DNA from: Deferribacterales bacterium
GTDB taxonomy: Bacteria; Chrysiogenota; Deferribacteres; Deferribacterales; Geovibrionaceae
DNA length: 64,000 bases
Direction: 5' to 3'
NCBI GenBank assembly: GCA_050253335.1
Contig: JBFWJG010000004.1
Coordinates: 8,462 to 72,461, forward strand
This document shows, one piece after another, positions 1 to 64,000 of this stretch. The number at the start of each line of letters is the position of its first letter. The first letter of the stretch is position 1. The notes beneath the pieces were generated by a model. It saw only the letters and a program-made list of their open reading frames with translations, had not been told where the DNA came from and made no database searches. A program made the position numbers and the translations under genes.

Positions 1-61
1 ACAGACAGACTAAGATATATTTTTTATATTGTTGAAACACGATACCTATGGAGGTGGAAAA

Positions 62-505
62 ATGCTTAAAAAACGTGATGAAATTTTTTTCTCTCCCTTC
101 AGAAGCCTTCTGGATCTCAACAGGGAGATGGGCAGGTTTATGGACAGGTTTGGTGACGGCGAGTCCATGCCCGGCGGGTTCAGACCTGACGTGGACATTG
201 TGGAAAAGAACGGACAGGTTGTTGTTACGGCGGATCTCCCCGGAATGGAGGAGAAGGATATCGAAGTCACAATCAACGACGGAGTTCTCATCGTCAGGGG
301 TGAAAGAACCGAAGAAAAAGAGGAAACCGAAAAAGGATTTCACAGGCGTGAAAGAGTTTTCGGCAAATTTGTCAGACAGTTCACCCTGCCCAAAGGCACG
401 GATTCCGAGAATGTTAAAGCCGTGTTTAAAAAAGGCGTTCTCGAAGTGAGGATCCCTCTGAAAGCCGCTGCCGAGGAAAAGAAAATACAGATTGAAGCGA
501 AGTAA
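62..505 (+). CDS. Hsp20/alpha-crystallin small heat-shock protein
   Basis: PDVDIVE..ADLPGM..RRERVFGKFVRQFTLP..A.FKKGVLEV motifs; GGAGG RBS before ATG at 62 (ORF track starts at upstream TTG 29). Confidence 0.93.
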   Translation: MLKKRDEIFFSPFRSLLDLNREMGRFMDRFGDGESMPGGFRPDVDIVEKNGQVVVTADLPGMEEKDIEVTINDGVLIVRGERTEEKEETEKGFHRRERVFGKFVRQFTLPKGTDSENVKAVFKKGVLEVRIPLKAAAEEKKIQIEAK

Positions 506-512
506 AGAAAAT

Positions 513-537
513 AAGCCCCCGAAGAAACGGGGGCTTT
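513..537 (+). terminator. Rho-independent terminator after hsp20
   Basis: AAGCCCCCG-AAGAAA-CGGGGGCTT hairpin followed by T residues, between convergent hsp20 and lon. Confidence 0.75.
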
Positions 538-565
538 CTGATTTCTGCTCAAATGCTTAAAAATC

Positions 566-625
566 GGAGACTGTCGCGCCGGTTTGCCTAAACCTCTGTC
601 ATTGCGGACGAAGCGGTCAGTCTCC
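566..625. repeat. Degenerate palindromic REP/RPE-like element
   Basis: Ends GGAGACTG...CAGTCTCC are inverted repeats; internal TGTCATTGCG..CGAAGC resembles the GTCATTGCGAG..GAAGCAATC class of intergenic palindromes. Confidence 0.4.
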
Positions 626-639
626 CTTATATCTTAATC

Positions 640-3057
640 TTATGCATGCTTTTCTGCTGATTTCCTGTTTGCTCTCGGTTTTTTCACCGCCGGAGCCGCT
701 TTTTCCTCAGCAGGCTTGGGCGGAGCGGGGAGAAGCGCTATTTCGGCGACCTCTTCAAATTTTTCCACCGGAACAATTTCCAGAGAGCTTTTAACATATT
801 TCGGCATAGCGGTAATATCCTTCTCGTTCTTTTTGGGTATTATCACCTTTGTTATGCCGTGTCTTTTCGCGGCGAGAAGTTTTTCCTTCAGTCCGCCTAT
901 GGGGAGCACCTTGCCTGTGATCGTTATCTCACCTGTCATGGCAACAGACTTATTGATAGGCCTGCCCGTGAAAACGGAGAGAAGGGCCGTTCCCATTGTA
1001 ATCCCTGCCGAGGGGCCGTCTTTGGGGATGGCTCCCGCGGGAACATGGACATGTATGTCAAATTTGTTGAAGTCTTCCGGATCCACGCCGTAATTGGAGG
1101 CGATCGTACGCACATATGTGTATGCCGCGCGGGAGGATTCCTTCATTACATCACCCAGCTGGCCGGTTACAAGAAGATTCCCCTTGCCCTGATACTTTGT
1201 GCACTCAATGAAGAGAACATCTCCGCCGACGGGTGTCCATGCGAGGCCGGTTGCAGTTCCGATTTCGTTATCCTTGAGCTCGTCTTCACCTATGTATTTC
1301 ACTGCGCCGAGAAATTTTTCGGCCAGCTTGGGGGTTACATGGAAAACACTGCCGTTCCCTTCCACAATTTTGCGTCCGACTTTGCGGCAGACTGTTCCTA
1401 TGCTGCGTTCGAGGTTTCTCAGTCCGGATTCGCGGGTGTAGCTTTTGATAATGTGCATCACAGCCGCTTTTGAGAATTTTATCTGCTCCGGCGTGAGGCC
1501 GTTTTCTTTTATCTGTCTGGGGATCAGGTATTTTTCTGTTATCCTGAGCTTCTCTTCCTCTGTGTAGCCTGGGATCTGGATTATCTCCATCCTGTCGCGC
1601 AGGGCGTGGGGGATGGGGTCAAGGTAGTTCGCCGTTGTGATGAACAGAACCTTGGACAGATCAAAGGGCACGCCGAGGAAATGATCCACGAAGTTAACGT
1701 TCTGCACGGGGTCAAGGACTTCAAGGAGGGCTGACGCAGGGTCGCCCCTGAAGTCGCTGCCGAGCTTGTCTATCTCGTCCAGCATGATAAGCGGGTTGTT
1801 GGTTCCTGCTGTTTTCATGCTCTGAATTATCTTGCCCGGCAGAGCGCCGATGTATGTTCTTCTGTGCCCTCTTATTTCCGCTTCATCTCTCATTCCGCCG
1901 AGGCTCATGCGGACATATTCCCTGCCCATTGCGCTGGCGATTGATTTTCCCAGTGATGTTTTGCCCACTCCGGGAGGGCCCACAAAGCAGAGGATGGGAC
2001 TTTTCATATCCTTTTTCAGTTTGCGCAGTGCGAGGAAGTCAAGGATGCGCTCCTTCACTTCTTCCAGTCCGAAGTGGTCGTCATTCAGGATCTGCTTGGC
2101 GGTTTTGAGATCCAGCTTCTCCTTGCTTGCCTTGCTCCACGGAAGCTCCACAAGCCAGTCGAGGAAGGTTCTCGCCACTGTCGATTCCGCTGAGTCGGGG
2201 TGCATACGGGCAAGGCGCTTGAGCTGCTTGTCCGCTTCCTCCGCTATGGCTTTGGGCATTTTGGCTTTTTTGATCTTCTTTTCGTATTCCTCTATCTCGA
2301 TCTGAAAATCGTCCTCTTCGCCGAGCTCTTTCTTGATCGCTTTAAGCTGTTCGCGGAGGAAGTATTCCTTCTGGCTTTTGTCTATCTCGCCTCTGGCTTC
2401 GTTCATTATCTTCTGCTGAACCTCGAGGATCGAGATCTCGCGGGTGAGGAACTCGCTGACTTTTTTGAGCCTTTCAATGGTATCGTCCTCTTCAAGAACC
2501 TCCTGCGCCTCTTCCATTTTGAGACCGAGGTTGGAGACAATAATATCGGCGAGCTTTCCGGCATCGTCTATGGTCTCTATCACGGCGAGGAGATCGGGCA
2601 GCATCGGTTTTCCGAGGCTTACAGCGTTATGGAGCTGTTCCTTGACATGCCTTATCAGGGCTTCGGAGGCAAGGTTGTCCTCCGATGGTTCTTCCTTGAA
2701 CGTGCTGATCCTGACTTTGGCGAAAGGCTTCATCTGGATGAATTCTTCCGCAGTTGCTCTCTTAACGCCCTGAACAAGGATTTTGATCCTTTCATCAGGT
2801 AGTTTGAGCATACGGAGAATAACCGCCACTGTTCCTGTTTTGTTTATCTCATCCTCAGCGGGTTCCTCCTGAGAGGCATCCTTCTGGCAGGCAAGGAAAA
2901 TGAGCCTGTCCGCGCTGAGGGCATCGTTCACTGCCGCAATGCTGCTTTCTCTGCCGACAAAAAGCGGCAGAACCATATATGGGAAAACAACTATGTCCCT
3001 TACAGGCAGCAAGGGCAATTGTTCCGGTATTTTTACATCCGATTCAAACTGTTCCAC
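640..3057 (-). CDS. lon: ATP-dependent protease La (Lon)
   Basis: LON N-domain (LPLLPVRDIVVFP), Walker A GPPGVGKTS, HRRTYIGALPG, catalytic PKDGPSAG and KVLPIGGLKEK. Confidence 0.98.
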   Translation of the reverse strand: MEQFESDVKIPEQLPLLPVRDIVVFPYMVLPLFVGRESSIAAVNDALSADRLIFLACQKDASQEEPAEDEINKTGTVAVILRMLKLPDERIKILVQGVKRATAEEFIQMKPFAKVRISTFKEEPSEDNLASEALIRHVKEQLHNAVSLGKPMLPDLLAVIETIDDAGKLADIIVSNLGLKMEEAQEVLEEDDTIERLKKVSEFLTREISILEVQQKIMNEARGEIDKSQKEYFLREQLKAIKKELGEEDDFQIEIEEYEKKIKKAKMPKAIAEEADKQLKRLARMHPDSAESTVARTFLDWLVELPWSKASKEKLDLKTAKQILNDDHFGLEEVKERILDFLALRKLKKDMKSPILCFVGPPGVGKTSLGKSIASAMGREYVRMSLGGMRDEAEIRGHRRTYIGALPGKIIQSMKTAGTNNPLIMLDEIDKLGSDFRGDPASALLEVLDPVQNVNFVDHFLGVPFDLSKVLFITTANYLDPIPHALRDRMEIIQIPGYTEEEKLRITEKYLIPRQIKENGLTPEQIKFSKAAVMHIIKSYTRESGLRNLERSIGTVCRKVGRKIVEGNGSVFHVTPKLAEKFLGAVKYIGEDELKDNEIGTATGLAWTPVGGDVLFIECTKYQGKGNLLVTGQLGDVMKESSRAAYTYVRTIASNYGVDPEDFNKFDIHVHVPAGAIPKDGPSAGITMGTALLSVFTGRPINKSVAMTGEITITGKVLPIGGLKEKLLAAKRHGITKVIIPKKNEKDITAMPKYVKSSLEIVPVEKFEEVAEIALLPAPPKPAEEKAAPAVKKPRANRKSAEKHA

Positions 3058-3075
3058 TTTACCCTCTCCTGTATC

Positions 3076-3486
3076 TCAATTTTCTGTTTTTTTCAGCGTA
3101 ACTGTGAGAACACCGTTCTTCAGTACAGCCTGTGTGTTATCCTTATCCACGGGGAACGGAAGCTGCATTATCCTTTTAAAAGGCGCAAACTCCCTTTCAG
3201 CGCGGATGAAGAAGATTTGCTTATCCGTGCAGTATCTTTTTCTTATTCCTTCTATTATAAGAAGATTTTCGTAAAGATACACTGTAAAGTCATTAGACGT
3301 CAAACCGGGTAATTCGGCGGTAATGATCACTTCTGTGTCTCTGATCATAGCGTCCAGAGCGGGTGTTCCCGTTTCGGCTATGGGGCTTTTGGTACGCTCC
3401 ATAACTTTAAGAAGCTCCTCCACTTCCTTTTTCATGAGGCCGTGGATAAAGCGTATCTTCGATATAGAGTCGTTTTCGCTGCTCAT
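3076..3486 (-). CDS. Hsp20/alpha-crystallin family protein (divergent)
   Basis: ITAELPGL..LIIEG.R..AERE...F.R...LP.PVD...A.LKNGVLTVTL; directly upstream of lon. Confidence 0.85.
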   Translation of the reverse strand: MSSENDSISKIRFIHGLMKKEVEELLKVMERTKSPIAETGTPALDAMIRDTEVIITAELPGLTSNDFTVYLYENLLIIEGIRKRYCTDKQIFFIRAEREFAPFKRIMQLPFPVDKDNTQAVLKNGVLTVTLKKTEN

Positions 3487-3490
3487 TGTT

Positions 3491-4360
3491 TCACCTTGTT
3501 CTGCAAAGAACCGACATTAAGTCCATCATGGCGTCTTTCGTGTCTTCCCTTGAAAGGGCGAAGTGCACTGTGGCTTCGATCAGGCCGTGCTTGTTGCCGC
3601 AGTCAAACCTCTGCCCTTCGAAGCGGTAGCCGTAAACGCCGCTTTTTTCAGCAACAGCATGTATCGCGTCTGTGAGCTGGATTTCGTTTCCCGCTCCTGC
3701 CGCTGTGGTTTCCAGTTCGTCCATTATTTCAGGCGTCAGAATGTATCTGCCTATTATGGCAAGGTCGCTGGGCGGATCTGCTTTCGGTTTTTCCACCATA
3801 TATCCGAGTTTATAGAGTCGTTCATCTATCTGCTTTTCAACTTTTACTATCCCGTACTTGTGGGTATCCGCGAGGGGAACCTGCATTATGGAGATCACAG
3901 GCGCCTTCACTTTGTCAAACTCTTTTGTCATTTCGCCTATTACCGACTTCTGAGCAAGTATTATATCATCCGGCAGGATCACGGCAAAAGGCTCACGCCC
4001 TACAATGTCCTTGGCGCAGAGGACAGCGTGCCCCAGACCTCTGGGCTCCTTCTGGCGGATATAAACCACATCGCACATATCGGAGATTTTACGCACCTCT
4101 TTCAGCAGATCCTCTTTGCCGGCCTCCGCAAGCGCGGTCTCAAGGTTAGGGTCACGGTCGAAGTGATCCTCCATGGACTTCTTTGTGCGCCCCGTGACGA
4201 AGATAATCCGTTCTATCCCGCCGTTCAGCGCTTCTTCCACGCCGTACTGGATAAGAGGCTTGTCGATCAGAGTCACCATCTCCTTGGGGATAGCCTTTGT
4301 TGCCGGCAGGAGTCTTGTGCCGAAACCTGCCACGGGAAAAACAGCGCTTTTAACCTTCAT
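3491..4360 (-). CDS. galU: UTP--glucose-1-phosphate uridylyltransferase
   Basis: AVFPVAGFGTRLLPATKAIPKEM, RQKEPRGLGHAVLCA, VEKP, EIQLTDAI. Confidence 0.97.
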   Translation of the reverse strand: MKVKSAVFPVAGFGTRLLPATKAIPKEMVTLIDKPLIQYGVEEALNGGIERIIFVTGRTKKSMEDHFDRDPNLETALAEAGKEDLLKEVRKISDMCDVVYIRQKEPRGLGHAVLCAKDIVGREPFAVILPDDIILAQKSVIGEMTKEFDKVKAPVISIMQVPLADTHKYGIVKVEKQIDERLYKLGYMVEKPKADPPSDLAIIGRYILTPEIMDELETTAAGAGNEIQLTDAIHAVAEKSGVYGYRFEGQRFDCGNKHGLIEATVHFALSREDTKDAMMDLMSVLCRTR

Positions 4361-4375
4361 TACATCATCCTTGAT

Positions 4376-5167
4376 TTATTTATGAAAAATAACGCCGGCG
4401 TAGCCGACAACTCTGTCATAGTCTCCGCTGACATGACCGCTGTGGGTGTGTTCCACAAGCTCGGTTCCTGAGCAGCCCTTCAGCCTGCAGCAGGTGATGG
4501 CGGCAGAGGCGGGAACAGCCCCGCACATAGAAATATTCATCCCTGACACTGTTCTGGCAAGGGCTTTTTCATCAAGCGCCAGAACAGCTTGAAGAGCCGC
4601 CTCATCTTTTCTTTCAGTTATTGCCGCACTCTCAAAGTGGTTCATGTCGGAGCTCACTGCCAGAAGCGTCTCATCATCGCAAACGGATGCCAGTATCTCG
4701 CCCAGCTCCCTGCATGTTTCCGTGTTCAGCCCCATAAGGGTCACGGGGACAATCCTGACATCAGGGTTAAGATATTTTAGTACAGGAACAATTACTTCCA
4801 GAGAATGTTCATTGATGTGAGCCGCCGTGTCCGCCGTGCAGAGTCGGGATGCGGTGAGCTTTGACGCTGTTTCGGAGTCGATTTCGGCGTCTCCGAACGG
4901 CGTTTCCCAGCTTCCTTCCGGAAAAACCGAGATTCTAGCCCCCATTCCCGTATGGTTGGGTCCCATGAGTATCACTTTGTCAGGGATTTTCACCATTGAC
5001 GCGGTTCTGACCGCTGTGCTGCCGGAGTATATCCAGCCTGCGTGGGGGAGCATAACGGCAAGAGCCTCTGCCGGCGGGGTGCCTGCGAGGTTTTTTTTAA
5101 TGAACCTTTCAGCCTCTTTTGGGGATGCGGGATAAAAAAGTCCCTTTACCGCAGCTTTTCTGAACAT
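4376..5167 (-). CDS. MEMO1 family protein (AmmeMemoRadiSam protein B)
   Basis: R.AAV.GLFYP, PHAGWIYSG, GPNH, EHSLEV, SSDMNH, MCG, VVGYAG motifs. Confidence 0.93.
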   Translation of the reverse strand: MFRKAAVKGLFYPASPKEAERFIKKNLAGTPPAEALAVMLPHAGWIYSGSTAVRTASMVKIPDKVILMGPNHTGMGARISVFPEGSWETPFGDAEIDSETASKLTASRLCTADTAAHINEHSLEVIVPVLKYLNPDVRIVPVTLMGLNTETCRELGEILASVCDDETLLAVSSDMNHFESAAITERKDEAALQAVLALDEKALARTVSGMNISMCGAVPASAAITCCRLKGCSGTELVEHTHSGHVSGDYDRVVGYAGVIFHK

Positions 5168-5961
5168 AACAGCCTGCCTGCCTTTTCATACCATAAATCA
5201 GGCAGCTTGAGGGAAAGGCTGAAATAGCTGAAATCATTCAGCAGTATAATGCGCTTGTCGATCACCTTGTAAGCCCAGGGCTGCCTGTTTCTTGATATTA
5301 CCAGTTCTTTAACTCTCTTGAAAGAGAACTGTTTCAGCATGGGGAATGATTCTTCCAGCGTGTTGATATGCTCGGTGTTTTTCCGGCCTACTGTTATCAG
5401 CCTGTTGCCGTGGGCGCAGACCTCTATTCTGTCATTCCCTGTGAAAACCACAAAGAAATCGTTCCCGAAGGCTTCCTTCAGGCTGAAGTCTGTGTCGTAC
5501 ATCTGCATTTTTTCATTTCCGCTCAGAGATTCCATGCAGCCGGTGACTATGAATGAGTCAGGATATTCGCTCAGCAGTGTCTGGTGAGTGACTGCTTCAT
5601 CCTGAGCATTTTTTATATCGTGGGAGTAAACCCCGAGGGTTTTCATAAGACAGAGATCGGTTATGTTGCCCTGCTCAAAGCCGCTTCCAAGCCCTGCGAG
5701 CTCCCCGCGGATTTTTCCGCCGTAGAGGAAGTTGAAGATATTTTTCTTCATTTTCATGCAGTAGTCAGCCGGAATCTCCTTCGGGTTCGCGCTTTTTCTC
5801 GCGGTTGTGTATGTGCCGCCGTGAAAAACATGGATGTTGGAGGAGGATATGGGCGGAAACTGATTGTTTGAGGCGATTCTCACGCTTCTGCCGGAGAATT
5901 TGACATAATCCGCTACTTTCAGCAGGTTCGGTGTGGGGTTGAGGAAAATGAATCCGGCCAT
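5146..5961 (-). CDS. Hypothetical protein
   Basis: 271-aa ORF filling the gap between mqnE and MEMO1 genes on the same strand; no motif recognised. Confidence 0.6.
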   Translation of the reverse strand: MAGFIFLNPTPNLLKVADYVKFSGRSVRIASNNQFPPISSSNIHVFHGGTYTTARKSANPKEIPADYCMKMKKNIFNFLYGGKIRGELAGLGSGFEQGNITDLCLMKTLGVYSHDIKNAQDEAVTHQTLLSEYPDSFIVTGCMESLSGNEKMQMYDTDFSLKEAFGNDFFVVFTGNDRIEVCAHGNRLITVGRKNTEHINTLEESFPMLKQFSFKRVKELVISRNRQPWAYKVIDKRIILLNDFSYFSLSLKLPDLWYEKAGRLLCSEKLR

Positions 5962-5963
5962 GT

Positions 5964-6965
5964 TCAGCTTATCGTCCTGTAGAAAGCGTCACGTTTCACA
6001 GGCTCAAGCCCCGCCGAGATTATCATATTTTTCAGTTCGTCCTCCGTCAGCCCCGCGCTGCTTGTCGCTCCGGCGGCGTGGGTTATGTTCTCTTTTATTA
6101 TGGTTCCGTCAAGATCGTCCGCGCCGAAACGGAGGGCAACCTGAGCTGTTTTCTCACCCAGCATAACCCAGTACGCCTTGATATGGGGCACATTGTCCAG
6201 AACAATGCGGCTGACAGCCGCTGTCATCAGGTCTTCAATGCCTGTTGCCGGTTTTATATGGCTGAGGAAAGTGTTCTGCGGGTGAAATGACAGAGGGATA
6301 AAGGCGAGAAAGCCTCCGGTTTTTTCCTGAAGATCGCGGATTTTTTCCAGATGGCGCATCTTCTCCTCCCCTGTTTCGATGTGGCCGTAGAGCATGGTGG
6401 CATTGGTGAGAATCCCTTCTTTATGCGCGGTTTCGTGCACCTCAAGCCATCTTTCCGCGGGGATCTTTTCTGGGCAAATCTCTTTGCGCACCCTAGGTTC
6501 AAAGATCTCAGCCCCGCCGCCCGGCATCATCTCAAGTCCTGCGTTTTTGAGTTTTCTGAGCACTTCCGTCAGCGAAAGTCCGGATATGGAAGCGAAATAG
6601 TCAATCTCTACAGCGCTGAAGCCTTTGATTGTTTTTTCGGGGAAAGCGGTTTTCAGCCCTTTCACCATATCGGTGTAGTAGCTGAATTTTTTCGAAGGGT
6701 GCAGACCGCCGACAATGTGAAGCTCGCTTGCGTTCGGAGCCTTGGAAGCGGCGTATTTTATGATGTCGTCCACATCCATGAACACCGCCGTTTCGTCTCC
6801 TTCATCCTTGGCAAAGGCGCAGAAGCGGCACTTGCTCACGCATATGTCAGTGTAGTTTATATGGAGGTTATTGACATAAAAAACCTTTTTGCCCCACATC
6901 TTCTGCCGGAGCGCATCGGCCTTTTCGCCCGTAACCAGAAAATCTTCTTTGAAAAGATTGTACAT
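5964..6965 (-). CDS. mqnE: Radical SAM aminofutalosine synthase MqnE (CofH/MqnC/MqnE family)
   Basis: CVSKCRFC CxxxCxxC motif, ELHIVGGLHP, MPGGGAEIF, NATMLYGHIET, HIKAYWVM, FGADDLDGT. Confidence 0.85.
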   Translation of the reverse strand: MYNLFKEDFLVTGEKADALRQKMWGKKVFYVNNLHINYTDICVSKCRFCAFAKDEGDETAVFMDVDDIIKYAASKAPNASELHIVGGLHPSKKFSYYTDMVKGLKTAFPEKTIKGFSAVEIDYFASISGLSLTEVLRKLKNAGLEMMPGGGAEIFEPRVRKEICPEKIPAERWLEVHETAHKEGILTNATMLYGHIETGEEKMRHLEKIRDLQEKTGGFLAFIPLSFHPQNTFLSHIKPATGIEDLMTAAVSRIVLDNVPHIKAYWVMLGEKTAQVALRFGADDLDGTIIKENITHAAGATSSAGLTEDELKNMIISAGLEPVKRDAFYRTIS

Positions 6966-7051
6966 ACGGCTTAGATTTCCTTATCAGCAGATTATCTTAC
7001 GGAAGAAAAATACAGTCTGAAAATTAACACACCTTGGTGTTTCGGGCAACC

Positions 7052-8008
7052 TTATTTATCCCGCCTGTATTTAATTCCTTTTTCATACATTTCCTTCCAG
7101 ACCCTCAGCCCGTCAACCTCCACGGGATCCTTTTCCTTTGCTATATGTTCATTTATGAGTGCGGCCGCTTTGTCAAACTCATCATTTTCAGCATAGGCCG
7201 CCGCCAGCCTTTCGGCATTTGTGTTATCCGGCCGGAGAGAGTATGCCCTTCGTCCGTAGAGCACTGCCTTTGCCCCGTCTCTGAAATACGGGTCAGGATG
7301 GGTGGAGAGGATCCACGCCGCCTGAGAAAAGGCCTTTTCCATGGAGCTGTCCAGGATTGCCGCTGTTTCGAGATCTTTGATGCCGTCTCCGGTTTTTGAA
7401 ACAGCAAAAAGCACCTGCGCCCGCTGGAAATAGCTTCCGGCATTTTTGGGTTCAAGCTCTATGGCGCGGGTCACGTCCACTATGGCCTGTTCGGGGCTCC
7501 CCGCTTTCAGGTATGCCTTTGCCCTGCCGAGGTAGGCCTCCGCGCTTTCGCCCTGCGCCTCTATCCCTCTGTTCAGATAGAAGAACGCCTGTTTTGTGTT
7601 CCCCAGTTCGGCATATGCGAGGCCGATCAGGGTATTTGCGCGGGCATAGGTTCTGGGCTTCTGAGTCAGCGCCTCATCCAGTTCCATTACCGCGTCATTG
7701 TATTTTCCGAGTAAGAAAAGGATTTCCCCTCTTCTGTAGTGCAGGTAAGCGGTGTTTTTATTTCTGCCCAGTGCTCTTGTGTATTCATAAAAGGCCCTGT
7801 CGTATTCCTTCATTGCGAAATAGGCATCCCCGAGAAGGGTTCTGTTTTCGCCTGAGTCATGTTCCTGAACGGCTTTTTCAAGATATCCGGCCGCCAGCGG
7901 CGCGTTTCCCGATTCAAGGGCGCTCAGGCCGCTTTTCCGCAGTTCAACGGCGGCTTTGGGCGCGCACGCCGCAAGGGCTGCTGCTGTGATCAATATATAA
8001 AGTCTCAT
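7052..8008 (-). CDS. TPR-repeat lipoprotein
   Basis: Start at 8008 (GGAG RBS) gives signal peptide with LAAC lipobox followed by multiple TPR repeats. Confidence 0.85.
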   Translation of the reverse strand: MRLYILITAAALAACAPKAAVELRKSGLSALESGNAPLAAGYLEKAVQEHDSGENRTLLGDAYFAMKEYDRAFYEYTRALGRNKNTAYLHYRRGEILFLLGKYNDAVMELDEALTQKPRTYARANTLIGLAYAELGNTKQAFFYLNRGIEAQGESAEAYLGRAKAYLKAGSPEQAIVDVTRAIELEPKNAGSYFQRAQVLFAVSKTGDGIKDLETAAILDSSMEKAFSQAAWILSTHPDPYFRDGAKAVLYGRRAYSLRPDNTNAERLAAAYAENDEFDKAAALINEHIAKEKDPVEVDGLRVWKEMYEKGIKYRRDK

Positions 8009-8096
8009 GATATCTCCATAGTCGGCTTCATTAATAATATTACTCCCTGAACACAAATAACAGAAGTTTTTTATGAAAAGAGCCACAGTTATTTTT

Positions 8097-8133
8097 TGTA
8101 ATTATTACACACTATAACAAGTTTTATTTGTTA
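8097..8133. promoter_or_regulatory. Two palindromic operator-like sites in the divergent promoter region of the phage-derived operon
   Basis: TGTAAT-T-ATTACA (8097-8109) and TAACAA-N7-TTGTTA (8115-8133) in an AT-rich intergenic region. Confidence 0.45.
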
Positions 8134-8170
8134 AATGTTTATATTCCCTCATCGGCTAAGGAGGAATGTG

Positions 8171-8854
8171 ATGATTCTTGAAATGGCTAAAACAGGCAGA
8201 TACGGCGAGGTAACGCTTACCGAGGCGGATCTGGAGCAGATGGAGAAAAGCTTCGGCGGAAAAGTGCCCGTAACTGTGGGGCACGAGATAGCCGGAAATA
8301 TGCCCGCTGCCGGATGGGTTAAAAACATCTGGGCGGAGAAGGGCGTTCTCATGGGCGAGGCGGAGCTGGGGGACTGGCTCACGGAAGCCTACGAAAAAGG
8401 GGAATACCGCAACTGGTCAATAGGCGCGAAGAGGGACGCGGACGGCAGGCTTTACCTGCACCACCTTGCGTTTCTGGGAGCTCTGCCGCCTAAGATACGC
8501 GGCCTTGAGGTTGTGGAGATGGGCGACAGCGGCGATTTCCTGACCTTTTCAGGATCCATACCCGCTTATTTCAGCGAGCTTGAAGCGCTCCGCAGGGAAA
8601 AGAGGGAGAAAAAACTCAGTGAACTCAGATCCGCATGCGAAGGGAAAATTCCCGCCGCCAAGCTGGAGCTTGTGATGGAGTTTGCTGAAAACCTTGAGGG
8701 TACGGTGAATTTCGCAGACGGAAACGAGGCGGACGCTGTGAGCGTGCTGAAGGATGTTTTTTCGTCCCTGCCGGAGCCTGTGAAGGCGGGAAAAATGAAC
8801 CTGCCCGAAAGGAGCGTTTCGGCGGAGCAGAAGGGAATCTTCGGGAAAATTTAA
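8171..8854 (+). CDS. Phage prohead protease/scaffold (Mu-like I type)
   Basis: VPVTVGH..PAAGWV, YRNWS, LHHLAFLGALPP.I.GL motifs of transposable-phage head peptidases; charged C-terminal scaffold-like region; AAGGAGG RBS before GTG 8168/ATG 8171. Confidence 0.82.
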   Translation: MILEMAKTGRYGEVTLTEADLEQMEKSFGGKVPVTVGHEIAGNMPAAGWVKNIWAEKGVLMGEAELGDWLTEAYEKGEYRNWSIGAKRDADGRLYLHHLAFLGALPPKIRGLEVVEMGDSGDFLTFSGSIPAYFSELEALRREKREKKLSELRSACEGKIPAAKLELVMEFAENLEGTVNFADGNEADAVSVLKDVFSSLPEPVKAGKMNLPERSVSAEQKGIFGKI

Positions 8855-8866
8855 GGAGGGGAGAAG

Positions 8867-9229
8867 ATGGCAAAGTATGACGGAGTAATCGACAGGCGCG
8901 ACATGGGTTCCGCCGGAATAATCGACGGCCGCCACCCTGCGGTGGTGAAGGTAATGCCTTTTAAGGCGGACAACGGAAAAATCGAAGCGGGGGAAATAGT
9001 CGTCCTCAATGCAGACGGGAAGGCGGACTTTTATGACGCACAGGACGGAGGCACGCTCTCCGTTCCGGTGGGTGTCAGCATCTTCACCGTTGATACGGCA
9101 AAAGACAGCCTCGGGAGTGTTCTTGTGCACGGAACGGTCATCAGAAGCGCCCTGAAAAACGGCGGAGCCAAGGCTGAGTCTGCCGCTGTGAAGGCGTTGG
9201 AAACAAATACGCAGATCTGGGCGTTTTAA
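8867..9229 (+). CDS. Head decoration protein (lambda gpD-like)
   Basis: 120 aa between protease and capsid; G.I.AG.IV..PVGV..VLVHG.V pattern. Confidence 0.7.
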   Translation: MAKYDGVIDRRDMGSAGIIDGRHPAVVKVMPFKADNGKIEAGEIVVLNADGKADFYDAQDGGTLSVPVGVSIFTVDTAKDSLGSVLVHGTVIRSALKNGGAKAESAAVKALETNTQIWAF

Positions 9230-9242
9230 GGAGGTTTGAAAC

Positions 9243-10229
9243 ATGCTTCAGTTTGACATAAACAGCTTTTTTTCAAGGGATTCTCTCATAAGAACCCTCA
9301 CGGACATGCCGGAGCTTAAATCTCCCGTGCTTGATTCGGTTTACAGAACGGAGAAGAGGAGGAACCACCCTCTTCCCACGGTTGCGGTGAGCGACCTCCA
9401 GCAGCCCATAACAAATATAGCCATCAGCAGAAGAGGCTCCGCGCCCACGCCCCTTTACGGCGACACAGGGCAGATAACCCACATAGAACCCCAGCCGTTC
9501 AGACCTTCGGAGAGGCTTAACGGCGTTGAGGTGAATAACTTCAAGCTCCTTGACAGGACAGGGGTTCAGCTTCTCATCAATAACAAGATAGACAGACTCA
9601 GAAGAGTTGTGCGCGCCTCCACGGAGGCACTGGCGGCTCAGAGCCTCACAGGGAAAATAAGCTACCCGATGATTATGGACGGCGGCTACGGCACATACGA
9701 AGTGGACTTCGGCTCCACTCTTTCCTACTCGCCTTCGGTTCTCTGGGATGATTCTCAGGTTGCGATAGACGACATCCTCGAAACCCTCATCGAAATGGAA
9801 GCGGACATTCAGGAAACAAGCAGATACGGCGAAGGCGTTAAGTTCTGGGCAGGCAAAAAAGCGTTTATGGCGCTTTCCAAACTTGTTCAGGCTTTTGAGG
9901 GGAAAAGCGTGATCGCTTCCATGGATGAAAAATCGATCCTCGTAGGCGGCTACAGAATCGAACTGATGAACTCCGCCTACATCGACCCCGCAACGGGCAG
10001 CCCCGTTAAGGTGGTGGAGGATGGAAAGCTTCTCGCTGTTGCGGCGGACGCGCCCTTCGAACTCATTTACGCTGTGCTGGACGATCTGGACAGCAACCTT
10101 GTCTCCATGCCCTTTTTCGTGAAGCCCGTGGAGGACAAACGCACATCCTCAATCGAGCTTGTGGCGGAGAGCAAACCCCTCCCCGTGCCTTACACAAGGG
10201 CGATCAACTGGGCAACGGTAACGGAATAG
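9243..10229 (+). CDS. Major capsid protein (lambda gpE-like, HK97 fold)
   Basis: 328 aa; RRGS.P, TEALAAQSLTGKI.YP, YEVDFG, W, C-terminal ESKPLPVP typical of Phage_cap_E proteins; TAAGGAGG RBS. Confidence 0.85.
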   Translation: MLQFDINSFFSRDSLIRTLTDMPELKSPVLDSVYRTEKRRNHPLPTVAVSDLQQPITNIAISRRGSAPTPLYGDTGQITHIEPQPFRPSERLNGVEVNNFKLLDRTGVQLLINNKIDRLRRVVRASTEALAAQSLTGKISYPMIMDGGYGTYEVDFGSTLSYSPSVLWDDSQVAIDDILETLIEMEADIQETSRYGEGVKFWAGKKAFMALSKLVQAFEGKSVIASMDEKSILVGGYRIELMNSAYIDPATGSPVKVVEDGKLLAVAADAPFELIYAVLDDLDSNLVSMPFFVKPVEDKRTSSIELVAESKPLPVPYTRAINWATVTE

Positions 10230-10233
10230 CGCC

Positions 10234-10578
10234 ATGGAACTTACGGTTGACGAACTGAAACAGCATATTCAGCCGGAGGACTTTGACGCTATAACAGGCG
10301 GGGATGACGCAGTGGCCGAAACCTTTCTGGAAAACGGAAGGGAAAGGGTTAAGGGGATAATCGCGGGCTACGGTGTGGATTTTGACGAATCCGACTCCGT
10401 GATACGCCTCGCCGTGGTGAAGGCCGCGCTGAGCGAGCTTTACTCGTATTCGGCGGACTGGGTGACGGCGGAGCATTACCGTGATGAGGCTGTTCTTGTG
10501 CTCAGGCCTCTTTCTCCCGCTGTTTATCCGGACGCGGCTTCGGTTAACGGGGCAGAAAGCTGGAAAGGTTTTGACTGA
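10234..10578 (+). CDS. Head-tail connector (Mu gp36/DUF1320-like)
   Basis: 114 aa helical protein right after capsid; LTVDEL..I..E.F..IT, A..ELY, Y.DEA...L pattern. Confidence 0.65.
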   Translation: MELTVDELKQHIQPEDFDAITGGDDAVAETFLENGRERVKGIIAGYGVDFDESDSVIRLAVVKAALSELYSYSADWVTAEHYRDEAVLVLRPLSPAVYPDAASVNGAESWKGFD

Positions 10579-10600
10579 TAAAGGAAAAGGTTGAGGAACT

Positions 10601-10981
10601 ATGGTTTATGAAACGGCACGGATGATAGCGGAGCTTCTGGAGGCTGAAGGAATATTCAGGCATGTGTTTGTTCACGGCGGGCCGCCCGATAAGGCGGCGG
10701 AGGAAATCCTGAGGGAACCGGGGGCCGTCGTGGTTTACACGGGGGAGGAGGGGCAGCCTTCGGGAAGCGCGTTCAGGCGTGAACCGGTCTTCTCCGTGGT
10801 TCTGAAGACCTCCGCCCAGAGCAGGGGGGAGATTCCTGTGAAGACCGCTGGCGATGCCCTTGACGGGGTTTTCAGCGCTTTGCGGGGGCTCTCCCCTGCT
10901 TCATGGCGGGTTTCAGGCCTCTCCTCCGGCAGGGGAGGCAATTTCTACAGAATAGACCTCAGACTGAGACTAAAGGAATAA
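10601..10981 (+). CDS. Putative tail terminator/completion protein (Mu gp37-like)
   Basis: Size, position after connector, P.AVVVY.G and C-terminal Y.I.L.L strand pattern. Confidence 0.45.
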   Translation: MVYETARMIAELLEAEGIFRHVFVHGGPPDKAAEEILREPGAVVVYTGEEGQPSGSAFRREPVFSVVLKTSAQSRGEIPVKTAGDALDGVFSALRGLSPASWRVSGLSSGRGGNFYRIDLRLRLKE

Positions 10982-10985
10982 GAAA

Positions 10986-11642
10986 ATGGCGATTGTTCTG
11001 AAAAATACCAATTTCGCGGTGAGCACTCTGGCATATGAGCTGGATCAGGCGGGTCAGCCCGCCCAGCTCACACTCACCGATTACACGGACTTTTCGCAGG
11101 CAGGCAGATTCAAAGTGGTGATTTGGGGCGGAGGTTTTGCTTCTCCTCTGGATGATCCTCAGCGGGAGATTGCTGAACTTGTTCCCGCGGGTATTCCCGG
11201 ATTTGAGAACACATTTAACTGCTACGGCGGCAAAGAGGGGACGGAAAAGAGAAACTGGCCTGCGGGCAGCCGTATAGCTCATGTGATTACCGCAGGAAAA
11301 CTGAACGAGCTTGAGGCTGAGATAGGGCTCAAGGCGGATGCGGCGGATACTGAGCGCATCGGCACGGTGAGCGTTAAATCCGCCGACTGCTCAATGACCG
11401 GAGCGGAAAGAGCCGTGATGGTGAATGCCGGAGTATCTGACATAAGAATAACCCTGCCCTCTCCGGCCGAAAATGCCGGACGTGTTTTTATAATAAAGCG
11501 CATTGACGCGGGCGTTGCGGCGGTGCGGGTGTCCGCCGGTTCGGGTGAGCTGATAGACACACAGAGTGCTGATATTCTGCTCTCCGCCCAGTGGGACAGG
11601 GTGCAGATAATCTCAGACGGCACAGACTGGTACACGGTTTAG
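10986..11642 (+). CDS. Phage fibre/appendage-like protein
   Basis: N-terminal N.A.STLA..L.. R.WPAGSRI...ITAG.L anchoring module and C-terminal ITLP.P....GR..IIKRID..L..QW..V.IISDG..WY domain seen in virion fibres. Confidence 0.55.
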   Translation: MAIVLKNTNFAVSTLAYELDQAGQPAQLTLTDYTDFSQAGRFKVVIWGGGFASPLDDPQREIAELVPAGIPGFENTFNCYGGKEGTEKRNWPAGSRIAHVITAGKLNELEAEIGLKADAADTERIGTVSVKSADCSMTGAERAVMVNAGVSDIRITLPSPAENAGRVFIIKRIDAGVAAVRVSAGSGELIDTQSADILLSAQWDRVQIISDGTDWYTV

Positions 11643-11651
11643 GGGGCGGGG

Positions 11652-12026
11652 ATGGTTTATCTGTGCGGCATACACCTTGAGGGGATGGTTTGGACAAATG
11701 AGTTTTCGGCGGGGCTTCCCGCCGCCGTTTCTGTTCCGTGCGCGGACGGAACATCGGCAGTATTCACTGAGACCGCAGGGAGCTTCGGCATAGATCTCGA
11801 ATCCGCGGAGGATGACGGATGGCTCAGTCCGGCTGAGGCTCAGCAGCTCAAGGAAGCGGCATCAGACGCGGGCGCTGTTTATCTGTTTTCTCACAGAGGC
11901 AGGGAGTTCAGAGTCCGCTTCCGCCATGAGGACGCGCCCGCTCTGGAACTGAGGCCCGTCCGCCCCGCAGACGGCTGCGGGGAGAATGACTGCTTTTACG
12001 GAAAAATAAGGCTGAAAACAGTTTAG
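11652..12026 (+). CDS. Putative distal-tail/tail-tip protein
   Basis: 124 aa, W.NEF..., GWL....L, V.FRH...P....PV motif like small siphophage tail-tip proteins; position. Confidence 0.5.
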   Translation: MVYLCGIHLEGMVWTNEFSAGLPAAVSVPCADGTSAVFTETAGSFGIDLESAEDDGWLSPAEAQQLKEAASDAGAVYLFSHRGREFRVRFRHEDAPALELRPVRPADGCGENDCFYGKIRLKTV

Positions 12027-12034
12027 GGGGAAAT

Positions 12035-12994
12035 ATGCAGACCGGAGACATAAAGTTCTACCGCTCAAAAACCGTCACGGACACGGCGGAAAACGGCGGG
12101 CATATGGATATATCAAGGGAGATTGTGAGCGGGGTGAAGTTTAATCTTTTTCCAAGAGTGACCGCCTTTGAGCGCACGAACGGAAAAACACGCCTGCGCA
12201 AGGCCTACATCGCCAACAGGGCGGCAGGGGCGGAACCCGCTTTTGACGCGGCTGTGGCGCTCACAGTGCCCAGCACCGGAGGGGACAGGTTTTACATAAA
12301 GACAGCCCAGAACCATGCGGAGACCGAAGGGGAGCTCACCGCAGAAGGCTGGACAGGCGGCGGAAGGCTGTATGCGGACATCACAGCGGGGGATGCTTCC
12401 GTTCAGGTACTTTTCGAGCACAGCGACTACGCGGTGCCCGCGGGCGCGCTTCTCATGGTCAAGGCGGATTCGGGAAATATGTTCACCGCAAGGATTACAG
12501 GGGCTGACTGGACAGGGAATGTGGCTCTGATAGGGCTTGCCTCTCAGGCTCCGGATAACTTTGCCGCATCGGAAACCCACGCGGGAATATGCGTTGAGCT
12601 TGGGAATCTGGAAGCAAAGGCGGAGAACATAAGCGCAGTTTCAGCAGGCGGAACCTTCGCCTCCGAGGGGATATCGGTGTCCAACTGCGGCGCGGCTGAG
12701 GATGAATGGACTATAACCTTTGTTTCATCATCGGCGTTTAATGTGGCTGGAGCACAGGCAGGGAGTCTGCCTTCCGGAAGCATAACGGCAAATTATCAGC
12801 CTATGAACGCGGCTTCGGGCGATTTTTATTTTTCAATAGCTCACCAGAGCTGGGGCGGTTCGTGGCAGGCGGGGGACAGGCTCACCTTCAGCACCCGCGC
12901 CTCGGCGAAGGGTTTCTGGCTGAAAGAGATTGTGCCCGCCGGAACGGAACGTGAGGCGGATAACTTCATCCGCCTTGACTGGATAACGGACTAG
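12035..12994 (+). CDS. Conserved phage tail-tip structural protein
   Basis: N-terminal DIKFY.S..VTD...NGG.M...IVSGV..NLFP.V...ER..G..RLRK and WGGSW.AGD.L.F.T motifs recalled from siphophage tail assembly proteins. Confidence 0.6.
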   Translation: MQTGDIKFYRSKTVTDTAENGGHMDISREIVSGVKFNLFPRVTAFERTNGKTRLRKAYIANRAAGAEPAFDAAVALTVPSTGGDRFYIKTAQNHAETEGELTAEGWTGGGRLYADITAGDASVQVLFEHSDYAVPAGALLMVKADSGNMFTARITGADWTGNVALIGLASQAPDNFAASETHAGICVELGNLEAKAENISAVSAGGTFASEGISVSNCGAAEDEWTITFVSSSAFNVAGAQAGSLPSGSITANYQPMNAASGDFYFSIAHQSWGGSWQAGDRLTFSTRASAKGFWLKEIVPAGTEREADNFIRLDWITD

Positions 12995-12997
12995 TCC

Positions 12998-14668
12998 ATG
13001 TACAGGACTGCGGGAGCCTTTGTTCCCGGAACAGACGGCTTTTCATCATCCGGCCTGAGCTTAAACGGTGCGCTTTATCTGCGGTTTCCCACAGGATGCG
13101 GGTCATCGTCAGAGCTGAAAGGGGCTTTGTCCTCCGGCGGTTTGTCCGAGCTGGCACAGCCTGCCGGACTGGACGATTGCTGTTATGTAACAAGTTCATA
13201 CAGCGCAGAGCTGAAAGGCGGGATCATCTTTTCCGGCGCAGTGACTGACGCTGCTGAGGGAAACCTGAAAGCAGAAAGCGCTGTTTCACTGGGAGGCTCT
13301 CTGGAAGCTTGTTTGAGTATTTCCGGCGGGCTTTCTGGACAGATTAAAGGCGCAAACACGATAGGCGACTCTGCCCTTTGCGGCATGGTGTCCCTGAGGG
13401 GTGAGATCTCCTTAAACTCCCTTTGCGGTTCGCTTTTTCTCAAATCATCAGTAGATGATGACATCGGCATAATTCAGTGTTCGTTCCGCTTTCTGCTGAA
13501 CGGAAAGGATCTTACAGGCAAACTCGTAAGTGCCGTGATCGGTTTTTACGGCAAAGACCCTTTCGCATCTTTCAGCGCCGTTGTCACGGAACCTGCGGAA
13601 AAGGGATCAGGAGCGGAATTTGTCATAGAGGGCTCTTCATACTTTTTTGTGATCGAAAAAATAAAGAGAGCCGGACACACGTTGAAAATCAGCGGGCGCG
13701 CCGCCAAGGTTATGGATGAACCGCCCTATGGGGGCAGGAGATCGGTTTTCATGGCTGATACATCCGCATCTGCTCTGGCAGGGAGCGCTGTCTGGAGTGT
13801 GCCGGATTTCTCTGTTCCTCTGGTAAGGGGCAGTTTCTCAGAATCCGAGCTTCTGCGGGCGCTTGCTGATGAATGCGGAGCATCGGTGCGCATAGGCGCG
13901 GACGGACTTACCCGCGTTGTCAATCCGTATTCGGCGGAAAACAGCCTTAGTCCCGGCACATTTTTTGAGGCGGTGAGAACCTGCGAACAGCCGAAATACG
14001 GCGGAATCAGGGTGGTGTCGGGCTTATCTGCTGATCCTGTGATAGAGCCTGATGCGAAGAAGACAGCCCGCGGGAATTTCGTCACCGTATCGGTTTATGC
14101 CAACGGGGATGTGAAGATAAGTACCGATGCCGCCTTTTTTAAGCCGGACGGGCTGAGGGTTATCGAAAAGGAAGAGAAGATCCGTTTTTCAGACGGTGCG
14201 GGCAAGGCTTCCTATCCTGTTCTCAGGCTCCTGAGCGGAGCGGACGCGGCGGAAGGGCGCAGTGTTTATGTGCGTGAGGGGGGCAGTTTCGTCAGGAATG
14301 TCAGGTATGAAACCATCCGGCGTGACTGCCTGCTTTACGAAGAGGTAGAAAAAGATGCGGTTCTGCGTGCCGAAGCGGTGAAAACCGTTTTTTGCGCAGG
14401 TTCCGGCACGGCGGTAAAGGAGTTCCGGCAGAAGCTGACAGGTGATCCGCTTGCTGCGGCAGCAAGGGCGCAGAATCTTAAACGCGGTCTCTGCGGCGGG
14501 GTTTATCTGGAAGTTGCACACCTTTTCAGTCCGGAGGCGGCTTCGGGGGATGCGCTTCTGATGCGTACATCCGCAGGCGAAGGGTACTGTGTTTCCTCAT
14601 CAGTTGAGATAACATCCGCCCCGCTGAAAATAATCCAGAAAACAAAGCTTTACCTGAGGGAGGAATAA
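12998..14668 (+). CDS. Phage tail/baseplate hub-like protein
   Basis: 556 aa; Gly/Ser-rich N-terminus, central ISGR and ELLRALA...GA....ADG..RV hub-like segment; C-terminal domain shared with the next two genes. Confidence 0.5.
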   Translation: MYRTAGAFVPGTDGFSSSGLSLNGALYLRFPTGCGSSSELKGALSSGGLSELAQPAGLDDCCYVTSSYSAELKGGIIFSGAVTDAAEGNLKAESAVSLGGSLEACLSISGGLSGQIKGANTIGDSALCGMVSLRGEISLNSLCGSLFLKSSVDDDIGIIQCSFRFLLNGKDLTGKLVSAVIGFYGKDPFASFSAVVTEPAEKGSGAEFVIEGSSYFFVIEKIKRAGHTLKISGRAAKVMDEPPYGGRRSVFMADTSASALAGSAVWSVPDFSVPLVRGSFSESELLRALADECGASVRIGADGLTRVVNPYSAENSLSPGTFFEAVRTCEQPKYGGIRVVSGLSADPVIEPDAKKTARGNFVTVSVYANGDVKISTDAAFFKPDGLRVIEKEEKIRFSDGAGKASYPVLRLLSGADAAEGRSVYVREGGSFVRNVRYETIRRDCLLYEEVEKDAVLRAEAVKTVFCAGSGTAVKEFRQKLTGDPLAAAARAQNLKRGLCGGVYLEVAHLFSPEAASGDALLMRTSAGEGYCVSSSVEITSAPLKIIQKTKLYLREE

Positions 14669-15172
14669 ATGGCTGAGGTAACAGTTAGTTTTGTAACGCC
14701 CGCAAAAAGCGGGGAGAAGACGGTAATAGAGCTGGATGAAGATATGAATCTCGATTCCTCAGGCAGTGCGAAGAAATTTTTCCGCTACGGCGAAACGGCA
14801 TATTTCAGGGCTTACGCCCCTTTGCCCGCTTCCCTGAGGGCTGTCTCATCCGACGGAAGCATCACTGAACACGGACTGGGCACTGCGACAATAAGCGGCG
14901 AGTTCATTCCCTTCACCGAATCAGCCGAGGCAGGGGCGAAATATCCCGTAAGGGAAATTGTCTCCTCCGTGTGGCTTGGGAGATCCCTCGGCAATGTAAA
15001 GAAAAGCGGCGCTTACTCTGTTTCATGCGAAATTGAGCCGGATGCCGCAGGTGAAAGCGGAGTGGGGCTTCTTGAACTTACATATTCATCAGGCTTTAAA
15101 AGGTTCGGCATAACACTGCCGAAGAAAAGCAGGCCTGAGTGCCCCGTGCTTATTTACGTTTTTCAGGAATAG
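14669..15172 (+). CDS. Phage tail-associated protein (paralogue of next gene)
   Basis: Starts immediately after upstream TAA; GETAYFRAY and EFIPF......KYPV motifs. Confidence 0.55.
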   Translation: MAEVTVSFVTPAKSGEKTVIELDEDMNLDSSGSAKKFFRYGETAYFRAYAPLPASLRAVSSDGSITEHGLGTATISGEFIPFTESAEAGAKYPVREIVSSVWLGRSLGNVKKSGAYSVSCEIEPDAAGESGVGLLELTYSSGFKRFGITLPKKSRPECPVLIYVFQE

Positions 15173-15175
15173 CTT

Positions 15176-15892
15176 ATGGGCTCATTCATTGTCGGCTTCG
15201 GCGCGGAAAAGAAGGAAGGGGAGCTCCTCCTGACAGAAGATCACGAACGGAGCGGAAACAAAAGCCTCTACTCAGCCGGAGAAAAGTCATATGTGCGTAT
15301 ATATCCCGCCGGACTGAATGCGGAGATAACTGTCTCAGGCGGTTCGTGGAGATATTCGGCATACGGTCTCAGCGAAATGCACACGGAGCATATCCCTTTT
15401 GCGGATCAGACCGAAGGCAGGCTGAAATATCCTGTGGTGCGGGTGCTGAATGTTTCCCGCGCGGCGGACGGCTCCTCCCCCTTTGTGGGCGGGCGTTCAG
15501 TGAGGTTCAGAGAAAACAGGCTGGATTCTGTTTCCGTTGAATATGAAACGTCCTATGATCTCATCGAAATCACAGGGTTTTCCGCACGGTACGTGATCCT
15601 GAAAGTCTCCTGCGCCGCTGGAACTGCTTACCTTGAGCTGGACTACACTGGGGAAGAGACTGATCTCTCCTCCCGCATGGTGATACTCACGGCGAGGGAT
15701 GCGGCTTCAAGGGAGATCATCCCCCATGCGCAGGTTTTCATGAACGGTACTTTCAGGGGCGTGACAGACGGCGGAGGAATGCTGAATCTGGGCAGGCTGA
15801 AGAAGGGGCAGTACAGCCTCCTTGTGCGCAAGGACGGCTATCTGGACACTGATAAGGACAACCTCAAAAATGACAGTTTCAGGATCGAATAA
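15176..15892 (+). CDS. Phage tail-associated protein with C-terminal PEGA/carboxypeptidase-regulatory-like domain
   Basis: GEKSYVRIY, EHIPF......KYPV; C-terminal A.VF.NG...GVTD..G.L....L..G.Y.L.V.K.GY. Confidence 0.6.
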   Translation: MGSFIVGFGAEKKEGELLLTEDHERSGNKSLYSAGEKSYVRIYPAGLNAEITVSGGSWRYSAYGLSEMHTEHIPFADQTEGRLKYPVVRVLNVSRAADGSSPFVGGRSVRFRENRLDSVSVEYETSYDLIEITGFSARYVILKVSCAAGTAYLELDYTGEETDLSSRMVILTARDAASREIIPHAQVFMNGTFRGVTDGGGMLNLGRLKKGQYSLLVRKDGYLDTDKDNLKNDSFRIE

Positions 15893-16767
15893 TGGAACTG
15901 AACCTATATCTCAGCAGAGAAAACTGGCGGCCGGAGGGGCTCTGCACCGTAAAAGGGCGGAGCGCGGGGATTGAGTTTGACGATACGGACGGGATTCCGG
16001 GGCTGGTTTTGCCTCTGTTTATGGATGTGTACATGGATCAGGACGGCACAGCCCATGCGGACGCGATGACTGTTCTCCTCTCTGACGGAACGGAGAGCGA
16101 GGAGTTTCTCCTGCATAATCCGCCATGCGCCAAGTCGCCCCTGCGCAAGGGGGCACTGAGCTATTCCGCGGAGGATGGGGAGCTTGTTTTCAGCTTTCCC
16201 CGACTGGCGTTCAGCGGGTTCGGCGGTTATGTGATACGGACGGGCGGCGGCTCTGTCAGCTATCTTACCCCGGGGAGAATAGGGGAGATAATCCGTACTG
16301 TGCCGGAGTATACGGGCTCAAGCCCCGAAAATTTCAGACTGATGTTCAGCGATACGTCAGTTGCTCCGGGGGAAACCGTGTCGGTGATGTTCACCCTTGC
16401 CGGAAGTGCTGAGGAGTTCATGTACCGTTCGTCCGTTTTTGAAACATCAGTGTGGACATCGGCAGTGATTGCCGGATGCGGTCTTTACCGTGACGGAGCC
16501 TTTTATGAAGGCGGGGAAGGAGCAGAGTTTGAGCCGGAAAGGTTTGCCCATTCTGATTTCCGCTGGGCTGTGGAGTTCAGGGGACAGGCTTATGCCCTGA
16601 AAGCGGCGGACTTCACCCGCTTCTTAATCGGCGAGCGGGCGGCAGTTGTTAAAAACGGACTGGACGGAAATGCGCTGACCACGGGCAAGGCTTCTCAGGC
16701 TTCCGCAAGGGATACCCTTGATGAGGATGACATCATAGTTCCGTTCAAATTTTACGGAGGGGCGTGA
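15892..16767 (+). CDS. Phage hypothetical (tail-tip region)
   Basis: TAATG overlap with upstream stop; 291 aa; no firm motif. Confidence 0.5.
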   Translation: MELNLYLSRENWRPEGLCTVKGRSAGIEFDDTDGIPGLVLPLFMDVYMDQDGTAHADAMTVLLSDGTESEEFLLHNPPCAKSPLRKGALSYSAEDGELVFSFPRLAFSGFGGYVIRTGGGSVSYLTPGRIGEIIRTVPEYTGSSPENFRLMFSDTSVAPGETVSVMFTLAGSAEEFMYRSSVFETSVWTSAVIAGCGLYRDGAFYEGGEGAEFEPERFAHSDFRWAVEFRGQAYALKAADFTRFLIGERAAVVKNGLDGNALTTGKASQASARDTLDEDDIIVPFKFYGGA

Positions 16768-17780
16768 TGGAAAAATATCCTCTGCGGAACATAGGTGAGG
16801 CTGTCACAGGCACAGAGTTCAGGAAAGGGGTGATCCTCTCCGTTAATGCGGAGGCGGATAAGGCTGATGTGGATGCGGACTCGGCAGTTTATCAGGGCGT
16901 GCCTCTGTTTTACCGATGCAAGGGGGACGAGGAGGCGCATCCGGACGGCTCGGTTAAGGGCGCCGGCGGGGTGTTCACAGCCGGAGATGAGGTCATAGTC
17001 TGCTTTATCGGCGGTGTGCCTCTGGTTGTGGGCTTCGCAGGCGGGGCAAGACCCTGTTTCACATACAGGGCGGCGTATCACGCTGATGGCGGATGGTACA
17101 TAGCGGGTGACGGGGAGATAGTTCCCGATGAATTTGTCACGGAGGCTGAGTTTGAAGAGCGCTACATAATAGCTGAACCGCTCCCCGACAGCGGCGGCTA
17201 CGGAATCGAATCCGAAAAAATTCAGCAGGATGCGTGTCTGAGCATAACCTCGCACAAATTCAGCCTGAACGGCGGGCTAATTTCGGAGGAGAGCGAATAT
17301 TACGATTTCTGCGTGTTGGACACGTGGGGAGGCTGGTTCACTCTTTTCAGCCAGTCCGCATACGCCGGATTCAGCGCTTGTTTTTATGAACATACCGCTC
17401 AGGCAGTCATAGACGGGGACAGATGGACAGTGGAGCGCTCATACCGTTTCGGTTTCGGTTCGGAATATGACGAAACCGCCCGTTTGCGGGAGGACTGGTT
17501 TGTTTATCCGCTATACAGCGGGGAGAAGATACGCTCATTCGGCGGATTTTACGGCGGGAGGAACAGCGGCGGCGAATTTCTGCTGGCTTCATGCGTAACC
17601 GGAACAGAGACGGAGGACAGCGGATTTGCGGTGTATCTCTTCAACAGGGAGGGTTTGAAAAAGCACATCTTCCCTTGTTCGGCGGGGAATGCGGATCTGG
17701 GCTTGGGTTTTTCGGCGGCGGAAGCGGTTCTGATTAAAGTAAAAAACGGGGGAGGAAATAATGATATGGAAGAATCTTAA
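16764..17780 (+). CDS. Phage protein with N-terminal OB-fold spike-like domain
   Basis: G.I.SVN...DKADV....VPLFY.C....F..GDEVIV.F....P.VVGF pattern resembling gp5/gpV N-domain; aromatic-rich C-terminus. Confidence 0.5.
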   Translation: MMEKYPLRNIGEAVTGTEFRKGVILSVNAEADKADVDADSAVYQGVPLFYRCKGDEEAHPDGSVKGAGGVFTAGDEVIVCFIGGVPLVVGFAGGARPCFTYRAAYHADGGWYIAGDGEIVPDEFVTEAEFEERYIIAEPLPDSGGYGIESEKIQQDACLSITSHKFSLNGGLISEESEYYDFCVLDTWGGWFTLFSQSAYAGFSACFYEHTAQAVIDGDRWTVERSYRFGFGSEYDETARLREDWFVYPLYSGEKIRSFGGFYGGRNSGGEFLLASCVTGTETEDSGFAVYLFNREGLKKHIFPCSAGNADLGLGFSAAEAVLIKVKNGGGNNDMEES

Positions 17781-18189
17781 ATATTTTACCGAGAAGGAGA
17801 AATGGGGAAATGCAGAGAAGATGAACCCTGCGCTGCTCCTGCTCCTTGACAGGCTCAGAGAAAAGGTGGGCAGGCCTTTTGTAATCCATTGCGGCTATGA
17901 GGAAGGGGGGCACGCCTCCGGCAGCAGACACTACAGAGGGGATGCCGTGGATTTTCATATCGAAGGGATGAGGTTTCCGGAGGCCGCGGACAGCCTTCTC
18001 AGAGCACTGCACGAGACTGAACTTCTGGGGCAGGTAAGCGCCGCTTATGTGGGTCTCGGAATTTATCCCGACTGGAACACGCCGGGCTTTCATCTGGATA
18101 TAAGGGGCTATTCCGCCCGCTGGGGAAGAATAGGCGGGGAATATGTGAGTTTTGAAAAAGCGTATAAGCACGCAGGAGGGGTGAAATGA
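17761..18189 (+). CDS. Endolysin, peptidase M15A family
   Basis: M.P.LL..LD.LR...G.P..I.CGY, S.H..G.A.DF and GLGIY....FHLD zinc-peptidase motifs. Confidence 0.85.
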   Translation: MIWKNLKYFTEKEKWGNAEKMNPALLLLLDRLREKVGRPFVIHCGYEEGGHASGSRHYRGDAVDFHIEGMRFPEAADSLLRALHETELLGQVSAAYVGLGIYPDWNTPGFHLDIRGYSARWGRIGGEYVSFEKAYKHAGGVK

Positions 18190-18395
18190 TTTCTATACTG
18201 GTTAAGATGTTCTCGGGCGCGATGCTCGGTGTGGCGAAGGCTTTTCTTACGGAAAAAATAATTACTCTGGTTGTGGTGGAGGTGCTCAAAGAGCTCGCCG
18301 CTTCAACAAAAACGACCATAGACGACCGCATAGTGAGTGAGGTTGCCGCTTCTCTTGGAATGGTGGATCTCTCCGAAATCAAAAAGAAGCTTTAA
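18186..18395 (+). CDS. Putative holin
   Basis: 69 aa, hydrophobic N-half, T.TTIDD.IV motif, basic C-terminus, ATGA overlap with endolysin. Confidence 0.55.
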   Translation: MISILVKMFSGAMLGVAKAFLTEKIITLVVVEVLKELAASTKTTIDDRIVSEVAASLGMVDLSEIKKKL

Positions 18396-18407
18396 GCGGG
18401 GGACAGC

Positions 18408-19589
18408 ATGGGAAAGAGAAGAACATCGGCTGAGATACTGAACAGCGTTTTTGAATCGGCTGACCAAAGCCTTAAAGCAAAATACAAAACAGAGGACGAA
18501 GTGCTGAACCTTGTTTTTGACCGGCAGTCCGGCAGGCTTAAAGTCGATCTGGAAGGGGGCGGTGGAAGCAAGCCTTACTCCAATCCCCTTGAAACATACG
18601 CCTCAACAGATCCTGCGGGGGTATTGGGCGGCGGACTGCTGTTCGGGAATCTGAGCGGCTCCAAGAAATGGATTGGCGGAGCTCTGGCGCAGAACGGGAA
18701 GGTTTACTGCGCGCCTAATGATGCCTCCCAGATACTTGAAATAGACCCTGTGACCCGTGAAACATCTCTCTTCGGCTCATTCAGCGGTTCCAATAAATGG
18801 ATTGGCGGCGCTCTTGCGCCAAATGGAAAGATATACTGCGCGCCTTATAATTCGCCTCAGGTTCTGGAGATTGACCCCGTGGCAAAGACGGGAACTCTCT
18901 TCGGAGCCCTGAGCGGTTCGTCCAAGTGGTACGGAGCCGTGCTTGCTCCCAACGGGAAAATATACTGTGCGCCTTATAATTCGACTCAGGTTCTGGAAAT
19001 TGATCCGGCGACACAGGGCACAAGGCTTTTCGGCAGTATAAACGGAGCAAGCAAATATGTCGGCGGTGTCCTCGCCCCTGACGGGAAGATATATTTTATC
19101 CCGCTTTCAGCAGGGCAGATTATGGTTCTTGACCCGACGGCAGACTCGGTGGAGTTCTTCGGCACACTGCCTGATGATGTGCTGTATAAATGGGCATCAG
19201 GCGCTCTTGCGCCAAACGGAAAGATATACTGCGCGCCGTATCAGGAAACACGGGTGCTTGAGATAGACCCTCTGACTCGTGAGACTGTTCTCTTCGGAGA
19301 ACTGAGTGCAGGGAGCGGGAAGTGGAGCGGCGGTGCTCTCGCGCCGGACGGCAGAATATATTTTGCTCCGCTTAATTCCTCTCAGATTCTCTCTGTTGAC
19401 CCTTCGTCAAGGGAAGCGAGCTTGTTCGGGAATGTCGGCGGTTCGGTGAATATGTTTGCGGGTGCGGTTGTTTCCCCGTCCGGCGGGGTAATTTTTGTTC
19501 CGAATTCATCGGCAAAGGTGCTTGAGATTCGTCAGGGCGCTCACGGCAGTCAGTGGTGGGCGCTGAACGCATACACCAATAAGTTTTAA
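18408..19589 (+). CDS. Seven-bladed beta-propeller protein (possible receptor-binding/adhesin)
   Basis: Seven ~42-aa repeats KW.GGALAPNGKIYCAPYNS.QVLEIDP; short N-terminal duplicated E.LN.VF motif. Confidence 0.8.
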   Translation: MGKRRTSAEILNSVFESADQSLKAKYKTEDEVLNLVFDRQSGRLKVDLEGGGGSKPYSNPLETYASTDPAGVLGGGLLFGNLSGSKKWIGGALAQNGKVYCAPNDASQILEIDPVTRETSLFGSFSGSNKWIGGALAPNGKIYCAPYNSPQVLEIDPVAKTGTLFGALSGSSKWYGAVLAPNGKIYCAPYNSTQVLEIDPATQGTRLFGSINGASKYVGGVLAPDGKIYFIPLSAGQIMVLDPTADSVEFFGTLPDDVLYKWASGALAPNGKIYCAPYQETRVLEIDPLTRETVLFGELSAGSGKWSGGALAPDGRIYFAPLNSSQILSVDPSSREASLFGNVGGSVNMFAGAVVSPSGGVIFVPNSSAKVLEIRQGAHGSQWWALNAYTNKF

Positions 19590-19597
19590 AGGGGCGG

Positions 19598-19876
19598 ATG
19601 ATGGAAGTTTTTGAAAAATGGCTTGAGAACCTTGCGGCCTCAATGACGGATGAAGAGATAAACGGGGCAATTGCGGCGCATCTGACGGCATATGACGATG
19701 ACGGGAATATAGTTTATGAGCCTTCGGCAGAGGATATTGAGGCAGTGCGGTTTGAGCATTATGCCGCGCTCCGCAGGGGTTCATACGGCTCATGGCAGGA
19801 ACAGCTTGATAAACAGTATGCCGGAACATGGGAAAGCCACGTGGCGGCAGTGAAGGCGAGGTTCGGGAAAATGTAA
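19598..19876 (+). CDS. Small phage hypothetical protein (fibre chaperone-like)
   Basis: 92 aa; LRR..Y.SW.EQLD.....W..HV.AVKARF motif typical of small proteins following fibre genes. Confidence 0.55.
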   Translation: MMEVFEKWLENLAASMTDEEINGAIAAHLTAYDDDGNIVYEPSAEDIEAVRFEHYAALRRGSYGSWQEQLDKQYAGTWESHVAAVKARFGKM

Positions 19877-19935
19877 AAAGGTCGCAAAATTGGTTGAACG
19901 CTGTAGTAAACTCCCGTTCTCGTCTCTCTGTAAAT

Positions 19936-19972
19936 AAAAAAGGCCTCTGATAAAAAATCAGAGGCCTTTTTT
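19936..19972. terminator. Bidirectional Rho-independent terminator
   Basis: AAAAAAGGCCTCTGAT-AAAAA-ATCAGAGGCCTTTTTT perfect hairpin between the phage operon and the convergent tRNA. Confidence 0.9.
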
Positions 19973-19975
19973 AAG

Positions 19976-20060
19976 TGCCGGGGGGGGGACTCGAACCCCC
20001 ACAGGATTAACTCCCACAGGATCCTTAGTCCTGCGTGTCTACCAATTCCACCACCTCGGC
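19976..20060 (-). tRNA. tRNA-Leu (anticodon AAG)
   Basis: Reverse complement GCCGAGG TG GTGGAATTGGTAGACAC G CAGGA-CTAAGGA-TCCTG, long variable arm, GGGGG-TTCGAGT-CCCCC, CCCCGGC A; no encoded CCA; A5-C68 mismatch. Confidence 0.93.
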
Positions 20061-20088
20061 GAGTTATAATCTCTCAAGCGAGAACGAA

Positions 20089-20117
20089 TTTTTATCAGCT
20101 TTATCCTTTCGTGTCAA
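20089..20117 (-). promoter_or_regulatory. Sigma70-type promoter of tRNA-Leu
   Basis: TTGACA-N17-TAAAAA on minus strand about 30 bp upstream of the tRNA. Confidence 0.55.
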
Positions 20118-20177
20118 CAATAAAATTTAAAAAAAATTTCAAATGCTTAAACCGTCTTTTTTACTTACAGACTTAAC

Positions 20178-20203
20178 AAAAAACCCCGCCTGAAAAGCGG
20201 GGT
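20178..20203 (-). terminator. Terminator after MCP-hemerythrin gene
   Basis: ACCCCGC-N7-GCGGGGT hairpin followed by T-run on minus strand. Confidence 0.75.
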
Positions 20204-20211
20204 CCGTGTTC

Positions 20212-21849
20212 TTATTTTTTATTCATTTTCGGAGCGAGGTGTCTGCTGTATTCCTTGTCCTCGTGCATTATATGGTTTTTCAGCCAGTCCTGCAGAAAGC
20301 TCATCAGGTTGAAGCCTATAACCTCTTTCCCTTTCTTGTAATTGTCAAGGAACTGCCCGACAGCTTCTTTCAGCTTGTCGTGGGATTTTATGTGGTTTGC
20401 GCTCTGGGGAAAGCCGTATTTCTGAAATGCTTTTTCCTCTGAGTCGAAGTGGTACACAGTGTATTCAACAAGCTCGTTCAGGGTGCGCTCAAGCATCTGT
20501 TTGCCTTTGTCCTGCCTGATAGCGTTGTAGAGGTTATTAATGATGCTCACAAGCTTCTTGTGCTGCTCGTCGAACTGGTGAACCCCTGTTTCAAGGCTTT
20601 TTGACCATTTGATGAACTCGTCCCCGCCGGATGTTTTGAACCCTGACACGCTCCCTGCAAGGCTTTTGGTTACATCCAGAAGGTTGCCGCCCGCTATGAC
20701 CGATTCGTTGGCCATGTGAAGGATGTTTGCCGACATATCAGAGATTTCCACCGTACTGCTGGAAACTTCTCCGAGGGCGAGGTTTTCCTCCTCCATGGCG
20801 CGCACTATGCCGTTAAGCTGGCTTGTGAGCTCGTTTATGCTTTCCGATATTATATTGATTGAGTTAACCGATTCTCCGGAGAACTCTATTCCTTTCTCAA
20901 CATTTTCCACACCTTCCTGAACCTTGCCGAAGACATCGTTAATCTTGTACTGAAGCTCCCTGATAACAGCGCCTATCTGCTCTGTGGAGTCTGTTGTTTT
21001 TCCGGCAAGCTTGCGCACTTCGTCCGCTACAACGGCAAAGCCTCTGCCGTGTTCGCCCGCTCTTGCCGCCTCGATTGCGGCGTTAAGGGCGAGAAGGTTG
21101 GTCTGATCCGCTATTTCCTTGATGGAAACGACAATATTCTCAATCTTTTCAGACTGCTTGAGAAATTCCTCCACCACCGCGGAGATAGAAGAGATGCTGG
21201 AGGATATGTTCTCCATGCTTTTGCGGTTGCTGTTTATAACGCTGATGCCGGACTTAACTCTCGCACTGCAGTCCTCAACAAGCTCGAATGAGACCTTGCA
21301 TGTGGAGAGAACGCTCTGCCCTGTTGAGGTGAGCTCTTCCGCCGCGCTTGAAACATTATTTACGTTGTCATTGATTATATTTATCTGCCCGTTCACTTCG
21401 GAGTTTACTGATGAGAGGTTGTCTGCGAGGCTTCTTATGTTGTTTGCCGCATGGTAAAACTCTGAAATTGTGTTATCGAGTTTATCCAGAAGCTCATTGA
21501 GCCCGCCGCCCAGCTCCTTCATCTCCCCCTGACATTCAGAAAGAGCGACTCTCTTTGTGAAATCCCCGCCGAGAGCGGCTTTCAGCGTGCCGGCGAATTC
21601 CCTCACACCGCTGCTTACTCTTCTGAACGCAGTAAAGGGTATTACAAATGCGAGAACAATAGAGGTGAATATGCATATAAGTGAAATGGTGAGGCCGGTG
21701 GAGGCGAGCTCCATTGCCCTTTCCGTTCCCTCTCCGCCGGGCATTATCTGCCTGAAGAAAAAATAGTTTTTGATGCCTACGAATCCTGCCGCTATGCCGG
21801 GTACGGCGGCAGCGATAATGAAAATGACGTGTTTTAATGAAAGGCGCAT
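20212..21849 (-). CDS. Methyl-accepting chemotaxis protein with C-terminal bacteriohemerythrin domain
   Basis: Two TM helices, [41 protein letters not shown]; Hr ligands in DEQHKKL, HFDSEE, HIKSH, HIMHED. Confidence 0.95.
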
Positions 21850-22047
21850 AAGATTGACCCCCGAATAATCTGCAGGCCTGAATAATGACAGTCTGTTCAG
21901 ATTTTTCTACAGCGTTTAAAAAGACAAATTAATATTGAAGCCAGGGCAGCCCGCACAGCGCAAACCGCTGGTGCGCTGTGCTAAAACCCCTAATCCTATC
22001 AGGATTATATATATAACTTAAATTGTTATGCCTAATTGTAATCTTTG

Positions 22048-23100
22048 TCAATTGAAAAAAGCTGCAAACTGCTCCGCAAAGTCAATATAATCATAGCTTT
22101 TACTGTAAATTTTGTAATCTCTTATACGGTTTTTGATCGACTGAACATCGCCTGCTTTGAAAATATTTGAGGGAGGGATGATCTCGGGGATTACGCCGAC
22201 ATCGGAACCAATTACAGGGATTCCGCAGGAGAGCATCTCCATTCCGACACGGCAGACAGCTTCGGAACCGAGGGAGGGTATGACCCCCAGATCCATGGCG
22301 CAGATTACTTCAGACACATCGTCTCTTTTGCCGGTGACGGCTGTTATGTCTCGTATTCCTCTGTCTTCCAGCATTATTTTGATATCTGATTCGCTCATTC
22401 GGGCATCAACACCCGCGACTATGAGGCGCAGATTGTCCATCCCTTCCTTTCTGAGTTCGCTCACTGCGCGGAACAGGGATTCATGCCCTTTAACCGTGTC
22501 GTATCTGCCGAGAATTCCCAGAACAAAATCGTTGTCCTTAAAACCGAATTCGCTCCTGACTCTCTGTCTGCCTTCCTGAGTGCAGGTGAAACGTTCTGTT
22601 TCAACTCCGCCGTAGAGGGTGACAGCTTTGGTGGGGCTGAGTTTGAGATTACCCAGATAAAACCTGCGCATGGCTTCCGACGAGGTTACCACCTTGTCCA
22701 CTGCGTTGTGGTAAAGCCAGCGGGAGAGGGCATCCGCCTTGGGGGGTCTGCGGTCGCCCCTCACCCTGACCAGCTTCCACTTCGGTTTTTCCCAGAAACG
22801 TATATGGGTGAAGTAGAAGAAAAACTCACCTCTGTGGCAGACAACCACATCGGGCTTAAATTCCTTGACAGCTTTTTTGAATACCGATGCGGAAAGAGCC
22901 ATTTTCAGGGGGTTCAGGCTGTTCAGTTCCGCTTCGTAGGTCTGAAGTCCCGCCTCTCTTGCCTTGATGACGGGAGGCGTGCCGGGCAGGCCGAGCACTG
23001 CTGTTTTGTGCCCAAGAGCCTCAAGCCCGAGAGAAAGCATGTGGGCGTACCACGCGGTGGCGTTGTACCACCTCACATTTATGACGTTCAGAACCTTCAT
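22048..23100 (-). CDS. Glycosyltransferase family 4 (GT-B)
   Basis: GRYDTVKGH, PSLGSEAVCRVGME...G.PVIGSDVG motif; directly downstream of ftsZ. Confidence 0.88.
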   Translation of the reverse strand: MKVLNVINVRWYNATAWYAHMLSLGLEALGHKTAVLGLPGTPPVIKAREAGLQTYEAELNSLNPLKMALSASVFKKAVKEFKPDVVVCHRGEFFFYFTHIRFWEKPKWKLVRVRGDRRPPKADALSRWLYHNAVDKVVTSSEAMRRFYLGNLKLSPTKAVTLYGGVETERFTCTQEGRQRVRSEFGFKDNDFVLGILGRYDTVKGHESLFRAVSELRKEGMDNLRLIVAGVDARMSESDIKIMLEDRGIRDITAVTGKRDDVSEVICAMDLGVIPSLGSEAVCRVGMEMLSCGIPVIGSDVGVIPEIIPPSNIFKAGDVQSIKNRIRDYKIYSKSYDYIDFAEQFAAFFN

Positions 23101-23115
23101 GAGCCGTGCTTTTCC

Positions 23116-24252
23116 TTAATCCTGCTGATACCTGAGATATGCCGGAATATCAAATTCCTCTTCCTTTGCATCGCTTACTGTTTTGAGAGAATGGTCTCTC
23201 TCGGTTATTTTCGCCACTTTCTCCTTAAAGCTGGAGACATGTTTGGGCTGTTTATTCAGAAAGCTTTCGAGATCGGGGCTCTTGGCCTGTTTCTTTTCCT
23301 TTTTGCCGAGACCTGTGGCGACAACGGTAACTCTGATGGAGCCGTTGAAGTTGGGGTCTATGACCACGCCTTCGTAAATGTTGGCGTTGTCTCCTGCGCA
23401 GTCATGTATTTTGGTGGCGATGTTCTGCACCTCATGCATTTTAAGATCTCTGCCGCAGGCTATGTTCACAAGCAGACCTTCCGCTCCGTTTATGCTGATA
23501 TCAGCGAGAAGGGGAGATTTAAGCGCGCGTTCCGCCGCCTCGATATCCCTGTTTTCGCCGGAGGCTTCGCCGATTCCCATGAGAGCCATGCCTTTAGACT
23601 CCATGATTGAGCGTATGTCCGCGAAATCCACGTTGATATAGCCGTTTCCGTTGATGGAGTCGCTGATACCCTGAACGCCCTGTCTGAGAACATCGTCAGC
23701 CATTCTGAACGCGTCCTCGAAGAGAGTGTTGTCCTTGCATTCCGCAGTGATTCTGTCGTTGGGAACCACAATGTAGGTATCAACGTGATTTTTCAGAAAC
23801 TCCAGGCCCTGCTCGGCGTTGCTGTTTCTCTTTTTTCCTTCCCATGAGAAGGGTTTGGAAACAACAGCCACTGTGAGCGCACCGAGTTCCTTCGCCACGC
23901 TGGCGATAACCGGAGCTGCGCCCGTGCCTGTTCCGCCGCCCATTCCGGCGGCTATGAATACAAGATCTGCTCCTCTGAGCTGAGCTTCTATAGCCTCTAA
24001 ATCCTCAATGGCGGCTTTTTTCCCCTGTTCGGGTATTCCGCCTGCGCCGAGCCCTTTGGTCAGCGTTGTACCGAGCTGGATTTTGTTCGGAGCTTTATTG
24101 CTGCGCAGCGCCTGCTGGTCAGTGTTTGCCGCGATAAATTCCACGCCTTCGATACCGTGTTCGATCATGTTGTTGATTGCGTTTCCGCCTGCTCCGCCGA
24201 CGCCGATCACTTTGATGCACGCGCCCTGCTTGACATCTACGAATTCAAACAT
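23116..24252 (-). CDS. ftsZ: Cell division protein FtsZ
   Basis: [30 protein letters not shown]-terminal DIPAYLR. Confidence 0.99.
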
Positions 24253-24270
24253 ACAAACCCCCTGATATGC

Positions 24271-25506
24271 TTAAAAGAACTCTTTTAACCATCCTTTCAT
24301 TCTTTGAAAAATACTTCCGAAAACCTTTTCCTCGCTGCCTCTTGAAAGCTTGGCGCCCGCCTTCCCTTTTCTGGTGGCGTATATGGCAAGCCCAACGGCA
24401 GTGGCATATCTCGGGTCTGAAACCAGATCCGTGAGTCCGCCTATATTTGTGGGTCTTCCGACCCTTACCGGCGTATTGAAAACATTCGTGGCAAGCTCTT
24501 CGATCCCTTCGAAGTTGCTTAAACCGCCCGTAACCACTATTCCCGCGCCCATGAGCTCAAGGAGCTTGTGCTTCTGGAGTTCGCCCTTGAACATCTGGAA
24601 GATCTCCTCGCCTCTGGCCTGAAGAATCTGCGTGAGGACGGGTTTGCTTATCTTGCGTGGAGGTCTGCCGCCCACTGTGGTAACGTTTACCATTTCATCA
24701 TCGGACACCATGGGCATCCACACGCATCCGTGCTTGATCTTGAGCCTTTCGGCTTCTGATTCCGGCGTGCTCAGACCAATGGAGAGATCCTTGGTGAAGT
24801 GGTTGCCGCCTATCTGGAGGATTGCGGTGTGGTATACCGCTCCCTGCTTGTAGACTGCCATGTCGCAGGTTCCGCCGCCTCCGTCAATGAGGCAGACGCC
24901 TATCTCCATTTCGTCCTCGTTGAGGACAGCCTTTGCGGAGGCGAACTGCTCAAGTATTATATCATCAACCACCAGTCCTGCCTTTTCGCAGCATTTTACA
25001 ATGTTGGTGGCGGAAGAAACCTGTCCGGTGACAATGTGCACATCCACTTCAAGCCTGACGCCGCTCATGCCCACCGGATATTTTATTTCTGTCTGGCCGT
25101 CCAGTATGTACTGCTGAGGGATGACATCCAGTATCTCCTCGCCGAGCTGCATATTGTAAGCGGAGGCGGACTCTATGACCCTGTCCACATCCTGCTGGGT
25201 GACTTCCTTGTTTTTTACCGCGATCGTGCCTCTGGTGTTGAAGCTTTTTATATGTCCGCTGGCAAGGCCTGCGGTAACGCTTTTGATCTCAACGCCGGAC
25301 ATTCTTTCAGCCTCTTCCTTGGCTTTCTGAATGCAGGCCACGGTCTCTTCTATATTGACGACCACGCCTTTGCGGACGCCTTTTGAGGGAACACTGCTAA
25401 TACCCAGAATGTCTATACTTCTGTCAGCGTTCTTTCTGGCAACGACAATGCAGACTTTTGTCGTTCCAAGGTCAAGTCCGACATAAATATTGTTATCCTG
25501 AGACAT
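24271..25506 (-). CDS. ftsA: Cell division protein FtsA
   Basis: GLDLGTTKV, P.GMSGVRLE, GVCLID.GGGT, YATAVGL, amphipathic C-terminus. Confidence 0.97.
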   Translation of the reverse strand: MSQDNNIYVGLDLGTTKVCIVVARKNADRSIDILGISSVPSKGVRKGVVVNIEETVACIQKAKEEAERMSGVEIKSVTAGLASGHIKSFNTRGTIAVKNKEVTQQDVDRVIESASAYNMQLGEEILDVIPQQYILDGQTEIKYPVGMSGVRLEVDVHIVTGQVSSATNIVKCCEKAGLVVDDIILEQFASAKAVLNEDEMEIGVCLIDGGGGTCDMAVYKQGAVYHTAILQIGGNHFTKDLSIGLSTPESEAERLKIKHGCVWMPMVSDDEMVNVTTVGGRPPRKISKPVLTQILQARGEEIFQMFKGELQKHKLLELMGAGIVVTGGLSNFEGIEELATNVFNTPVRVGRPTNIGGLTDLVSDPRYATAVGLAIYATRKGKAGAKLSRGSEEKVFGSIFQRMKGWLKEFF

Positions 25507-26182
25507 TTTTCACCCCGTTCACGTATATTTTTCCGCGCAGCCTCATGTCGACATAGTCCACCCGGGCGTATCTGCCGCTTATCCTGCTGTTGTAAATCCT
25601 GAACATATCGGTTATGCCTTCGTCATAGCCGCATTTGTACAGAACTCCGTCCACCACAAGCTCAAAGTGCATGGGTTTAAGCAGGGCACGGCTGCCGTGT
25701 ATTTCCGGTGTCTTGTCGTATATTTTAAGGAAACTGACCAGCTGCTCTTTCTCTGTTCCCTTGTACATTACAGTTTCGCTTCCGGAACATTTGTCCGGTA
25801 TGAGCGTGCCGCTCGCCGCCGCTATGAAGCATTCTTTTCCTATCCGCACGGGAGCGATGGGTCTTTCTTCAAAAATTATGACCTTTACCGTATCGGGGAA
25901 GATCTTTTTGATTTCTATTTTCTCAACCCATATGTCATCTATACGGGGAAGCTTTTTTTCTTCGAGTTCAAACATATTTCTTCCGGCAAGGGCTCTGGCG
26001 AAAGTGTCCACCTTTTCCCTGTCGGTGCGGATAACACCCTGAACGTTTACGGTTTTCACGAGGAAATATTTGCTTCCTCCTGTCATTTTGACGACTCCCG
26101 CCGCTGCCCAGACGACACCGCCTGTCAGAATTGCAAAAACCGCCGCAATAAGGGCTGCCTTGAGAAAACCGCTCTTTTTCAT
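25493..26182 (-). CDS. ftsQ: Cell division protein FtsQ/DivIB
   Basis: Single TM, POTRA-like WV..I.I.KIFPD.V.V.I.E..P, YVDMR; between ddl and ftsA. Confidence 0.8.
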   Translation of the reverse strand: MKKSGFLKAALIAAVFAILTGGVVWAAAGVVKMTGGSKYFLVKTVNVQGVIRTDREKVDTFARALAGRNMFELEEKKLPRIDDIWVEKIEIKKIFPDTVKVIIFEERPIAPVRIGKECFIAAASGTLIPDKCSGSETVMYKGTEKEQLVSFLKIYDKTPEIHGSRALLKPMHFELVVDGVLYKCGYDEGITDMFRIYNSRISGRYARVDYVDMRLRGKIYVNGVKNVSG

Positions 26183-26186
26183 AGTA

Positions 26187-27074
26187 TTACCTCAGCGCAT
26201 CGCCTATCATAGCCGTTACGAGTTCGGGAAAGCTTATTCCCGTTTTTGCCGCCGCCTGAGGAAGAAGGCTTGTCTCCGTGAGGCCGGGGAGGGTGTTAAT
26301 CTCCAGAACCCACGGTGTTCTGCCGTCGTACATTATGTCCACTCTTCCGTACGAGGCACATCCCAGACTCTCAAAAGCCTGCAAAGCAGTGCTTTTTATC
26401 AGTCTGTCCTCGTCTTCGGTCAGCTCAGTTTCAAATACATACTCGGTTGCCCCTTTGGTGTATTTGGACTGATAGTCGTAAAAACCTGATTTAGGTCTTA
26501 TCCATATTATCGGCAATACTTTAGAAGACAATATGCCTATTGTTAGTTCTTTTCCGTTTATGAAGCGTTCGGCTATTACTCTTTCGTCATATTCAAACGC
26601 CTCTTTTTTCCCTTTTTCAAACTCTTCTTCTGTTCTAGCAACTGTAATGCCTATGGTTGAGCCCTGTCGGCACGGCTTTATCACGCAGGGGAGAAAGGGA
26701 GCTTTTGTATCTCTCGTGAGCTGAGCATATTCGGGCGTGGGCACATTGTTCAGCGCGAAGATCACCTTGCTCAGGAGCTTGTCGAAGGCGATTGTGCTTG
26801 ACTGGCTGTCTGAGCCTGTGCAGGGGATGTTCATGAGCTCAAGCATCCCCTGAATGCGTCCGTCCTCGCCGAATGTTCCGTGGAGGCTGTTGAAGCAGAC
26901 ATCAGGCCTGAGTTCAAGCAGACGCGCGGGCAGGTCGTGTCCTGCGTCAATGAGAGTCACATCAGTGAATCCCGCTTCCTGCAATGCCTTCGCCGCCGCT
27001 GATCCGCTTCTTAGTGAAACTTCCCTTTCCGCGGACAGTCCGCCGTAGAGCACGGCGATTTTTTTATTTTTCAT
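26187..27074 (-). CDS. ddl: D-alanine--D-alanine ligase
   Basis: VLYGG.SAEREVSL.SG, LHG.FGEDG, FYDY.SKY, LEINTLPGLT.TSL.P. Confidence 0.97.
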   Translation of the reverse strand: MKNKKIAVLYGGLSAEREVSLRSGSAAAKALQEAGFTDVTLIDAGHDLPARLLELRPDVCFNSLHGTFGEDGRIQGMLELMNIPCTGSDSQSSTIAFDKLLSKVIFALNNVPTPEYAQLTRDTKAPFLPCVIKPCRQGSTIGITVARTEEEFEKGKKEAFEYDERVIAERFINGKELTIGILSSKVLPIIWIRPKSGFYDYQSKYTKGATEYVFETELTEDEDRLIKSTALQAFESLGCASYGRVDIMYDGRTPWVLEINTLPGLTETSLLPQAAAKTGISFPELVTAMIGDALR

Positions 27075-28458
27075 GCTTCTGCTCCAGCCATGCGGCAAGC
27101 TCCCCTGAAAATCTGGTTATGCTTCCCGCCCCCTGAGTGAGTATGAGGCTGTTGTCGCAGCCTGATTCCTCAAGGTATCTGTAAATATCATCGAAGGAGG
27201 GGAGATAGTGCACATCTTTGAAGCCTCTCTCCTTTATCTCCTTCACAAGCGTCTGAGCGGTTATGCCCTCTATGGGCTCCTCGCTGGCGGCGTATATATC
27301 TGTTATGAAGAGCCTGTCCGCATCGAAGAAGCATGTGGAAAACTCATTCATAAGCGTCTGCGTTCTGGAATACCTGTGCGGCTGGAAGACAACAACAATC
27401 CTCCTGCTGCCGTATGCCTCCCTGATGGCCTTCAGGGTGGTTTTTATCTCTGTCGGGTGGTGGCCGTAGTCGTCAAGCACCGTACAGCAGTTGCTGTCAT
27501 AGCGTACGGTGAGCCTTCTCTGCACACCCTCGAATTCCTCAAGAGCCTTCTTGCACACACGGAAGGGTATATCAAACTCCGCCGCCACGGCGATTGCCGC
27601 CAGAGCGTTCTGCACGTTGTGCTCGCCGGGGAAGTTCAGGTTGATTCTTCCCATGTTTTTGCCGTTTATCACCACGCCGAAGGAAACGGCGAATCCGTGC
27701 TTTTCGATATCCGCGCTGTGCACGTCCGCCTGAGCGGAGAGGCCGTATGTCACGAAGCGGCGGTCAATGCGTTTTATGAGCTCCGCAGTGTTAGCATCAT
27801 CCAGACAAAGAACGTTCAGACCGTAGAAAGGCACTCTGGAAGCGAAGTCGCGGAAGCTGTCCTTAACCTCGTCCATTGTGGCGTAGGTGTCCGTGTGTTC
27901 GAAATCTATGTTGGTGATCACCGCCACTGTGGGCTGAAGCATGAGGAAGCTTTTGTCGGATTCGTCCGCTTCTGCGATCATTATATTGCTGTTCCCTTTG
28001 AGGGCGTTGGAGTCCCTTCTGTTGAGTATGCCGCCCACAACCACGGTGGGGTCAAGCTCGGCCTTATTGAAGATTTCCGCAACCATTGATGTTGTTGTGG
28101 TTTTGCCGTGACTGCCCGCAATCGCTATGGAATATTTCATCCTCATGAGCTCAGCCAGCATCTCGCCCCGTTTTATCACTGGGATGAAATTATCTCTGGC
28201 GTATATAAGTTCGGGGTTGCTGCTTTTCACCGCGGAGGAATATACAACAGCGTCCGCACCGACGGCGTTTTCCGCCAGATGTCCCACGAACACTTTTATC
28301 CCCATGGCGCGGAGGCGTTTGCAGTTTGCGCTGTCCGCTATGTCCGAGCCTGTTATCTTAAAGCCCATGGAGTGGAGGATTTCGGCAAGACCGCTCATGC
28401 CGATTCCGCCTATACCTACAAAATGTATATTCCGTACTTTCCCGAATACCTCAGTCAA
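27064..28458 (-). CDS. murC: UDP-N-acetylmuramate--L-alanine ligase
   Basis: IHFVGIGGIGMSG, GSHGKTTTT, EADESD, DDYGHHPTE, FQPHRYSRT. Confidence 0.98.
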   Translation of the reverse strand: MTEVFGKVRNIHFVGIGGIGMSGLAEILHSMGFKITGSDIADSANCKRLRAMGIKVFVGHLAENAVGADAVVYSSAVKSSNPELIYARDNFIPVIKRGEMLAELMRMKYSIAIAGSHGKTTTTSMVAEIFNKAELDPTVVVGGILNRRDSNALKGNSNIMIAEADESDKSFLMLQPTVAVITNIDFEHTDTYATMDEVKDSFRDFASRVPFYGLNVLCLDDANTAELIKRIDRRFVTYGLSAQADVHSADIEKHGFAVSFGVVINGKNMGRINLNFPGEHNVQNALAAIAVAAEFDIPFRVCKKALEEFEGVQRRLTVRYDSNCCTVLDDYGHHPTEIKTTLKAIREAYGSRRIVVVFQPHRYSRTQTLMNEFSTCFFDADRLFITDIYAASEEPIEGITAQTLVKEIKERGFKDVHYLPSFDDIYRYLEESGCDNSLILTQGAGSITRFSGELAAWLEQKHEK

Positions 28459-29521
28459 GTTCCATACCTCTTGCTATTATTTCAGGGCTGTTCAGATATT
28501 TTATACCCGCCAGCCTGTCTTTTACTTCCTGTTTCTGTGACCACTCAATCATTTCTTTAAGCCTTTCCGGATTTGACCCGCTCTCCGTCATAACCTTCGC
28601 TATGCCGAGTTTTTCGGCGAAGAGGGCATTGTAAAGCTGGTGTTCGTCCGCGGCCTGCGCGAATGGAACAAAAACAGCGGGACGGCGCGCGTACATGGTT
28701 TCAAAAACAGTGCCTGAACCCGCGCGGGCTATGACCACATCCGCTTTTTCGTATTCATCCGCCACGTTCTCTATGTAGCTCCGCACATCCGCCTCTGCGC
28801 CTGCATTGCGGTAGTCCTCAAGAGCTTCGTCATAAAGCTTCGCGCCCGCCTGATGGGTTATGCTCCATCCTGCGTCCTTCAGCGTTTTTGCCGATTTCGC
28901 CATGAGCCTGTTTAGAAACCTGCTCCCCTGACTTCCGCCGAGAACCAGAATCCGCTTGGTCTGCTCAGCCTTCGGTGTGCAGGAGGCAAACTCAGTCCTG
29001 ACAGGATTGCCCGCGTGCACCGTGTTCCCTTTCGCCTTGAGCGTTCCCTCAAATGAGAGGAAAACCTTTCTGCTGAAAACGGCGAATATTCTGTTGGTAA
29101 GCCCCATCACACTGTTCTGCTCGTGCAGATACAGCCTTGCACCCTTAAGCACTGCGGCTACTGCGGGTGCTGCCGCGGCGAAACCGCCTGTGAGGAGCAC
29201 AGTGTCTGTCTTCTTTATTTTTTTAAGCATCCTGAAGACTTCCCTGACAAGGAGCATGACGGAGCGTATTCTGCCCGCCGTGCCTATTCCTTTGAGGGGA
29301 GTCTGCGGCTGTTCGTAAAAGTCATATCCTTTTGCCGAAAGTATCTTTTTCTCGATCCCTCTGTCTGAGACCATGAAAAATACTTCCACATCCTTATCCC
29401 TCAGATAATCCGCAACGGCGATTCCCGGATAAAGATGTCCGCCCGTACCGCCGCCGGCTATCACTAGTCTTCTTGCTTTGCGCACGGCGAATCTCCCTCC
29501 GTGGAGTTTTTCTTCATTCAT
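28451..29521 (-). CDS. murG: Lipid II GlcNAc transferase MurG
   Basis: GGGTGGHLYPG, HEQN, GNPVR, GGSQGS, HQ..NA. Confidence 0.97.
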   Translation of the reverse strand: MNEEKLHGGRFAVRKARRLVIAGGGTGGHLYPGIAVADYLRDKDVEVFFMVSDRGIEKKILSAKGYDFYEQPQTPLKGIGTAGRIRSVMLLVREVFRMLKKIKKTDTVLLTGGFAAAAPAVAAVLKGARLYLHEQNSVMGLTNRIFAVFSRKVFLSFEGTLKAKGNTVHAGNPVRTEFASCTPKAEQTKRILVLGGSQGSRFLNRLMAKSAKTLKDAGWSITHQAGAKLYDEALEDYRNAGAEADVRSYIENVADEYEKADVVIARAGSGTVFETMYARRPAVFVPFAQAADEHQLYNALFAEKLGIAKVMTESGSNPERLKEMIEWSQKQEVKDRLAGIKYLNSPEIIARGMELD

Positions 29522-30603
29522 GAGCCCGCCTCCTCTGCACTGCGCAGAAGAACGCCGACCATAAGAAGGGAGATCATCATGTTCGAACCGCCGTAGCTGA
29601 CCAGCGGGAGGCCGATTCCCTTTGTGGGAAGGAGACCCGTAACCACTGATATATGAAGCAGAGCCTGAACAAACAGGCTGAAAGCCAGCCCGAATGTGAG
29701 CAGTTTATAGAAAAGCTCCTTGTGCCTGAGAGCCACCTTCACGCTTATTATAAAAAAGGCCGTCACCGTAACAAGAACCGCGAGGGAGCCCAGAAGCCCT
29801 GTTTCCTCTGCGATTATCGCGTATATGAAGTCCGTATGCGCCTCGGGGAGAAAGTAAAGCTTCTGGGAGGAGTTGCCCACTCCCTTGCCGAATATCCCGC
29901 CGCTGCCCACTGCAGTGAGCGACTGCACAAGCTGATAGCCTGTTCCGTAGCGGTCTTCCCATGGGTCCAGGAAGCTCATTATCCTGCCCTTCCTGTAACC
30001 CATGAAAAGCCCTGCGGTTATAATAGGAGCGATGAACCCTATGACGCCGATCATGTGGCGCATGTGGGCACCGCCTATCAGAAACAGCGTGAATGACACG
30101 CAGATTATAAGCAGTGTTGTTCCGTAGTCCGGCTCGCTAAGTATAAGCGCGCCGATTATCCCCAGCATTATGGAAGCGGGGAGGAAGCCTGTGGTAAAGT
30201 CGTTGAGCCTGCCTTCCTTCTTGTCCAGATAGTGGGCAAGATAAAGTATGCAGGTGAATTTTGCCAGTTCCGAAGGCTGAAGGCTGAACCCGGGGAGAAG
30301 GATCCACCTGTGCGAACCGTTCAGCTTGGGGAAAAAGAACACGGAAATCAGCAGTATCAGTGTCAGGAAATAGAGCGCCGGCACAAATCTGCGCCATGTT
30401 TTCAGCGGGATGCTGTATGCGCCGTACATGAGCCCCAGACCTATGAAGACCGCCAGAAGCTGCTTGTTGAAGAAGTAAAGCTCGCCTTTGTCCAGCCTGA
30501 GAGCCTGTATTGAGCCCGCAGAGAACACGAATATCAGCCCCAAGGTTATGAGGACTGAGGCGATTATCAGAATTTGCAGCCGTTCGTCTTTAATCTGAAA
30601 CAC
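29518..30603 (-). CDS. ftsW: Peptidoglycan glycosyltransferase FtsW
   Basis: RWI....SLQPSE.AK, PDYGT, LPEAHTDFI, LP.KGI.LPLVSYGGS. Confidence 0.96.
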   Translation of the reverse strand: MFQIKDERLQILIIASVLITLGLIFVFSAGSIQALRLDKGELYFFNKQLLAVFIGLGLMYGAYSIPLKTWRRFVPALYFLTLILLISVFFFPKLNGSHRWILLPGFSLQPSELAKFTCILYLAHYLDKKEGRLNDFTTGFLPASIMLGIIGALILSEPDYGTTLLIICVSFTLFLIGGAHMRHMIGVIGFIAPIITAGLFMGYRKGRIMSFLDPWEDRYGTGYQLVQSLTAVGSGGIFGKGVGNSSQKLYFLPEAHTDFIYAIIAEETGLLGSLAVLVTVTAFFIISVKVALRHKELFYKLLTFGLAFSLFVQALLHISVVTGLLPTKGIGLPLVSYGGSNMMISLLMVGVLLRSAEEAGS

Positions 30604-30604
30604 T

Positions 30605-31864
30605 TTATTTTCCGCCGAGTTCCTTTACTATCTGCATGAATCTCTCTCCGCGCTCCTCGAAATTGTTGAAGCTGTCGTAGCTTGAGCATGCTGGTGTGAG
30701 TATAACGTTGCTCCCTTTCGGGGCTACGTTAAGGCCTGTTTTTATTGCCTGCTCCATGGTGGGAGCGGTTACAAAGTCGCATGTGAGAAGCCCTTTAAGC
30801 TTATCCTTTATCACGCCCGCCGCTTCGCCGTAGGCTATCACGGTGCTTGCCGCCCTGTTGAGCTCGTCGGCCAGAAGACCGAAGTCCCCGTTCTTGTCCC
30901 GCCCGCCGAGTATGATAACGTTCCCCGCCTTTGCGCCTTTAAGGCAGGCGAGGGTGGAGTAAACATTTGTGGCTTTTGAGTCGTTTATGAAACTGACCCC
31001 GTCAATCGTGCCGGAATACTCGCACCTGTGCGGAAGTCCTCTGAGGTTTTCCACCGCAGGGGTTATATCGCCTTTGAAGTTCAGCAGGCTGTCCGCTGAA
31101 ACAAGGGAAAAGGCGAGATTAAGGAGGTTGTGAGTTCCGAACAGCGGAAATCTTGCCGTGTCCAGACTGTACGCTCCGAAATCCATCGTTTTCCCTGTGA
31201 GTTTCGGGAAGCCGTTCATGGCCTCGTTTATTATAATTCTTCTGCCTTTGTAGTATTCAGCGTGCTTCAGAAGCTCGGCCTCATCGGGCAGAACGGCAAA
31301 GCCGTCATCTTTCACGAACCTGAGCACGTCCATTTTCGCTTTTATGTAGGCTTCATAGCTCGGATATCTGTCCAGATGATCCGGAGCGAGGTTGGTAACC
31401 GCCGCCATATCAGCCTTAAAATTGCGCAGAAGCTCGATCTGGAAGCTGGAAAGTTCCAGAACAAACACATCGTACCCGCCTTTCAGCACCACTTCGCCGA
31501 ACGGGATGCCTATGTTGCCGCATGCAACGGCTCTGAGCCCTGCGTTTTCCAGTATCTGCGCTGTGAGATAGGTCACTGTGGACTTGCCGTTTGTGCCTGT
31601 CATCACCATTATTTTTCCTTTTCCGGCGAGAGCTTCGTAAGCAAGTTCTATCTCGCTGGTAAGGTTATCTATTTTCAGCCCCCGCTTGATTATGTCGATG
31701 CCGGGGCTCACAGCCACCCTGTCATACCCGTTTTTAAATTCGGATATGGAAGGATACGCGTTGTTTTTATCCTCAAAAATGTCAACCTGCACTGCGCCTG
31801 CGTGTCTGAGAAGGGTTTCAGCCGCTTTGCCGCTTTTGCCGTAGCCTAGTACTGCCGCTTTCAT
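30605..31864 (-). CDS. murD: UDP-MurNAc-L-Ala--D-glutamate ligase
   Basis: TGTNGKST, ELSSFQ, DHLDRY, NDSKATN, PACSS.D.F.NFEERG. Confidence 0.97.
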   Translation of the reverse strand: MKAAVLGYGKSGKAAETLLRHAGAVQVDIFEDKNNAYPSISEFKNGYDRVAVSPGIDIIKRGLKIDNLTSEIELAYEALAGKGKIMVMTGTNGKSTVTYLTAQILENAGLRAVACGNIGIPFGEVVLKGGYDVFVLELSSFQIELLRNFKADMAAVTNLAPDHLDRYPSYEAYIKAKMDVLRFVKDDGFAVLPDEAELLKHAEYYKGRRIIINEAMNGFPKLTGKTMDFGAYSLDTARFPLFGTHNLLNLAFSLVSADSLLNFKGDITPAVENLRGLPHRCEYSGTIDGVSFINDSKATNVYSTLACLKGAKAGNVIILGGRDKNGDFGLLADELNRAASTVIAYGEAAGVIKDKLKGLLTCDFVTAPTMEQAIKTGLNVAPKGSNVILTPACSSYDSFNNFEERGERFMQIVKELGGK

Positions 31865-31870
31865 AGTTCT

Positions 31871-32956
31871 TTACCTCAGTTTAAGCGTACTGAGCGCAAT
31901 GAGCGCCAGAACGAAGGAAATAATCCAGAACCGCACGGTTATTTTCGTTTCGCTCCATCCTTTGAGCTCGAAGTGGTGATGAATGGGCGCCATTCTGAAA
32001 AGACGCTTTCCGTGAGTGGCCTTGTAAAAGCCCACCTGAAGGATAACGCTTACCGTTTCGATGACAAACACGCCTCCGACTATGGCAAGCACAAGCTCAT
32101 GCTTGGAGATAACGGACACTATGCCCATTGCTCCGCCTATGGAGAGGCTTCCCACATCCCCCATGAACACGCTCGCGGGGAAGGCGTTGTACCAGAGAAA
32201 GCCCAGTCCCGCGCCGACCATAGCGCCGCAGAATACCGCAAGCTCCCCCGAACCTTTTACATAAATGATGTTCAGATAGTGCGCAAACTCGCTGTGTCCC
32301 GTGAAGTAAACAAAAAAACACAGTGTGCCGAACGAGATAACCGAAGGCGCTATGGCAAGTCCGTCCAGCCCGTCCGTGATGTTCACCGCGTTTGATGTGC
32401 CCACTATGACAAACAGGGCGAACACAAAATAGAATATCGAAAGGTCTATCACCGCGGTTTTCAGGAAGGGCATGGCGAGAACTGTCGCCGTTTTCCCTTT
32501 ATCCACATATATGATAAGCGCTATGGCTATTACTCCGGTAAAAACCTGCCCCCAGAACTTTGTCCTTGCCTTGAGCCCCTTGGGGTTCTTTTTTACTGTT
32601 TTAATATAGTCGTCCACGAAGCCTATGACACCGTATGAGACGAAGGTGAATATTGTGATCCAAATGTACGGGTTGGTGAGATCCGCCCAGAGGAGGGTGG
32701 ACACGCTGCCTGCGATCACTATCATTATTCCGCCCATTGTAGGCGTGCCTTCCTTAACCTTGTGGGTGGCGGGCTCAAAGCCTTTTGACTTCATGGAAAA
32801 GGCCATCTCCTTCAGCTTTCTTATGATGAACGGAGCGATAATAAGCGTAATGACCAGAGCGGTAAGGGTCGCATACGCCGTGCGGAATGTGATGTAGCGG
32901 AAGACGTTGAAAATGCTCCAGACGTCTGATAACGGAACCAGCAGGTTATACAGCAC
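31871..32956 (-). CDS. mraY: Phospho-N-acetylmuramoyl-pentapeptide transferase
   Basis: K.GTPTMGG, SNAVN.TDGLDGL, VFMGD.GSL, MAPIHHHFE. Confidence 0.98.
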   Translation of the reverse strand: MLYNLLVPLSDVWSIFNVFRYITFRTAYATLTALVITLIIAPFIIRKLKEMAFSMKSKGFEPATHKVKEGTPTMGGIMIVIAGSVSTLLWADLTNPYIWITIFTFVSYGVIGFVDDYIKTVKKNPKGLKARTKFWGQVFTGVIAIALIIYVDKGKTATVLAMPFLKTAVIDLSIFYFVFALFVIVGTSNAVNITDGLDGLAIAPSVISFGTLCFFVYFTGHSEFAHYLNIIYVKGSGELAVFCGAMVGAGLGFLWYNAFPASVFMGDVGSLSIGGAMGIVSVISKHELVLAIVGGVFVIETVSVILQVGFYKATHGKRLFRMAPIHHHFELKGWSETKITVRFWIISFVLALIALSTLKLR

Positions 32957-34301
32957 GCTTCTTTCTCTCCTGTTCCAGAAAGCTTATAAAGTCCTCGAAC
33001 TTCCTTGCTCTGGACGCTTTTATAAGAACCAGACCCTCCTCTATGAGAGCCACGGTTTCGTTAGCTTTTTCCTTTGTGGGCGCTGTTGTTATGTTCGCTG
33101 TTTCGGCGAATTTGCAGTAGCTCTGCCCCACGAATATGAAGTTTATTTCTGTCAGGCTTTTGGCCAGCTTATAAAGCTTGAGGTAAAGCATCTCCTCGAA
33201 GCCTTCTATTTCGCCCATTTCGCCTATTATGGCGTATTTTTTGGGTGCGTTTATCTCGGCAAGGTTTTTAACCGCGCTCATTATGGATTCGAACCCTGCA
33301 TTGTAGGTGTCGTCTATTACCTTGATGCCGCCGACGCTTACCATCGCCCCTCTGCCCGTTACGGGTTTGAAGGCGAGTATGCCCGTCATCACATCCTGAT
33401 AGTCAAGTCCGGCTTCAAAGCCGATGCCTATAGCCGCCAGTGAGTTGGCTATGAAGTGGTCATAGGGGTGGTTCAGCATAAAGCAGTAGGGCACACCCCT
33501 GTAAACCGCCGTGAAGTAGAACTGCTCCCTGTTGTTTCGCCCTGCGTCCGCGAGGATCACGTCGGCGTTCATGCCTTCTCCGAAGTATTTCACGTCAACC
33601 GCGCCCATAACCCGCTCATCCAGATACATGCGGCATGATTCATGCACCCAGAGGGTTCCGCCGTTCATGCCGTTTATGATGGAGAGCTTCTCCTCGGCGA
33701 GTTTTTCCATGCTCCCCATTCTGCCTATGTGGGCGTGGCCTATGCCTGTGAGCACAGCCACATCCGGCTTGAGGTACATGGAGAGCTGTCCTATCTCCCC
33801 GGGGGAGTTTGTGCCGAATTCGAAAACGGCGCAGCTTGTCCTCATGTTGAGGTTGGCGGCGCAGATGGCAACCCCCAGTTCGTTGTTGTAATTGCCGTAT
33901 GCGGTGTAAACCTTTTTACGGGTGCGCAGAACGGAGCTTATCAGCTCCTTGGTGCTGGTTTTGCCCATGCTGCCCGTAATGGCTATTTTTGTTCCCTTGT
34001 AGTTTTTGAGCTTATATGCGCCCAGTGCTTTTATGGCGCTCAGCCCGTCACGGACAAGCACCTTGTTTCCGTTCAGGGTTTCATATATTTTGCCGTCGTC
34101 CACTATGACCAGAGACGCGCCCGCGTCCAGAGCCTTCTGTGCGTAAAGGTTTCCGTCGGTGTTCTCGCCGGAAAGAGCCGTAAAAATATCGCCTTCCTCG
34201 ACATTTCTGCTGTCGATAACAAGTTTTTTCACGTGCAGATCAAAAGGTGTGTCCGCTTTGATTACGCCGCCGAGGGCGTTTACGATCTCTTTCAGCTTCA
34301 T
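32946..34301 (-). CDS. murF: UDP-MurNAc-tripeptide--D-Ala-D-Ala ligase
   Basis: DSR, ITGS.GKTSTKE, GNYNNELG, IDDTYNA, KASR. Confidence 0.95.
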   Translation of the reverse strand: MKLKEIVNALGGVIKADTPFDLHVKKLVIDSRNVEEGDIFTALSGENTDGNLYAQKALDAGASLVIVDDGKIYETLNGNKVLVRDGLSAIKALGAYKLKNYKGTKIAITGSMGKTSTKELISSVLRTRKKVYTAYGNYNNELGVAICAANLNMRTSCAVFEFGTNSPGEIGQLSMYLKPDVAVLTGIGHAHIGRMGSMEKLAEEKLSIINGMNGGTLWVHESCRMYLDERVMGAVDVKYFGEGMNADVILADAGRNNREQFYFTAVYRGVPYCFMLNHPYDHFIANSLAAIGIGFEAGLDYQDVMTGILAFKPVTGRGAMVSVGGIKVIDDTYNAGFESIMSAVKNLAEINAPKKYAIIGEMGEIEGFEEMLYLKLYKLAKSLTEINFIFVGQSYCKFAETANITTAPTKEKANETVALIEEGLVLIKASRARKFEDFISFLEQERKKRAV

Positions 34302-34321
34302 CCATTTCCTCCGGGTCTGTC

Positions 34322-35767
34322 TTAATCCTGTTTAAGGAACTTTCTGACTTCTTCCCTGTCGTCAAAATGAATTTTCTCTTTTCCTATAACCATGTAATCC
34401 TCATGCCCCTTTCCGGCTATGAGGATGATGTCGTTCGGCTCCGCCTTCATGAGGGCGCTTTTGATCGCTTCTCCCCTGTCGGGACAGATAACGACCTTTT
34501 CGGCGTTCTCAAATCCTTTGAGAATATCCTCTATAATCTGCTGAGGGTCTTCCGTTCTGGGGTTGTCGCTGGTCACTATTATTTCGTCCGAGCAGTTCTC
34601 GGCCGCTTTTGCCATTCTGGGGCGCTTTGTCCTATCACGGTCTCCGCCGCAGCCGAAGATTGTTGTTATCTTCGTCTTCTTAAAGGGCGTAAGGGCTTCA
34701 AGCACGTTTATGAGTGCATCGTCAGTGTGTGCGTAGTCAACAAAAACGAATGCACCGTTCACTTCAAATTTTTCCAGCCTGCCCGGTACATTTTTGAGGT
34801 TTTCTATCCCCGCCGCTATGGCTTCATCGTTTATGCCGAGGGCTATGGCCGCTGAAACAGCCGCCAGTATGTTTTCAAGGTTGTGCAGTCCCACAAGGGT
34901 TGTGCGTATGTTGAACGTGTTGCCCGGGTAGCGCACTCTGGCGGTTATGCCGTTAAGGGTGAAGCCTATCTCCTCCGCGGAGATTTCCGCTCTTTCGCTG
35001 ACTCCGTATTTTATGGTGTCTATGCTTTTTTCTTTTATCAGCCTCATGCCGTAGTCATTGTCCATATTCACCACGGCTATGTTGGCGTAATCCTCCTGGA
35101 AGAGCCTGCGCTTTGCGGTGAAGTACTCCTCCATTGTGTGGTGGTAGTCCAAATGATCGCCCGAGAGGTTGGTGAACAGGGCAACGTCAAACTTTGTGCC
35201 GTAGAGCCTCTGCTGGTCGAGCGCGTGTGAGGAAACCTCGACAGCCAGAGCGTCGCACCCGTCTGCGGCGGCGTCTGCCAGCACCTTGTAGTAATCGTAT
35301 GATGAAGGCGTGGTGACGTTCGAGGGAACATCCTTGCCTGCGTATCTGTGTCCTGTGGTTCCCATTCTCAGGGGCTTTTTGCCTGCGGCCGCCATGATGG
35401 ATTCCAGCAGGTATGTCACTGTTGTTTTACCGTTTGTTCCGGTTACGCCTACCTTCTCCATCTTCTCGTCCGGCCTGCCGAAGAAGTTTCTGCATGCAAG
35501 AGCAAGCGCCTTTCTTCCGTCAGCTACGATTACAGTGGGGATGTTCTCAAGCTTCCTCTCAGCGGCGACAAACAGCACCTTTCCTTCCGCGTAAACCTTT
35601 TCCGCCACGCTGTGGGAGTCGAAAGTGGAGCCGGAATAGGCGAAGAACACACAGCCTTCCCTTATATCTCTGCTGTCGAAGCATACCGCCTTAACATCCG
35701 CCTCAAAATTGACATCGGCGTCAAATCCGGTAATTGATATTCCGTCAAAAAGGTTAAATGCTTTCAT
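34322..35767 (-). CDS. murE: UDP-MurNAc-dipeptide--meso-DAP ligase
   Basis: GVTGTNGKTT, EVSSHALDQ.R, DHLDYH, DYAHT.D, DNPR, AGKGHEDY. Confidence 0.97.
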   Translation of the reverse strand: MKAFNLFDGISITGFDADVNFEADVKAVCFDSRDIREGCVFFAYSGSTFDSHSVAEKVYAEGKVLFVAAERKLENIPTVIVADGRKALALACRNFFGRPDEKMEKVGVTGTNGKTTVTYLLESIMAAAGKKPLRMGTTGHRYAGKDVPSNVTTPSSYDYYKVLADAAADGCDALAVEVSSHALDQQRLYGTKFDVALFTNLSGDHLDYHHTMEEYFTAKRRLFQEDYANIAVVNMDNDYGMRLIKEKSIDTIKYGVSERAEISAEEIGFTLNGITARVRYPGNTFNIRTTLVGLHNLENILAAVSAAIALGINDEAIAAGIENLKNVPGRLEKFEVNGAFVFVDYAHTDDALINVLEALTPFKKTKITTIFGCGGDRDRTKRPRMAKAAENCSDEIIVTSDNPRTEDPQQIIEDILKGFENAEKVVICPDRGEAIKSALMKAEPNDIILIAGKGHEDYMVIGKEKIHFDDREEVRKFLKQD

Positions 35768-37433
35768 CGACATCTTTCCCCTGTAGGCCGAGATAAAGCG
35801 AAGTAAGCTCAGCAAGCCTTCTGAAAGTTACCGCGGCTGTGGAGCCGCCGTAGATGCTGAGTTTCGGGCTGTCGTAAACGACCACCATCGCAACTCCCGG
35901 ATTTTGCGCAGGGTAGAATCCGGCAAAGCTCGCCGTGTATTCCCTGCTGCTGTACGCTCCCGAGGCCTTGTCAAATTTCTGCCCCGTGCCTGTTTTGCCT
36001 GCTATCTCCACGAACGAGGATTTAGCCTTCTGCCCTGTTCCTTCCCTGACAACATCCGCGAGGAGAGCCCGCATCGCAGCCGAGGTTGCTTCGGACATAA
36101 CCGGCGTTTTCTGAGGTTCGGGAGATTCCTCACGTCCGTTTTTTTCCACCTTCTCAACTATGGAAGGTGTAACGAGAAAACCGCCGTTAGCCACGGCGGC
36201 GTAAAATCTTGCCATCTGAAGAGGTGTTACAAGTATCTCTTGCCCCATGGAAAGGGAGGGCCGCGACAGTCCCGACCATTGCTTATAATTCCGCAGGAGC
36301 CCGTCCTCTTCGCTTATTCCGCTTATTCCGGTTTTCTGTCCGAAACCGGCGCTGCGCATATAATCGTAAAAATCTCTCCGGTCGACCTTGTCCGTGAGCT
36401 TTATCATTCCTATGTTGCTGGATTTAACCAGAACCTCTTTTGCTGTTGCCATGCCAAGCGGCTTAACGTCTTTTACCGTGTGTCCGTGGATTTTAAACTT
36501 TCCGTTTTCGCAGTTGACTGTTTTTGCAAGGTCAAGCCCCTGTTTTTCCAGAAGGTAGGAAAAGGCAACGGGCTTATATATGGACCCGGGTTCAAAAAGG
36601 AAAGTAGCTACATCGTTTTTCCATGTTTTGTCGCTGTAGCGGCTGTAGTTGTTGGGATCGTAGTTGTCGCTGGAGGCGGCGAATATCACGTCTCCTGTTT
36701 TTATGTCTATGCCCACCGCTATGCCGCGCTCGGCGTTGAACTCCTCCACGCCTTTGCGGAGAAGGTATTCCGCAGTACCCTGAAGGTAGGTGTCTATTGT
36801 CACGTAGAGGGCGCTTTCCGCATGGGTTTTCGCCTTGTTGTCCTCAAAAAGGATAAGGTGTCCTTTGTTGTCCTTGAGTGTCACAAGGTTTATCTTCTCG
36901 CCTTTGAGCACATCGTCATATCTGTTTTCAAGTCCCCAGAGCCCCTGATTGTCAACCCCTGTGAAGCCGATGATTGACGCGGCGAGATGCCGTTCGGGGT
37001 AGAATCTGTTTTCGCTGAGGGTGTACTCTATCTCCGGCACAAGCTCCTTCACCTTTCTGGCGAGAGCTATGTTCACATTTCTCTCCACCCAGACGAAGCC
37101 TTCATTCTTGAGCAGTCTTGTTCTGGTGGTTTTGGAGAGCTTGATTCCCGCCTTGTTCAGTCTGTTTATGAAATCCTTTCTGTTTTTGAGGTTTGATGCA
37201 AAAACATAAAGGGACGCAACTTTCTTGTTCACCGCAAGGGGTTTTCCGTTGCGGTCATAAATTGTGCCTCTTCCTTTGTAGGCGGCGTATTCGCTTTCGG
37301 CCTGAGAGCCTGCGATTTCAGCGAAAAAGTCCCCTTTTACCACCTGCAGAAAAAAAAGACGCCCCGAGATTATCACCCCGAGGACTATGGAAAGATAAAT
37401 AAAGAATCTTATCCTGCTTCGTTCACTGAACAT
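35754..37433 (-). CDS. ftsI: Class B penicillin-binding protein FtsI (PBP3)
   Basis: RGTIYDRNG, EPGSIYK (SxxK), KSSNIG (SxN), KTGT. Confidence 0.95.
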   Translation of the reverse strand: MFSERSRIRFFIYLSIVLGVIISGRLFFLQVVKGDFFAEIAGSQAESEYAAYKGRGTIYDRNGKPLAVNKKVASLYVFASNLKNRKDFINRLNKAGIKLSKTTRTRLLKNEGFVWVERNVNIALARKVKELVPEIEYTLSENRFYPERHLAASIIGFTGVDNQGLWGLENRYDDVLKGEKINLVTLKDNKGHLILFEDNKAKTHAESALYVTIDTYLQGTAEYLLRKGVEEFNAERGIAVGIDIKTGDVIFAASSDNYDPNNYSRYSDKTWKNDVATFLFEPGSIYKPVAFSYLLEKQGLDLAKTVNCENGKFKIHGHTVKDVKPLGMATAKEVLVKSSNIGMIKLTDKVDRRDFYDYMRSAGFGQKTGISGISEEDGLLRNYKQWSGLSRPSLSMGQEILVTPLQMARFYAAVANGGFLVTPSIVEKVEKNGREESPEPQKTPVMSEATSAAMRALLADVVREGTGQKAKSSFVEIAGKTGTGQKFDKASGAYSSREYTASFAGFYPAQNPGVAMVVVYDSPKLSIYGGSTAAVTFRRLAELTSLYLGLQGKDVDESI

Positions 37434-37734
37434 TAAATGTCCTGTCCATATCAGGCAGAACCAGTCCCATGTTTTCCCCCATCTTGTAGAGGCTTGCAGT
37501 GTCCCGCATTTCGGACTGCTTTTCCTGCATGAGCTGATACTGGATCTCCATTTCGTTTAAGTCCGCCGCCAGCCTGCTTATGGCGTAGCCTTCACGGACG
37601 CAGAGGTGTCTGACATATACTATGAGAAAGACCGATATAATGAGCAGGGCCCACAAAAGAACCTTTCCGGTGCTTAGGGTGTTTTCGCCGTTTGATTCAT
37701 AAACCTTGTCCCAGTAAATCGTTTTAGCTCTCAT
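37423..37734 (-). CDS. ftsL: Cell division protein FtsL
   Basis: Single TM plus coiled coil, between rsmH and ftsI. Confidence 0.75.
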   Translation of the reverse strand: MRAKTIYWDKVYESNGENTLSTGKVLLWALLIISVFLIVYVRHLCVREGYAISRLAADLNEMEIQYQLMQEKQSEMRDTASLYKMGENMGLVLPDMDRTFNVQ

Positions 37735-37811
37735 AGGTTCCTTCCCATGTCTGATAGTTTTATTAAGGCTCCCCGGACGGCGTACCCCGCCCGAGGAAAC
37801 CTGCCTCTAAT

Positions 37812-38744
37812 TCAAGAGGATGACACCCTTTGTGCTGCTCTGAGCTTCGCGCTTCTGCTTAATGGATTTTCAGCCACTTCGGCCTCAGACGGAACCAGAG
37901 GTTTTCTTGTTAGCTGGCGGAATGTTCTCTTCTTTCCGCAGCGGCATAAAATCTGTTCAACAGGACAGATGCACTCTTTCTCAAAGTAGCGGAATTTCTC
38001 TTTCACCAGTCTGTCTTCCAGAGAGTGAAACGAAATAAAGGCAGCAATTCCGCCCGTCTCTACTCTTTCCTCAAGTTTGGAGAGCATGGTCTCAATCTCT
38101 TCCAGCTCTCCGTTCACATATATCCTGACCGCCTGAAAAGTCTGCGTGGCGGGGTGAAAACCTTTTTTGTGGAACTTAGCCGGAACAGCCTTGAACACTG
38201 TGTCCGCAAGTTCTTTTGTGGTGGAGAAGGGCTTTATGTCCCGCGCGCTGACTATAGCTCCTGCTATTCTCCATGCGAAGCGGTCCTCTCCGTACTTGTC
38301 GATGATGGAGGAAATCTCCTCCCTTGAGAATGTGTTTACAACATCGGCGGCGGTGATGCCTTCCGTGTTGTCCATTCTCATGTCCAGCGGACCGTCCTCG
38401 CGGAAGGAAAAACCCCTCGCGCCGTCTCTCACCTGCATGGTGGAAACTCCGAAGTCCGCCAGTATTCCGTCAACTTTTTCGATGCCCAGTTCATCGAGCA
38501 CTTCGTCAAAGCTTCCGAAGTTTTTATGGAACACCTGCACATTGGAGCAGGATTTAAATCTTTCCCTGAGCCTCGCCACTGATTCCGGATCTCTGTCCAG
38601 AATTATGTGTCTGGCTTCCGGGGCGAGTCTTTCGTTCATCGCGGCGGAGTGTCCGCCGAAGCCTCCTGTGAGGTCGAGAAGCACTCCTTCCCTCTTGGCC
38701 GGAAGAAACGAGAGCACCTCGTTAAGCAGAACGGATTTGTGCAT
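37812..38744 (-). CDS. rsmH: 16S rRNA m4C1402 methyltransferase
   Basis: H.SVLL.E, D.T.G.GGHS, RGFSF..DGPLDMRMD, SFHSLEDR.VK, NP.SRSAKLR. Confidence 0.97.
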   Translation of the reverse strand: MHKSVLLNEVLSFLPAKREGVLLDLTGGFGGHSAAMNERLAPEARHIILDRDPESVARLRERFKSCSNVQVFHKNFGSFDEVLDELGIEKVDGILADFGVSTMQVRDGARGFSFREDGPLDMRMDNTEGITAADVVNTFSREEISSIIDKYGEDRFAWRIAGAIVSARDIKPFSTTKELADTVFKAVPAKFHKKGFHPATQTFQAVRIYVNGELEEIETMLSKLEERVETGGIAAFISFHSLEDRLVKEKFRYFEKECICPVEQILCRCGKKRTFRQLTRKPLVPSEAEVAENPLSRSAKLRAAQRVSSS

Positions 38745-38756
38745 TTTCCGCCCTCC

Positions 38757-39197
38757 TTAGAAGCTGTCCGCGAATTTGGCAAACAATGCTTCGAGCTTTT
38801 CGCCTCCGGTTGCTGATTCCCAGGCCGCCCTGTCCCATATTTCCATACGGTTGCGGAAGCCGTTTATTATGCAGTCCCCTTCGAGGGAGTTATATTTTCT
38901 TACGTCCTGTGTTATTACTATGCGGCCGTTTTTGTCAATGGAGCATTCATCCATCATTGAGTACAAACGGCGGAGAAATTCGTTTAATTCGGGGTTGCCG
39001 GACTGCTCCTGCTCCCAGCGCGCTTCCTGCTTTTCCCACTCGGCGGCGGGGTACACACGGAGATGGCTTCCCATTGAGAGCAGAACGAGATCATCACTCT
39101 CATACTTGGAGCGGAGGATGTCCCGGAACTTTGACGGAACGCTTATTCTGCCCGTCTCGCTGATTTTGTGTTCGTATTTTCCTTTGAAGCTGCCCAT
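38757..39197 (-). CDS. mraZ: dcw cluster transcriptional regulator MraZ
   Basis: F.G.Y.H.I...GRI.VP.KFR and D..GRI.I repeats, EIW. Confidence 0.95.
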   Translation of the reverse strand: MGSFKGKYEHKISETGRISVPSKFRDILRSKYESDDLVLLSMGSHLRVYPAAEWEKQEARWEQEQSGNPELNEFLRRLYSMMDECSIDKNGRIVITQDVRKYNSLEGDCIINGFRNRMEIWDRAAWESATGGEKLEALFAKFADSF

Positions 39198-39207
39198 CTC
39201 ACTTATG

Positions 39208-39252
39208 CCAAATTAAACCAATTTATGATCTTATCGATCCAATCCATGCCAA
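39208..39252 (-). promoter_or_regulatory. Putative MraZ-binding direct repeats
   Basis: TTGG on minus strand at 39208, 39218, 39239, 39249 (10, 21, 10 bp spacing) just upstream of mraZ. Confidence 0.5.
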
Positions 39253-39473
39253 ACTTTAGCAGAACCATATATAAGCGTCAAGGGAAATTAAAAAAACTTT
39301 ATTGTCTGAAAGCCTGTTCAATTAAGGCTTTCAGGTAATTTTCACGTAAAGGGCGCAGGCAGACATGAAAAAAATAATCAGCAGGCAAATAAAAATAAAT
39401 AAGGCGGACACGAAAGAGGAAACTTGGAAAATATGTTCATATGGAATATGATAGACTTTATCAAAGGTGAAAA

Positions 39474-40196
39474 ATGAAGTTCAGTACAACAGATTCCATC
39501 AAGATCAACGATGCGGGCACAGACGGACACGTGCTTCCGGAGGCTCTTTTCAGGATTTTTCAGGAAGCGGCGATAAACCATTCCGACAGCGTGGGCTTCA
39601 CCCACGGCAGATATTTGGGCATGAACAGGCTCTGGATGCTCCACAGGCTGGCCTACAGACTTCAGGACGGGATCAGCCTCTATGATGTTCTTAACACGGA
39701 AACATGGTCCAGAGGGATGCAGAGATTCAAGGGTTTCAGGGAGTTTGAGCTTTCAAGGGGAGGGCAGACAGTCTGCACCGCCTCTTCGGTCTGGCTGTTC
39801 ATTGATACGGACAGGAAACGCCCTGCGAAGATTGAACCCGAAATTCCCGAGGCGTACAAGCCTGTTGAGGAAATGACAAACGGCACGGTTATTGAGGACT
39901 GGCAGCCTGAAACCCCTTCTGAGCATGCCGAAAGCTACGTTATTCAGACGCGCATAAGCGATTTTGACATAAACTCGCACCTGAACAACACGGTTTACTC
40001 AGCTTATGTCTTTCAGGCTTTTGCGGAAATAAACGGCGGAAAGAAAGACTTCCGTGAGTTCTGCATTGAGTTCTCCCACGAGCTTACCCTAGGCACTAAG
40101 GAAGCCCAAGTGAGGATTGAGCAGAAAGGCGGGGACTATATCTTTTCCGTCTCTGACGGGGCACGGACCAACGCCGCGGGCTTTTTCAGGATATAA
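39474..40196 (+). CDS. Acyl-ACP thioesterase
   Basis: FQEAA..H, W.L.R, ETW, REF, A.S.W..ID...RP, R.SD.D.N.HLNN..Y double hotdog motifs. Confidence 0.9.
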   Translation: MKFSTTDSIKINDAGTDGHVLPEALFRIFQEAAINHSDSVGFTHGRYLGMNRLWMLHRLAYRLQDGISLYDVLNTETWSRGMQRFKGFREFELSRGGQTVCTASSVWLFIDTDRKRPAKIEPEIPEAYKPVEEMTNGTVIEDWQPETPSEHAESYVIQTRISDFDINSHLNNTVYSAYVFQAFAEINGGKKDFREFCIEFSHELTLGTKEAQVRIEQKGGDYIFSVSDGARTNAAGFFRI

Positions 40197-40199
40197 ATT

Positions 40200-41303
40200 C
40201 TATCTGCCGAAGAGTATCTCCCTGTTGAGGGTGTACTCTTCGTTCCCGTTTTCTTTGATCAGTCCCAGTTCGCTGAGCCTTACAATGTCTCTTCTCACAG
40301 TTGTGCGGCTGACTCCGCCGTAGAGCGCGGTGAATTCCTTCATAAGCTGAAGCTCGCTCTGGCGGAAAGAGCCTCTCTTTTTCAGAATATCCGCAAGCCC
40401 CGCCAGACGCTCGTTTATCTCCTTCGCGTCAAGAAGCCTGCGGATGTAGCTGTCAAACATCACTTCGTTTATGGCTTCCAGACTTTTATCCTGAACCCCG
40501 CCGAGGGACGAGCTGACTAAACCGCACACCATGTTTATGTATTCGCCCGGGTCGCCTGATGCGGTGAATCTTTCGAGAACGGGATGGTAATCCTTTGAAT
40601 CCCTCTGGAACACGCTGAGCAGAAAGGGGATGTATCCCGCGCCCGCTGCTTTGTAAATGAAGCTTTCGGTGAGCCTCGCCAGTGTTTCGGATGAGCCAGG
40701 GAAAGGGTAGATGCGGATCAGGCTGAGGTGGGCGAGCGATGCTCTTGTGATTACTCCGAGGGAGATTATCTCCGGCGAATTTATCCACTCCACAAACGAC
40801 TTCATAAGGAGGTTTACATCAAGCTTGGTCTCAGGCGGACTGTAGGGTTTTGTGAACTGTTTTTCAAAAGCGCTCACGGGATGGTTCCGGTAGTTGGCGG
40901 GTTCGGCGCTGAGCCTTTTTTCAAGCACGGAGTTGAGACCGGTTATGAACTTTTCATCAACTGAGAAGTTTTCACACTTCTCCTGAGCCGCTAGAGCCGC
41001 ATAAGCCCTTCCCAGATTAAAAAGCCTGACGGCTCTGGAATCCTCGCCGAAGAGTGATTCATCGCTGTTTACAATGCTCATTGTCTCAGAAACGTTTAAA
41101 GTGTTTCCGGCAAGTTCGGAAGCGGCGTAAAGGGAGCGCTGCTCAAGGTTAAGAAATTCCTCCCCCAGCATATCGGGGAAAACGGGCAGCCTGCCCGCAA
41201 GGAAAAGGATTCCCTCCGCCTCGGCAAGTTTTGTTCTGTTAACTGAGCCTTCGGAGTTAAATATAAATCTGCCTGCGTGAAATGTGCTGACTTCTTTGTT
41301 CAT
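40200..41303 (-). CDS. Fic-domain protein with degenerate active site and C-terminal HTH
   Basis: S..L.GNTL, YR, A.LAH..L.RIYPF.GSSETLAR aligned to HPFxDGNGRxxR; C-terminal VSRTTVRRDI..L.ELGLI wHTH. Confidence 0.8.
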   Translation of the reverse strand: MNKEVSTFHAGRFIFNSEGSVNRTKLAEAEGILFLAGRLPVFPDMLGEEFLNLEQRSLYAASELAGNTLNVSETMSIVNSDESLFGEDSRAVRLFNLGRAYAALAAQEKCENFSVDEKFITGLNSVLEKRLSAEPANYRNHPVSAFEKQFTKPYSPPETKLDVNLLMKSFVEWINSPEIISLGVITRASLAHLSLIRIYPFPGSSETLARLTESFIYKAAGAGYIPFLLSVFQRDSKDYHPVLERFTASGDPGEYINMVCGLVSSSLGGVQDKSLEAINEVMFDSYIRRLLDAKEINERLAGLADILKKRGSFRQSELQLMKEFTALYGGVSRTTVRRDIVRLSELGLIKENGNEEYTLNREILFGR

Positions 41304-41335
41304 TGAGCTACCTGCCGAAAATTTAAGGGAATGAT

Positions 41336-42118
41336 TCAGATATTTTTTTCCGCCGCTTTTGCCTCGTTCCAGAGGGCGTCCATCTCTTCCAGAGAGGAAT
41401 CCTCATAGGAAAGGCCTTTTTCGGCAAGCTTTCTGCCTATGTATTCAAACCTTGCGGTAAATCTTTTATTGCATTTTCTCAGCGCCTCGTCCGGATTAAC
41501 GTCCAGAAAACGGGAAACGTTCACAAGGGCGAACAGCATGTCGCCCAGTTCATGCTCGATGTGTTCTCTGTCCGCCTCTCTGACAGCTTCTTCGAACTCG
41601 GCGAACTCCTCACGGACTTTCTCCATGCAGTCTTTGAGTTCCGGCCAGTCGAATCCGGCCTTGCGCGCCTTTTTCTGAAGCTTTTCCGCCCTGCGCAGAG
41701 AAGGATAGGAAACCGGTATGCCGTCAAAAAAAGCTCTGGGGGCGTTTTTCTTTTCCTCCGCCTTTATCCTGTCCCAGTTCACAATGACTTCGTCGGTTCC
41801 GTTGACTGTCTCTGTTCCGAATACGTGCGGGTGGCGCCTTATGAGTTTGCTGTTAATCTCCTGAAGCACATCGTCTATGCTGAACTTATCTTCATCCTCA
41901 GCCATGACCGAATGAAACACAACATGGAAAACGACATCCCCCAGTTCCTCGCGGATGTTTTCCGTGTCTTTGTTGTCAAGTGCGTCCAGAAGCTCGTAGG
42001 CTTCCTCTATGAAGTGCTCTTTTATGGAATACAGGTTCTGTTCCCTGTCCCACGGGCAGCCCTCGGGGCTTCTGAGTTTGCGGACTGTTTCCACAAGTCT
42101 GTCAAAGTTTAAGCTCAT
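41336..42118 (-). CDS. mazG: Nucleoside triphosphate pyrophosphohydrolase MazG
   Basis: LRSP.GCPWDREQ, EEAYE, EELGD, KLIRRHPHVFG, GFDW, E.GD.LF. Confidence 0.97.
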   Translation of the reverse strand: MSLNFDRLVETVRKLRSPEGCPWDREQNLYSIKEHFIEEAYELLDALDNKDTENIREELGDVVFHVVFHSVMAEDEDKFSIDDVLQEINSKLIRRHPHVFGTETVNGTDEVIVNWDRIKAEEKKNAPRAFFDGIPVSYPSLRRAEKLQKKARKAGFDWPELKDCMEKVREEFAEFEEAVREADREHIEHELGDMLFALVNVSRFLDVNPDEALRKCNKRFTARFEYIGRKLAEKGLSYEDSSLEEMDALWNEAKAAEKNI

Positions 42119-42410
42119 AAAATAACTGCTCCGTCTGCCAGAAAATCACTGAAAATATAATATCAGATACTAAATCAGGGGATGTTAAAAATCAACGGAA
42201 TAAGATGATGCGTCTCCTGTTTACGGTGTTTCACCAGATGTTAAAACTTTCTTTTTTTATTGATGCAGACCGCAGTCCGCAGGCTGTTCTGAGGAGTACA
42301 GGCGTTTAATAATGCTTTCAGGATGTATAAATAGCTTGAAACCCCTCAAACTAAAGTCAATACTAACTAAAGACAAAAACAAAACATAATTTTTCATTTA
42401 AAGGTCGCTT

Positions 42411-45400
42411 ATGGGTTTTATTTCAGGCAACAGGATTTTCCTGCTGGTGTCTGCTGTGGCTGTTGCGGTTATCACGCTGATAATGACTGATTATCTGCGT
42501 GTGAGGAAAATTGAGCCGGACATGGAAGAGTTCAGCCGCTCAAGGAATATCCTCAGAGCTTCGGCATTGGTGGCGGAAGGGAGCGGGGCATACCAGAAGG
42601 CATATCTGCAGAAGGACTTCGCCTCGCTTGACAAGGCTGTCAAAAGCTTTGACAACGCACTTTATTATCTGAAATACGCAGGAGAAGACATAAGCGGATG
42701 CATGGACTCCGTTAAATCCGGTCTGGAGTCGTATCTGGGCAGTTTTTACGGAGGTGCGGATCTGCTCACTGAGGAGTTTGCCTCTGATATAGGCCGCTTT
42801 TCCTCATTCTCCTCCAGATGCATGGAACAGGCAGAAACCGCCGGATGGTCGGGCATCGCCTCATACATGGCGGACATAAAAACCGAACACAGAAGGGCGG
42901 ACAGGCTGATGATCGCCTTTTCATTCGTCATAAGCTTCCTTTTCATATCTCTTCTCTGGCTTTATACCGCCAATTCAAAAAATCTCGGGAAACTCAGGAA
43001 GGAGCGCACTTTTAAATACCGCCTTCTTGACATGCTTCCCACAATGGTGAGCGTGACCGACGGCAGAAGAATGATCACCTGCAACAAGCGCGTTCTGGAT
43101 TTTCTGAACTTTGCCTCCGTGGAGGACTTTCAGAAAAAGCATGACTGTCTCTGCGAGTTTTTTCTGAACGAACCCGGCTACATCTTTCACAGAGAGGACG
43201 ACCCGTGGCTTAATCAGGTCTACAGAAACGATGAGAACGGGCATGAGAGCAAGGTGAAGATGAGAGACACCGCCACAGGAAAAAGCAGGGTGCTCCTGAT
43301 CAATCACAGCTCTTTTGATCCTTCCGAGGGCACGCTGGCTATAACTTTCACTGACATCACAGAGATTGAGCGGATGCGTCTGTACCTGAAGGAGAGTGAA
43401 AATAAGTTCAGGGTGCTTTTCAACGGGCACAGCGCCGTGATGCTTCTCATTGATCCTGAAACCAAACTAATCAGGGACGCGAACGCGGCGGCGGTTAATT
43501 TTTACGGTTACAGCCTTGAAAGACTCAAAAATATGCATATATGCGATATCAATATAGATCCAAAAGCTGAGTGCCGCATGTCCGAGGCGCTCAGGGGTGA
43601 GCGGAACTCCTTTGAATTCCGCCACATGCTCAGCGGCGGGGAGATAAAGGATGTGAGCGTTTTTTCCAGCCCGGTGAACATAGAGGGGAGAGAGTATCTT
43701 TTCTCAATCATCACGGATATTTCAGACAGAAAACTTGTGGAAAGGGAGCTTGAACAGCAGACCGAGCTTCTTCGCGCTGTGCTGAAAAACGCTCCGGTGT
43801 GGATCTGGTTTGTCTCCGGAGACGGCAGTCTTAAAATCGCGAATGACGCTTTCTGCGGTGCAACGGGGATAGGCGAGAGCGAGGTCTGCGGGCTCCGCCG
43901 TTATTATGAAAAAATGCCTGCGGGCTTTGAACAGCTCACAGAGGATGACATGGATACCCTGCTTAATTCCGGCTTCTCTGTCAGGGAGTGCGGGGTTCAG
44001 CTTTCAGACGGCAGCAGGCTTTATCTGAATGTGACAAAAGTCCGTGTCAAGTGTCCGTCAGGGCTCAACAGCGGGCTGATCTGCATAGCCACCGACATGA
44101 CGGAGCAGAAAAGTCTGGAAAAAGAGCTCAGGCGGATAAACGAATATCTGGCGGAGTCGGTGGAAAAAGAGCTTGCCGTGCGCTTGGGCAACGAAATGAA
44201 GCTCAAGGGCGTTTTCAACAGTATAAACGATGCGATGATTATCTTCGCGGTGAATAAGGACGGAGCCCCCGGCAGGATTATCGACGTAAACAACAGGCTT
44301 CTTCAGCTTACAGGCCGCTCCCGCCACGAAGTGCACACAATGCATCCGGACGAGCTTTATGAAGCTCAGGAACTTGCGGCAGGAATGGACATAGGGCGTC
44401 TGGTTTCCGAAGGCAAGCATTTCATTTATGAAAGCAGGCTGAAAAAGGCTTCCGGAGGCTTTGTAACCGTTGAGGTGAGCAGTTCATATGTGGAGATAAA
44501 CGGCACTCCGCTGTGCATTGTCTCCATGAGGGATATCGACAGTCTGATCAGGCTCGAGAAGGAGAAAAAGGACAGCGAAACCCTCACGGAAGCTACTTTC
44601 AACGCTGCCGGAGTCGGTATCTGTCTCAGTGATGACACGGGAGTTTTGTGCAAAGTGAACAACACCTTCGCCAATATGCACGAATATTCCGCCGAAGAGC
44701 TCACAGGAGCGCACTATTCCATGCTTGTTTCCGTGAAATGCAGGGAAAAGGTGGTTGGCGAGATAGCGGAATTTGCCAAAGGAGCAGCGGGGCATTTCAG
44801 CAGCGAGCATGTTGATGTGACATCCTCGGGCAGGGAAATACTTGTTTCGGTTTATGTCACAAAAATCAGGCTGGGCGAAAAAATAATGTTTGTTACCAGT
44901 GTTCAGGACATAACCGGATTAAAACGCCTCGAGGAGATACGCGAGGTGCAGGAGCAGATGCTTATTCAGCAGTCCAAGATGGCCGCTATGGGAGAGATGA
45001 TAGGCGTCATAGCCCACCAGTGGAAGCAGCCGCTGAATGTTATATATATTATGGCTCAGTATCTGTCCGAACTTACGGACGGCAGTGACGAGGAAAAGGA
45101 AAAAGAGCTTCCCGAAATATCCGAAGGGATAATGAAGCAGGTTGAGTTTATGAACGAGACCATGAACAACTTCCGCAGTTTCTTCAAGCCCGGGAAAGAG
45201 CCCGAGATTTTCGGCATCGAACCTGCGGTGGAGGAGATTGTGGAGATGCTCACCCCTCAGCTCCGCCAGAGTGATATAAATGTGAAAGTCCTTATCGACG
45301 GCGAGCACAGTGTAAGAGGCTTCAGAAATGAGTTCAAGCAGGTGATCATGAACATAATCTCAAACGCCAGAGATGCCGTTATTCAGCGCAGAGAGACAGA

Positions 45401-45683
45401 CGGAGAATTTTTCAGCGGGAAGATAAACATTGATATAAGAAGAGACGAGGATAATATCGCCCTCACTGTATGCGACAACGGAGGCGGCATCCACGGCGAT
45501 ATACTTGATGAACTGTTCAAGCCTTATGTTACCACGAAAGGCGACAAGGGGACGGGAATAGGCCTCAGCACCGCAAAGACAATCATAGAGGAGAAGATGG
45601 ACGGAACCATAACCGCCTATAATACCGGAAAAGGAGCCTGTTTCACCGTTTATCTGCCTGAATACTGCGAAAGGCAGGCCTGA
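42411..45683 (+). CDS. Multi-PAS membrane sensor histidine kinase
   Basis: Two TM helices, about five PAS/PAC domains, H-box IAHQWKQPLN, N-box, DNGGGI, GTGIGL. Confidence 0.93.
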   Translation: MGFISGNRIFLLVSAVAVAVITLIMTDYLRVRKIEPDMEEFSRSRNILRASALVAEGSGAYQKAYLQKDFASLDKAVKSFDNALYYLKYAGEDISGCMDSVKSGLESYLGSFYGGADLLTEEFASDIGRFSSFSSRCMEQAETAGWSGIASYMADIKTEHRRADRLMIAFSFVISFLFISLLWLYTANSKNLGKLRKERTFKYRLLDMLPTMVSVTDGRRMITCNKRVLDFLNFASVEDFQKKHDCLCEFFLNEPGYIFHREDDPWLNQVYRNDENGHESKVKMRDTATGKSRVLLINHSSFDPSEGTLAITFTDITEIERMRLYLKESENKFRVLFNGHSAVMLLIDPETKLIRDANAAAVNFYGYSLERLKNMHICDINIDPKAECRMSEALRGERNSFEFRHMLSGGEIKDVSVFSSPVNIEGREYLFSIITDISDRKLVERELEQQTELLRAVLKNAPVWIWFVSGDGSLKIANDAFCGATGIGESEVCGLRRYYEKMPAGFEQLTEDDMDTLLNSGFSVRECGVQLSDGSRLYLNVTKVRVKCPSGLNSGLICIATDMTEQKSLEKELRRINEYLAESVEKELAVRLGNEMKLKGVFNSINDAMIIFAVNKDGAPGRIIDVNNRLLQLTGRSRHEVHTMHPDELYEAQELAAGMDIGRLVSEGKHFIYESRLKKASGGFVTVEVSSSYVEINGTPLCIVSMRDIDSLIRLEKEKKDSETLTEATFNAAGVGICLSDDTGVLCKVNNTFANMHEYSAEELTGAHYSMLVSVKCREKVVGEIAEFAKGAAGHFSSEHVDVTSSGREILVSVYVTKIRLGEKIMFVTSVQDITGLKRLEEIREVQEQMLIQQSKMAAMGEMIGVIAHQWKQPLNVIYIMAQYLSELTDGSDEEKEKELPEISEGIMKQVEFMNETMNNFRSFFKPGKEPEIFGIEPAVEEIVEMLTPQLRQSDINVKVLIDGEHSVRGFRNEFKQVIMNIISNARDAVIQRRETDGEFFSGKINIDIRRDEDNIALTVCDNGGGIHGDILDELFKPYVTTKGDKGTGIGLSTAKTIIEEKMDGTITAYNTGKGACFTVYLPEYCERQA

Positions 45684-45687
45684 AGTA

Positions 45688-46407
45688 TTACACCGAGTTT
45701 CTGAACTCCGCAGTGAAAATCTGCAGTGTTTCCCTGAGGCGGCTGTATAGAAGTTCGTAATCTCTGGAGGCGTTTGCCCGGGCGCTTTTTTCTATCGCCT
45801 CTGCTGCTTCCGCGATGTTTTTAAGCCCCATGTTTCTGGCTGCGCCTTTGATGTAGTGCGCCTCCGCTGATACACGGGGTATATCCTTGTCTGCTACCGC
45901 CTCATGGAGATATTCCAGATGAAGTGCGGAATCCTCCACAAATTCGCTGAGAAGTTCAGTGACTATCTCCCGTTCCAATCCGAGCTGGCTGAAAACATAG
46001 CTGATGCAGGCTTCCACGCTGTCCGTGCTTTTGCTGGCGGAGGTGCTTTCTGCCGTTTTTCTGCATCCGTTTATAATTGCTTCAATTTTGGATATATTCA
46101 CCGGTTTTGATATGAAATCGGTCATCCCGCAGTTGGCAAGCTCCTCCGTCATGTTTTCGGAATCAGCCGTGAGCGCCACGATAGGCATTGTGTAGCCCAG
46201 TCTGCGTATCTCCGCCGATGCGTCCCCCCCGTTCATCACGGGCATATTGACATCCATCAGAACAAGAGCGTAGCTTTCCTGCTGAACCATTGTCACAGCC
46301 TCACGCCCGTTGTTTGCGACATCGACCTTTGTCCCGAGCTTTTCCACAATTTTCCGCGTAATCATCTGATTAACGGGGTTGTCTTCCGCGAGAAGAATTC
46401 TCATCAT
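45688..46407 (-). CDS. Response regulator receiver fused to Hpt domain
   Basis: ILLAEDNPVNQ, LMDVNMPVMNG, ALTA, KP; C-terminal AHYIKGAA.N.G. Confidence 0.9.
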   Translation of the reverse strand: MMRILLAEDNPVNQMITRKIVEKLGTKVDVANNGREAVTMVQQESYALVLMDVNMPVMNGGDASAEIRRLGYTMPIVALTADSENMTEELANCGMTDFISKPVNISKIEAIINGCRKTAESTSASKSTDSVEACISYVFSQLGLEREIVTELLSEFVEDSALHLEYLHEAVADKDIPRVSAEAHYIKGAARNMGLKNIAEAAEAIEKSARANASRDYELLYSRLRETLQIFTAEFRNSV

Positions 46408-46511
46408 AATCAATATTCCTTTTGAGAAAAAATGTATTTGATAATACCATAGTATAGAAAAAATTATCACCGAAAGCAATTTTTTAACGGAATCCGTGCG
46501 GAGGTGTCCGG

Positions 46512-46946
46512 TTGGAAACAAGAAAGGAAAAAGCTGTGGAAATTTTTAAGAGCGGATTTAACTGCTCTCAGGGAGTCTTTACCGCTTTCGCGGCTGATTT
46601 CGGGCTGGATGAAAAAACGGCGCTGATGCTGGGCACTCCTTTCGGCGGCGGAGTCGGCGGACGAGGGGAAACCTGCGGCGCGGTGTCCGGAGCTTATATG
46701 GTTATCGGCCTCAGGCACGGCAGAAGCGAACTGAACGACAGCGGGGCAAAGGAGAAGGTCTACTCCCTTATGGAGGAGTTCCGCGGCAGATTTAGCGAAA
46801 GGTTCGGAACTCTTTGCTGTTCGGAGCTTGTCGGAGTTGACATGTCCGACCACCTGATGCGCACAAAGGCAAGAGAGGACGGAAAACTCGAACGCTGTAA
46901 AGAGTTTGTCGGGTATGCCGCGGAGATTTTGGAGGATATTCTTTGA
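46512..46946 (+). CDS. C_GCAxxG_C_C family putative redox protein
   Basis: FNCSQ, FGGG.G..GETCGAVSG, C..L, C..FV. Confidence 0.9.
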   Translation: METRKEKAVEIFKSGFNCSQGVFTAFAADFGLDEKTALMLGTPFGGGVGGRGETCGAVSGAYMVIGLRHGRSELNDSGAKEKVYSLMEEFRGRFSERFGTLCCSELVGVDMSDHLMRTKAREDGKLERCKEFVGYAAEILEDIL

Positions 46947-47428
46947 AAAAGTTTCTGCTCAGTTCCTGTCTCGCGGGGGAGAATGTCCGCTATGACGGCG
47001 GAAATAACAGGATAGAAAACGAGGCCTTCAGAAAGCTTGTTGATGAGGGGCGGGCTGTCCTTGTCTGTCCCGAGGTTGACGCAGGGCTTTCCGCTCCCCG
47101 CAGACCCTGCGAAATTAAGGGCGAAGGCGGAGGAAAGGCTGTTCTGGAAGGCCGAGCCTGCGTTTACGGCGATGACGGGCAAAACTTCACCGAGCCCTTT
47201 GTGAAAGGAGCATACATGACACTGGAAAAGGCCCGTGAACATGACTGCACAGCGGCTATGCTCAAGCATAGAAGCCCTTCATGCGGCTCAACCCTTATTT
47301 ATGACGGCTCATTCAGCGGAGTGAAAATCAGCGGAAGAGGGGTTACGGCAGAACTCCTTGCCTCAGAGGGAATAAGGCTTTTCAGTGAGGAAACTCTGGA
47401 AGAATTTTTGCAGTATATGAAAGAGTAA
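46943..47428 (+). CDS. DUF523 family (2-thiouracil desulfurase-like) protein
   Basis: SSCL.G..VRYDG, CPEV..GL..PR, LK.RSPSCG, G.GVTA. Confidence 0.9.
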   Translation: MKKFLLSSCLAGENVRYDGGNNRIENEAFRKLVDEGRAVLVCPEVDAGLSAPRRPCEIKGEGGGKAVLEGRACVYGDDGQNFTEPFVKGAYMTLEKAREHDCTAAMLKHRSPSCGSTLIYDGSFSGVKISGRGVTAELLASEGIRLFSEETLEEFLQYMKE

Positions 47429-47432
47429 TTGC

Positions 47433-48377
47433 TTGGGCTACATAGATATTTTAAAAACAGTAATGCCTTATTTCGGCGTATTTGCAGTGGGGTTCGTATT
47501 AAAGCGCGGTTTCGCTCTGCCCCCTCAGGCTGATAAATTCCTTTTCCGCCTGTTCATACACCTCTTCTTCCCCTGCCTTGTGGTTAACTTCATAACGGGA
47601 AACGAAAATCTGAGGGATATAAGCTCCTCTCTGTCGCTTCCTCTCTGGGGGATGCTTTCTGTGGCGTCCGGTTTTGCGGCGGCATACTTTCTGGCTCCTT
47701 TCATCGGCCTGAACGAGTCGAAAGAGAGACGCTCTTTCGCTTTTTCAACAGGTGTTTACAATTACGGCTTCTTCACTCTTCCCGTGATAATGCATCTCTT
47801 CGGCAGAGACGCGGCGGGACAGCTTCTGCTTTTTAATTTCGGAATAGATTTTATCTACTGGACAGCGGGGATAATGATTCTGACTGGTTCATACAAGGCA
47901 GGGGTCGTGAAGCTCGCCTCCAGCACGCCGGTTTACGCCCTGATACTTTCGGTCGCTTTTAATTCCCTTTTTTCTCCGGAACCTATCGGCGGCACAGCGG
48001 GAAGGGTTCTTGACGCTGTGTCTTTCCTGACTATGCCTCTTGGGCTTTTTGTCAGCGGGCTGGCTCTGGGCGAGGGGCTGAGGGGCGCAAGCCTTGCGGG
48101 AACCTTCAGAATCGGCGCGGCTGGGATACTCCTGCGTATGGTGGGCATGGCGTTTATTTTCCTGTTGGCAGCGAAATACGCAGTGAATGACAGAGGTCTC
48201 AGGATAATTCTTGCGGCGCAGTCCGCAATGCCTGCGGGGATGATGAACCTTGCCATGGTTAAATATTATATGGGCGAAACAAGGGTGACTTCGGCGGTGA
48301 TAGTTTTCACAATAGCAGCATCTCTGGTATCCATGCCTTTCTGGCTTGAATTTGCCTTCCGCTTTGTAGGGGTGTGA
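47433..48377 (+). CDS. AEC family (auxin efflux carrier) transporter
   Basis: About 10 TM helices, NYGF..LP, AMPA motif. Confidence 0.85.
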   Translation: MGYIDILKTVMPYFGVFAVGFVLKRGFALPPQADKFLFRLFIHLFFPCLVVNFITGNENLRDISSSLSLPLWGMLSVASGFAAAYFLAPFIGLNESKERRSFAFSTGVYNYGFFTLPVIMHLFGRDAAGQLLLFNFGIDFIYWTAGIMILTGSYKAGVVKLASSTPVYALILSVAFNSLFSPEPIGGTAGRVLDAVSFLTMPLGLFVSGLALGEGLRGASLAGTFRIGAAGILLRMVGMAFIFLLAAKYAVNDRGLRIILAAQSAMPAGMMNLAMVKYYMGETRVTSAVIVFTIAASLVSMPFWLEFAFRFVGV

Positions 48378-48399
48378 CATACTGCGTATCACGCATGGT

Positions 48400-48616
48400 A
48401 GCGCACCGTGTGAAGCGAAGCCGTGTTTATCACGGCGCGAGCGTGTGGGTAAATCAGACAGGATGTGCTGATTTAGCCTGTCATATGTTGTCTCATGGTT
48501 TGTCTGTGTCTCACGCTCCCAAGGAGGGGAGCGCACCGTGTGAAGCGAAGCCGTGTTTATCACGGCGCGAGCGTGTGGGTAAATCAGACAGGATGTACTG
48601 ATTTACCCTGTCATAT
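48400..48616 (+). repeat. Two 87-bp direct repeats (period 130 bp) of a structured intergenic repeat family
   Basis: 48400-48486 and 48530-48616 differ at 2 positions; core shared with repeats at 63.7-64.0 kb. Confidence 0.92.
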
Positions 48617-50055
48617 TAGTCGCTGTAGTGCCCTGAATCCCTGTACTCATTAAGTTTGTTGCGCAGCGTGCGCACTGTTATGCCCAGAAGATCCGCCGCC
48701 TTGGTGCGGTTTCCCCCCACTTCTTCGAGGGTCTTCAGGATAAGCTCCCGCTCCATCTCCGCTATGGTTACACCCACTGAAGGGACGGAAGGAACAGTTC
48801 GGCAGACTTCTTCACCTGAAGCGTTTTCTGTGCATATTTCCGTTTTCGGTGCGGGCACATCCTTCTGAAAATCGCTCTCCAGAAGAAACTGCTTTATGGT
48901 TATGCCGTGGAGAAACAGATCACGTTCGCTTATCACCTTGTCTCGGCAGAGGACAACCGCCCTCTCGATGGTGTGTTCAAGCTCGCGGACATTTCCCGGC
49001 CAGTCATAATCTATGAGCGCCTGAAGCGCTTTTTCACCCAGAGAGCATGAGCCCTTGCGGTTTATTTCGGCGTATTTGATCATGAAGAATTCTGCCAGTT
49101 CCCGCACATCCTCTCTGCGTTCCCTGAGCGGGGGTAGTTCGATTGCGATAACGTTCAGCCTGTAGAACAGGTCTTCCCTGAAATTGCCTGCGGCCACCTC
49201 TTTTTTAAGCTCTCTGTTTGTGGTGGCCAGTATGCGGACATTTATCTTTTCAGGGCGCACGGAGCCGAGGCGCTCCACCTCCCGTTCCTGTAAAACCCTG
49301 AGCAGTTTAGCCTGTAAATGAATCGGAACTTCGCCTATTTCATCCAGCAGGATTGTTCCGCCGTCCGCCAGTTCAAACTTGCCCGCTTTGCGGTTGATTG
49401 CTCCGGTGAAGGCTCCTTTTTCAAACCCGAAGAGTTCGCTTTCTATGAGGTTTTCGGGTATGGCGGCGCAGTTCACCGCAACAAAGGGGCCGTCCGCTCT
49501 TGAGCTGTTGTCGTGGATATAGCGGGCGAGAACCTCTTTTCCCGTGCCGGATTCGCCTGTGATAAGCACAGTGGCCTCGCTGTCCGCCACATCTTTTGCC
49601 AGTGCGAACAGACGCGCCATGAAGGCACTGCGGAAAACAGCCTTGTTCTTCCTGCGTTTGCCCCCTTTGGTGAGGCTTTCTATCTCGAATGTGCGTCTTA
49701 TGAGCTCTTCTATGACTTCCGGCGGGAACGGCTTGAGGATATAGTCCGACGCGCCCAGCTTGAGCGCCTCCACGGCGTTTGCGACTGTGCCGAATGCGGT
49801 TATGAAGCATGTGGGGGTTTCAATGCCGGAGGAGCGCATCATGTTGAACATGGAGAGGCCGTCTATCTCCGGCATCCTCATGTCGCTTATGATCAGGTCA
49901 TAGGGGCGTGAGGAGGCCTTCTCGAACCCTTCGCGCCCGTTTTCGGCGGTCTCCACCGAAAGCCCCATGCGCCTGACAGTTTCCTTCAGCGCCTCGCGCA
50001 TGTTGTCGTCGTCATCAACTATGAGAACTTTTCTGCTTTCGTTTTTATCGCTCAT
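48616..50055 (-). CDS. Sigma54-dependent response regulator (FleR/FlgR-like)
   Basis: Receiver, GESGTGKE, ESELFG.EKGAFTGA, FREDLFYRL, WPGNVREL, Fis HTH ending RTLRNKL. Confidence 0.93.
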   Translation of the reverse strand: MSDKNESRKVLIVDDDDNMREALKETVRRMGLSVETAENGREGFEKASSRPYDLIISDMRMPEIDGLSMFNMMRSSGIETPTCFITAFGTVANAVEALKLGASDYILKPFPPEVIEELIRRTFEIESLTKGGKRRKNKAVFRSAFMARLFALAKDVADSEATVLITGESGTGKEVLARYIHDNSSRADGPFVAVNCAAIPENLIESELFGFEKGAFTGAINRKAGKFELADGGTILLDEIGEVPIHLQAKLLRVLQEREVERLGSVRPEKINVRILATTNRELKKEVAAGNFREDLFYRLNVIAIELPPLRERREDVRELAEFFMIKYAEINRKGSCSLGEKALQALIDYDWPGNVRELEHTIERAVVLCRDKVISERDLFLHGITIKQFLLESDFQKDVPAPKTEICTENASGEEVCRTVPSVPSVGVTIAEMERELILKTLEEVGGNRTKAADLLGITVRTLRNKLNEYRDSGHYSD

Positions 50056-50062
50056 TCAACAC

Positions 50063-51196
50063 CTATGCCGGAACCGCCACACGGAAGGCCGTGTAGGTTT
50101 TGCCGTCGCTGTCCGCCTCTATGCCGCCGCCGTGCGCCTTTACTATCTTATAGACAATGGCGAGCCCGAGTCCGGTTCCCTTTGCCTTGGTGGTCTGAAA
50201 GGGCATGAAAAGCTTGCCTGTCATGGACGGTTCAATGCCGCTGCCGTTATCTGTAATGGAAAACCAGCTTTCATTTTTGTCGGTTCCCGCGTCAATGCGG
50301 ATTTCCCCGCCGCTTTTAACAGCGTCCACGGAATTGTGAATCAGGTTCATCACCACCTGCTTAAACAGCTCGGCATCGCAGCTTATCTTCTGGTTTTCGC
50401 CTATGTTATTGATGAAGCGGACCTCTTTGTCCCGCATTATGTGCTGTAAATAGAGTATAACATCATCCACAATGTCGGAGAGGAAATGCTCTTTTATCTC
50501 CAGCTGTATCTCTTTGGTGAAAAGCAGAATATTTGAAATGATGGAGTTTATGGTGCGCACACCTTTGATTATGGAGTGCGTCAGGCGCTTCTTGTCAGGG
50601 GAGTCTTCAAGATCCCGCCCGAGGAGTGATGCAAAAAGTTCTATGCTTCCTAGAGGGTTGCGTATTTCGTGGGCAATATTCGCCGCCATCTCCCCCATGA
50701 GCATCAGTTTTTCATCCCTGTGCTTCTCTTTTTCAAGGGCTTTTAAGTCGCTAATGTCGTCTATGACGTAGACAGTGCCGGATATCCCCTCCGCGCTGAG
50801 CTCGCCGAGGCTTATTTTGAGGTAAACGCCCCGTTCGGGCTCGTGTTCGTAAAGCCCCGGCTCCATGAATCCCGAAAGCATGGCGAGGAATTTTTCCTGC
50901 CCGAAGGAGGCGGCCATTTTCTCCGCTTCCTTGTTCAGAGTGAGTATTGAGCCGTTCTTGCCGACTGCGATTATTGCGCTGCCGGAGTTCATCAGAACCC
51001 CTTCCAGAAGGTTGCTGAGGGCGGACAGACGTCGGTTTTTCTCTTCCACCTCTTCGCGCAGCTTGCGGGCTTCCTCCTGAATCACGCTGTAGGAGTCCTC
51101 AAGCTTTGTGGTGGCGAGGTTGAAAGACTCCATAAGGAGCTTCAGCTCATCTATTCTGCTGTCTTTGCTTTTCAGTTCGTCAGACTTTTCCGCCAC
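50063..51196 (-). CDS. Cytoplasmic sensor histidine kinase (FleS/FlgS-like)
   Basis: F..AT..L..SY N-terminal coil, GEMAA.IAHEIRNPLGSIELFAS, TTKAKGTGLGL; no TM. Confidence 0.9.
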   Translation of the reverse strand: MAEKSDELKSKDSRIDELKLLMESFNLATTKLEDSYSVIQEEARKLREEVEEKNRRLSALSNLLEGVLMNSGSAIIAVGKNGSILTLNKEAEKMAASFGQEKFLAMLSGFMEPGLYEHEPERGVYLKISLGELSAEGISGTVYVIDDISDLKALEKEKHRDEKLMLMGEMAANIAHEIRNPLGSIELFASLLGRDLEDSPDKKRLTHSIIKGVRTINSIISNILLFTKEIQLEIKEHFLSDIVDDVILYLQHIMRDKEVRFINNIGENQKISCDAELFKQVVMNLIHNSVDAVKSGGEIRIDAGTDKNESWFSITDNGSGIEPSMTGKLFMPFQTTKAKGTGLGLAIVYKIVKAHGGGIEADSDGKTYTAFRVAVPA

Positions 51197-53793
51197 TGTA
51201 TCTCCTCCAGTTCCGAACGGGCAGCGCTGGCGTAAACCGAGCCGGGAACGCTTTCCAGAAGTTCAATGTAGTTTTTGACCGCATTGTCGTTGTCTTTCAG
51301 CTTGATGTATGATTTGCCCATGTAGTAAAGCCCTTCGGCTCTCTTCTCGTCTCTGGGCGGGTAGTTTTTCAGGAAAACCCCGAGAGCCTCCACGGCGGGG
51401 CGGAAGCTGTTCTTCTTGTAGTAAAGTATTCCCATATCAAGGGAAACTTCCTCGTAGCCTTCGAACCGCTTTTTCGGGTCGCTGTTTACGTCCTGATATA
51501 TCCTGACGAGAAGCTGCTCCCTTTTGGCGTCATCCGAAATGTTTTTTGAGATTTTGAATTTCTGTCTCGCAGCCAGAGCGGGATCCTTTGTGTATTCATT
51601 AAGAAGCCTGACAGCGGTGTCGGGATTTTTCTTCTCCGCCTCATCAGCGAGGAAAATCAGTGTTTCCGCATCAAGGGAATTTACCTGAAAATTGATCTGG
51701 CCGTTGCCCAGCAGGAGGCTTGTAAGCCAGTAAACCGGGGTTTTTGTGGCTCCGACAGAGGAGAGAAGCTCAGCCGCTTTGTCCGGCATGGACATTTTAT
51801 AAAGGGAAAAGGCGGCATAAGCCTTCACCGTGTCCCTGAAGGGCTGCTGTGCGGATGAATCTATTATCTGCTGATTGTCGGAGTATGCTTTTATCACTTC
51901 GAGAAACTTATTCTCCTCAAACCTGCGGCGGAGAACTGTCAGTATGAGCCGTTCCGCCATGTTTGTTATATCCCTGATATGAACTCCGTCACTGCCGAAC
52001 TGGGCTATGTACTGCTTTGCGTTAACCAGTGCCTGATTCACTCTGGCGGCGTCGAAGTCTTTTTTCACCATGTTGTAGTATGCGTTGTCAAGGAGGCGCT
52101 CCCACTTGGCGGGCTCGATGACTTCCGTTTCATCCGTGAGAAAGTTTTCGATGAAGTCAATCACCCCTTTGTAGTCGCCGCCGTTGTATCTTGCTTCCGT
52201 TTTGCCGAATGAGACGTTCTGGCTGATGGTTTTTGCCTCCCGCCTGTATGAGGAGTCGGGGAATTCCTTCAGAAGCATCCCCACATAATCCTGAGCCTGA
52301 TCAAATCTTGTTTCGTCGTAGGCCTGTCTGGCCTGCTGAAGCCTTATCCTCTGCTTGATGTCGTAAACGGTTGTCATTAGAGGCGAACTGTAGCTCCGCT
52401 TGCCGAAACGGTCTATTCTTTCCAGTGTTTTGTCATGATTTTTTTCATTGAACAGGGATTTTATTATCACCAGATCGGCCTGCTCAAGTATTTCAAAGTC
52501 CTTTGAGGCAAGGGCGGGGGCGAGGAATTTTTCCCAGTCCTGCGTGTTTTTCTCGCTCAGATGAGTGTCTGCGTATTTTATTGACGAGAGCATCCCTCCG
52601 GGCTCCTTGGGGTGTTTCTTGACAGTTTCAAGGAGGAGAGCTTCCGCGGCTTTTCTGTTGCTCATTTTCTCATACATCTGCGCGGCGCGGTACATAGCCA
52701 TGTCCGCCTTTTCAAATGAGGGGTAAAACCCGTAAACCCTGCGGAAGGCGTTGAGCGCTTCCTCCGTTCTGCCCCGTTTGTCAAATACTTCGCCCATTGC
52801 GTACAGGGAATCGGGGGTGAATGCGGAATAGTCTATCTTCCTCCCCGTGAGCCCCTGAAAATAGCGGAAAGCAGTGTCGATATCCCCTTTATCGGAGTAA
52901 AGCATCCCGATTATTGCCGTCTGCGGATCCCTGTCGTCCTTGAAGCGCCTGAGATAGCTCTCCCTCGCTTCTATGGCGCGGTCTGTCTGCCCGAGGGTCT
53001 GATATATGTCTGCTATTTTTTTGTATGAGTTTTTCTGGATTTTCTCATTCTGAACAAGGCGTATTATTTTTTCATGGGCGAAGATCGCCTCGTAGTACAT
53101 ATCCGCCTTTTCCTTTGAATCGGCGGATCTCACGAGGGCATCCCTGAAAAGATATGAGTCGGGGTAAAGGTTTGTGAAATCATCATATATCTGGGAAGCG
53201 GTGATGTAGTTCTTGTAGGACTTGGCCCCCATTTCATAGTATGCGTTTCCGAGGCGGAAGAGAGCCTCCTGCCTGTAATAAGCGTTGATATCTGAGGCCA
53301 GAAGACCCTCAAGGGCAACCGCCGCCTGTTCGTGGGCGCCTTTTGCCATGAGTTCATCCGCTATGCCCAGCTGTCTGTCCGCCTCGGCGTTCTCGATTAT
53401 GCCGCTGCCTTTTTTAATGAGGGCGTCCTCTATTCCGTAGCCGAGCTTTATATCATCCGCTTTTTTCTTGCGCGAGGCGACAATTTTTGCGTCCACCCCT
53501 TCCGTCATGAAGGTGAAGTCGGTGTCAGGGGCGAAGTCCAGAATCAGGCTGTCCCCTTTTACTGTGATTTTTGAAATGAAGCGGTCGTCCAGCCTGCCGG
53601 AAAAACCGGCCGAAAGGTTTTTAGCGAACGACAGAGTGATGGTTCTTTCCCCTTTTTTCACGTCTTTGATGTTTTCCGCTGCTCCGGCTATTACCAGTTC
53701 GGTGAAAAACCTGTTCTTTTTCAGGTAAATATCCTGAGCGCCCGCGGCAAAGGCAATGAAAAGGGAGAAAAAAATAAAGCCGATATTTCTCAT
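51172..53793 (-). CDS. Large exported TPR-repeat protein
   Basis: Signal peptide, beta-rich N-domain, many TPRs with YP.S motifs; overlaps kinase start. Confidence 0.85.
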   Translation of the reverse strand: MRNIGFIFFSLFIAFAAGAQDIYLKKNRFFTELVIAGAAENIKDVKKGERTITLSFAKNLSAGFSGRLDDRFISKITVKGDSLILDFAPDTDFTFMTEGVDAKIVASRKKKADDIKLGYGIEDALIKKGSGIIENAEADRQLGIADELMAKGAHEQAAVALEGLLASDINAYYRQEALFRLGNAYYEMGAKSYKNYITASQIYDDFTNLYPDSYLFRDALVRSADSKEKADMYYEAIFAHEKIIRLVQNEKIQKNSYKKIADIYQTLGQTDRAIEARESYLRRFKDDRDPQTAIIGMLYSDKGDIDTAFRYFQGLTGRKIDYSAFTPDSLYAMGEVFDKRGRTEEALNAFRRVYGFYPSFEKADMAMYRAAQMYEKMSNRKAAEALLLETVKKHPKEPGGMLSSIKYADTHLSEKNTQDWEKFLAPALASKDFEILEQADLVIIKSLFNEKNHDKTLERIDRFGKRSYSSPLMTTVYDIKQRIRLQQARQAYDETRFDQAQDYVGMLLKEFPDSSYRREAKTISQNVSFGKTEARYNGGDYKGVIDFIENFLTDETEVIEPAKWERLLDNAYYNMVKKDFDAARVNQALVNAKQYIAQFGSDGVHIRDITNMAERLILTVLRRRFEENKFLEVIKAYSDNQQIIDSSAQQPFRDTVKAYAAFSLYKMSMPDKAAELLSSVGATKTPVYWLTSLLLGNGQINFQVNSLDAETLIFLADEAEKKNPDTAVRLLNEYTKDPALAARQKFKISKNISDDAKREQLLVRIYQDVNSDPKKRFEGYEEVSLDMGILYYKKNSFRPAVEALGVFLKNYPPRDEKRAEGLYYMGKSYIKLKDNDNAVKNYIELLESVPGSVYASAARSELEEIQWRKSLTN

Positions 53794-53969
53794 TACAATA
53801 CTTTTAGACTAACATGGAATTAATATCAATGCGATTTTGGAATGTTATACGCCTTTTAGGTACGAAAAGGGCGTGTATTTTCCTTATAAGGTCATACGAC
53901 TGTTAACAAAGGTAATATCTCTTGAAGTGCGTTGCAAAGCGTGTTAGTTTTTAGATAACCGGAGGAGAT

Positions 53970-54857
53970 ATGGCCCTTGATCACGGTATCCTGCTTGAGA
54001 CAGGAACAAACGAATTTGAAATAGTCGAATTTATTGTCCGCGCCGAAAAGGAGCATCATTTCGGCATTAACGTTGCTAAAGTACGGGAAGTAATCAGGTT
54101 TCCCGAAATTGTCAAGGTTCCGGACGCTCACCCCGCTGTCATCGGAACCGCTAATATAAGGCAGAAGCTTGTGCCTCTTATAGATCTGGGAAACTGGCTG
54201 GATCTTAAATACGAGCAGGACTACGCTTCCAAAAAAATCATAGTCACCTTCTTCAACCACCAGTACAACGGCTTTCTTGTGGATGAGGTTGTCAGGATTC
54301 ACCGTATTACCTGGGCGGATATTAAAGATTATTCGGCAATAACCGATTTCAGTCTTGCGGAGACTGTTCTCGGCGTTGTGGACATAGGCGGCAACCTTAT
54401 CCAGCTTCTTGACTTTGAGAAGATTGTAGCGGAGCTCAACCCCGCCACGGCTCTCAAGGAAATGGTTATAGACTATTCAAGAAGCGCGGCCCGCAGCAAA
54501 AGGCTTGTTTATCTTGCCGAGGACTCAACTGTTATCAGGCGTTTTCTGGCCTCCAATCTGGAAAACGCGGGCTACAGGGTCAAGGCTTTTGAAAACGGCA
54601 AGCTTCTTCTGGCGGCCACTGCCCTTGAAAAGCCCGATATAATCATAACCGACCTTGAGATGCCCGTTGCAGACGGCGCTTATGTCGTTCGCACGCTCCG
54701 CGGAAAACCTGAGATGGCGAACCTGCCCATTCTGGTCTTCTCCTCACTTGCCAGCGAGGAGAACGAAAGAAAGGTTCTCAGCATCGGGGCTAATATGTTT
54801 GTGGGCAAGCCCGATACGGACATACTCATAAACAGCATTGACGAATACGTTTTATAA
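53970..54857 (+). CDS. cheV: Chemotaxis protein CheV (CheW-receiver)
   Basis: ILLE.GTNE.EI.EF, FGINVAKVREVI, LLDFEKI, AEDS, TD.EMP..DG, FSSL. Confidence 0.95.
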   Translation: MALDHGILLETGTNEFEIVEFIVRAEKEHHFGINVAKVREVIRFPEIVKVPDAHPAVIGTANIRQKLVPLIDLGNWLDLKYEQDYASKKIIVTFFNHQYNGFLVDEVVRIHRITWADIKDYSAITDFSLAETVLGVVDIGGNLIQLLDFEKIVAELNPATALKEMVIDYSRSAARSKRLVYLAEDSTVIRRFLASNLENAGYRVKAFENGKLLLAATALEKPDIIITDLEMPVADGAYVVRTLRGKPEMANLPILVFSSLASEENERKVLSIGANMFVGKPDTDILINSIDEYVL

Positions 54858-54871
54858 GGAGTCTTTAAACG

Positions 54872-55618
54872 ATGAAAAAAACAATGGCGATAATAACGCT
54901 CTCTTTTCTTGCATTTGCATGCTCGGATGAAACTCAGGTTATTAAACAGAGTATCAACAACATCAAAGATGAAATGGTCAGTATGCAGTCGGAAATGGCG
55001 GAGATGAAAATCTCCATTGAGGATGTGGACCGCAAAACCGAAGCCAACAAGGAAAGCATTAACGCCAATTCGAATGCCCTCGCTGAGATACGCTCTGAAC
55101 TGAGCTTCATCGGCAGCGAGGTGACGCTTCTTAAAGATAAACAGAAAGCCCCCGCCGCGGCTCCGGCGGGAATGACCGCAGTTTCAGAACCCGGGGCTCA
55201 GCCTGAGGGCGAGAATCTTATCATCATTGAAGACGCCTTCACGGATAAAAGCAGCCTCTACAGCTATGCCTACGAGCTTTATAAAAACGGTAAATATCCC
55301 GAGAGCAGCGCGAAGTTTGACGAGTTTCTCGCTAAGTACCCCGCTGACGAGCTTTCGGACAACGCTGTCTACTGGCAGGGAGAGATTCAGTACGCCCTGA
55401 AGGATTATGAAGGAGCAATTAAGCTTTTTCATAAACTGGTTACAGACTATCCGGACGGCAACAAGGTCTCCGACGGACTGCTTAAAATGGCATACTCATA
55501 CGGAAACATAGGCAAAAGAGCCGAATCTGTGGTTACATTAAAGAAGATAGTGAACGAACATCCGGGCACAAGAGCACATAACCTCGCCAAAAAGAAACTT
55601 GCCTCTATGGGGGAATAA
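54872..55618 (+). CDS. cpoB: Tol-Pal associated CpoB/YbgF lipoprotein
   Basis: LAFAC lipobox, coiled coil, TPR with F..YP...L.DNA.YW.GE and YP.GNK..D.LLK. Confidence 0.85.
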   Translation: MKKTMAIITLSFLAFACSDETQVIKQSINNIKDEMVSMQSEMAEMKISIEDVDRKTEANKESINANSNALAEIRSELSFIGSEVTLLKDKQKAPAAAPAGMTAVSEPGAQPEGENLIIIEDAFTDKSSLYSYAYELYKNGKYPESSAKFDEFLAKYPADELSDNAVYWQGEIQYALKDYEGAIKLFHKLVTDYPDGNKVSDGLLKMAYSYGNIGKRAESVVTLKKIVNEHPGTRAHNLAKKKLASMGE

Positions 55619-55619
55619 C

Positions 55620-56609
55620 TTGAAACGTACCGGGGGTATAATCCTTTCCGCCCTGCTTCTGACAGCCATGTCCGCCGGAGCGGAGAACACGCATGAAGTG
55701 AAAAAGGGGGACACCCTCTGGGACATTTCCCGCCATTATTACGGCGACAACTGGAAATGGCCTGTCATCTGGAAAGGGAATGTGTTCATAAATGATCCGG
55801 ATCTTATTTATCCTAAAGATAAACTTTATATTCCCGGCTTCCCTGACGGCGGAGAGTCGATCCGCATCGGCGAGGGCGGGCTTTTCAGAATTGAAGCCAA
55901 ATCCGGTTCAGGCTCCGAATCCGCCTCAGCTTCGGGGATGGAGGCCGCAGACAGCATGAACAGCTTTTCGAACGAAAAGCTCAATTCCTTTGACTCTGTT
56001 CTGGATGATGTGCCTGAATTTACCGTAATATCCACGGAACAGAAACGTGAGATGGTTTCAACCGGAGACTACATAACCGTAAATGCCGGAACAGATAAGG
56101 GACTTTCCGCAGGCGACACCCTTATTCTTTATGAAGTAAGAAGCAGGATCGGCAAAAGCACTCCTGTTTATTCATGCGTCGGCTACGCCGAAATAACCAA
56201 GGCGGGGGACGAAACTTCCCGCGCGAAAATATATAAAGCGTTTGCTCCGATCAGCACAGGATTCAAAGCGGCCGAAAGTGCCGAAGTCACAGTGAAAAAC
56301 CCTAAAGGCTTCAGAGATATAAACTCCGATATAGCGGGAGAGGTGGTTTACCTCGCCGAGAACCACAGATTTACGGGTGAGGGGTACTCGGTTATTATTA
56401 ATCTCGGCCGTGCTCTGCCCATAAAAGAAGGGGACAAATTCAGCATATTCCGCAGGCTGGAGGAGAACGGAGTCGCCAAAACAGAACGCATAGGTGAAGG
56501 TCAGCTTCTCATAGTCAACGGAAGCTACTCCACGATGTATCTTGTGGATTCATCAATGGAAATCATGAAGGGGGACATTGTCCGCCTCAGCAAGGTTGCC
56601 ATCTACTGA
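55620..56609 (+). CDS. LysM peptidoglycan-binding protein
   Basis: Signal peptide then HEVKKGDTLWDIS..YY.....WP.IW..N..I.DPDLIYP; C-terminal beta domains; TTG start at 55620. Confidence 0.88.
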   Translation: MKRTGGIILSALLLTAMSAGAENTHEVKKGDTLWDISRHYYGDNWKWPVIWKGNVFINDPDLIYPKDKLYIPGFPDGGESIRIGEGGLFRIEAKSGSGSESASASGMEAADSMNSFSNEKLNSFDSVLDDVPEFTVISTEQKREMVSTGDYITVNAGTDKGLSAGDTLILYEVRSRIGKSTPVYSCVGYAEITKAGDETSRAKIYKAFAPISTGFKAAESAEVTVKNPKGFRDINSDIAGEVVYLAENHRFTGEGYSVIINLGRALPIKEGDKFSIFRRLEENGVAKTERIGEGQLLIVNGSYSTMYLVDSSMEIMKGDIVRLSKVAIY

Positions 56610-56880
56610 TTCCTCCGTGACTTTTTCCGCCGGTTACGCACAGCTCTTTTCAGGCGGGCGGCGGATATGATGATAAATGCCTCAGCGGTCGGGCAAGGCT
56701 GTTTCCGCAGTCTTTTGCATGGTTTTACCGGCAGCGGAGACGGGTGCCGCTCTTTTCTGTCCAAGTTAACTTTTGTAAGGTTTCTGACAGCAAATTATCA
56801 CCTTAAACCTGCTTAATGTTTAGTGATATTTAACTTTATTCAGTCTCATGATCGCTGTTAACCTGTGATTTCCTTTTATC

Positions 56881-56909
56881 TTGACTAAGACCTACTCCTT
56901 AGTTAGTAT
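56881..56909 (+). promoter_or_regulatory. Sigma70 promoter of liv operon with overlapping palindrome
   Basis: TTGACT-N17-TAGTAT; ACTAAG-N8-CTTAGT at 56884-56903. Confidence 0.55.
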
Positions 56910-56985
56910 TTACATTTATTCGGGAATAGGCCTGCGCCCTTTTCCGGATGAATGAACAAGAAAATTTTTTAAACGGAGAGGGTTT

Positions 56986-58176
56986 ATGAAGAAGTTCCTT
57001 ACGTCCCTGCTTGTTATGGTCTCCGCAGTCTTCCTTATGACCGCCTGCAGCCAGAAAGCTGAAGAAAAAGCGGCGGAAGCACCCGCGGAAAACGCAACTG
57101 AGGCTGCGGCTCCCGCTGCTTCCACAGAGCCGATCAGAATCGGTGTTGCCGGTGCACATTCCGGTGACCTCGCATCCTACGGTCTCCCCACTGTAAACGC
57201 TGTTAAGCTCTATGTTGACGAAGTCAACAAAAACGGCGGTATCGACGGCAGACAGGTTGAGCTCTACATCGAAGATGATGTATGCAAGCCTGAAGTTGCA
57301 ACCAACACAGCAAGCAAGCTTGTTTCTGACAAAGTTGTAGCCGTTATCGGCCACATATGCTCAGGCGCCACTAAAGCGGCTCTCGGCATATATAAAGATG
57401 CTAACATCCTTGTTATTTCTCCCTCGGCTACAAACCCCGCACTCACTCAGAGCGGCGAATACCCCAACTTCCTCCGCACCATCGCTCCCGATGATGCTCA
57501 GGCCAGACTTGAGGTTGACTTCGCTCTTCAGACTCTGAAAGTTAAAAAATTCGCAGTTCTTCACGATAAAGGCGACTACGGCAAAGGTCTTGCGGAATTC
57601 GCAAAATCCTTCCTTGACAACTCTTCCGCTGAAGGTGTTGAAGTTGTTCTTTACGAAGGCGTTACACCCGGCGCGGTTGACTACTCCGCAGTGGTTCAGA
57701 AAATCGCCCGTTCAGGCGCTGAAGCGGTTATCTTCGGCGGATACCACCCCGAAGCTTCCAAAATCGTTACTCAGATGCGCAAAAAACAGATCAACATCCC
57801 CTTCATCTCTGATGACGGCGTGAAAGACGACACATTCATAAAAGTTGCGGGCGAATTTGCAGAAGGCGTTTATGCCACAGGTCCTAAAGACACTTCCACA
57901 AACCCCCTCAACATCAAAGCTGTTGAAGAGCACAAGGCTGCTTTCCAGGCTGACCCCGGCGCATTCTTCATCAACGGCTACTCTGCTGCCATGGCTATCC
58001 TTAACGCCATCGACAAAGCAGACTCCACTGATTATGAAGCTGTGAGCAAAGCTCTCAGAACTGAATATGTTGAAACTCCCCTCGGAAGCATCAGCTTTGA
58101 CGAAAGAGGCGATGCTATCGGCGTTGGTTTCTCCATGTATCAGGTTCAGAACGGCGCATACGTCGAACTTAAATAA
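56986..58176 (+). CDS. livK: Branched-chain amino acid ABC transporter substrate-binding lipoprotein (LivK/LivJ)
   Basis: LMTAC lipobox, GHICSG, SPSATNP.LT, RT...DD.Q, HDK..YG.GLA. Confidence 0.93.
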   Translation: MKKFLTSLLVMVSAVFLMTACSQKAEEKAAEAPAENATEAAAPAASTEPIRIGVAGAHSGDLASYGLPTVNAVKLYVDEVNKNGGIDGRQVELYIEDDVCKPEVATNTASKLVSDKVVAVIGHICSGATKAALGIYKDANILVISPSATNPALTQSGEYPNFLRTIAPDDAQARLEVDFALQTLKVKKFAVLHDKGDYGKGLAEFAKSFLDNSSAEGVEVVLYEGVTPGAVDYSAVVQKIARSGAEAVIFGGYHPEASKIVTQMRKKQINIPFISDDGVKDDTFIKVAGEFAEGVYATGPKDTSTNPLNIKAVEEHKAAFQADPGAFFINGYSAAMAILNAIDKADSTDYEAVSKALRTEYVETPLGSISFDERGDAIGVGFSMYQVQNGAYVELK

Positions 58177-58195
58177 CATTTCCAAAATACAATCC

Positions 58196-58222
58196 GGGGG
58201 GTGCCCTATTCTGGCACCCCCC
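58196..58222 (+). terminator. Intercistronic hairpin after livK
   Basis: GGGGGGTGCC-CTATTCT-GGCACCCCCC perfect 10-bp stem, weak U tail. Confidence 0.6.
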
Positions 58223-58261
58223 TTCCATTTCAGGGCAAATTAACAGGAGCAGTCACGGCTA

Positions 58262-59164
58262 ATGGATTATTTTCTTCAGCTATTTTTAAGCGGCCTCACG
58301 AGGGGCAGCATCTACGCGCTTATCGCTTTGGGCTACACCATGGTTTACGGCATCATTCAGCTTATAAACTTTGCCCACGGGGAAATTTATATGATAGGCG
58401 CGTTCACGGCACTTATTGTCGCCAGTGTGCTTGCTATTATGGGCTTCAGCGGCCTCAGCATACTCATTCTGGCGGGAATAGCGGCGGTGATTTATTCATC
58501 CGCCTACGGTTATACTATGGAAAAAATCGCCTACAGGCCTCTCCGAAACGCACCGAGGCTTTCGCCGCTCATCAGCGCGATAGGAATGTCTATATTCCTC
58601 CAGAACTATGTACTTCTCGCACAGACATCAGACTTCCTTCCCTTTCCGGCGCTTATACCGGAATTTGAGTTCATTCAACCTGTATCGCATATAATGAGTT
58701 CCGCGGAGCTTGTTATCATCCTCAGCAGTGCGGTGATAATGGTTCTGCTGACTCTGTTCATAAAGTTCACCAGAATGGGCAAAGCAATGAGAGCCACGGC
58801 TCAGGACAAAAAAATGGCGCTTCTTCTGGGCATCGATGTTGACAAGGTCATCTCCATGACATTCATCATCGGCTCCTCTCTGGCGGCATTCGGCGGAATC
58901 CTTATCGCTTCGCACATAGGGCAGATCAACTTCTACATCGGCTTCATCGCGGGCATCAAGGCATTCACGGCGGCTGTTCTCGGCGGAATAGGCAGCATCC
59001 CCGGAGCTGTTCTGGGCGCACTTATCCTCGGCTGGACGGAAAGTTTCGCCACGGGCTATGTGTCCAGCGACTATGAAGATGTTTTTGCCTTCGCTCTCCT
59101 TGTTCTGATCCTCATTTTCAGGCCGGCGGGCATTCTGGGCAAATCCGCGGCTCAGAAGGTGTGA
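58262..59164 (+). CDS. livH: BCAA ABC transporter permease LivH
   Basis: GSIYALIALGYTMVYGII.LINFAHGE, KAFTAAVLGGIGSIPGA. Confidence 0.96.
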   Translation: MDYFLQLFLSGLTRGSIYALIALGYTMVYGIIQLINFAHGEIYMIGAFTALIVASVLAIMGFSGLSILILAGIAAVIYSSAYGYTMEKIAYRPLRNAPRLSPLISAIGMSIFLQNYVLLAQTSDFLPFPALIPEFEFIQPVSHIMSSAELVIILSSAVIMVLLTLFIKFTRMGKAMRATAQDKKMALLLGIDVDKVISMTFIIGSSLAAFGGILIASHIGQINFYIGFIAGIKAFTAAVLGGIGSIPGAVLGALILGWTESFATGYVSSDYEDVFAFALLVLILIFRPAGILGKSAAQKV

Positions 59165-59165
59165 C

Positions 59166-60395
59166 ATGCTGAATGAGCTTAAAAAATCACTGATAGCATC
59201 ATTGTGGTTCATGTTTCTGACATTTCCCATAATGGTGATTAAGGTCAACACTGTTCACAACACAATAGTCTGGCGCTGGGACAATCTTTTTTATGTCGCT
59301 GTCGGGGCGTTTTTCGGCTCGATGCTCTGGCGTTGGCTGCACCATAAAAAAACGCATATAAGTGAAAGAAATATAAGAGAAAGGCTTAAAAACGGCCTTC
59401 AGAATACCATTGTGGACAACAAGAAGGTTCTGTATCCTCTGATAGGCATAGCTGTCGCCTTCACGTTCGCTTTTCCGCATATGTCAAACGCTTATCAGGT
59501 CAATATTATGACCACTGCGCTGATGTATGTTGTTCTCGGTCTCGGCCTCAACATAGTCGTTGGGCTCGCAGGTCTCCTCGATCTCGGCTATGTGGCGTTT
59601 TACGCAGTGGGCGCATACAGCTACGCACTGCTTAACCATCACTTCGGCCTCGGTTTCTGGGCTGTTTTGCCCATAGGCGGAGCGCTTGCAATGATGTTCG
59701 GGATAATTCTCGGCTTCCCTGTGCTCAGGCTCAGGGGGGACTACCTTGCGATAGTTACCCTCGGTTTCGGTGAGATTATCCGCCTTGTACTTGAAAACTG
59801 GAACGCGTTCTCTTTCGGCCCAAGCGGTATAGCAGGCATAGACAGACCTGCGTTTTTCGGACTGAAGCTTAACCTTTCCCAGTCGATGACGGCGCTGTAC
59901 TATCTTGTTCTGGCTTTTGCCGTGATCACGATATTCTGCGTCAGCAGGCTTCAGAACTCCCGAATCGGCAGGGCTTGGCTCGCCCTCCGCGAGGATGAGA
60001 TAGCTTGTCAGGCTATGGGCATAGACAAAACAAAAACAAAGCTCACCGCGTTCGCCCTCGGCGCCACATGGGCGGGCTTCATGGGAGTCGTGTTCGCTGC
60101 GAAGACCACCTTTGTGAACCCCGCGAGCTTCACCTTCCTTGAATCAGCGATAATTCTCGCCATTGTTGTTCTCGGCGGAATGGGTTCTATCCTCGGCGTA
60201 ATCCTCGCCGCGCTGATCCTTATACTTCTGCCTGAATATCTCAGGGCGTTCTCCGAACTGCGTATGCTTATTTTCGGCGGTTCAATGGTTCTCATGATGG
60301 TTTTCAGACCGCAGGGACTCATAAGCAATGTTCGGCGCAAATACTTATTCGACAAAATGAATTTCGGGGAGGGGAAAGCAAATGAAGCAAAATGA
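59166..60395 (+). CDS. livM: BCAA ABC transporter permease LivM
   Basis: GLNIVVGLAGLLDLGY, LRLRGDYLAIVTLGFGEI, ALREDEIA. Confidence 0.96.
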   Translation: MLNELKKSLIASLWFMFLTFPIMVIKVNTVHNTIVWRWDNLFYVAVGAFFGSMLWRWLHHKKTHISERNIRERLKNGLQNTIVDNKKVLYPLIGIAVAFTFAFPHMSNAYQVNIMTTALMYVVLGLGLNIVVGLAGLLDLGYVAFYAVGAYSYALLNHHFGLGFWAVLPIGGALAMMFGIILGFPVLRLRGDYLAIVTLGFGEIIRLVLENWNAFSFGPSGIAGIDRPAFFGLKLNLSQSMTALYYLVLAFAVITIFCVSRLQNSRIGRAWLALREDEIACQAMGIDKTKTKLTAFALGATWAGFMGVVFAAKTTFVNPASFTFLESAIILAIVVLGGMGSILGVILAALILILLPEYLRAFSELRMLIFGGSMVLMMVFRPQGLISNVRRKYLFDKMNFGEGKANEAK

Positions 60396-61185
60396 AACAA
60401 ACCTTCCCGTTCTTGAGGTGAAGGGGCTTACCATGGATTTCGGCGGTCTGAGAGCCGTTGACCATGTTGATATGGAAATACAGAACGGCGAGATTGTGGC
60501 GCTCATAGGCCCCAACGGAGCCGGAAAAACCACCTTCTTCAACTGCATTACAGGCATATACAACCCCACAGGCGGGGATATAGTAGTCCATACAAAGTTC
60601 GGCGAAAAAAGGGTAAACGGAAAGAAGCCCAATCAGGTTACTGAGCTTGGTCTTGCCAGAACCTTCCAGAACATCAGGCTTTTCCCGAACATGACAGTTC
60701 TTGAGAACGTTATGATAGGCCGCCACTGCCGCACAAAGGCTAAGGTCATCGGCGCGCTCCTGCGTGATCCGCGCACCAGAAAAGAGGAGAAAGAAGCCGC
60801 CGCGGTAAGCTACGGCATCCTTGAGAAAATCGGCCTCACCAGTCTGGCGAATGAAATGGCGAGCAATCTCCCGTACGGCGCACAGCGCAGGCTTGAGATA
60901 GCCCGCGCGCTGGCGACGGAGCCTGTTCTGCTTCTGCTTGATGAACCGGCAGCCGGAATGAACCCGCAGGAGACAGAGGAACTGACCGCCCTCATTAGGG
61001 AGATCAGGGATAAGGACAAAATTTCCATTCTTCTGATAGAACATGATATGAAGCTTGTTATGAACCTTTCGGACAGGATCTATGTCATGGATCACGGGCA
61101 GAGAATTGCCACGGGAAATCCGGTCGAGATAAAGAATAATCCCGAAGTTATAAAAGCCTATCTGGGGGAGGAAGCCGATGCTTGA
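60382..61185 (+). CDS. livG: BCAA ABC transporter ATPase LivG
   Basis: FGGL.AV, GPNGAGKTT, RTFQNIRLF, LPYG.QRRLEIARAL, DEPAAG. Confidence 0.96.
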   Translation: MKQNETNLPVLEVKGLTMDFGGLRAVDHVDMEIQNGEIVALIGPNGAGKTTFFNCITGIYNPTGGDIVVHTKFGEKRVNGKKPNQVTELGLARTFQNIRLFPNMTVLENVMIGRHCRTKAKVIGALLRDPRTRKEEKEAAAVSYGILEKIGLTSLANEMASNLPYGAQRRLEIARALATEPVLLLLDEPAAGMNPQETEELTALIREIRDKDKISILLIEHDMKLVMNLSDRIYVMDHGQRIATGNPVEIKNNPEVIKAYLGEEADA

Positions 61186-61885
61186 GATTAACGGCATAAG
61201 CACGTATTACGGCAATATTCAGGCCCTCCACGAGGTTTCGCTTAAAATAAACGAAGGCGAAATAATCACCCTGATCGGCGCAAACGGAGCAGGCAAGACC
61301 ACCACTCTTCTCTCCGTGAGCGGCATAGTTCAGCCCAAGCAGGGCGAAATCCTTTTCAAGGGCGAACCGATACACAGGATGAAGCCGGATAAAATAGTTC
61401 AGATGGGCATTTGTCAGGTTCCTGAGGGGAGGCATATCTTCCCTTACCTCACAGTTTCTGAGAACCTTGATCTCGGCGCATTCCTCAGAAAAGACAGAGA
61501 CGGAATCAGGAAAGATCTTGAGCAGATATACGATCTTTTCCCCAGACTGGCGGAAAGGAGACACCAGCAGGGCGGAACACTCAGCGGCGGCGAACAGCAG
61601 ATGCTTGCCATCTCCCGCGCTCTGATGTCCAGACCCCGCCTGCTGCTTCTGGATGAACCGTCTCTCGGACTTGCACCGCTGATAGTTCAGCAGATTTTTG
61701 AGATTATAAAGAAAATTAAAGAGGAAAGCGGAACCACAATCTTCCTTGTTGAGCAGAACGCCAACCTTGCACTCAAAGTGGCCGACAGAGGCTATGTTAT
61801 GGAGACAGGCAGGGTGACAATGGAAGACAAGGCATCGAACCTTCTTTCAAACGAAGATGTTAAAAAAGCTTATCTTGGAATCTGA
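61178..61885 (+). CDS. livF: BCAA ABC transporter ATPase LivF
   Basis: GANGAGKTT, VPEGR, LSGGEQQML, DEPSLGLAP, VEQNA. Confidence 0.96.
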   Translation: MLEINGISTYYGNIQALHEVSLKINEGEIITLIGANGAGKTTTLLSVSGIVQPKQGEILFKGEPIHRMKPDKIVQMGICQVPEGRHIFPYLTVSENLDLGAFLRKDRDGIRKDLEQIYDLFPRLAERRHQQGGTLSGGEQQMLAISRALMSRPRLLLLDEPSLGLAPLIVQQIFEIIKKIKEESGTTIFLVEQNANLALKVADRGYVMETGRVTMEDKASNLLSNEDVKKAYLGI

Positions 61886-61891
61886 TATAAG

Positions 61892-62653
61892 GTGATGATG
61901 AGGAAAAAGCATTTACTTCTGGTTTTACTTGTATTCGTGATAACGGGGTGTCTCGGCGGACGCCCCGCTCCATACAGCGGCGGACGTGTTGACGCTTCTG
62001 ATATCGAAAGGATGAAATACTCCATTCAGGTCGGCGCATTCGGCAGTGTGACCAATGCCGCCAACTACACGGACAAGCTGGTCGCCGCAGGAGTGGACGC
62101 TTATTTCTTCCTTGATGATTCAGGGCTTTATAAAGTCCGCATAGGCGATTTCCCTTCATATGACAGGGCAGTGAGATACGCCGTAAACCTGCGCACCAGA
62201 AACCAGATAGACGATTACTTCATCATACGCCCCGAAGACTATGACTACAATTTCCGTCCGGAAGACCTTGAGCGTAAAGGGATCAGGACTAACCTTGTCA
62301 AAACTGCGCACAAGTATATAGGCGTCCCTTACAGATGGGGCGGTGAGAGCGCCGCCGGAGGGTTTGACTGCTCCGGACTCACCATGGTTGTCTACAAGCT
62401 CAACGGGCTTAACCTCCCGCGCAATTCCAGAGCCCAGTTTGATCACGGCAAGTATATCCCCAAAACCGAGCTCAAACCCGGCGACCTTGTGTTCTTCGCC
62501 ACAGGCAGAGCAAAAAGGGTATCCCATGTGGGTATCTACATAGGCTCCGGAAAATTCATACATGCTCCGGGAAGGGGGCGGAATGTCACAATAGCCGATC
62601 TTAACGACTCATACTTTGTCCGCACATATATGGGCGCGCGCAAGTATATCTGA
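61892..62653 (+). CDS. SPOR-domain NlpC/P60 cell-wall peptidase lipoprotein
   Basis: ITGC lipobox, YSIQVGAF SPOR domain, GVPYRWGG, FDCSG, GDLVFF, HVGIY, FIHAP. Confidence 0.92.
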   Translation: MMMRKKHLLLVLLVFVITGCLGGRPAPYSGGRVDASDIERMKYSIQVGAFGSVTNAANYTDKLVAAGVDAYFFLDDSGLYKVRIGDFPSYDRAVRYAVNLRTRNQIDDYFIIRPEDYDYNFRPEDLERKGIRTNLVKTAHKYIGVPYRWGGESAAGGFDCSGLTMVVYKLNGLNLPRNSRAQFDHGKYIPKTELKPGDLVFFATGRAKRVSHVGIYIGSGKFIHAPGRGRNVTIADLNDSYFVRTYMGARKYI

Positions 62654-62688
62654 ACCTCTCCTAATCAGCAAAAACTTCCCCCGAAAAC

Positions 62689-62703
62689 TGGCACCGTCTT
62701 TGT
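62689..62703 (+). promoter_or_regulatory. Sigma54 (-24/-12) promoter of flgBC
   Basis: TGGCAC-CGTCT-TTGT versus consensus TGGCAC-N5-TTGC, 25 bp before flgB. Confidence 0.65.
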
Positions 62704-62727
62704 TATTAAATCAGCAAGAGGTGTTGC

Positions 62728-63135
62728 ATGAGAAATATTTTCAGCATGTCCAATGTAGACAAACTTTCCTACGGCATGGACACCGCATCCGTTAAGAACA
62801 ACGTGATAGCGGAAAACATAGCTAATGTCGACACGCCTTCATACAAGGCGAGCAAGCTGGAATTTAACGAAGTAATGCAGGATTTTCTGGGAACAGGGAA
62901 AAAACTTCCTCTCGCCCGGACTGATGAAAAGCACTTCTCAACAGGCGGATTCAAGGGTGTCCCCGCAGATTACGTAAGGTTTCAGAACAACCCCTCGCTC
63001 CGCAATGACGGAAACGATGTGAACCTTGATTATGAAATGAGCGAAATGGCCGCTAACTCAGTGCTTTATCAGGAACTGAGCCAGCTTACCGCAGGCGCTT
63101 TCACAAAACTTAAAACTGCTATACAGGGAAGGTAA
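62728..63135 (+). CDS. flgB: Flagellar basal-body rod protein FlgB
   Basis: IAENIANVDTP.YKA, RNDGN.V..D.EM. Confidence 0.96.
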   Translation: MRNIFSMSNVDKLSYGMDTASVKNNVIAENIANVDTPSYKASKLEFNEVMQDFLGTGKKLPLARTDEKHFSTGGFKGVPADYVRFQNNPSLRNDGNDVNLDYEMSEMAANSVLYQELSQLTAGAFTKLKTAIQGR

Positions 63136-63142
63136 CAGATAG

Positions 63143-63547
63143 ATGAGCTTCATGCATGTAATGGATGTTTCAGCGACGGGGCTTTCCGCGCAGAGAATAA
63201 GAATAGGCGCAATCTCCTCCAACCTCGCAAACGCACAGACCACAAGGACGGCGGAAGGCGGCCCCTATCAGCGCAAAGATGTTGTTTTCGAACAGGTTAT
63301 GAAGGGCGAATACGCCGGCGGCGTACGTGTCCAGAGAGTTATAGATGACGAGAAACCCCCTATGCTGAAATTCGAGCCCGACCACCCCGACGCGAACGAG
63401 GAAGGCTACGTTGCATATCCCAATGTGAACCCCATCGAGGAGATGGTGAATATGCTTGAGGCATCAAAAAGCTATGAGGCGAACGCAACGGTTTTTGAAA
63501 CAGCCAAACAGCTTGCTCTGAGGGCGCTTGAGATAGGCAGAGCATAG
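63143..63547 (+). CDS. flgC: Flagellar basal-body rod protein FlgC
   Basis: SA.GL.AQR.R...SSNLANA.TTRT..GGPY.RK, P.HPDA...GYV..PNVN..EM. Confidence 0.97.
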   Translation: MSFMHVMDVSATGLSAQRIRIGAISSNLANAQTTRTAEGGPYQRKDVVFEQVMKGEYAGGVRVQRVIDDEKPPMLKFEPDHPDANEEGYVAYPNVNPIEEMVNMLEASKSYEANATVFETAKQLALRALEIGRA

Positions 63548-63710
63548 GCTTGATGCCGGACTCGGGGTAATTCGGGAGTTTCAGAAAGGATAAATCCCCC
63601 TCATTCCCCCTTTGAAAAGGGGGAGGTGTTTCAGCAGGCTGTCACGGCAAAGCAAAGGCTTGTTTACGGTCATTCTGAACGCAGTGCGGACAGGAAAGTA
63701 TTTGTACAGG

Positions 63711-64000
63711 CAATCCGGCAGTACGCGCGGATTGTTCTTATAAAGATAAAGAAAGATGTGGAATCTCAGACGGTTCCACGGAAGGAACCGCGCCGTGCGA
63801 AGCGAAGCCGTGTTTACCACGGCGCGAGCGTGTAGAACAATCCGGCAGGACGCGCGGATTGTTCTTATAAAGATAAAGAAAGATGTGGAATCTCAGACGG
63901 TTCCACGGAAGGAACCGCGCCGTGCTAAGCGAAGCCGTGTTTACCACTTCGCGAGCGTGTAGAACAATCCGGCAGGACGCGCGGATTGTTCTTATAAAGA
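63711..64000 (+). repeat. Tandem 127-bp repeats (at least 2.3 copies, runs off window end)
   Basis: CAATCCGGCAG starts at 63711, 63838, 63965; near-identical units; same family as 48400-48616. Confidence 0.95.

Follow-up and report, generated by a model that had tools for sequence, protein, structure and literature searches.

A phage-derived gene cluster conserved in the Geovibrionaceae as the probable larger locus of a gene transfer agent-like particle system

Introduction

Gene transfer agents (GTAs) are defined in a passage of PMC8987985 as defective phages that have been domesticated and package DNA of the host. The gene cluster analysed here has much in common with GTAs of the RcGTA type, namely phage-derived head, tail and lysis genes that are fixed in the chromosome, vertical inheritance throughout a clade, purifying selection, the absence of replication and integration genes, and a division into separate loci that are apparently co-regulated. 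RcGTA of Rhodobacter capsulatus, which is encoded at multiple loci, has an HK97-type head as well as a tail tube and a tape measure. Unlike RcGTA, from which its origin is independent, the cluster belongs to a system with a lambda-E capsid (PF03864), a Mu-type portal (PF06074) and a decoration protein, lacks tube and tape measure in 15 of 16 genomes, comes from a different phylum (Deferribacterota) and has a putative role in DNA transfer. VSH-1 (BhGTA) of Brachyspira is encoded by a compact head-tail-lysis cluster between host genes, with packaging genes not obvious in the main cluster, and its particles have a long non-contractile tail. The likeness of our cluster to VSH-1/BhGTA lies in a roughly similar size, in the host genes on its flanks and in a main cluster without obvious packaging genes. 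Among phages, the L072-type siphoviruses with Mu-type heads, represented by metagenomic viral contigs only, carry homologous head and tail-tip genes in the same order as the cluster.

Results and Discussion

Organization and borders of the cluster

The window, a stretch of 64,000 nucleotides from the genome of a Deferribacterales bacterium of the genus Geovibrio (G000), contains 17 tightly packed, co-directional ORFs (g01-g17) spanning 8171-19876 of the forward strand (Table 1). The spacing between them ranges from -20 to +22 nt, stop and start codons overlap in four pairs, and TAAGGAGG is found upstream of both g02 and g03, confirming the operon-like array with ribosome-binding sites proposed in an earlier sequence-only reading. 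AAGGAGG upstream of the ATG at 8171 upholds the start assigned to g01 in that reading, which is better than the longest-ORF start at 8135. The AT-rich promoter region and the terminator that it had placed at the left and right ends were also recovered, as an 84-nt spacer and as a GC stem followed by a T-run at about 19935-19970, the latter being absent from the list of a consensus terminator scan. The flanks are indeed of the housekeeping type, with genes for Lon, Hsp20, Memo and a radical-SAM protein on the left and for an MCP-hemerythrin protein, a glycosyltransferase, FtsZ and FtsA on the right. Searches of the 17 genes against Pfam and PHROG found no terminase, portal, tube, tape measure, integrase or transposase within the cluster. 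The base composition had been taken as host-like by eye, but the GC content of 54.6%, against 50.3% for the rest of the window and 48.9% for the genome, shows that it is not. An excess of 5.7 points over the genome is unexpected for a very old resident.

Table 1. Coordinates of the cluster genes and border elements in the window, with the main evidence for each assignment
Feature	Position	Strand	Evidence
g01 head maturation protease, Mu gpI-like, 227 aa	8171..8854	+	phrog_976 at 5.7e-24; in 15/15 relatives
g02 head decoration protein, gpD-like	8867..9229	+	phrog_49 at 1.3e-7; in 15/15 relatives
g03 major capsid protein, lambda-E type	9243..10229	+	PF03864 at 7.7e-48
g04 putative head-tail adaptor, by position	10234..10578	+	in 15/15 relatives
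g05 tail terminator / tail completion-like neck protein	10601..10981	+	hhalign 96.8% probability, E 2.4e-10
g06 fibre-like protein	10986..11642	+	phrog_6427 at 2.2e-8; in 14/15 loci
g07 distal-tail (gpM/Dit-like) protein, tail-tube fold	11652..12026	+	AF2 model, pLDDT 80.8
g08 conserved tail-tip protein	12035..12994	+	AF2 model, pLDDT 80.3
g09 large, fast-evolving tail hub-like protein	12998..14668	+	Protein Atlas lead: Sipho_Gp37, YqbQ clusters, 0.93
g10 + g11 paralogous tail-tip proteins	14669..15892	+	mutual match; both in 15/15 loci
g12 + g13 tail-tip proteins of unknown fold	15892..17780	+	tblastn: g12 15/15 loci, g13 7/15
g14 M15-type peptidoglycan peptidase	17761..18189	+	phrog_894 at 1.6e-10
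g15 small hydrophobic protein, putatively holin-like	18186..18395	+	phrog_402, phrog_2738, both unknown function
g16 receptor-binding protein	18408..19589	+	DUF6923 at 2.5e-10
g17 small protein after receptor-binding gene	19598..19876	+	phrog_9114, unknown function
AT-rich divergent promoter region, TPR gene/g01	8087..8170	+	84-nt spacer; holds TAACAAG-N-TTTATATTCC
bidirectional intrinsic terminator hairpin, g17/tRNA-Leu	19935..19970	.	GGCCTCTGA...TCAGAGGCC then T-run, read directly
tRNA-Leu(aag), host gene at right border	19975..20060	-	adjoins cluster in only 2/15 relatives

Distribution, selection and descent

We compared 16 genomes of the family, including that of the window, from the four genera Geovibrio, Limisalsivibrio, Seleniivibrio and Denitrovibrio of the order Deferribacterales, with 25 genomes from seven sister families. 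The capsid gene is present in all 16 family genomes, and thus in all four genera, and in none of the 25 others. Eight genes (g01-g04, g08 and g10-g12) were located by tblastn in 15/15 loci of the relatives. The synteny expected from the sequence, with a TPR gene on one side and tRNA-Leu on the other, held on the TPR side only: the TPR gene adjoins the protease gene in 15/15 relatives' loci across the four genera, whereas the tRNA gene adjoins the cluster in 2/15 (3/16 with G000). We therefore rejected this tRNA gene as a conserved attachment site. As a control, the baseplate gene of a genuine prophage of the same genome had a patchy distribution (5/15 other family genomes, 5/25 sister-family genomes).

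The dN/dS ratios are 0.03-0.26 across all 17 genes, compared with 0.014-0.12 for the flanking host genes at comparable dS, and the frames are still open at a synonymous divergence above 1 between congeners. These values support the earlier suggestion of a host-maintained element. In the capsid tree, the 16 family sequences group in a single clade (100/100) separate from those of prophages; the tree follows the genera, whose labels require only the minimum number of changes. Damage or gene loss is seen in three of the 16 genomes: in G008 a DDE transposase lies between g11 and g12, g11 is short and g16 is missing; in G012 g06 is absent and g12 is split in two pieces; and G001 is without g16 or g17 at the locus. 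Because several of the genomes are metagenome bins, some of this damage may be due to assembly errors.

A second locus with terminase and portal genes

The absence of terminase and portal noted in the sequence-only reading is true of the cluster but not of the genome. On contig C15, separate from the cluster contig, we found an operon of TerS (phrog_1206, 6.9e-10), TerL (Terminase_6N and 6C; phrog_38, 1e-125) and a Mu-type portal (PF06074, 2.9e-88). This stand-alone locus, which lends weight to the former alternative of one locus of a split GTA, is as conserved as the cluster and is carried by 16/16 family genomes. TerL occurs in 15/15 other family genomes and 0/25 sister-family genomes, and the portal in 15/15 and 1/25, the single outside match being a distant one (25% identity). 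A TerS-like ORF lies upstream of TerL, and TerS, TerL and portal occur together, in all 11 loci examined. The distance to the head operon is about 30 kb in same-genus genomes, and the spacing between the two loci is 12-38 kb or more overall.

The head operon and the TerS-TerL-portal operon share a putative, promoter-like motif. In five genomes of two genera, TTAAACATAT-N-TAnnAT is found upstream of TerS in 5/5 and upstream of g01 in 3/5, with 14 matches in total versus 3 for the reversed control. The window's genome has an analogous pair of sites, one upstream of g01 (8087..8170) and one upstream of TerS on contig C15. The pattern TAACAA-N14-22-[CT]TATATT[TC]C, which was derived from these same two sites, has only these two matches genome-wide.

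Comparison with a complete phage relative

The phage contig IMGVR_UViG_3300028030_000027 (L072; 42.9 kb) has everything in one block, in the contiguous order TerL, portal, Mu-F-like gene, protease, decoration gene, capsid, 426-aa gene, g04 homologue, Neck1, g05 homologue, major tail protein, chaperone, 902-aa tape measure, g07 homologue and g08 homologue. Judged by this gene order, L072 displays the putative ancestral layout. Its proteins are 47% (portal), 48% (protease), 42% (capsid), 35% (g04), 37% (g07) and 43% (g08) identical to their counterparts. Compared with L072, the window's genome lacks the Mu-F-like protein, the 426-aa gene, Neck1, the major tail protein, the chaperone and the 902-aa tape measure, and the clean loss of tube and tape measure supposed earlier is thus real relative to this phage. 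Searches for the tape measure PF10145, the sheath PF04984, Mu-F PF04233 and the L072 tube protein gave no match in the window's genome (99.9% complete), although with a few family and protein queries on a 142-contig draft a divergent tube or tape-measure gene could escape. Tube and tape measure are both absent in 15/16 family genomes; G004, in one genus, has kept a 232-aa homologue of the tube gene, which matches it with E 2e-28 and is placed precisely between g05 and g06. The search for a close complete prophage or phage, from which the cluster might differ by simple deletions, found none.

A model for the particle and competing explanations

The cluster is probably one of two loci, and the larger one, that together encode a phage-derived particle system owned by the whole family and vertically inherited. 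As the best explanation we favour a domesticated, two-locus, tube-less, GTA-like system with a putative role in DNA transfer. Its ancestor would have been a siphovirus with a Mu-type head module of TerS, TerL, Mu-type portal, Mu-F, gpI-type protease, decoration protein and E-type capsid. After fixation in the chromosome, the mobility and replication genes would have been lost, as would the Mu-F-like minor head gene, one neck gene, the tail chaperone, the tape measure and, in three of the four genera, the tail tube gene, while rearrangements parted TerS-TerL-portal from the operon running from protease to receptor-binding protein. Some cells may express both operons at the same time. Protease, decoration protein, capsid and portal would then build the head, TerS and TerL would load DNA into it, and the two neck proteins g04 and g05 would close it. 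A tube-fold ring of g07, with the tip proteins g08-g13 and the fibres g06 and g16, could dock directly onto the neck, yielding a very short tail, and g14 and g15 would lyse the producer cell in Geovibrio. Since the two loci are 12-38 kb or more apart and carry no replication or integration genes, such a particle could not propagate itself. Host DNA is its most likely cargo, and with such a cargo it would be gene transfer agent-like. For a siphovirus-type tip that lacks a tape measure there is no obvious route by which DNA could pass the inner membrane, so that delivery might depend on an uptake system of the recipient or might not take place. Recognisable lysis genes occur in only two of the four genera, which counts against this explanation. 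As a particle owned by the host and possibly carrying DNA from cell to cell, it would be of a kind not yet described in the phylum.

The same genes might serve a killer particle similar to PBSX, that is, a defective phage kept by the host and released by lysis, which kills or inhibits competitors by binding and packages DNA incidentally. The surface-binding parts evolve fast and are exchanged, with g16 C-termini from four fold families and g09 only 20-25% identical between genera, consistent with strain-level targeting, and a lysis pair lies inside the operon. However, the phage-tail-like particles that we know of kill via sheath and tube or via tape measure and tube, and sheath, tube and tape measure were all unfound in the window's genome. 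Strong purifying selection on TerS, TerL and portal (dN/dS 0.04-0.065) further points to DNA packaging as the selected function, and a killer particle appears unlikely. The packaging genes also bear on the notion of a capsid that is free of DNA or filled with cargo protein and acts as an adhesin carrier or compartment, the terminase locus having an unrelated role. The absence of tape measure and tube for DNA delivery, the absence of a Mu-F-like protein and the short portal (371 aa versus 415-503 aa in phage relatives) would fit such a capsid. We nevertheless consider it improbable, because TerS, TerL and portal stay together in 11/11 examined loci and are under purifying selection, the promoter-like motif is common to both operons, and no role of a terminase except DNA packaging is known to us.

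It is about equally doubtful that the head and tip set is a packaging and transfer vehicle for small virion-less Mu-type elements of the genome, or hinders Mu-like phages that enter the cell, whose assembly it would either compete for or poison. The window's genome does have Mu-type elements with transposase genes and without a capsid gene (contigs C1 and C9), and related genomes hold complete Mu-like prophages, which share 26-36% identity with the host set in portal, protease and capsid. Yet mixed assembly is questionable at such identities, the protease of the mini-element is not a close relative of g01, and the presence of the cluster in 16/16 genomes contrasts with the patchy Mu-like prophage genes. 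The cluster is not a decaying prophage. A GC content above that of the host, the tRNA gene at one border, and the IS insertion and gene losses in individual genomes would suit an ordinary remnant that looks intact by chance, but its occurrence at the same site in 16/16 genomes of four genera and the open frames with dN/dS of 0.03-0.26 despite synonymous divergence above 1 between congeners make such a coincidence exceedingly improbable. Against a remnant also stand the patchy distribution of the true prophage control gene and the lack of a conserved tRNA flank, and the capsid tree does not suggest recent independent insertions in relatives.

Assignment of the cluster proteins

The protease, decoration protein, capsid and M15 peptidase had been recognized from sequence motifs, and the profile matches agree (phrog_976, phrog_49, PF03864 and phrog_894, respectively). 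The short C-terminal tail of g01 may serve as a scaffold. The match of g02 to PF02924 (0.0044) is under the cut-off. The g03 capsids of the 16 family genomes are 62-97% identical, with dN/dS of 0.026-0.042. No family match was found for g04 in Pfam and PHROG searches; its homologues come after the capsid gene in nine viral contigs. The hhalign partner of g05 is a 125-aa ORF directly upstream of the major tail gene in L072. One g05 orthologue is labelled DUF3168 in UniRef, and g05 itself matches PF23840 weakly (0.009).

Fibre-like g06 has 218 aa here, and its counterparts in two other genera have about 400 aa and are placed after g08; an orthologue matches phrog_8469 'tail fiber' at 0.0016. AF2 models cover two (g07 and g08) of the eleven dark proteins g04-g13 and g17. 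Tube-fold proteins, among them lambda gpM (Z 7.4) and an RcGTA virion chain (Z 7.0; virion structure 6tba among the fold matches), make up nearly all of the best VIA matches of the g07 model. Domain 72-188 of g08 is similar in structure to the tail tip of phage Chi (Z 10.2), the baseplate of JBD30 (Z 9.4) and Dit of T5 (Z 8.3), and the full-length fold matches are two unnamed viral proteins (TM 0.71-0.74). In L072 and a further phage contig, L044, the g07 homologue comes immediately after the tape measure and the g08 homologue next. L044 also has homologues of g10 and g11 in preserved order, and the C-terminus of g11 is CarboxypepD_reg-like. Within a genus g09 is 52-84% identical, and its dN/dS is 0.20-0.26. 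Searches of Pfam, PHROG and PDB sequences gave no match for g12 and g13; the g13 copies beyond those located by tblastn are positional orthologues, which were taken into the alignment.

The match of g14 to PF08291 (Pfam M15; 1.8e-4) is under the cut-off, and the protein is a putative lysin, either an endolysin or virion-borne. Both g14 and g15 are confined to the same two of the four genera (4/15 loci). The receptor-binding protein g16 consists of a conserved N-terminal anchor of about 50 residues (47-65% identity across genera) and an exchangeable C-terminus, which is a beta-propeller here and Ig_Rha78A, Laminin_G_3 or Beta_helix in orthologues. Possibly a fibre chaperone, g17 is found at the same place in two same-genus genomes. 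Paralogues of cluster proteins within the window's genome are limited to the g10/g11 pair and one g08 C-terminal domain match on contig C7.

Conservation of the head-tail operon within one family

The 17 genes of the head-tail operon (g01-g17) are separated by intergenic gaps of -20 to +22 nt, and stop-on-start overlaps occur in four gene pairs. The coordinates of the operon and of the other features are collected in the table below. The start of g01 proposed in the sequence-only reading is most likely correct, with AAGGAGG six bases before it and a product of the same length as its orthologues. The token TAAGGAGG occurs upstream of both the decoration gene (g02) and the capsid gene (g03). Host genes flank the cluster on both sides, with Lon, Hsp20, nucleotidyltransferase, Memo, radical-SAM enzyme and TPR genes on the left, and genes for an MCP-hemerythrin chemoreceptor, a glycosyltransferase, FtsZ, FtsA and FtsQ on the right. 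The base composition, previously judged to be similar to that of the host, is not quite so, as the GC content of the cluster is 54.6%, compared with 50.3% in the remaining window and 48.9% in the whole genome (G000). The reported lack of mobility genes was borne out by Pfam and PHROG scans of the 17 proteins, in which no integrase, transposase or replication gene was found.

Features of the two loci and of the Mu-type elements in the G000 genome (contig names precede positions outside the window)
Feature	Position	Strand	Length	Matches and remarks
TPR gene	7052-8086	minus		divergent from the operon
Head-tail operon, g01-g17	8171-19876	plus		17 genes
g01, head maturation protease	start 8171	plus	227 aa	phrog_976, 5.7e-24
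g02, decoration protein		plus		phrog_49, 1.3e-7
g03, lambda-E-type capsid		plus		PF03864, 7.7e-48
g14, M15 peptidase		plus		phrog_894 'endolysin', 1.6e-10; Pfam match under its cut-off
g16, beta-propeller repeats		plus		DUF6923, 2.5e-10
Hairpin followed by T-run	~19935-19970
tRNA-Leu(aag)	19975-20060	minus
Methyl-accepting chemotaxis protein	20212-21849	minus		hemerythrin domain at C-terminus
TerS-like ORF	C15, before TerL		135 aa	small terminase families, phrog_1206, 6.9e-10
TerL	C15		~465 aa	Terminase_6N and 6C; phrog_38, 1e-125
Portal, Mu-type	C15, after TerL		371 aa	PF06074, 2.9e-88; phrog_113, 5.9e-81
Three adjacent HTH genes	C15 (L027:6326-8900), beside portal locus			two with S24 peptidase (CI/LexA-like) domains
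Mu-type element	C1:85.6-93.7 kb			repressor, transposase A/B and protease homologues; no capsid gene
Mu-type element	C9:46.4-52.5 kb			repressor and transposase A/B homologues; no capsid gene
Mu-like myovirus baseplate and fibre module	C16:34167-41523 (L045:12565-19924)			runs off contig end

The capsid gene was detected in 16 of the 41 genomes searched, namely G000 and all 15 other genomes of the family (genera Geovibrio, Limisalsivibrio, Seleniivibrio and Denitrovibrio), and in none of the 25 genomes of seven sister families of the same order. Capsid identity drops with taxonomic distance: it is 94-97% for 3 genomes of the same genus, 73% for the single genome of genus 2, 65-67% for the 7 of genus 3 and 62-64% for the 4 of genus 4. 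The 16 capsids group as a single clade (100/100), at a long distance from those of two real Mu-like prophages found in relatives, and the genus labels on the tree are explained by the minimum number of changes. The suggested synteny of TPR gene, cluster and tRNA-Leu was confirmed for the TPR gene, which lies divergently beside the protease gene in 15/15 relatives, and failed for tRNA-Leu, which adjoins the cluster in only 2/15; this lack of conservation ruled out the tRNA gene as an attachment site. By tblastn, g01-g04, g08 and g10-g12 were recovered in 15/15 loci and g06 and g09 in 14/15; in several loci g05, g07 and g13 have diverged beyond the reach of tblastn, yet alignable positional orthologues are present. 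Within Geovibrio, dN/dS over all 17 genes ranges from 0.038 to 0.260 against G002 and from 0.035 to 0.202 against G003, far from the neutral value that would have spoken for decay, and the flanking host genes have values of 0.014-0.12 at similar dS. As a control, the baseplate gene of a Mu-like prophage fragment on contig C16 was patchy, being present in 5/15 family and 5/25 other genomes. Vertical inheritance under purifying selection at the same site across the host clade (16/16 genomes), and chromosome-resident phage structural genes devoid of replication, integration or transposition genes of their own, are both features of a gene transfer agent (GTA).

Three loci are irregular. In G008, a DDE transposase lies between g11 and g12, g11 is shortened and g16 is absent; in G012, g06 is absent and g12 is in two pieces; and in G001, the cluster stops after g15 and is followed by cytochrome c3 and MFS genes. 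As several genomes are metagenome bins, part of these defects may be artefactual. The genes g14 and g15 were detected only in genera 1 and 2 (4/15 loci), and the small ORFs at the operon end in genera 3 and 4 have only PHROG matches of unknown function. Beyond the TPR gene, five loci of genera 3 and 4 (L015, L017, L019, L022 and L024) carry a subtilase gene (Peptidase_S8, 631-726 aa) about 0.3-2.5 kb upstream of it, a position occupied by the radical-SAM gene in Geovibrio. The small ORF before the subtilase has an HTH_3 match in L022, the sole genus-4 copy scanned, and none in the genus-3 locus L015.

Packaging genes at a second locus

In G000, searching with Terminase_6N gave a match on contig C15, where TerL is preceded by a TerS-like ORF and followed by a Mu-type portal gene. 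Of the stand-alone genes that the sequence-only reading had suggested looking for elsewhere in the genome, terminase and portal were thus located, and tube and tape measure were not (PF10145 and L072-tube queries). The GpA terminase, Phage_portal and Phage_portal_2 families have no match in G000, its terminase and portal belonging to other families. A Walker-A regular expression found no classic motif in TerL, to which we attach no weight since the Pfam and PHROG domain matches are strong. TerL is present in 15/15 family genomes and 0/25 others, and the portal in 15/15 and 1/25, the one outside match having 25% identity. An alignable TerS-like ORF lies upstream of TerL in all 11 loci examined, from four genera, and dN/dS is 0.04-0.065 for TerS, TerL and portal. 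The TerL match contains one in-frame stop in three genomes (G002, G003 and G010); in G003 the stop lies before the real TerL start, within the TerS overlap, and that in G002 was judged alike by coordinates alone. The 608- and 691-aa genes upstream of TerL were rejected as partners, since more than 20 paralogues of their histidine-kinase-like family occur in the genome and little can be read into their position.

TerL and the capsid gene are separated by about 30 kb in three Geovibrio genomes and by 38 kb in genus 2. In genus 4 they lie about 12 kb apart and are divergently oriented, and in genus 3 they are on separate contigs. In G000, C15 probably adjoins the contig of the window, because the latter ends 16.6 kb left of the cluster. 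The neighbours of TerL are syntenic within genera 1 and 2 only. In Geovibrio, the TerL locus is flanked by a double-HTH gene with an S24 (CI/LexA-like) domain, a DUF2062 gene and a ParA-like gene, and the same three genes are found in Denitrovibrio at the far end of the head-tail operon, which suggests a single ancestral insertion later broken up by rearrangements.

The Mu-type portal and the gpI-type protease constitute a Mu-like pairing. Nevertheless, the two loci do not describe a transposable Mu-like phage, as both lack transposase A/B and Mu-F, and Pfam and PHROG scans found no integrase, transposase or replication gene in the TerS-TerL-portal neighbourhood either. The Mu-type transposases of G000 belong to the separate elements on C1 and C9. 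We also considered the myovirus-type baseplate genes on C16 as the missing tail and rejected them: the module has homologues in complete Mu-like prophages of G006 and G007, and its patchiness among relatives marks it as an ordinary prophage fragment.

A phage relative and the genes lost from the family

A wider capsid profile search yielded 63 viral contigs, and in those of sufficient length the TerL, portal, protease, decoration and capsid genes are contiguous. The closest relative is the 42.9-kb metagenomic phage contig IMGVR_UViG_3300028030_000027 (L072), which has 47%, 48% and 42% identity to the host set in portal, protease and capsid, and 35%, 37% and 43% on the tail side in g04, g07 and g08, respectively.

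Genes of phage contig L072 in order, with their counterparts in the bacterial family
Order	L072 gene	Family counterpart
1	DNA-binding TerS-like gene	TerS, second locus
2	TerL	TerL, second locus
3	Portal	portal, second locus
4	Mu-F-like minor head protein, 429 aa	missing
5	Protease	g01
6	Decoration protein	g02
7	Capsid	g03
8	426-aa gene	missing
9	g04 homologue	g04
10	Neck1 / tail completion, 194 aa	missing
11	g05 homologue, 125 aa	g05
12	Major tail protein, 249 aa (phrog_807, 8.9e-43)	missing except G004
13	Tail assembly chaperone, 103 aa	missing
14	Tape measure, 902 aa	missing
15	g07 homologue	g07
16	g08 homologue	g08

In a second phage contig of 64 kb (L044), a 1894-aa tape measure gene is followed by g07 and g08 homologues, two genes, and then g10 and g11 homologues. 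In the G000 cluster, gaps of just 4-9 nt separate g05, g06 and g07, and the tube, chaperone and tape measure genes that a complete siphovirus tail has between its neck and tip genes were not found. G000 has no match to the tape measure family PF10145, the sheath family PF04984, the Mu-F family PF04233 or the L072 tube protein, these losses being called on a genome rated 99.9% complete in 142 contigs. The tube gene has a homologue in one of the 41 genomes searched, G004, the sole genome of genus 2, in which a 232-aa gene between g05 and g06 matches phrog_807 (1.7e-19) and its product aligns over the full length with the L072 tube protein at 28% identity (E 2e-28).

Predicted functions of the tail-side proteins

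Apart from g01-g03, g14 and g16, no cluster protein was assigned to a Pfam family. When 42 orthologues of g04-g13 were compared with Pfam at E 0.05, only a weak SGTA_dimer match for g04 was obtained, and profiles of g08, g09, g12 and g13 matched no PDB sequence below E 0.004. We predicted structures for two proteins, g07 and g08. The g07 model (pLDDT 80.8) has a tail-tube fold, and its best matches by VIA-align are, with few exceptions, tubes, tube initiators, Dit or Hcp proteins, including a baseplate chain of phage Milano (Z 8.5), lambda gpM (Z 7.4, 99/109 residues aligned) and a virion chain of RcGTA, the GTA of Rhodobacter capsulatus (6tba, Z 7.0). In the g08 model (pLDDT 80.3), residues 72-188 form a beta-barrel domain similar to domains from the tail tip of phage Chi (Z 10.2), the baseplate of JBD30 (Z 9.4), Dit of T5 (Z 8.3) and gpJ of lambda (Z 7.0), and the full-length model is matched by two unnamed viral proteins (TM 0.71-0.74). 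The second domain (192-289) has structural matches to domains of FlgL and FlgK, which are flagellar junction proteins (Z 7.7-8.7), and of chain 9au6_A from the solved flagellum of Geovibrio thiophilus (Z 6.3), and is probably a beta domain of a common type.

g05 is homologous to the small ORF directly before the major tail gene of L072 (hhalign 96.8%, E 2.4e-10), has a weak Pfam tail-terminator match (0.009), and has one orthologue labelled DUF3168 in UniRef. A complex prediction of g05 with g07 scored 0.00, which gives no verdict either way. For g09, a language-model search gave a lead to the hub-like Sipho_Gp37 and YqbQ clusters (Protein Atlas 0.93), and the same search with g13 (0.80-0.83) gave no usable lead. 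g10 and g11 are paralogues of each other. In g16, about 50 N-terminal residues are conserved and the C-terminus varies by genus: G000 has a beta-propeller, G004 an Ig/Rha78A-type domain, genus 3 a ConA-like lectin and genus 4 a beta-helix. Receptor-binding proteins usually show this pattern.

Shared upstream motifs of the two loci

The g01 and TerS upstream regions of genera 3 and 4 have TTAAACATAT in common, with a -10-like (G)TAnnAT 15-16 nt downstream of it. A search of five genomes for this type of pattern gave 14 matches, versus 3 for the reversed control, with sites upstream of TerS in 5/5 genomes and upstream of g01 in 3/5, the other two having variant spellings. Geovibrio has a different motif, TAACAA-N14-22-YTATATTYC, with just two sites in G000, before g01 and before TerS; because the motif was derived from these two sites, only the absence of further matches is informative. 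These promoter-like motifs before both operons may be a sign that the two are controlled jointly. Additional motif sites in genomes of two genera have no clear downstream gene. Extra copies of TTAAACATAT...TAnnAT at about 147-260 of L119 (G008) and 128-240 of L122 (G006) are each followed by a stretch that is alike in the two genomes (CCGTCCATGAAGA...) and in which no clear ORF is seen; it may encode a small RNA or a leader driven by the same type of promoter. CI/LexA-like HTH-S24 genes adjoin one or other locus in three genera, and the 269-aa double-HTH-S24 gene on C15, with 50-55% identity to the gene at the far end of the Denitrovibrio head-tail operon, is a candidate regulator.

A probable domesticated phage with a reduced tail

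These observations fit a history in which a phage would have been captured a single time, in the ancestor of the family, stripped of its mobility genes and tape measure and later of its tube, and retained by selection since. Searches with the cluster and capsid by megablast and tblastn gave no match among 50,697 phage records, where close identity to a complete prophage would have spoken against this history. That TerS, TerL and portal are under selection argues for DNA packaging as part of the selected function, and since two loci so distant from each other and so incomplete cannot make up a self-propagating genome, the most economical interpretation of the gene content would be a GTA-like particle with a very short tail. 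It would not be a member of the RcGTA-type sequence family: the capsid is of the lambda E type (PF03864) and the portal of the Mu type (PF06074), the tube and tape measure of RcGTA have no counterpart found in G000, and the sole link is the generic tube fold of g07. We would regard the system as a domesticated phage of the GTA type that arose independently, from a Mu-head siphovirus, and has neither tube nor tape measure. RcGTA is said to depend on the competence machinery of the recipient. As a tentative structural proposal, possible though doubtful, the host-reduced siphovirus could be a working tube-less injector, in which a ring of g07 would sit directly on the terminator-like g05 and a capsid filled with host DNA would bear the tail tip only; G004 would then be a preserved intermediate stage that has kept the tube gene and lost the tape measure. 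Such a particle might also serve as a carrier for the capsid-less mini-Mu elements of G000.

Other uses of the particle have to be weighed against the GTA-like interpretation. A killer particle of the PBSX kind is unlikely in our estimate. We give still less credence to a vehicle for Mu-like elements, or a defence against them, even though G000 harbours Mu-type elements without a capsid gene. A DNA-free particle, as suggested in the sequence-only reading before the packaging genes were located, is comparably improbable, and the selection on those genes speaks against it. Plain prophage decay is the least credible explanation, with hardly any probability left to it, as the patchiness, variable site, pseudogenes and relaxed selection of a cryptic decaying prophage were not observed, with exceptions in 3/16 genomes.

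To our knowledge, only a handful of independently evolved GTAs are known. The full-text literature searched, to which subscription journals do not belong, contains no description of this element or of any GTA from Deferribacterota. The series from a complete phage relative through a genus with a tube gene to three genera without one is an unusually clear record of domestication and reveals which virion parts were kept and which discarded by the host. If the particles carry DNA, they would provide a gene exchange route among anaerobic metal-, selenium- and nitrate-respiring bacteria, and a long-tailed phage would be convertible into a short-tailed particle through deletion. A tube-less injector, if true, would add a structural class to the known DNA-transfer particles and mean that a GTA arose independently in Deferribacterota. 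Named species of these genera occur among the protein records, so that tests in culture may be possible.
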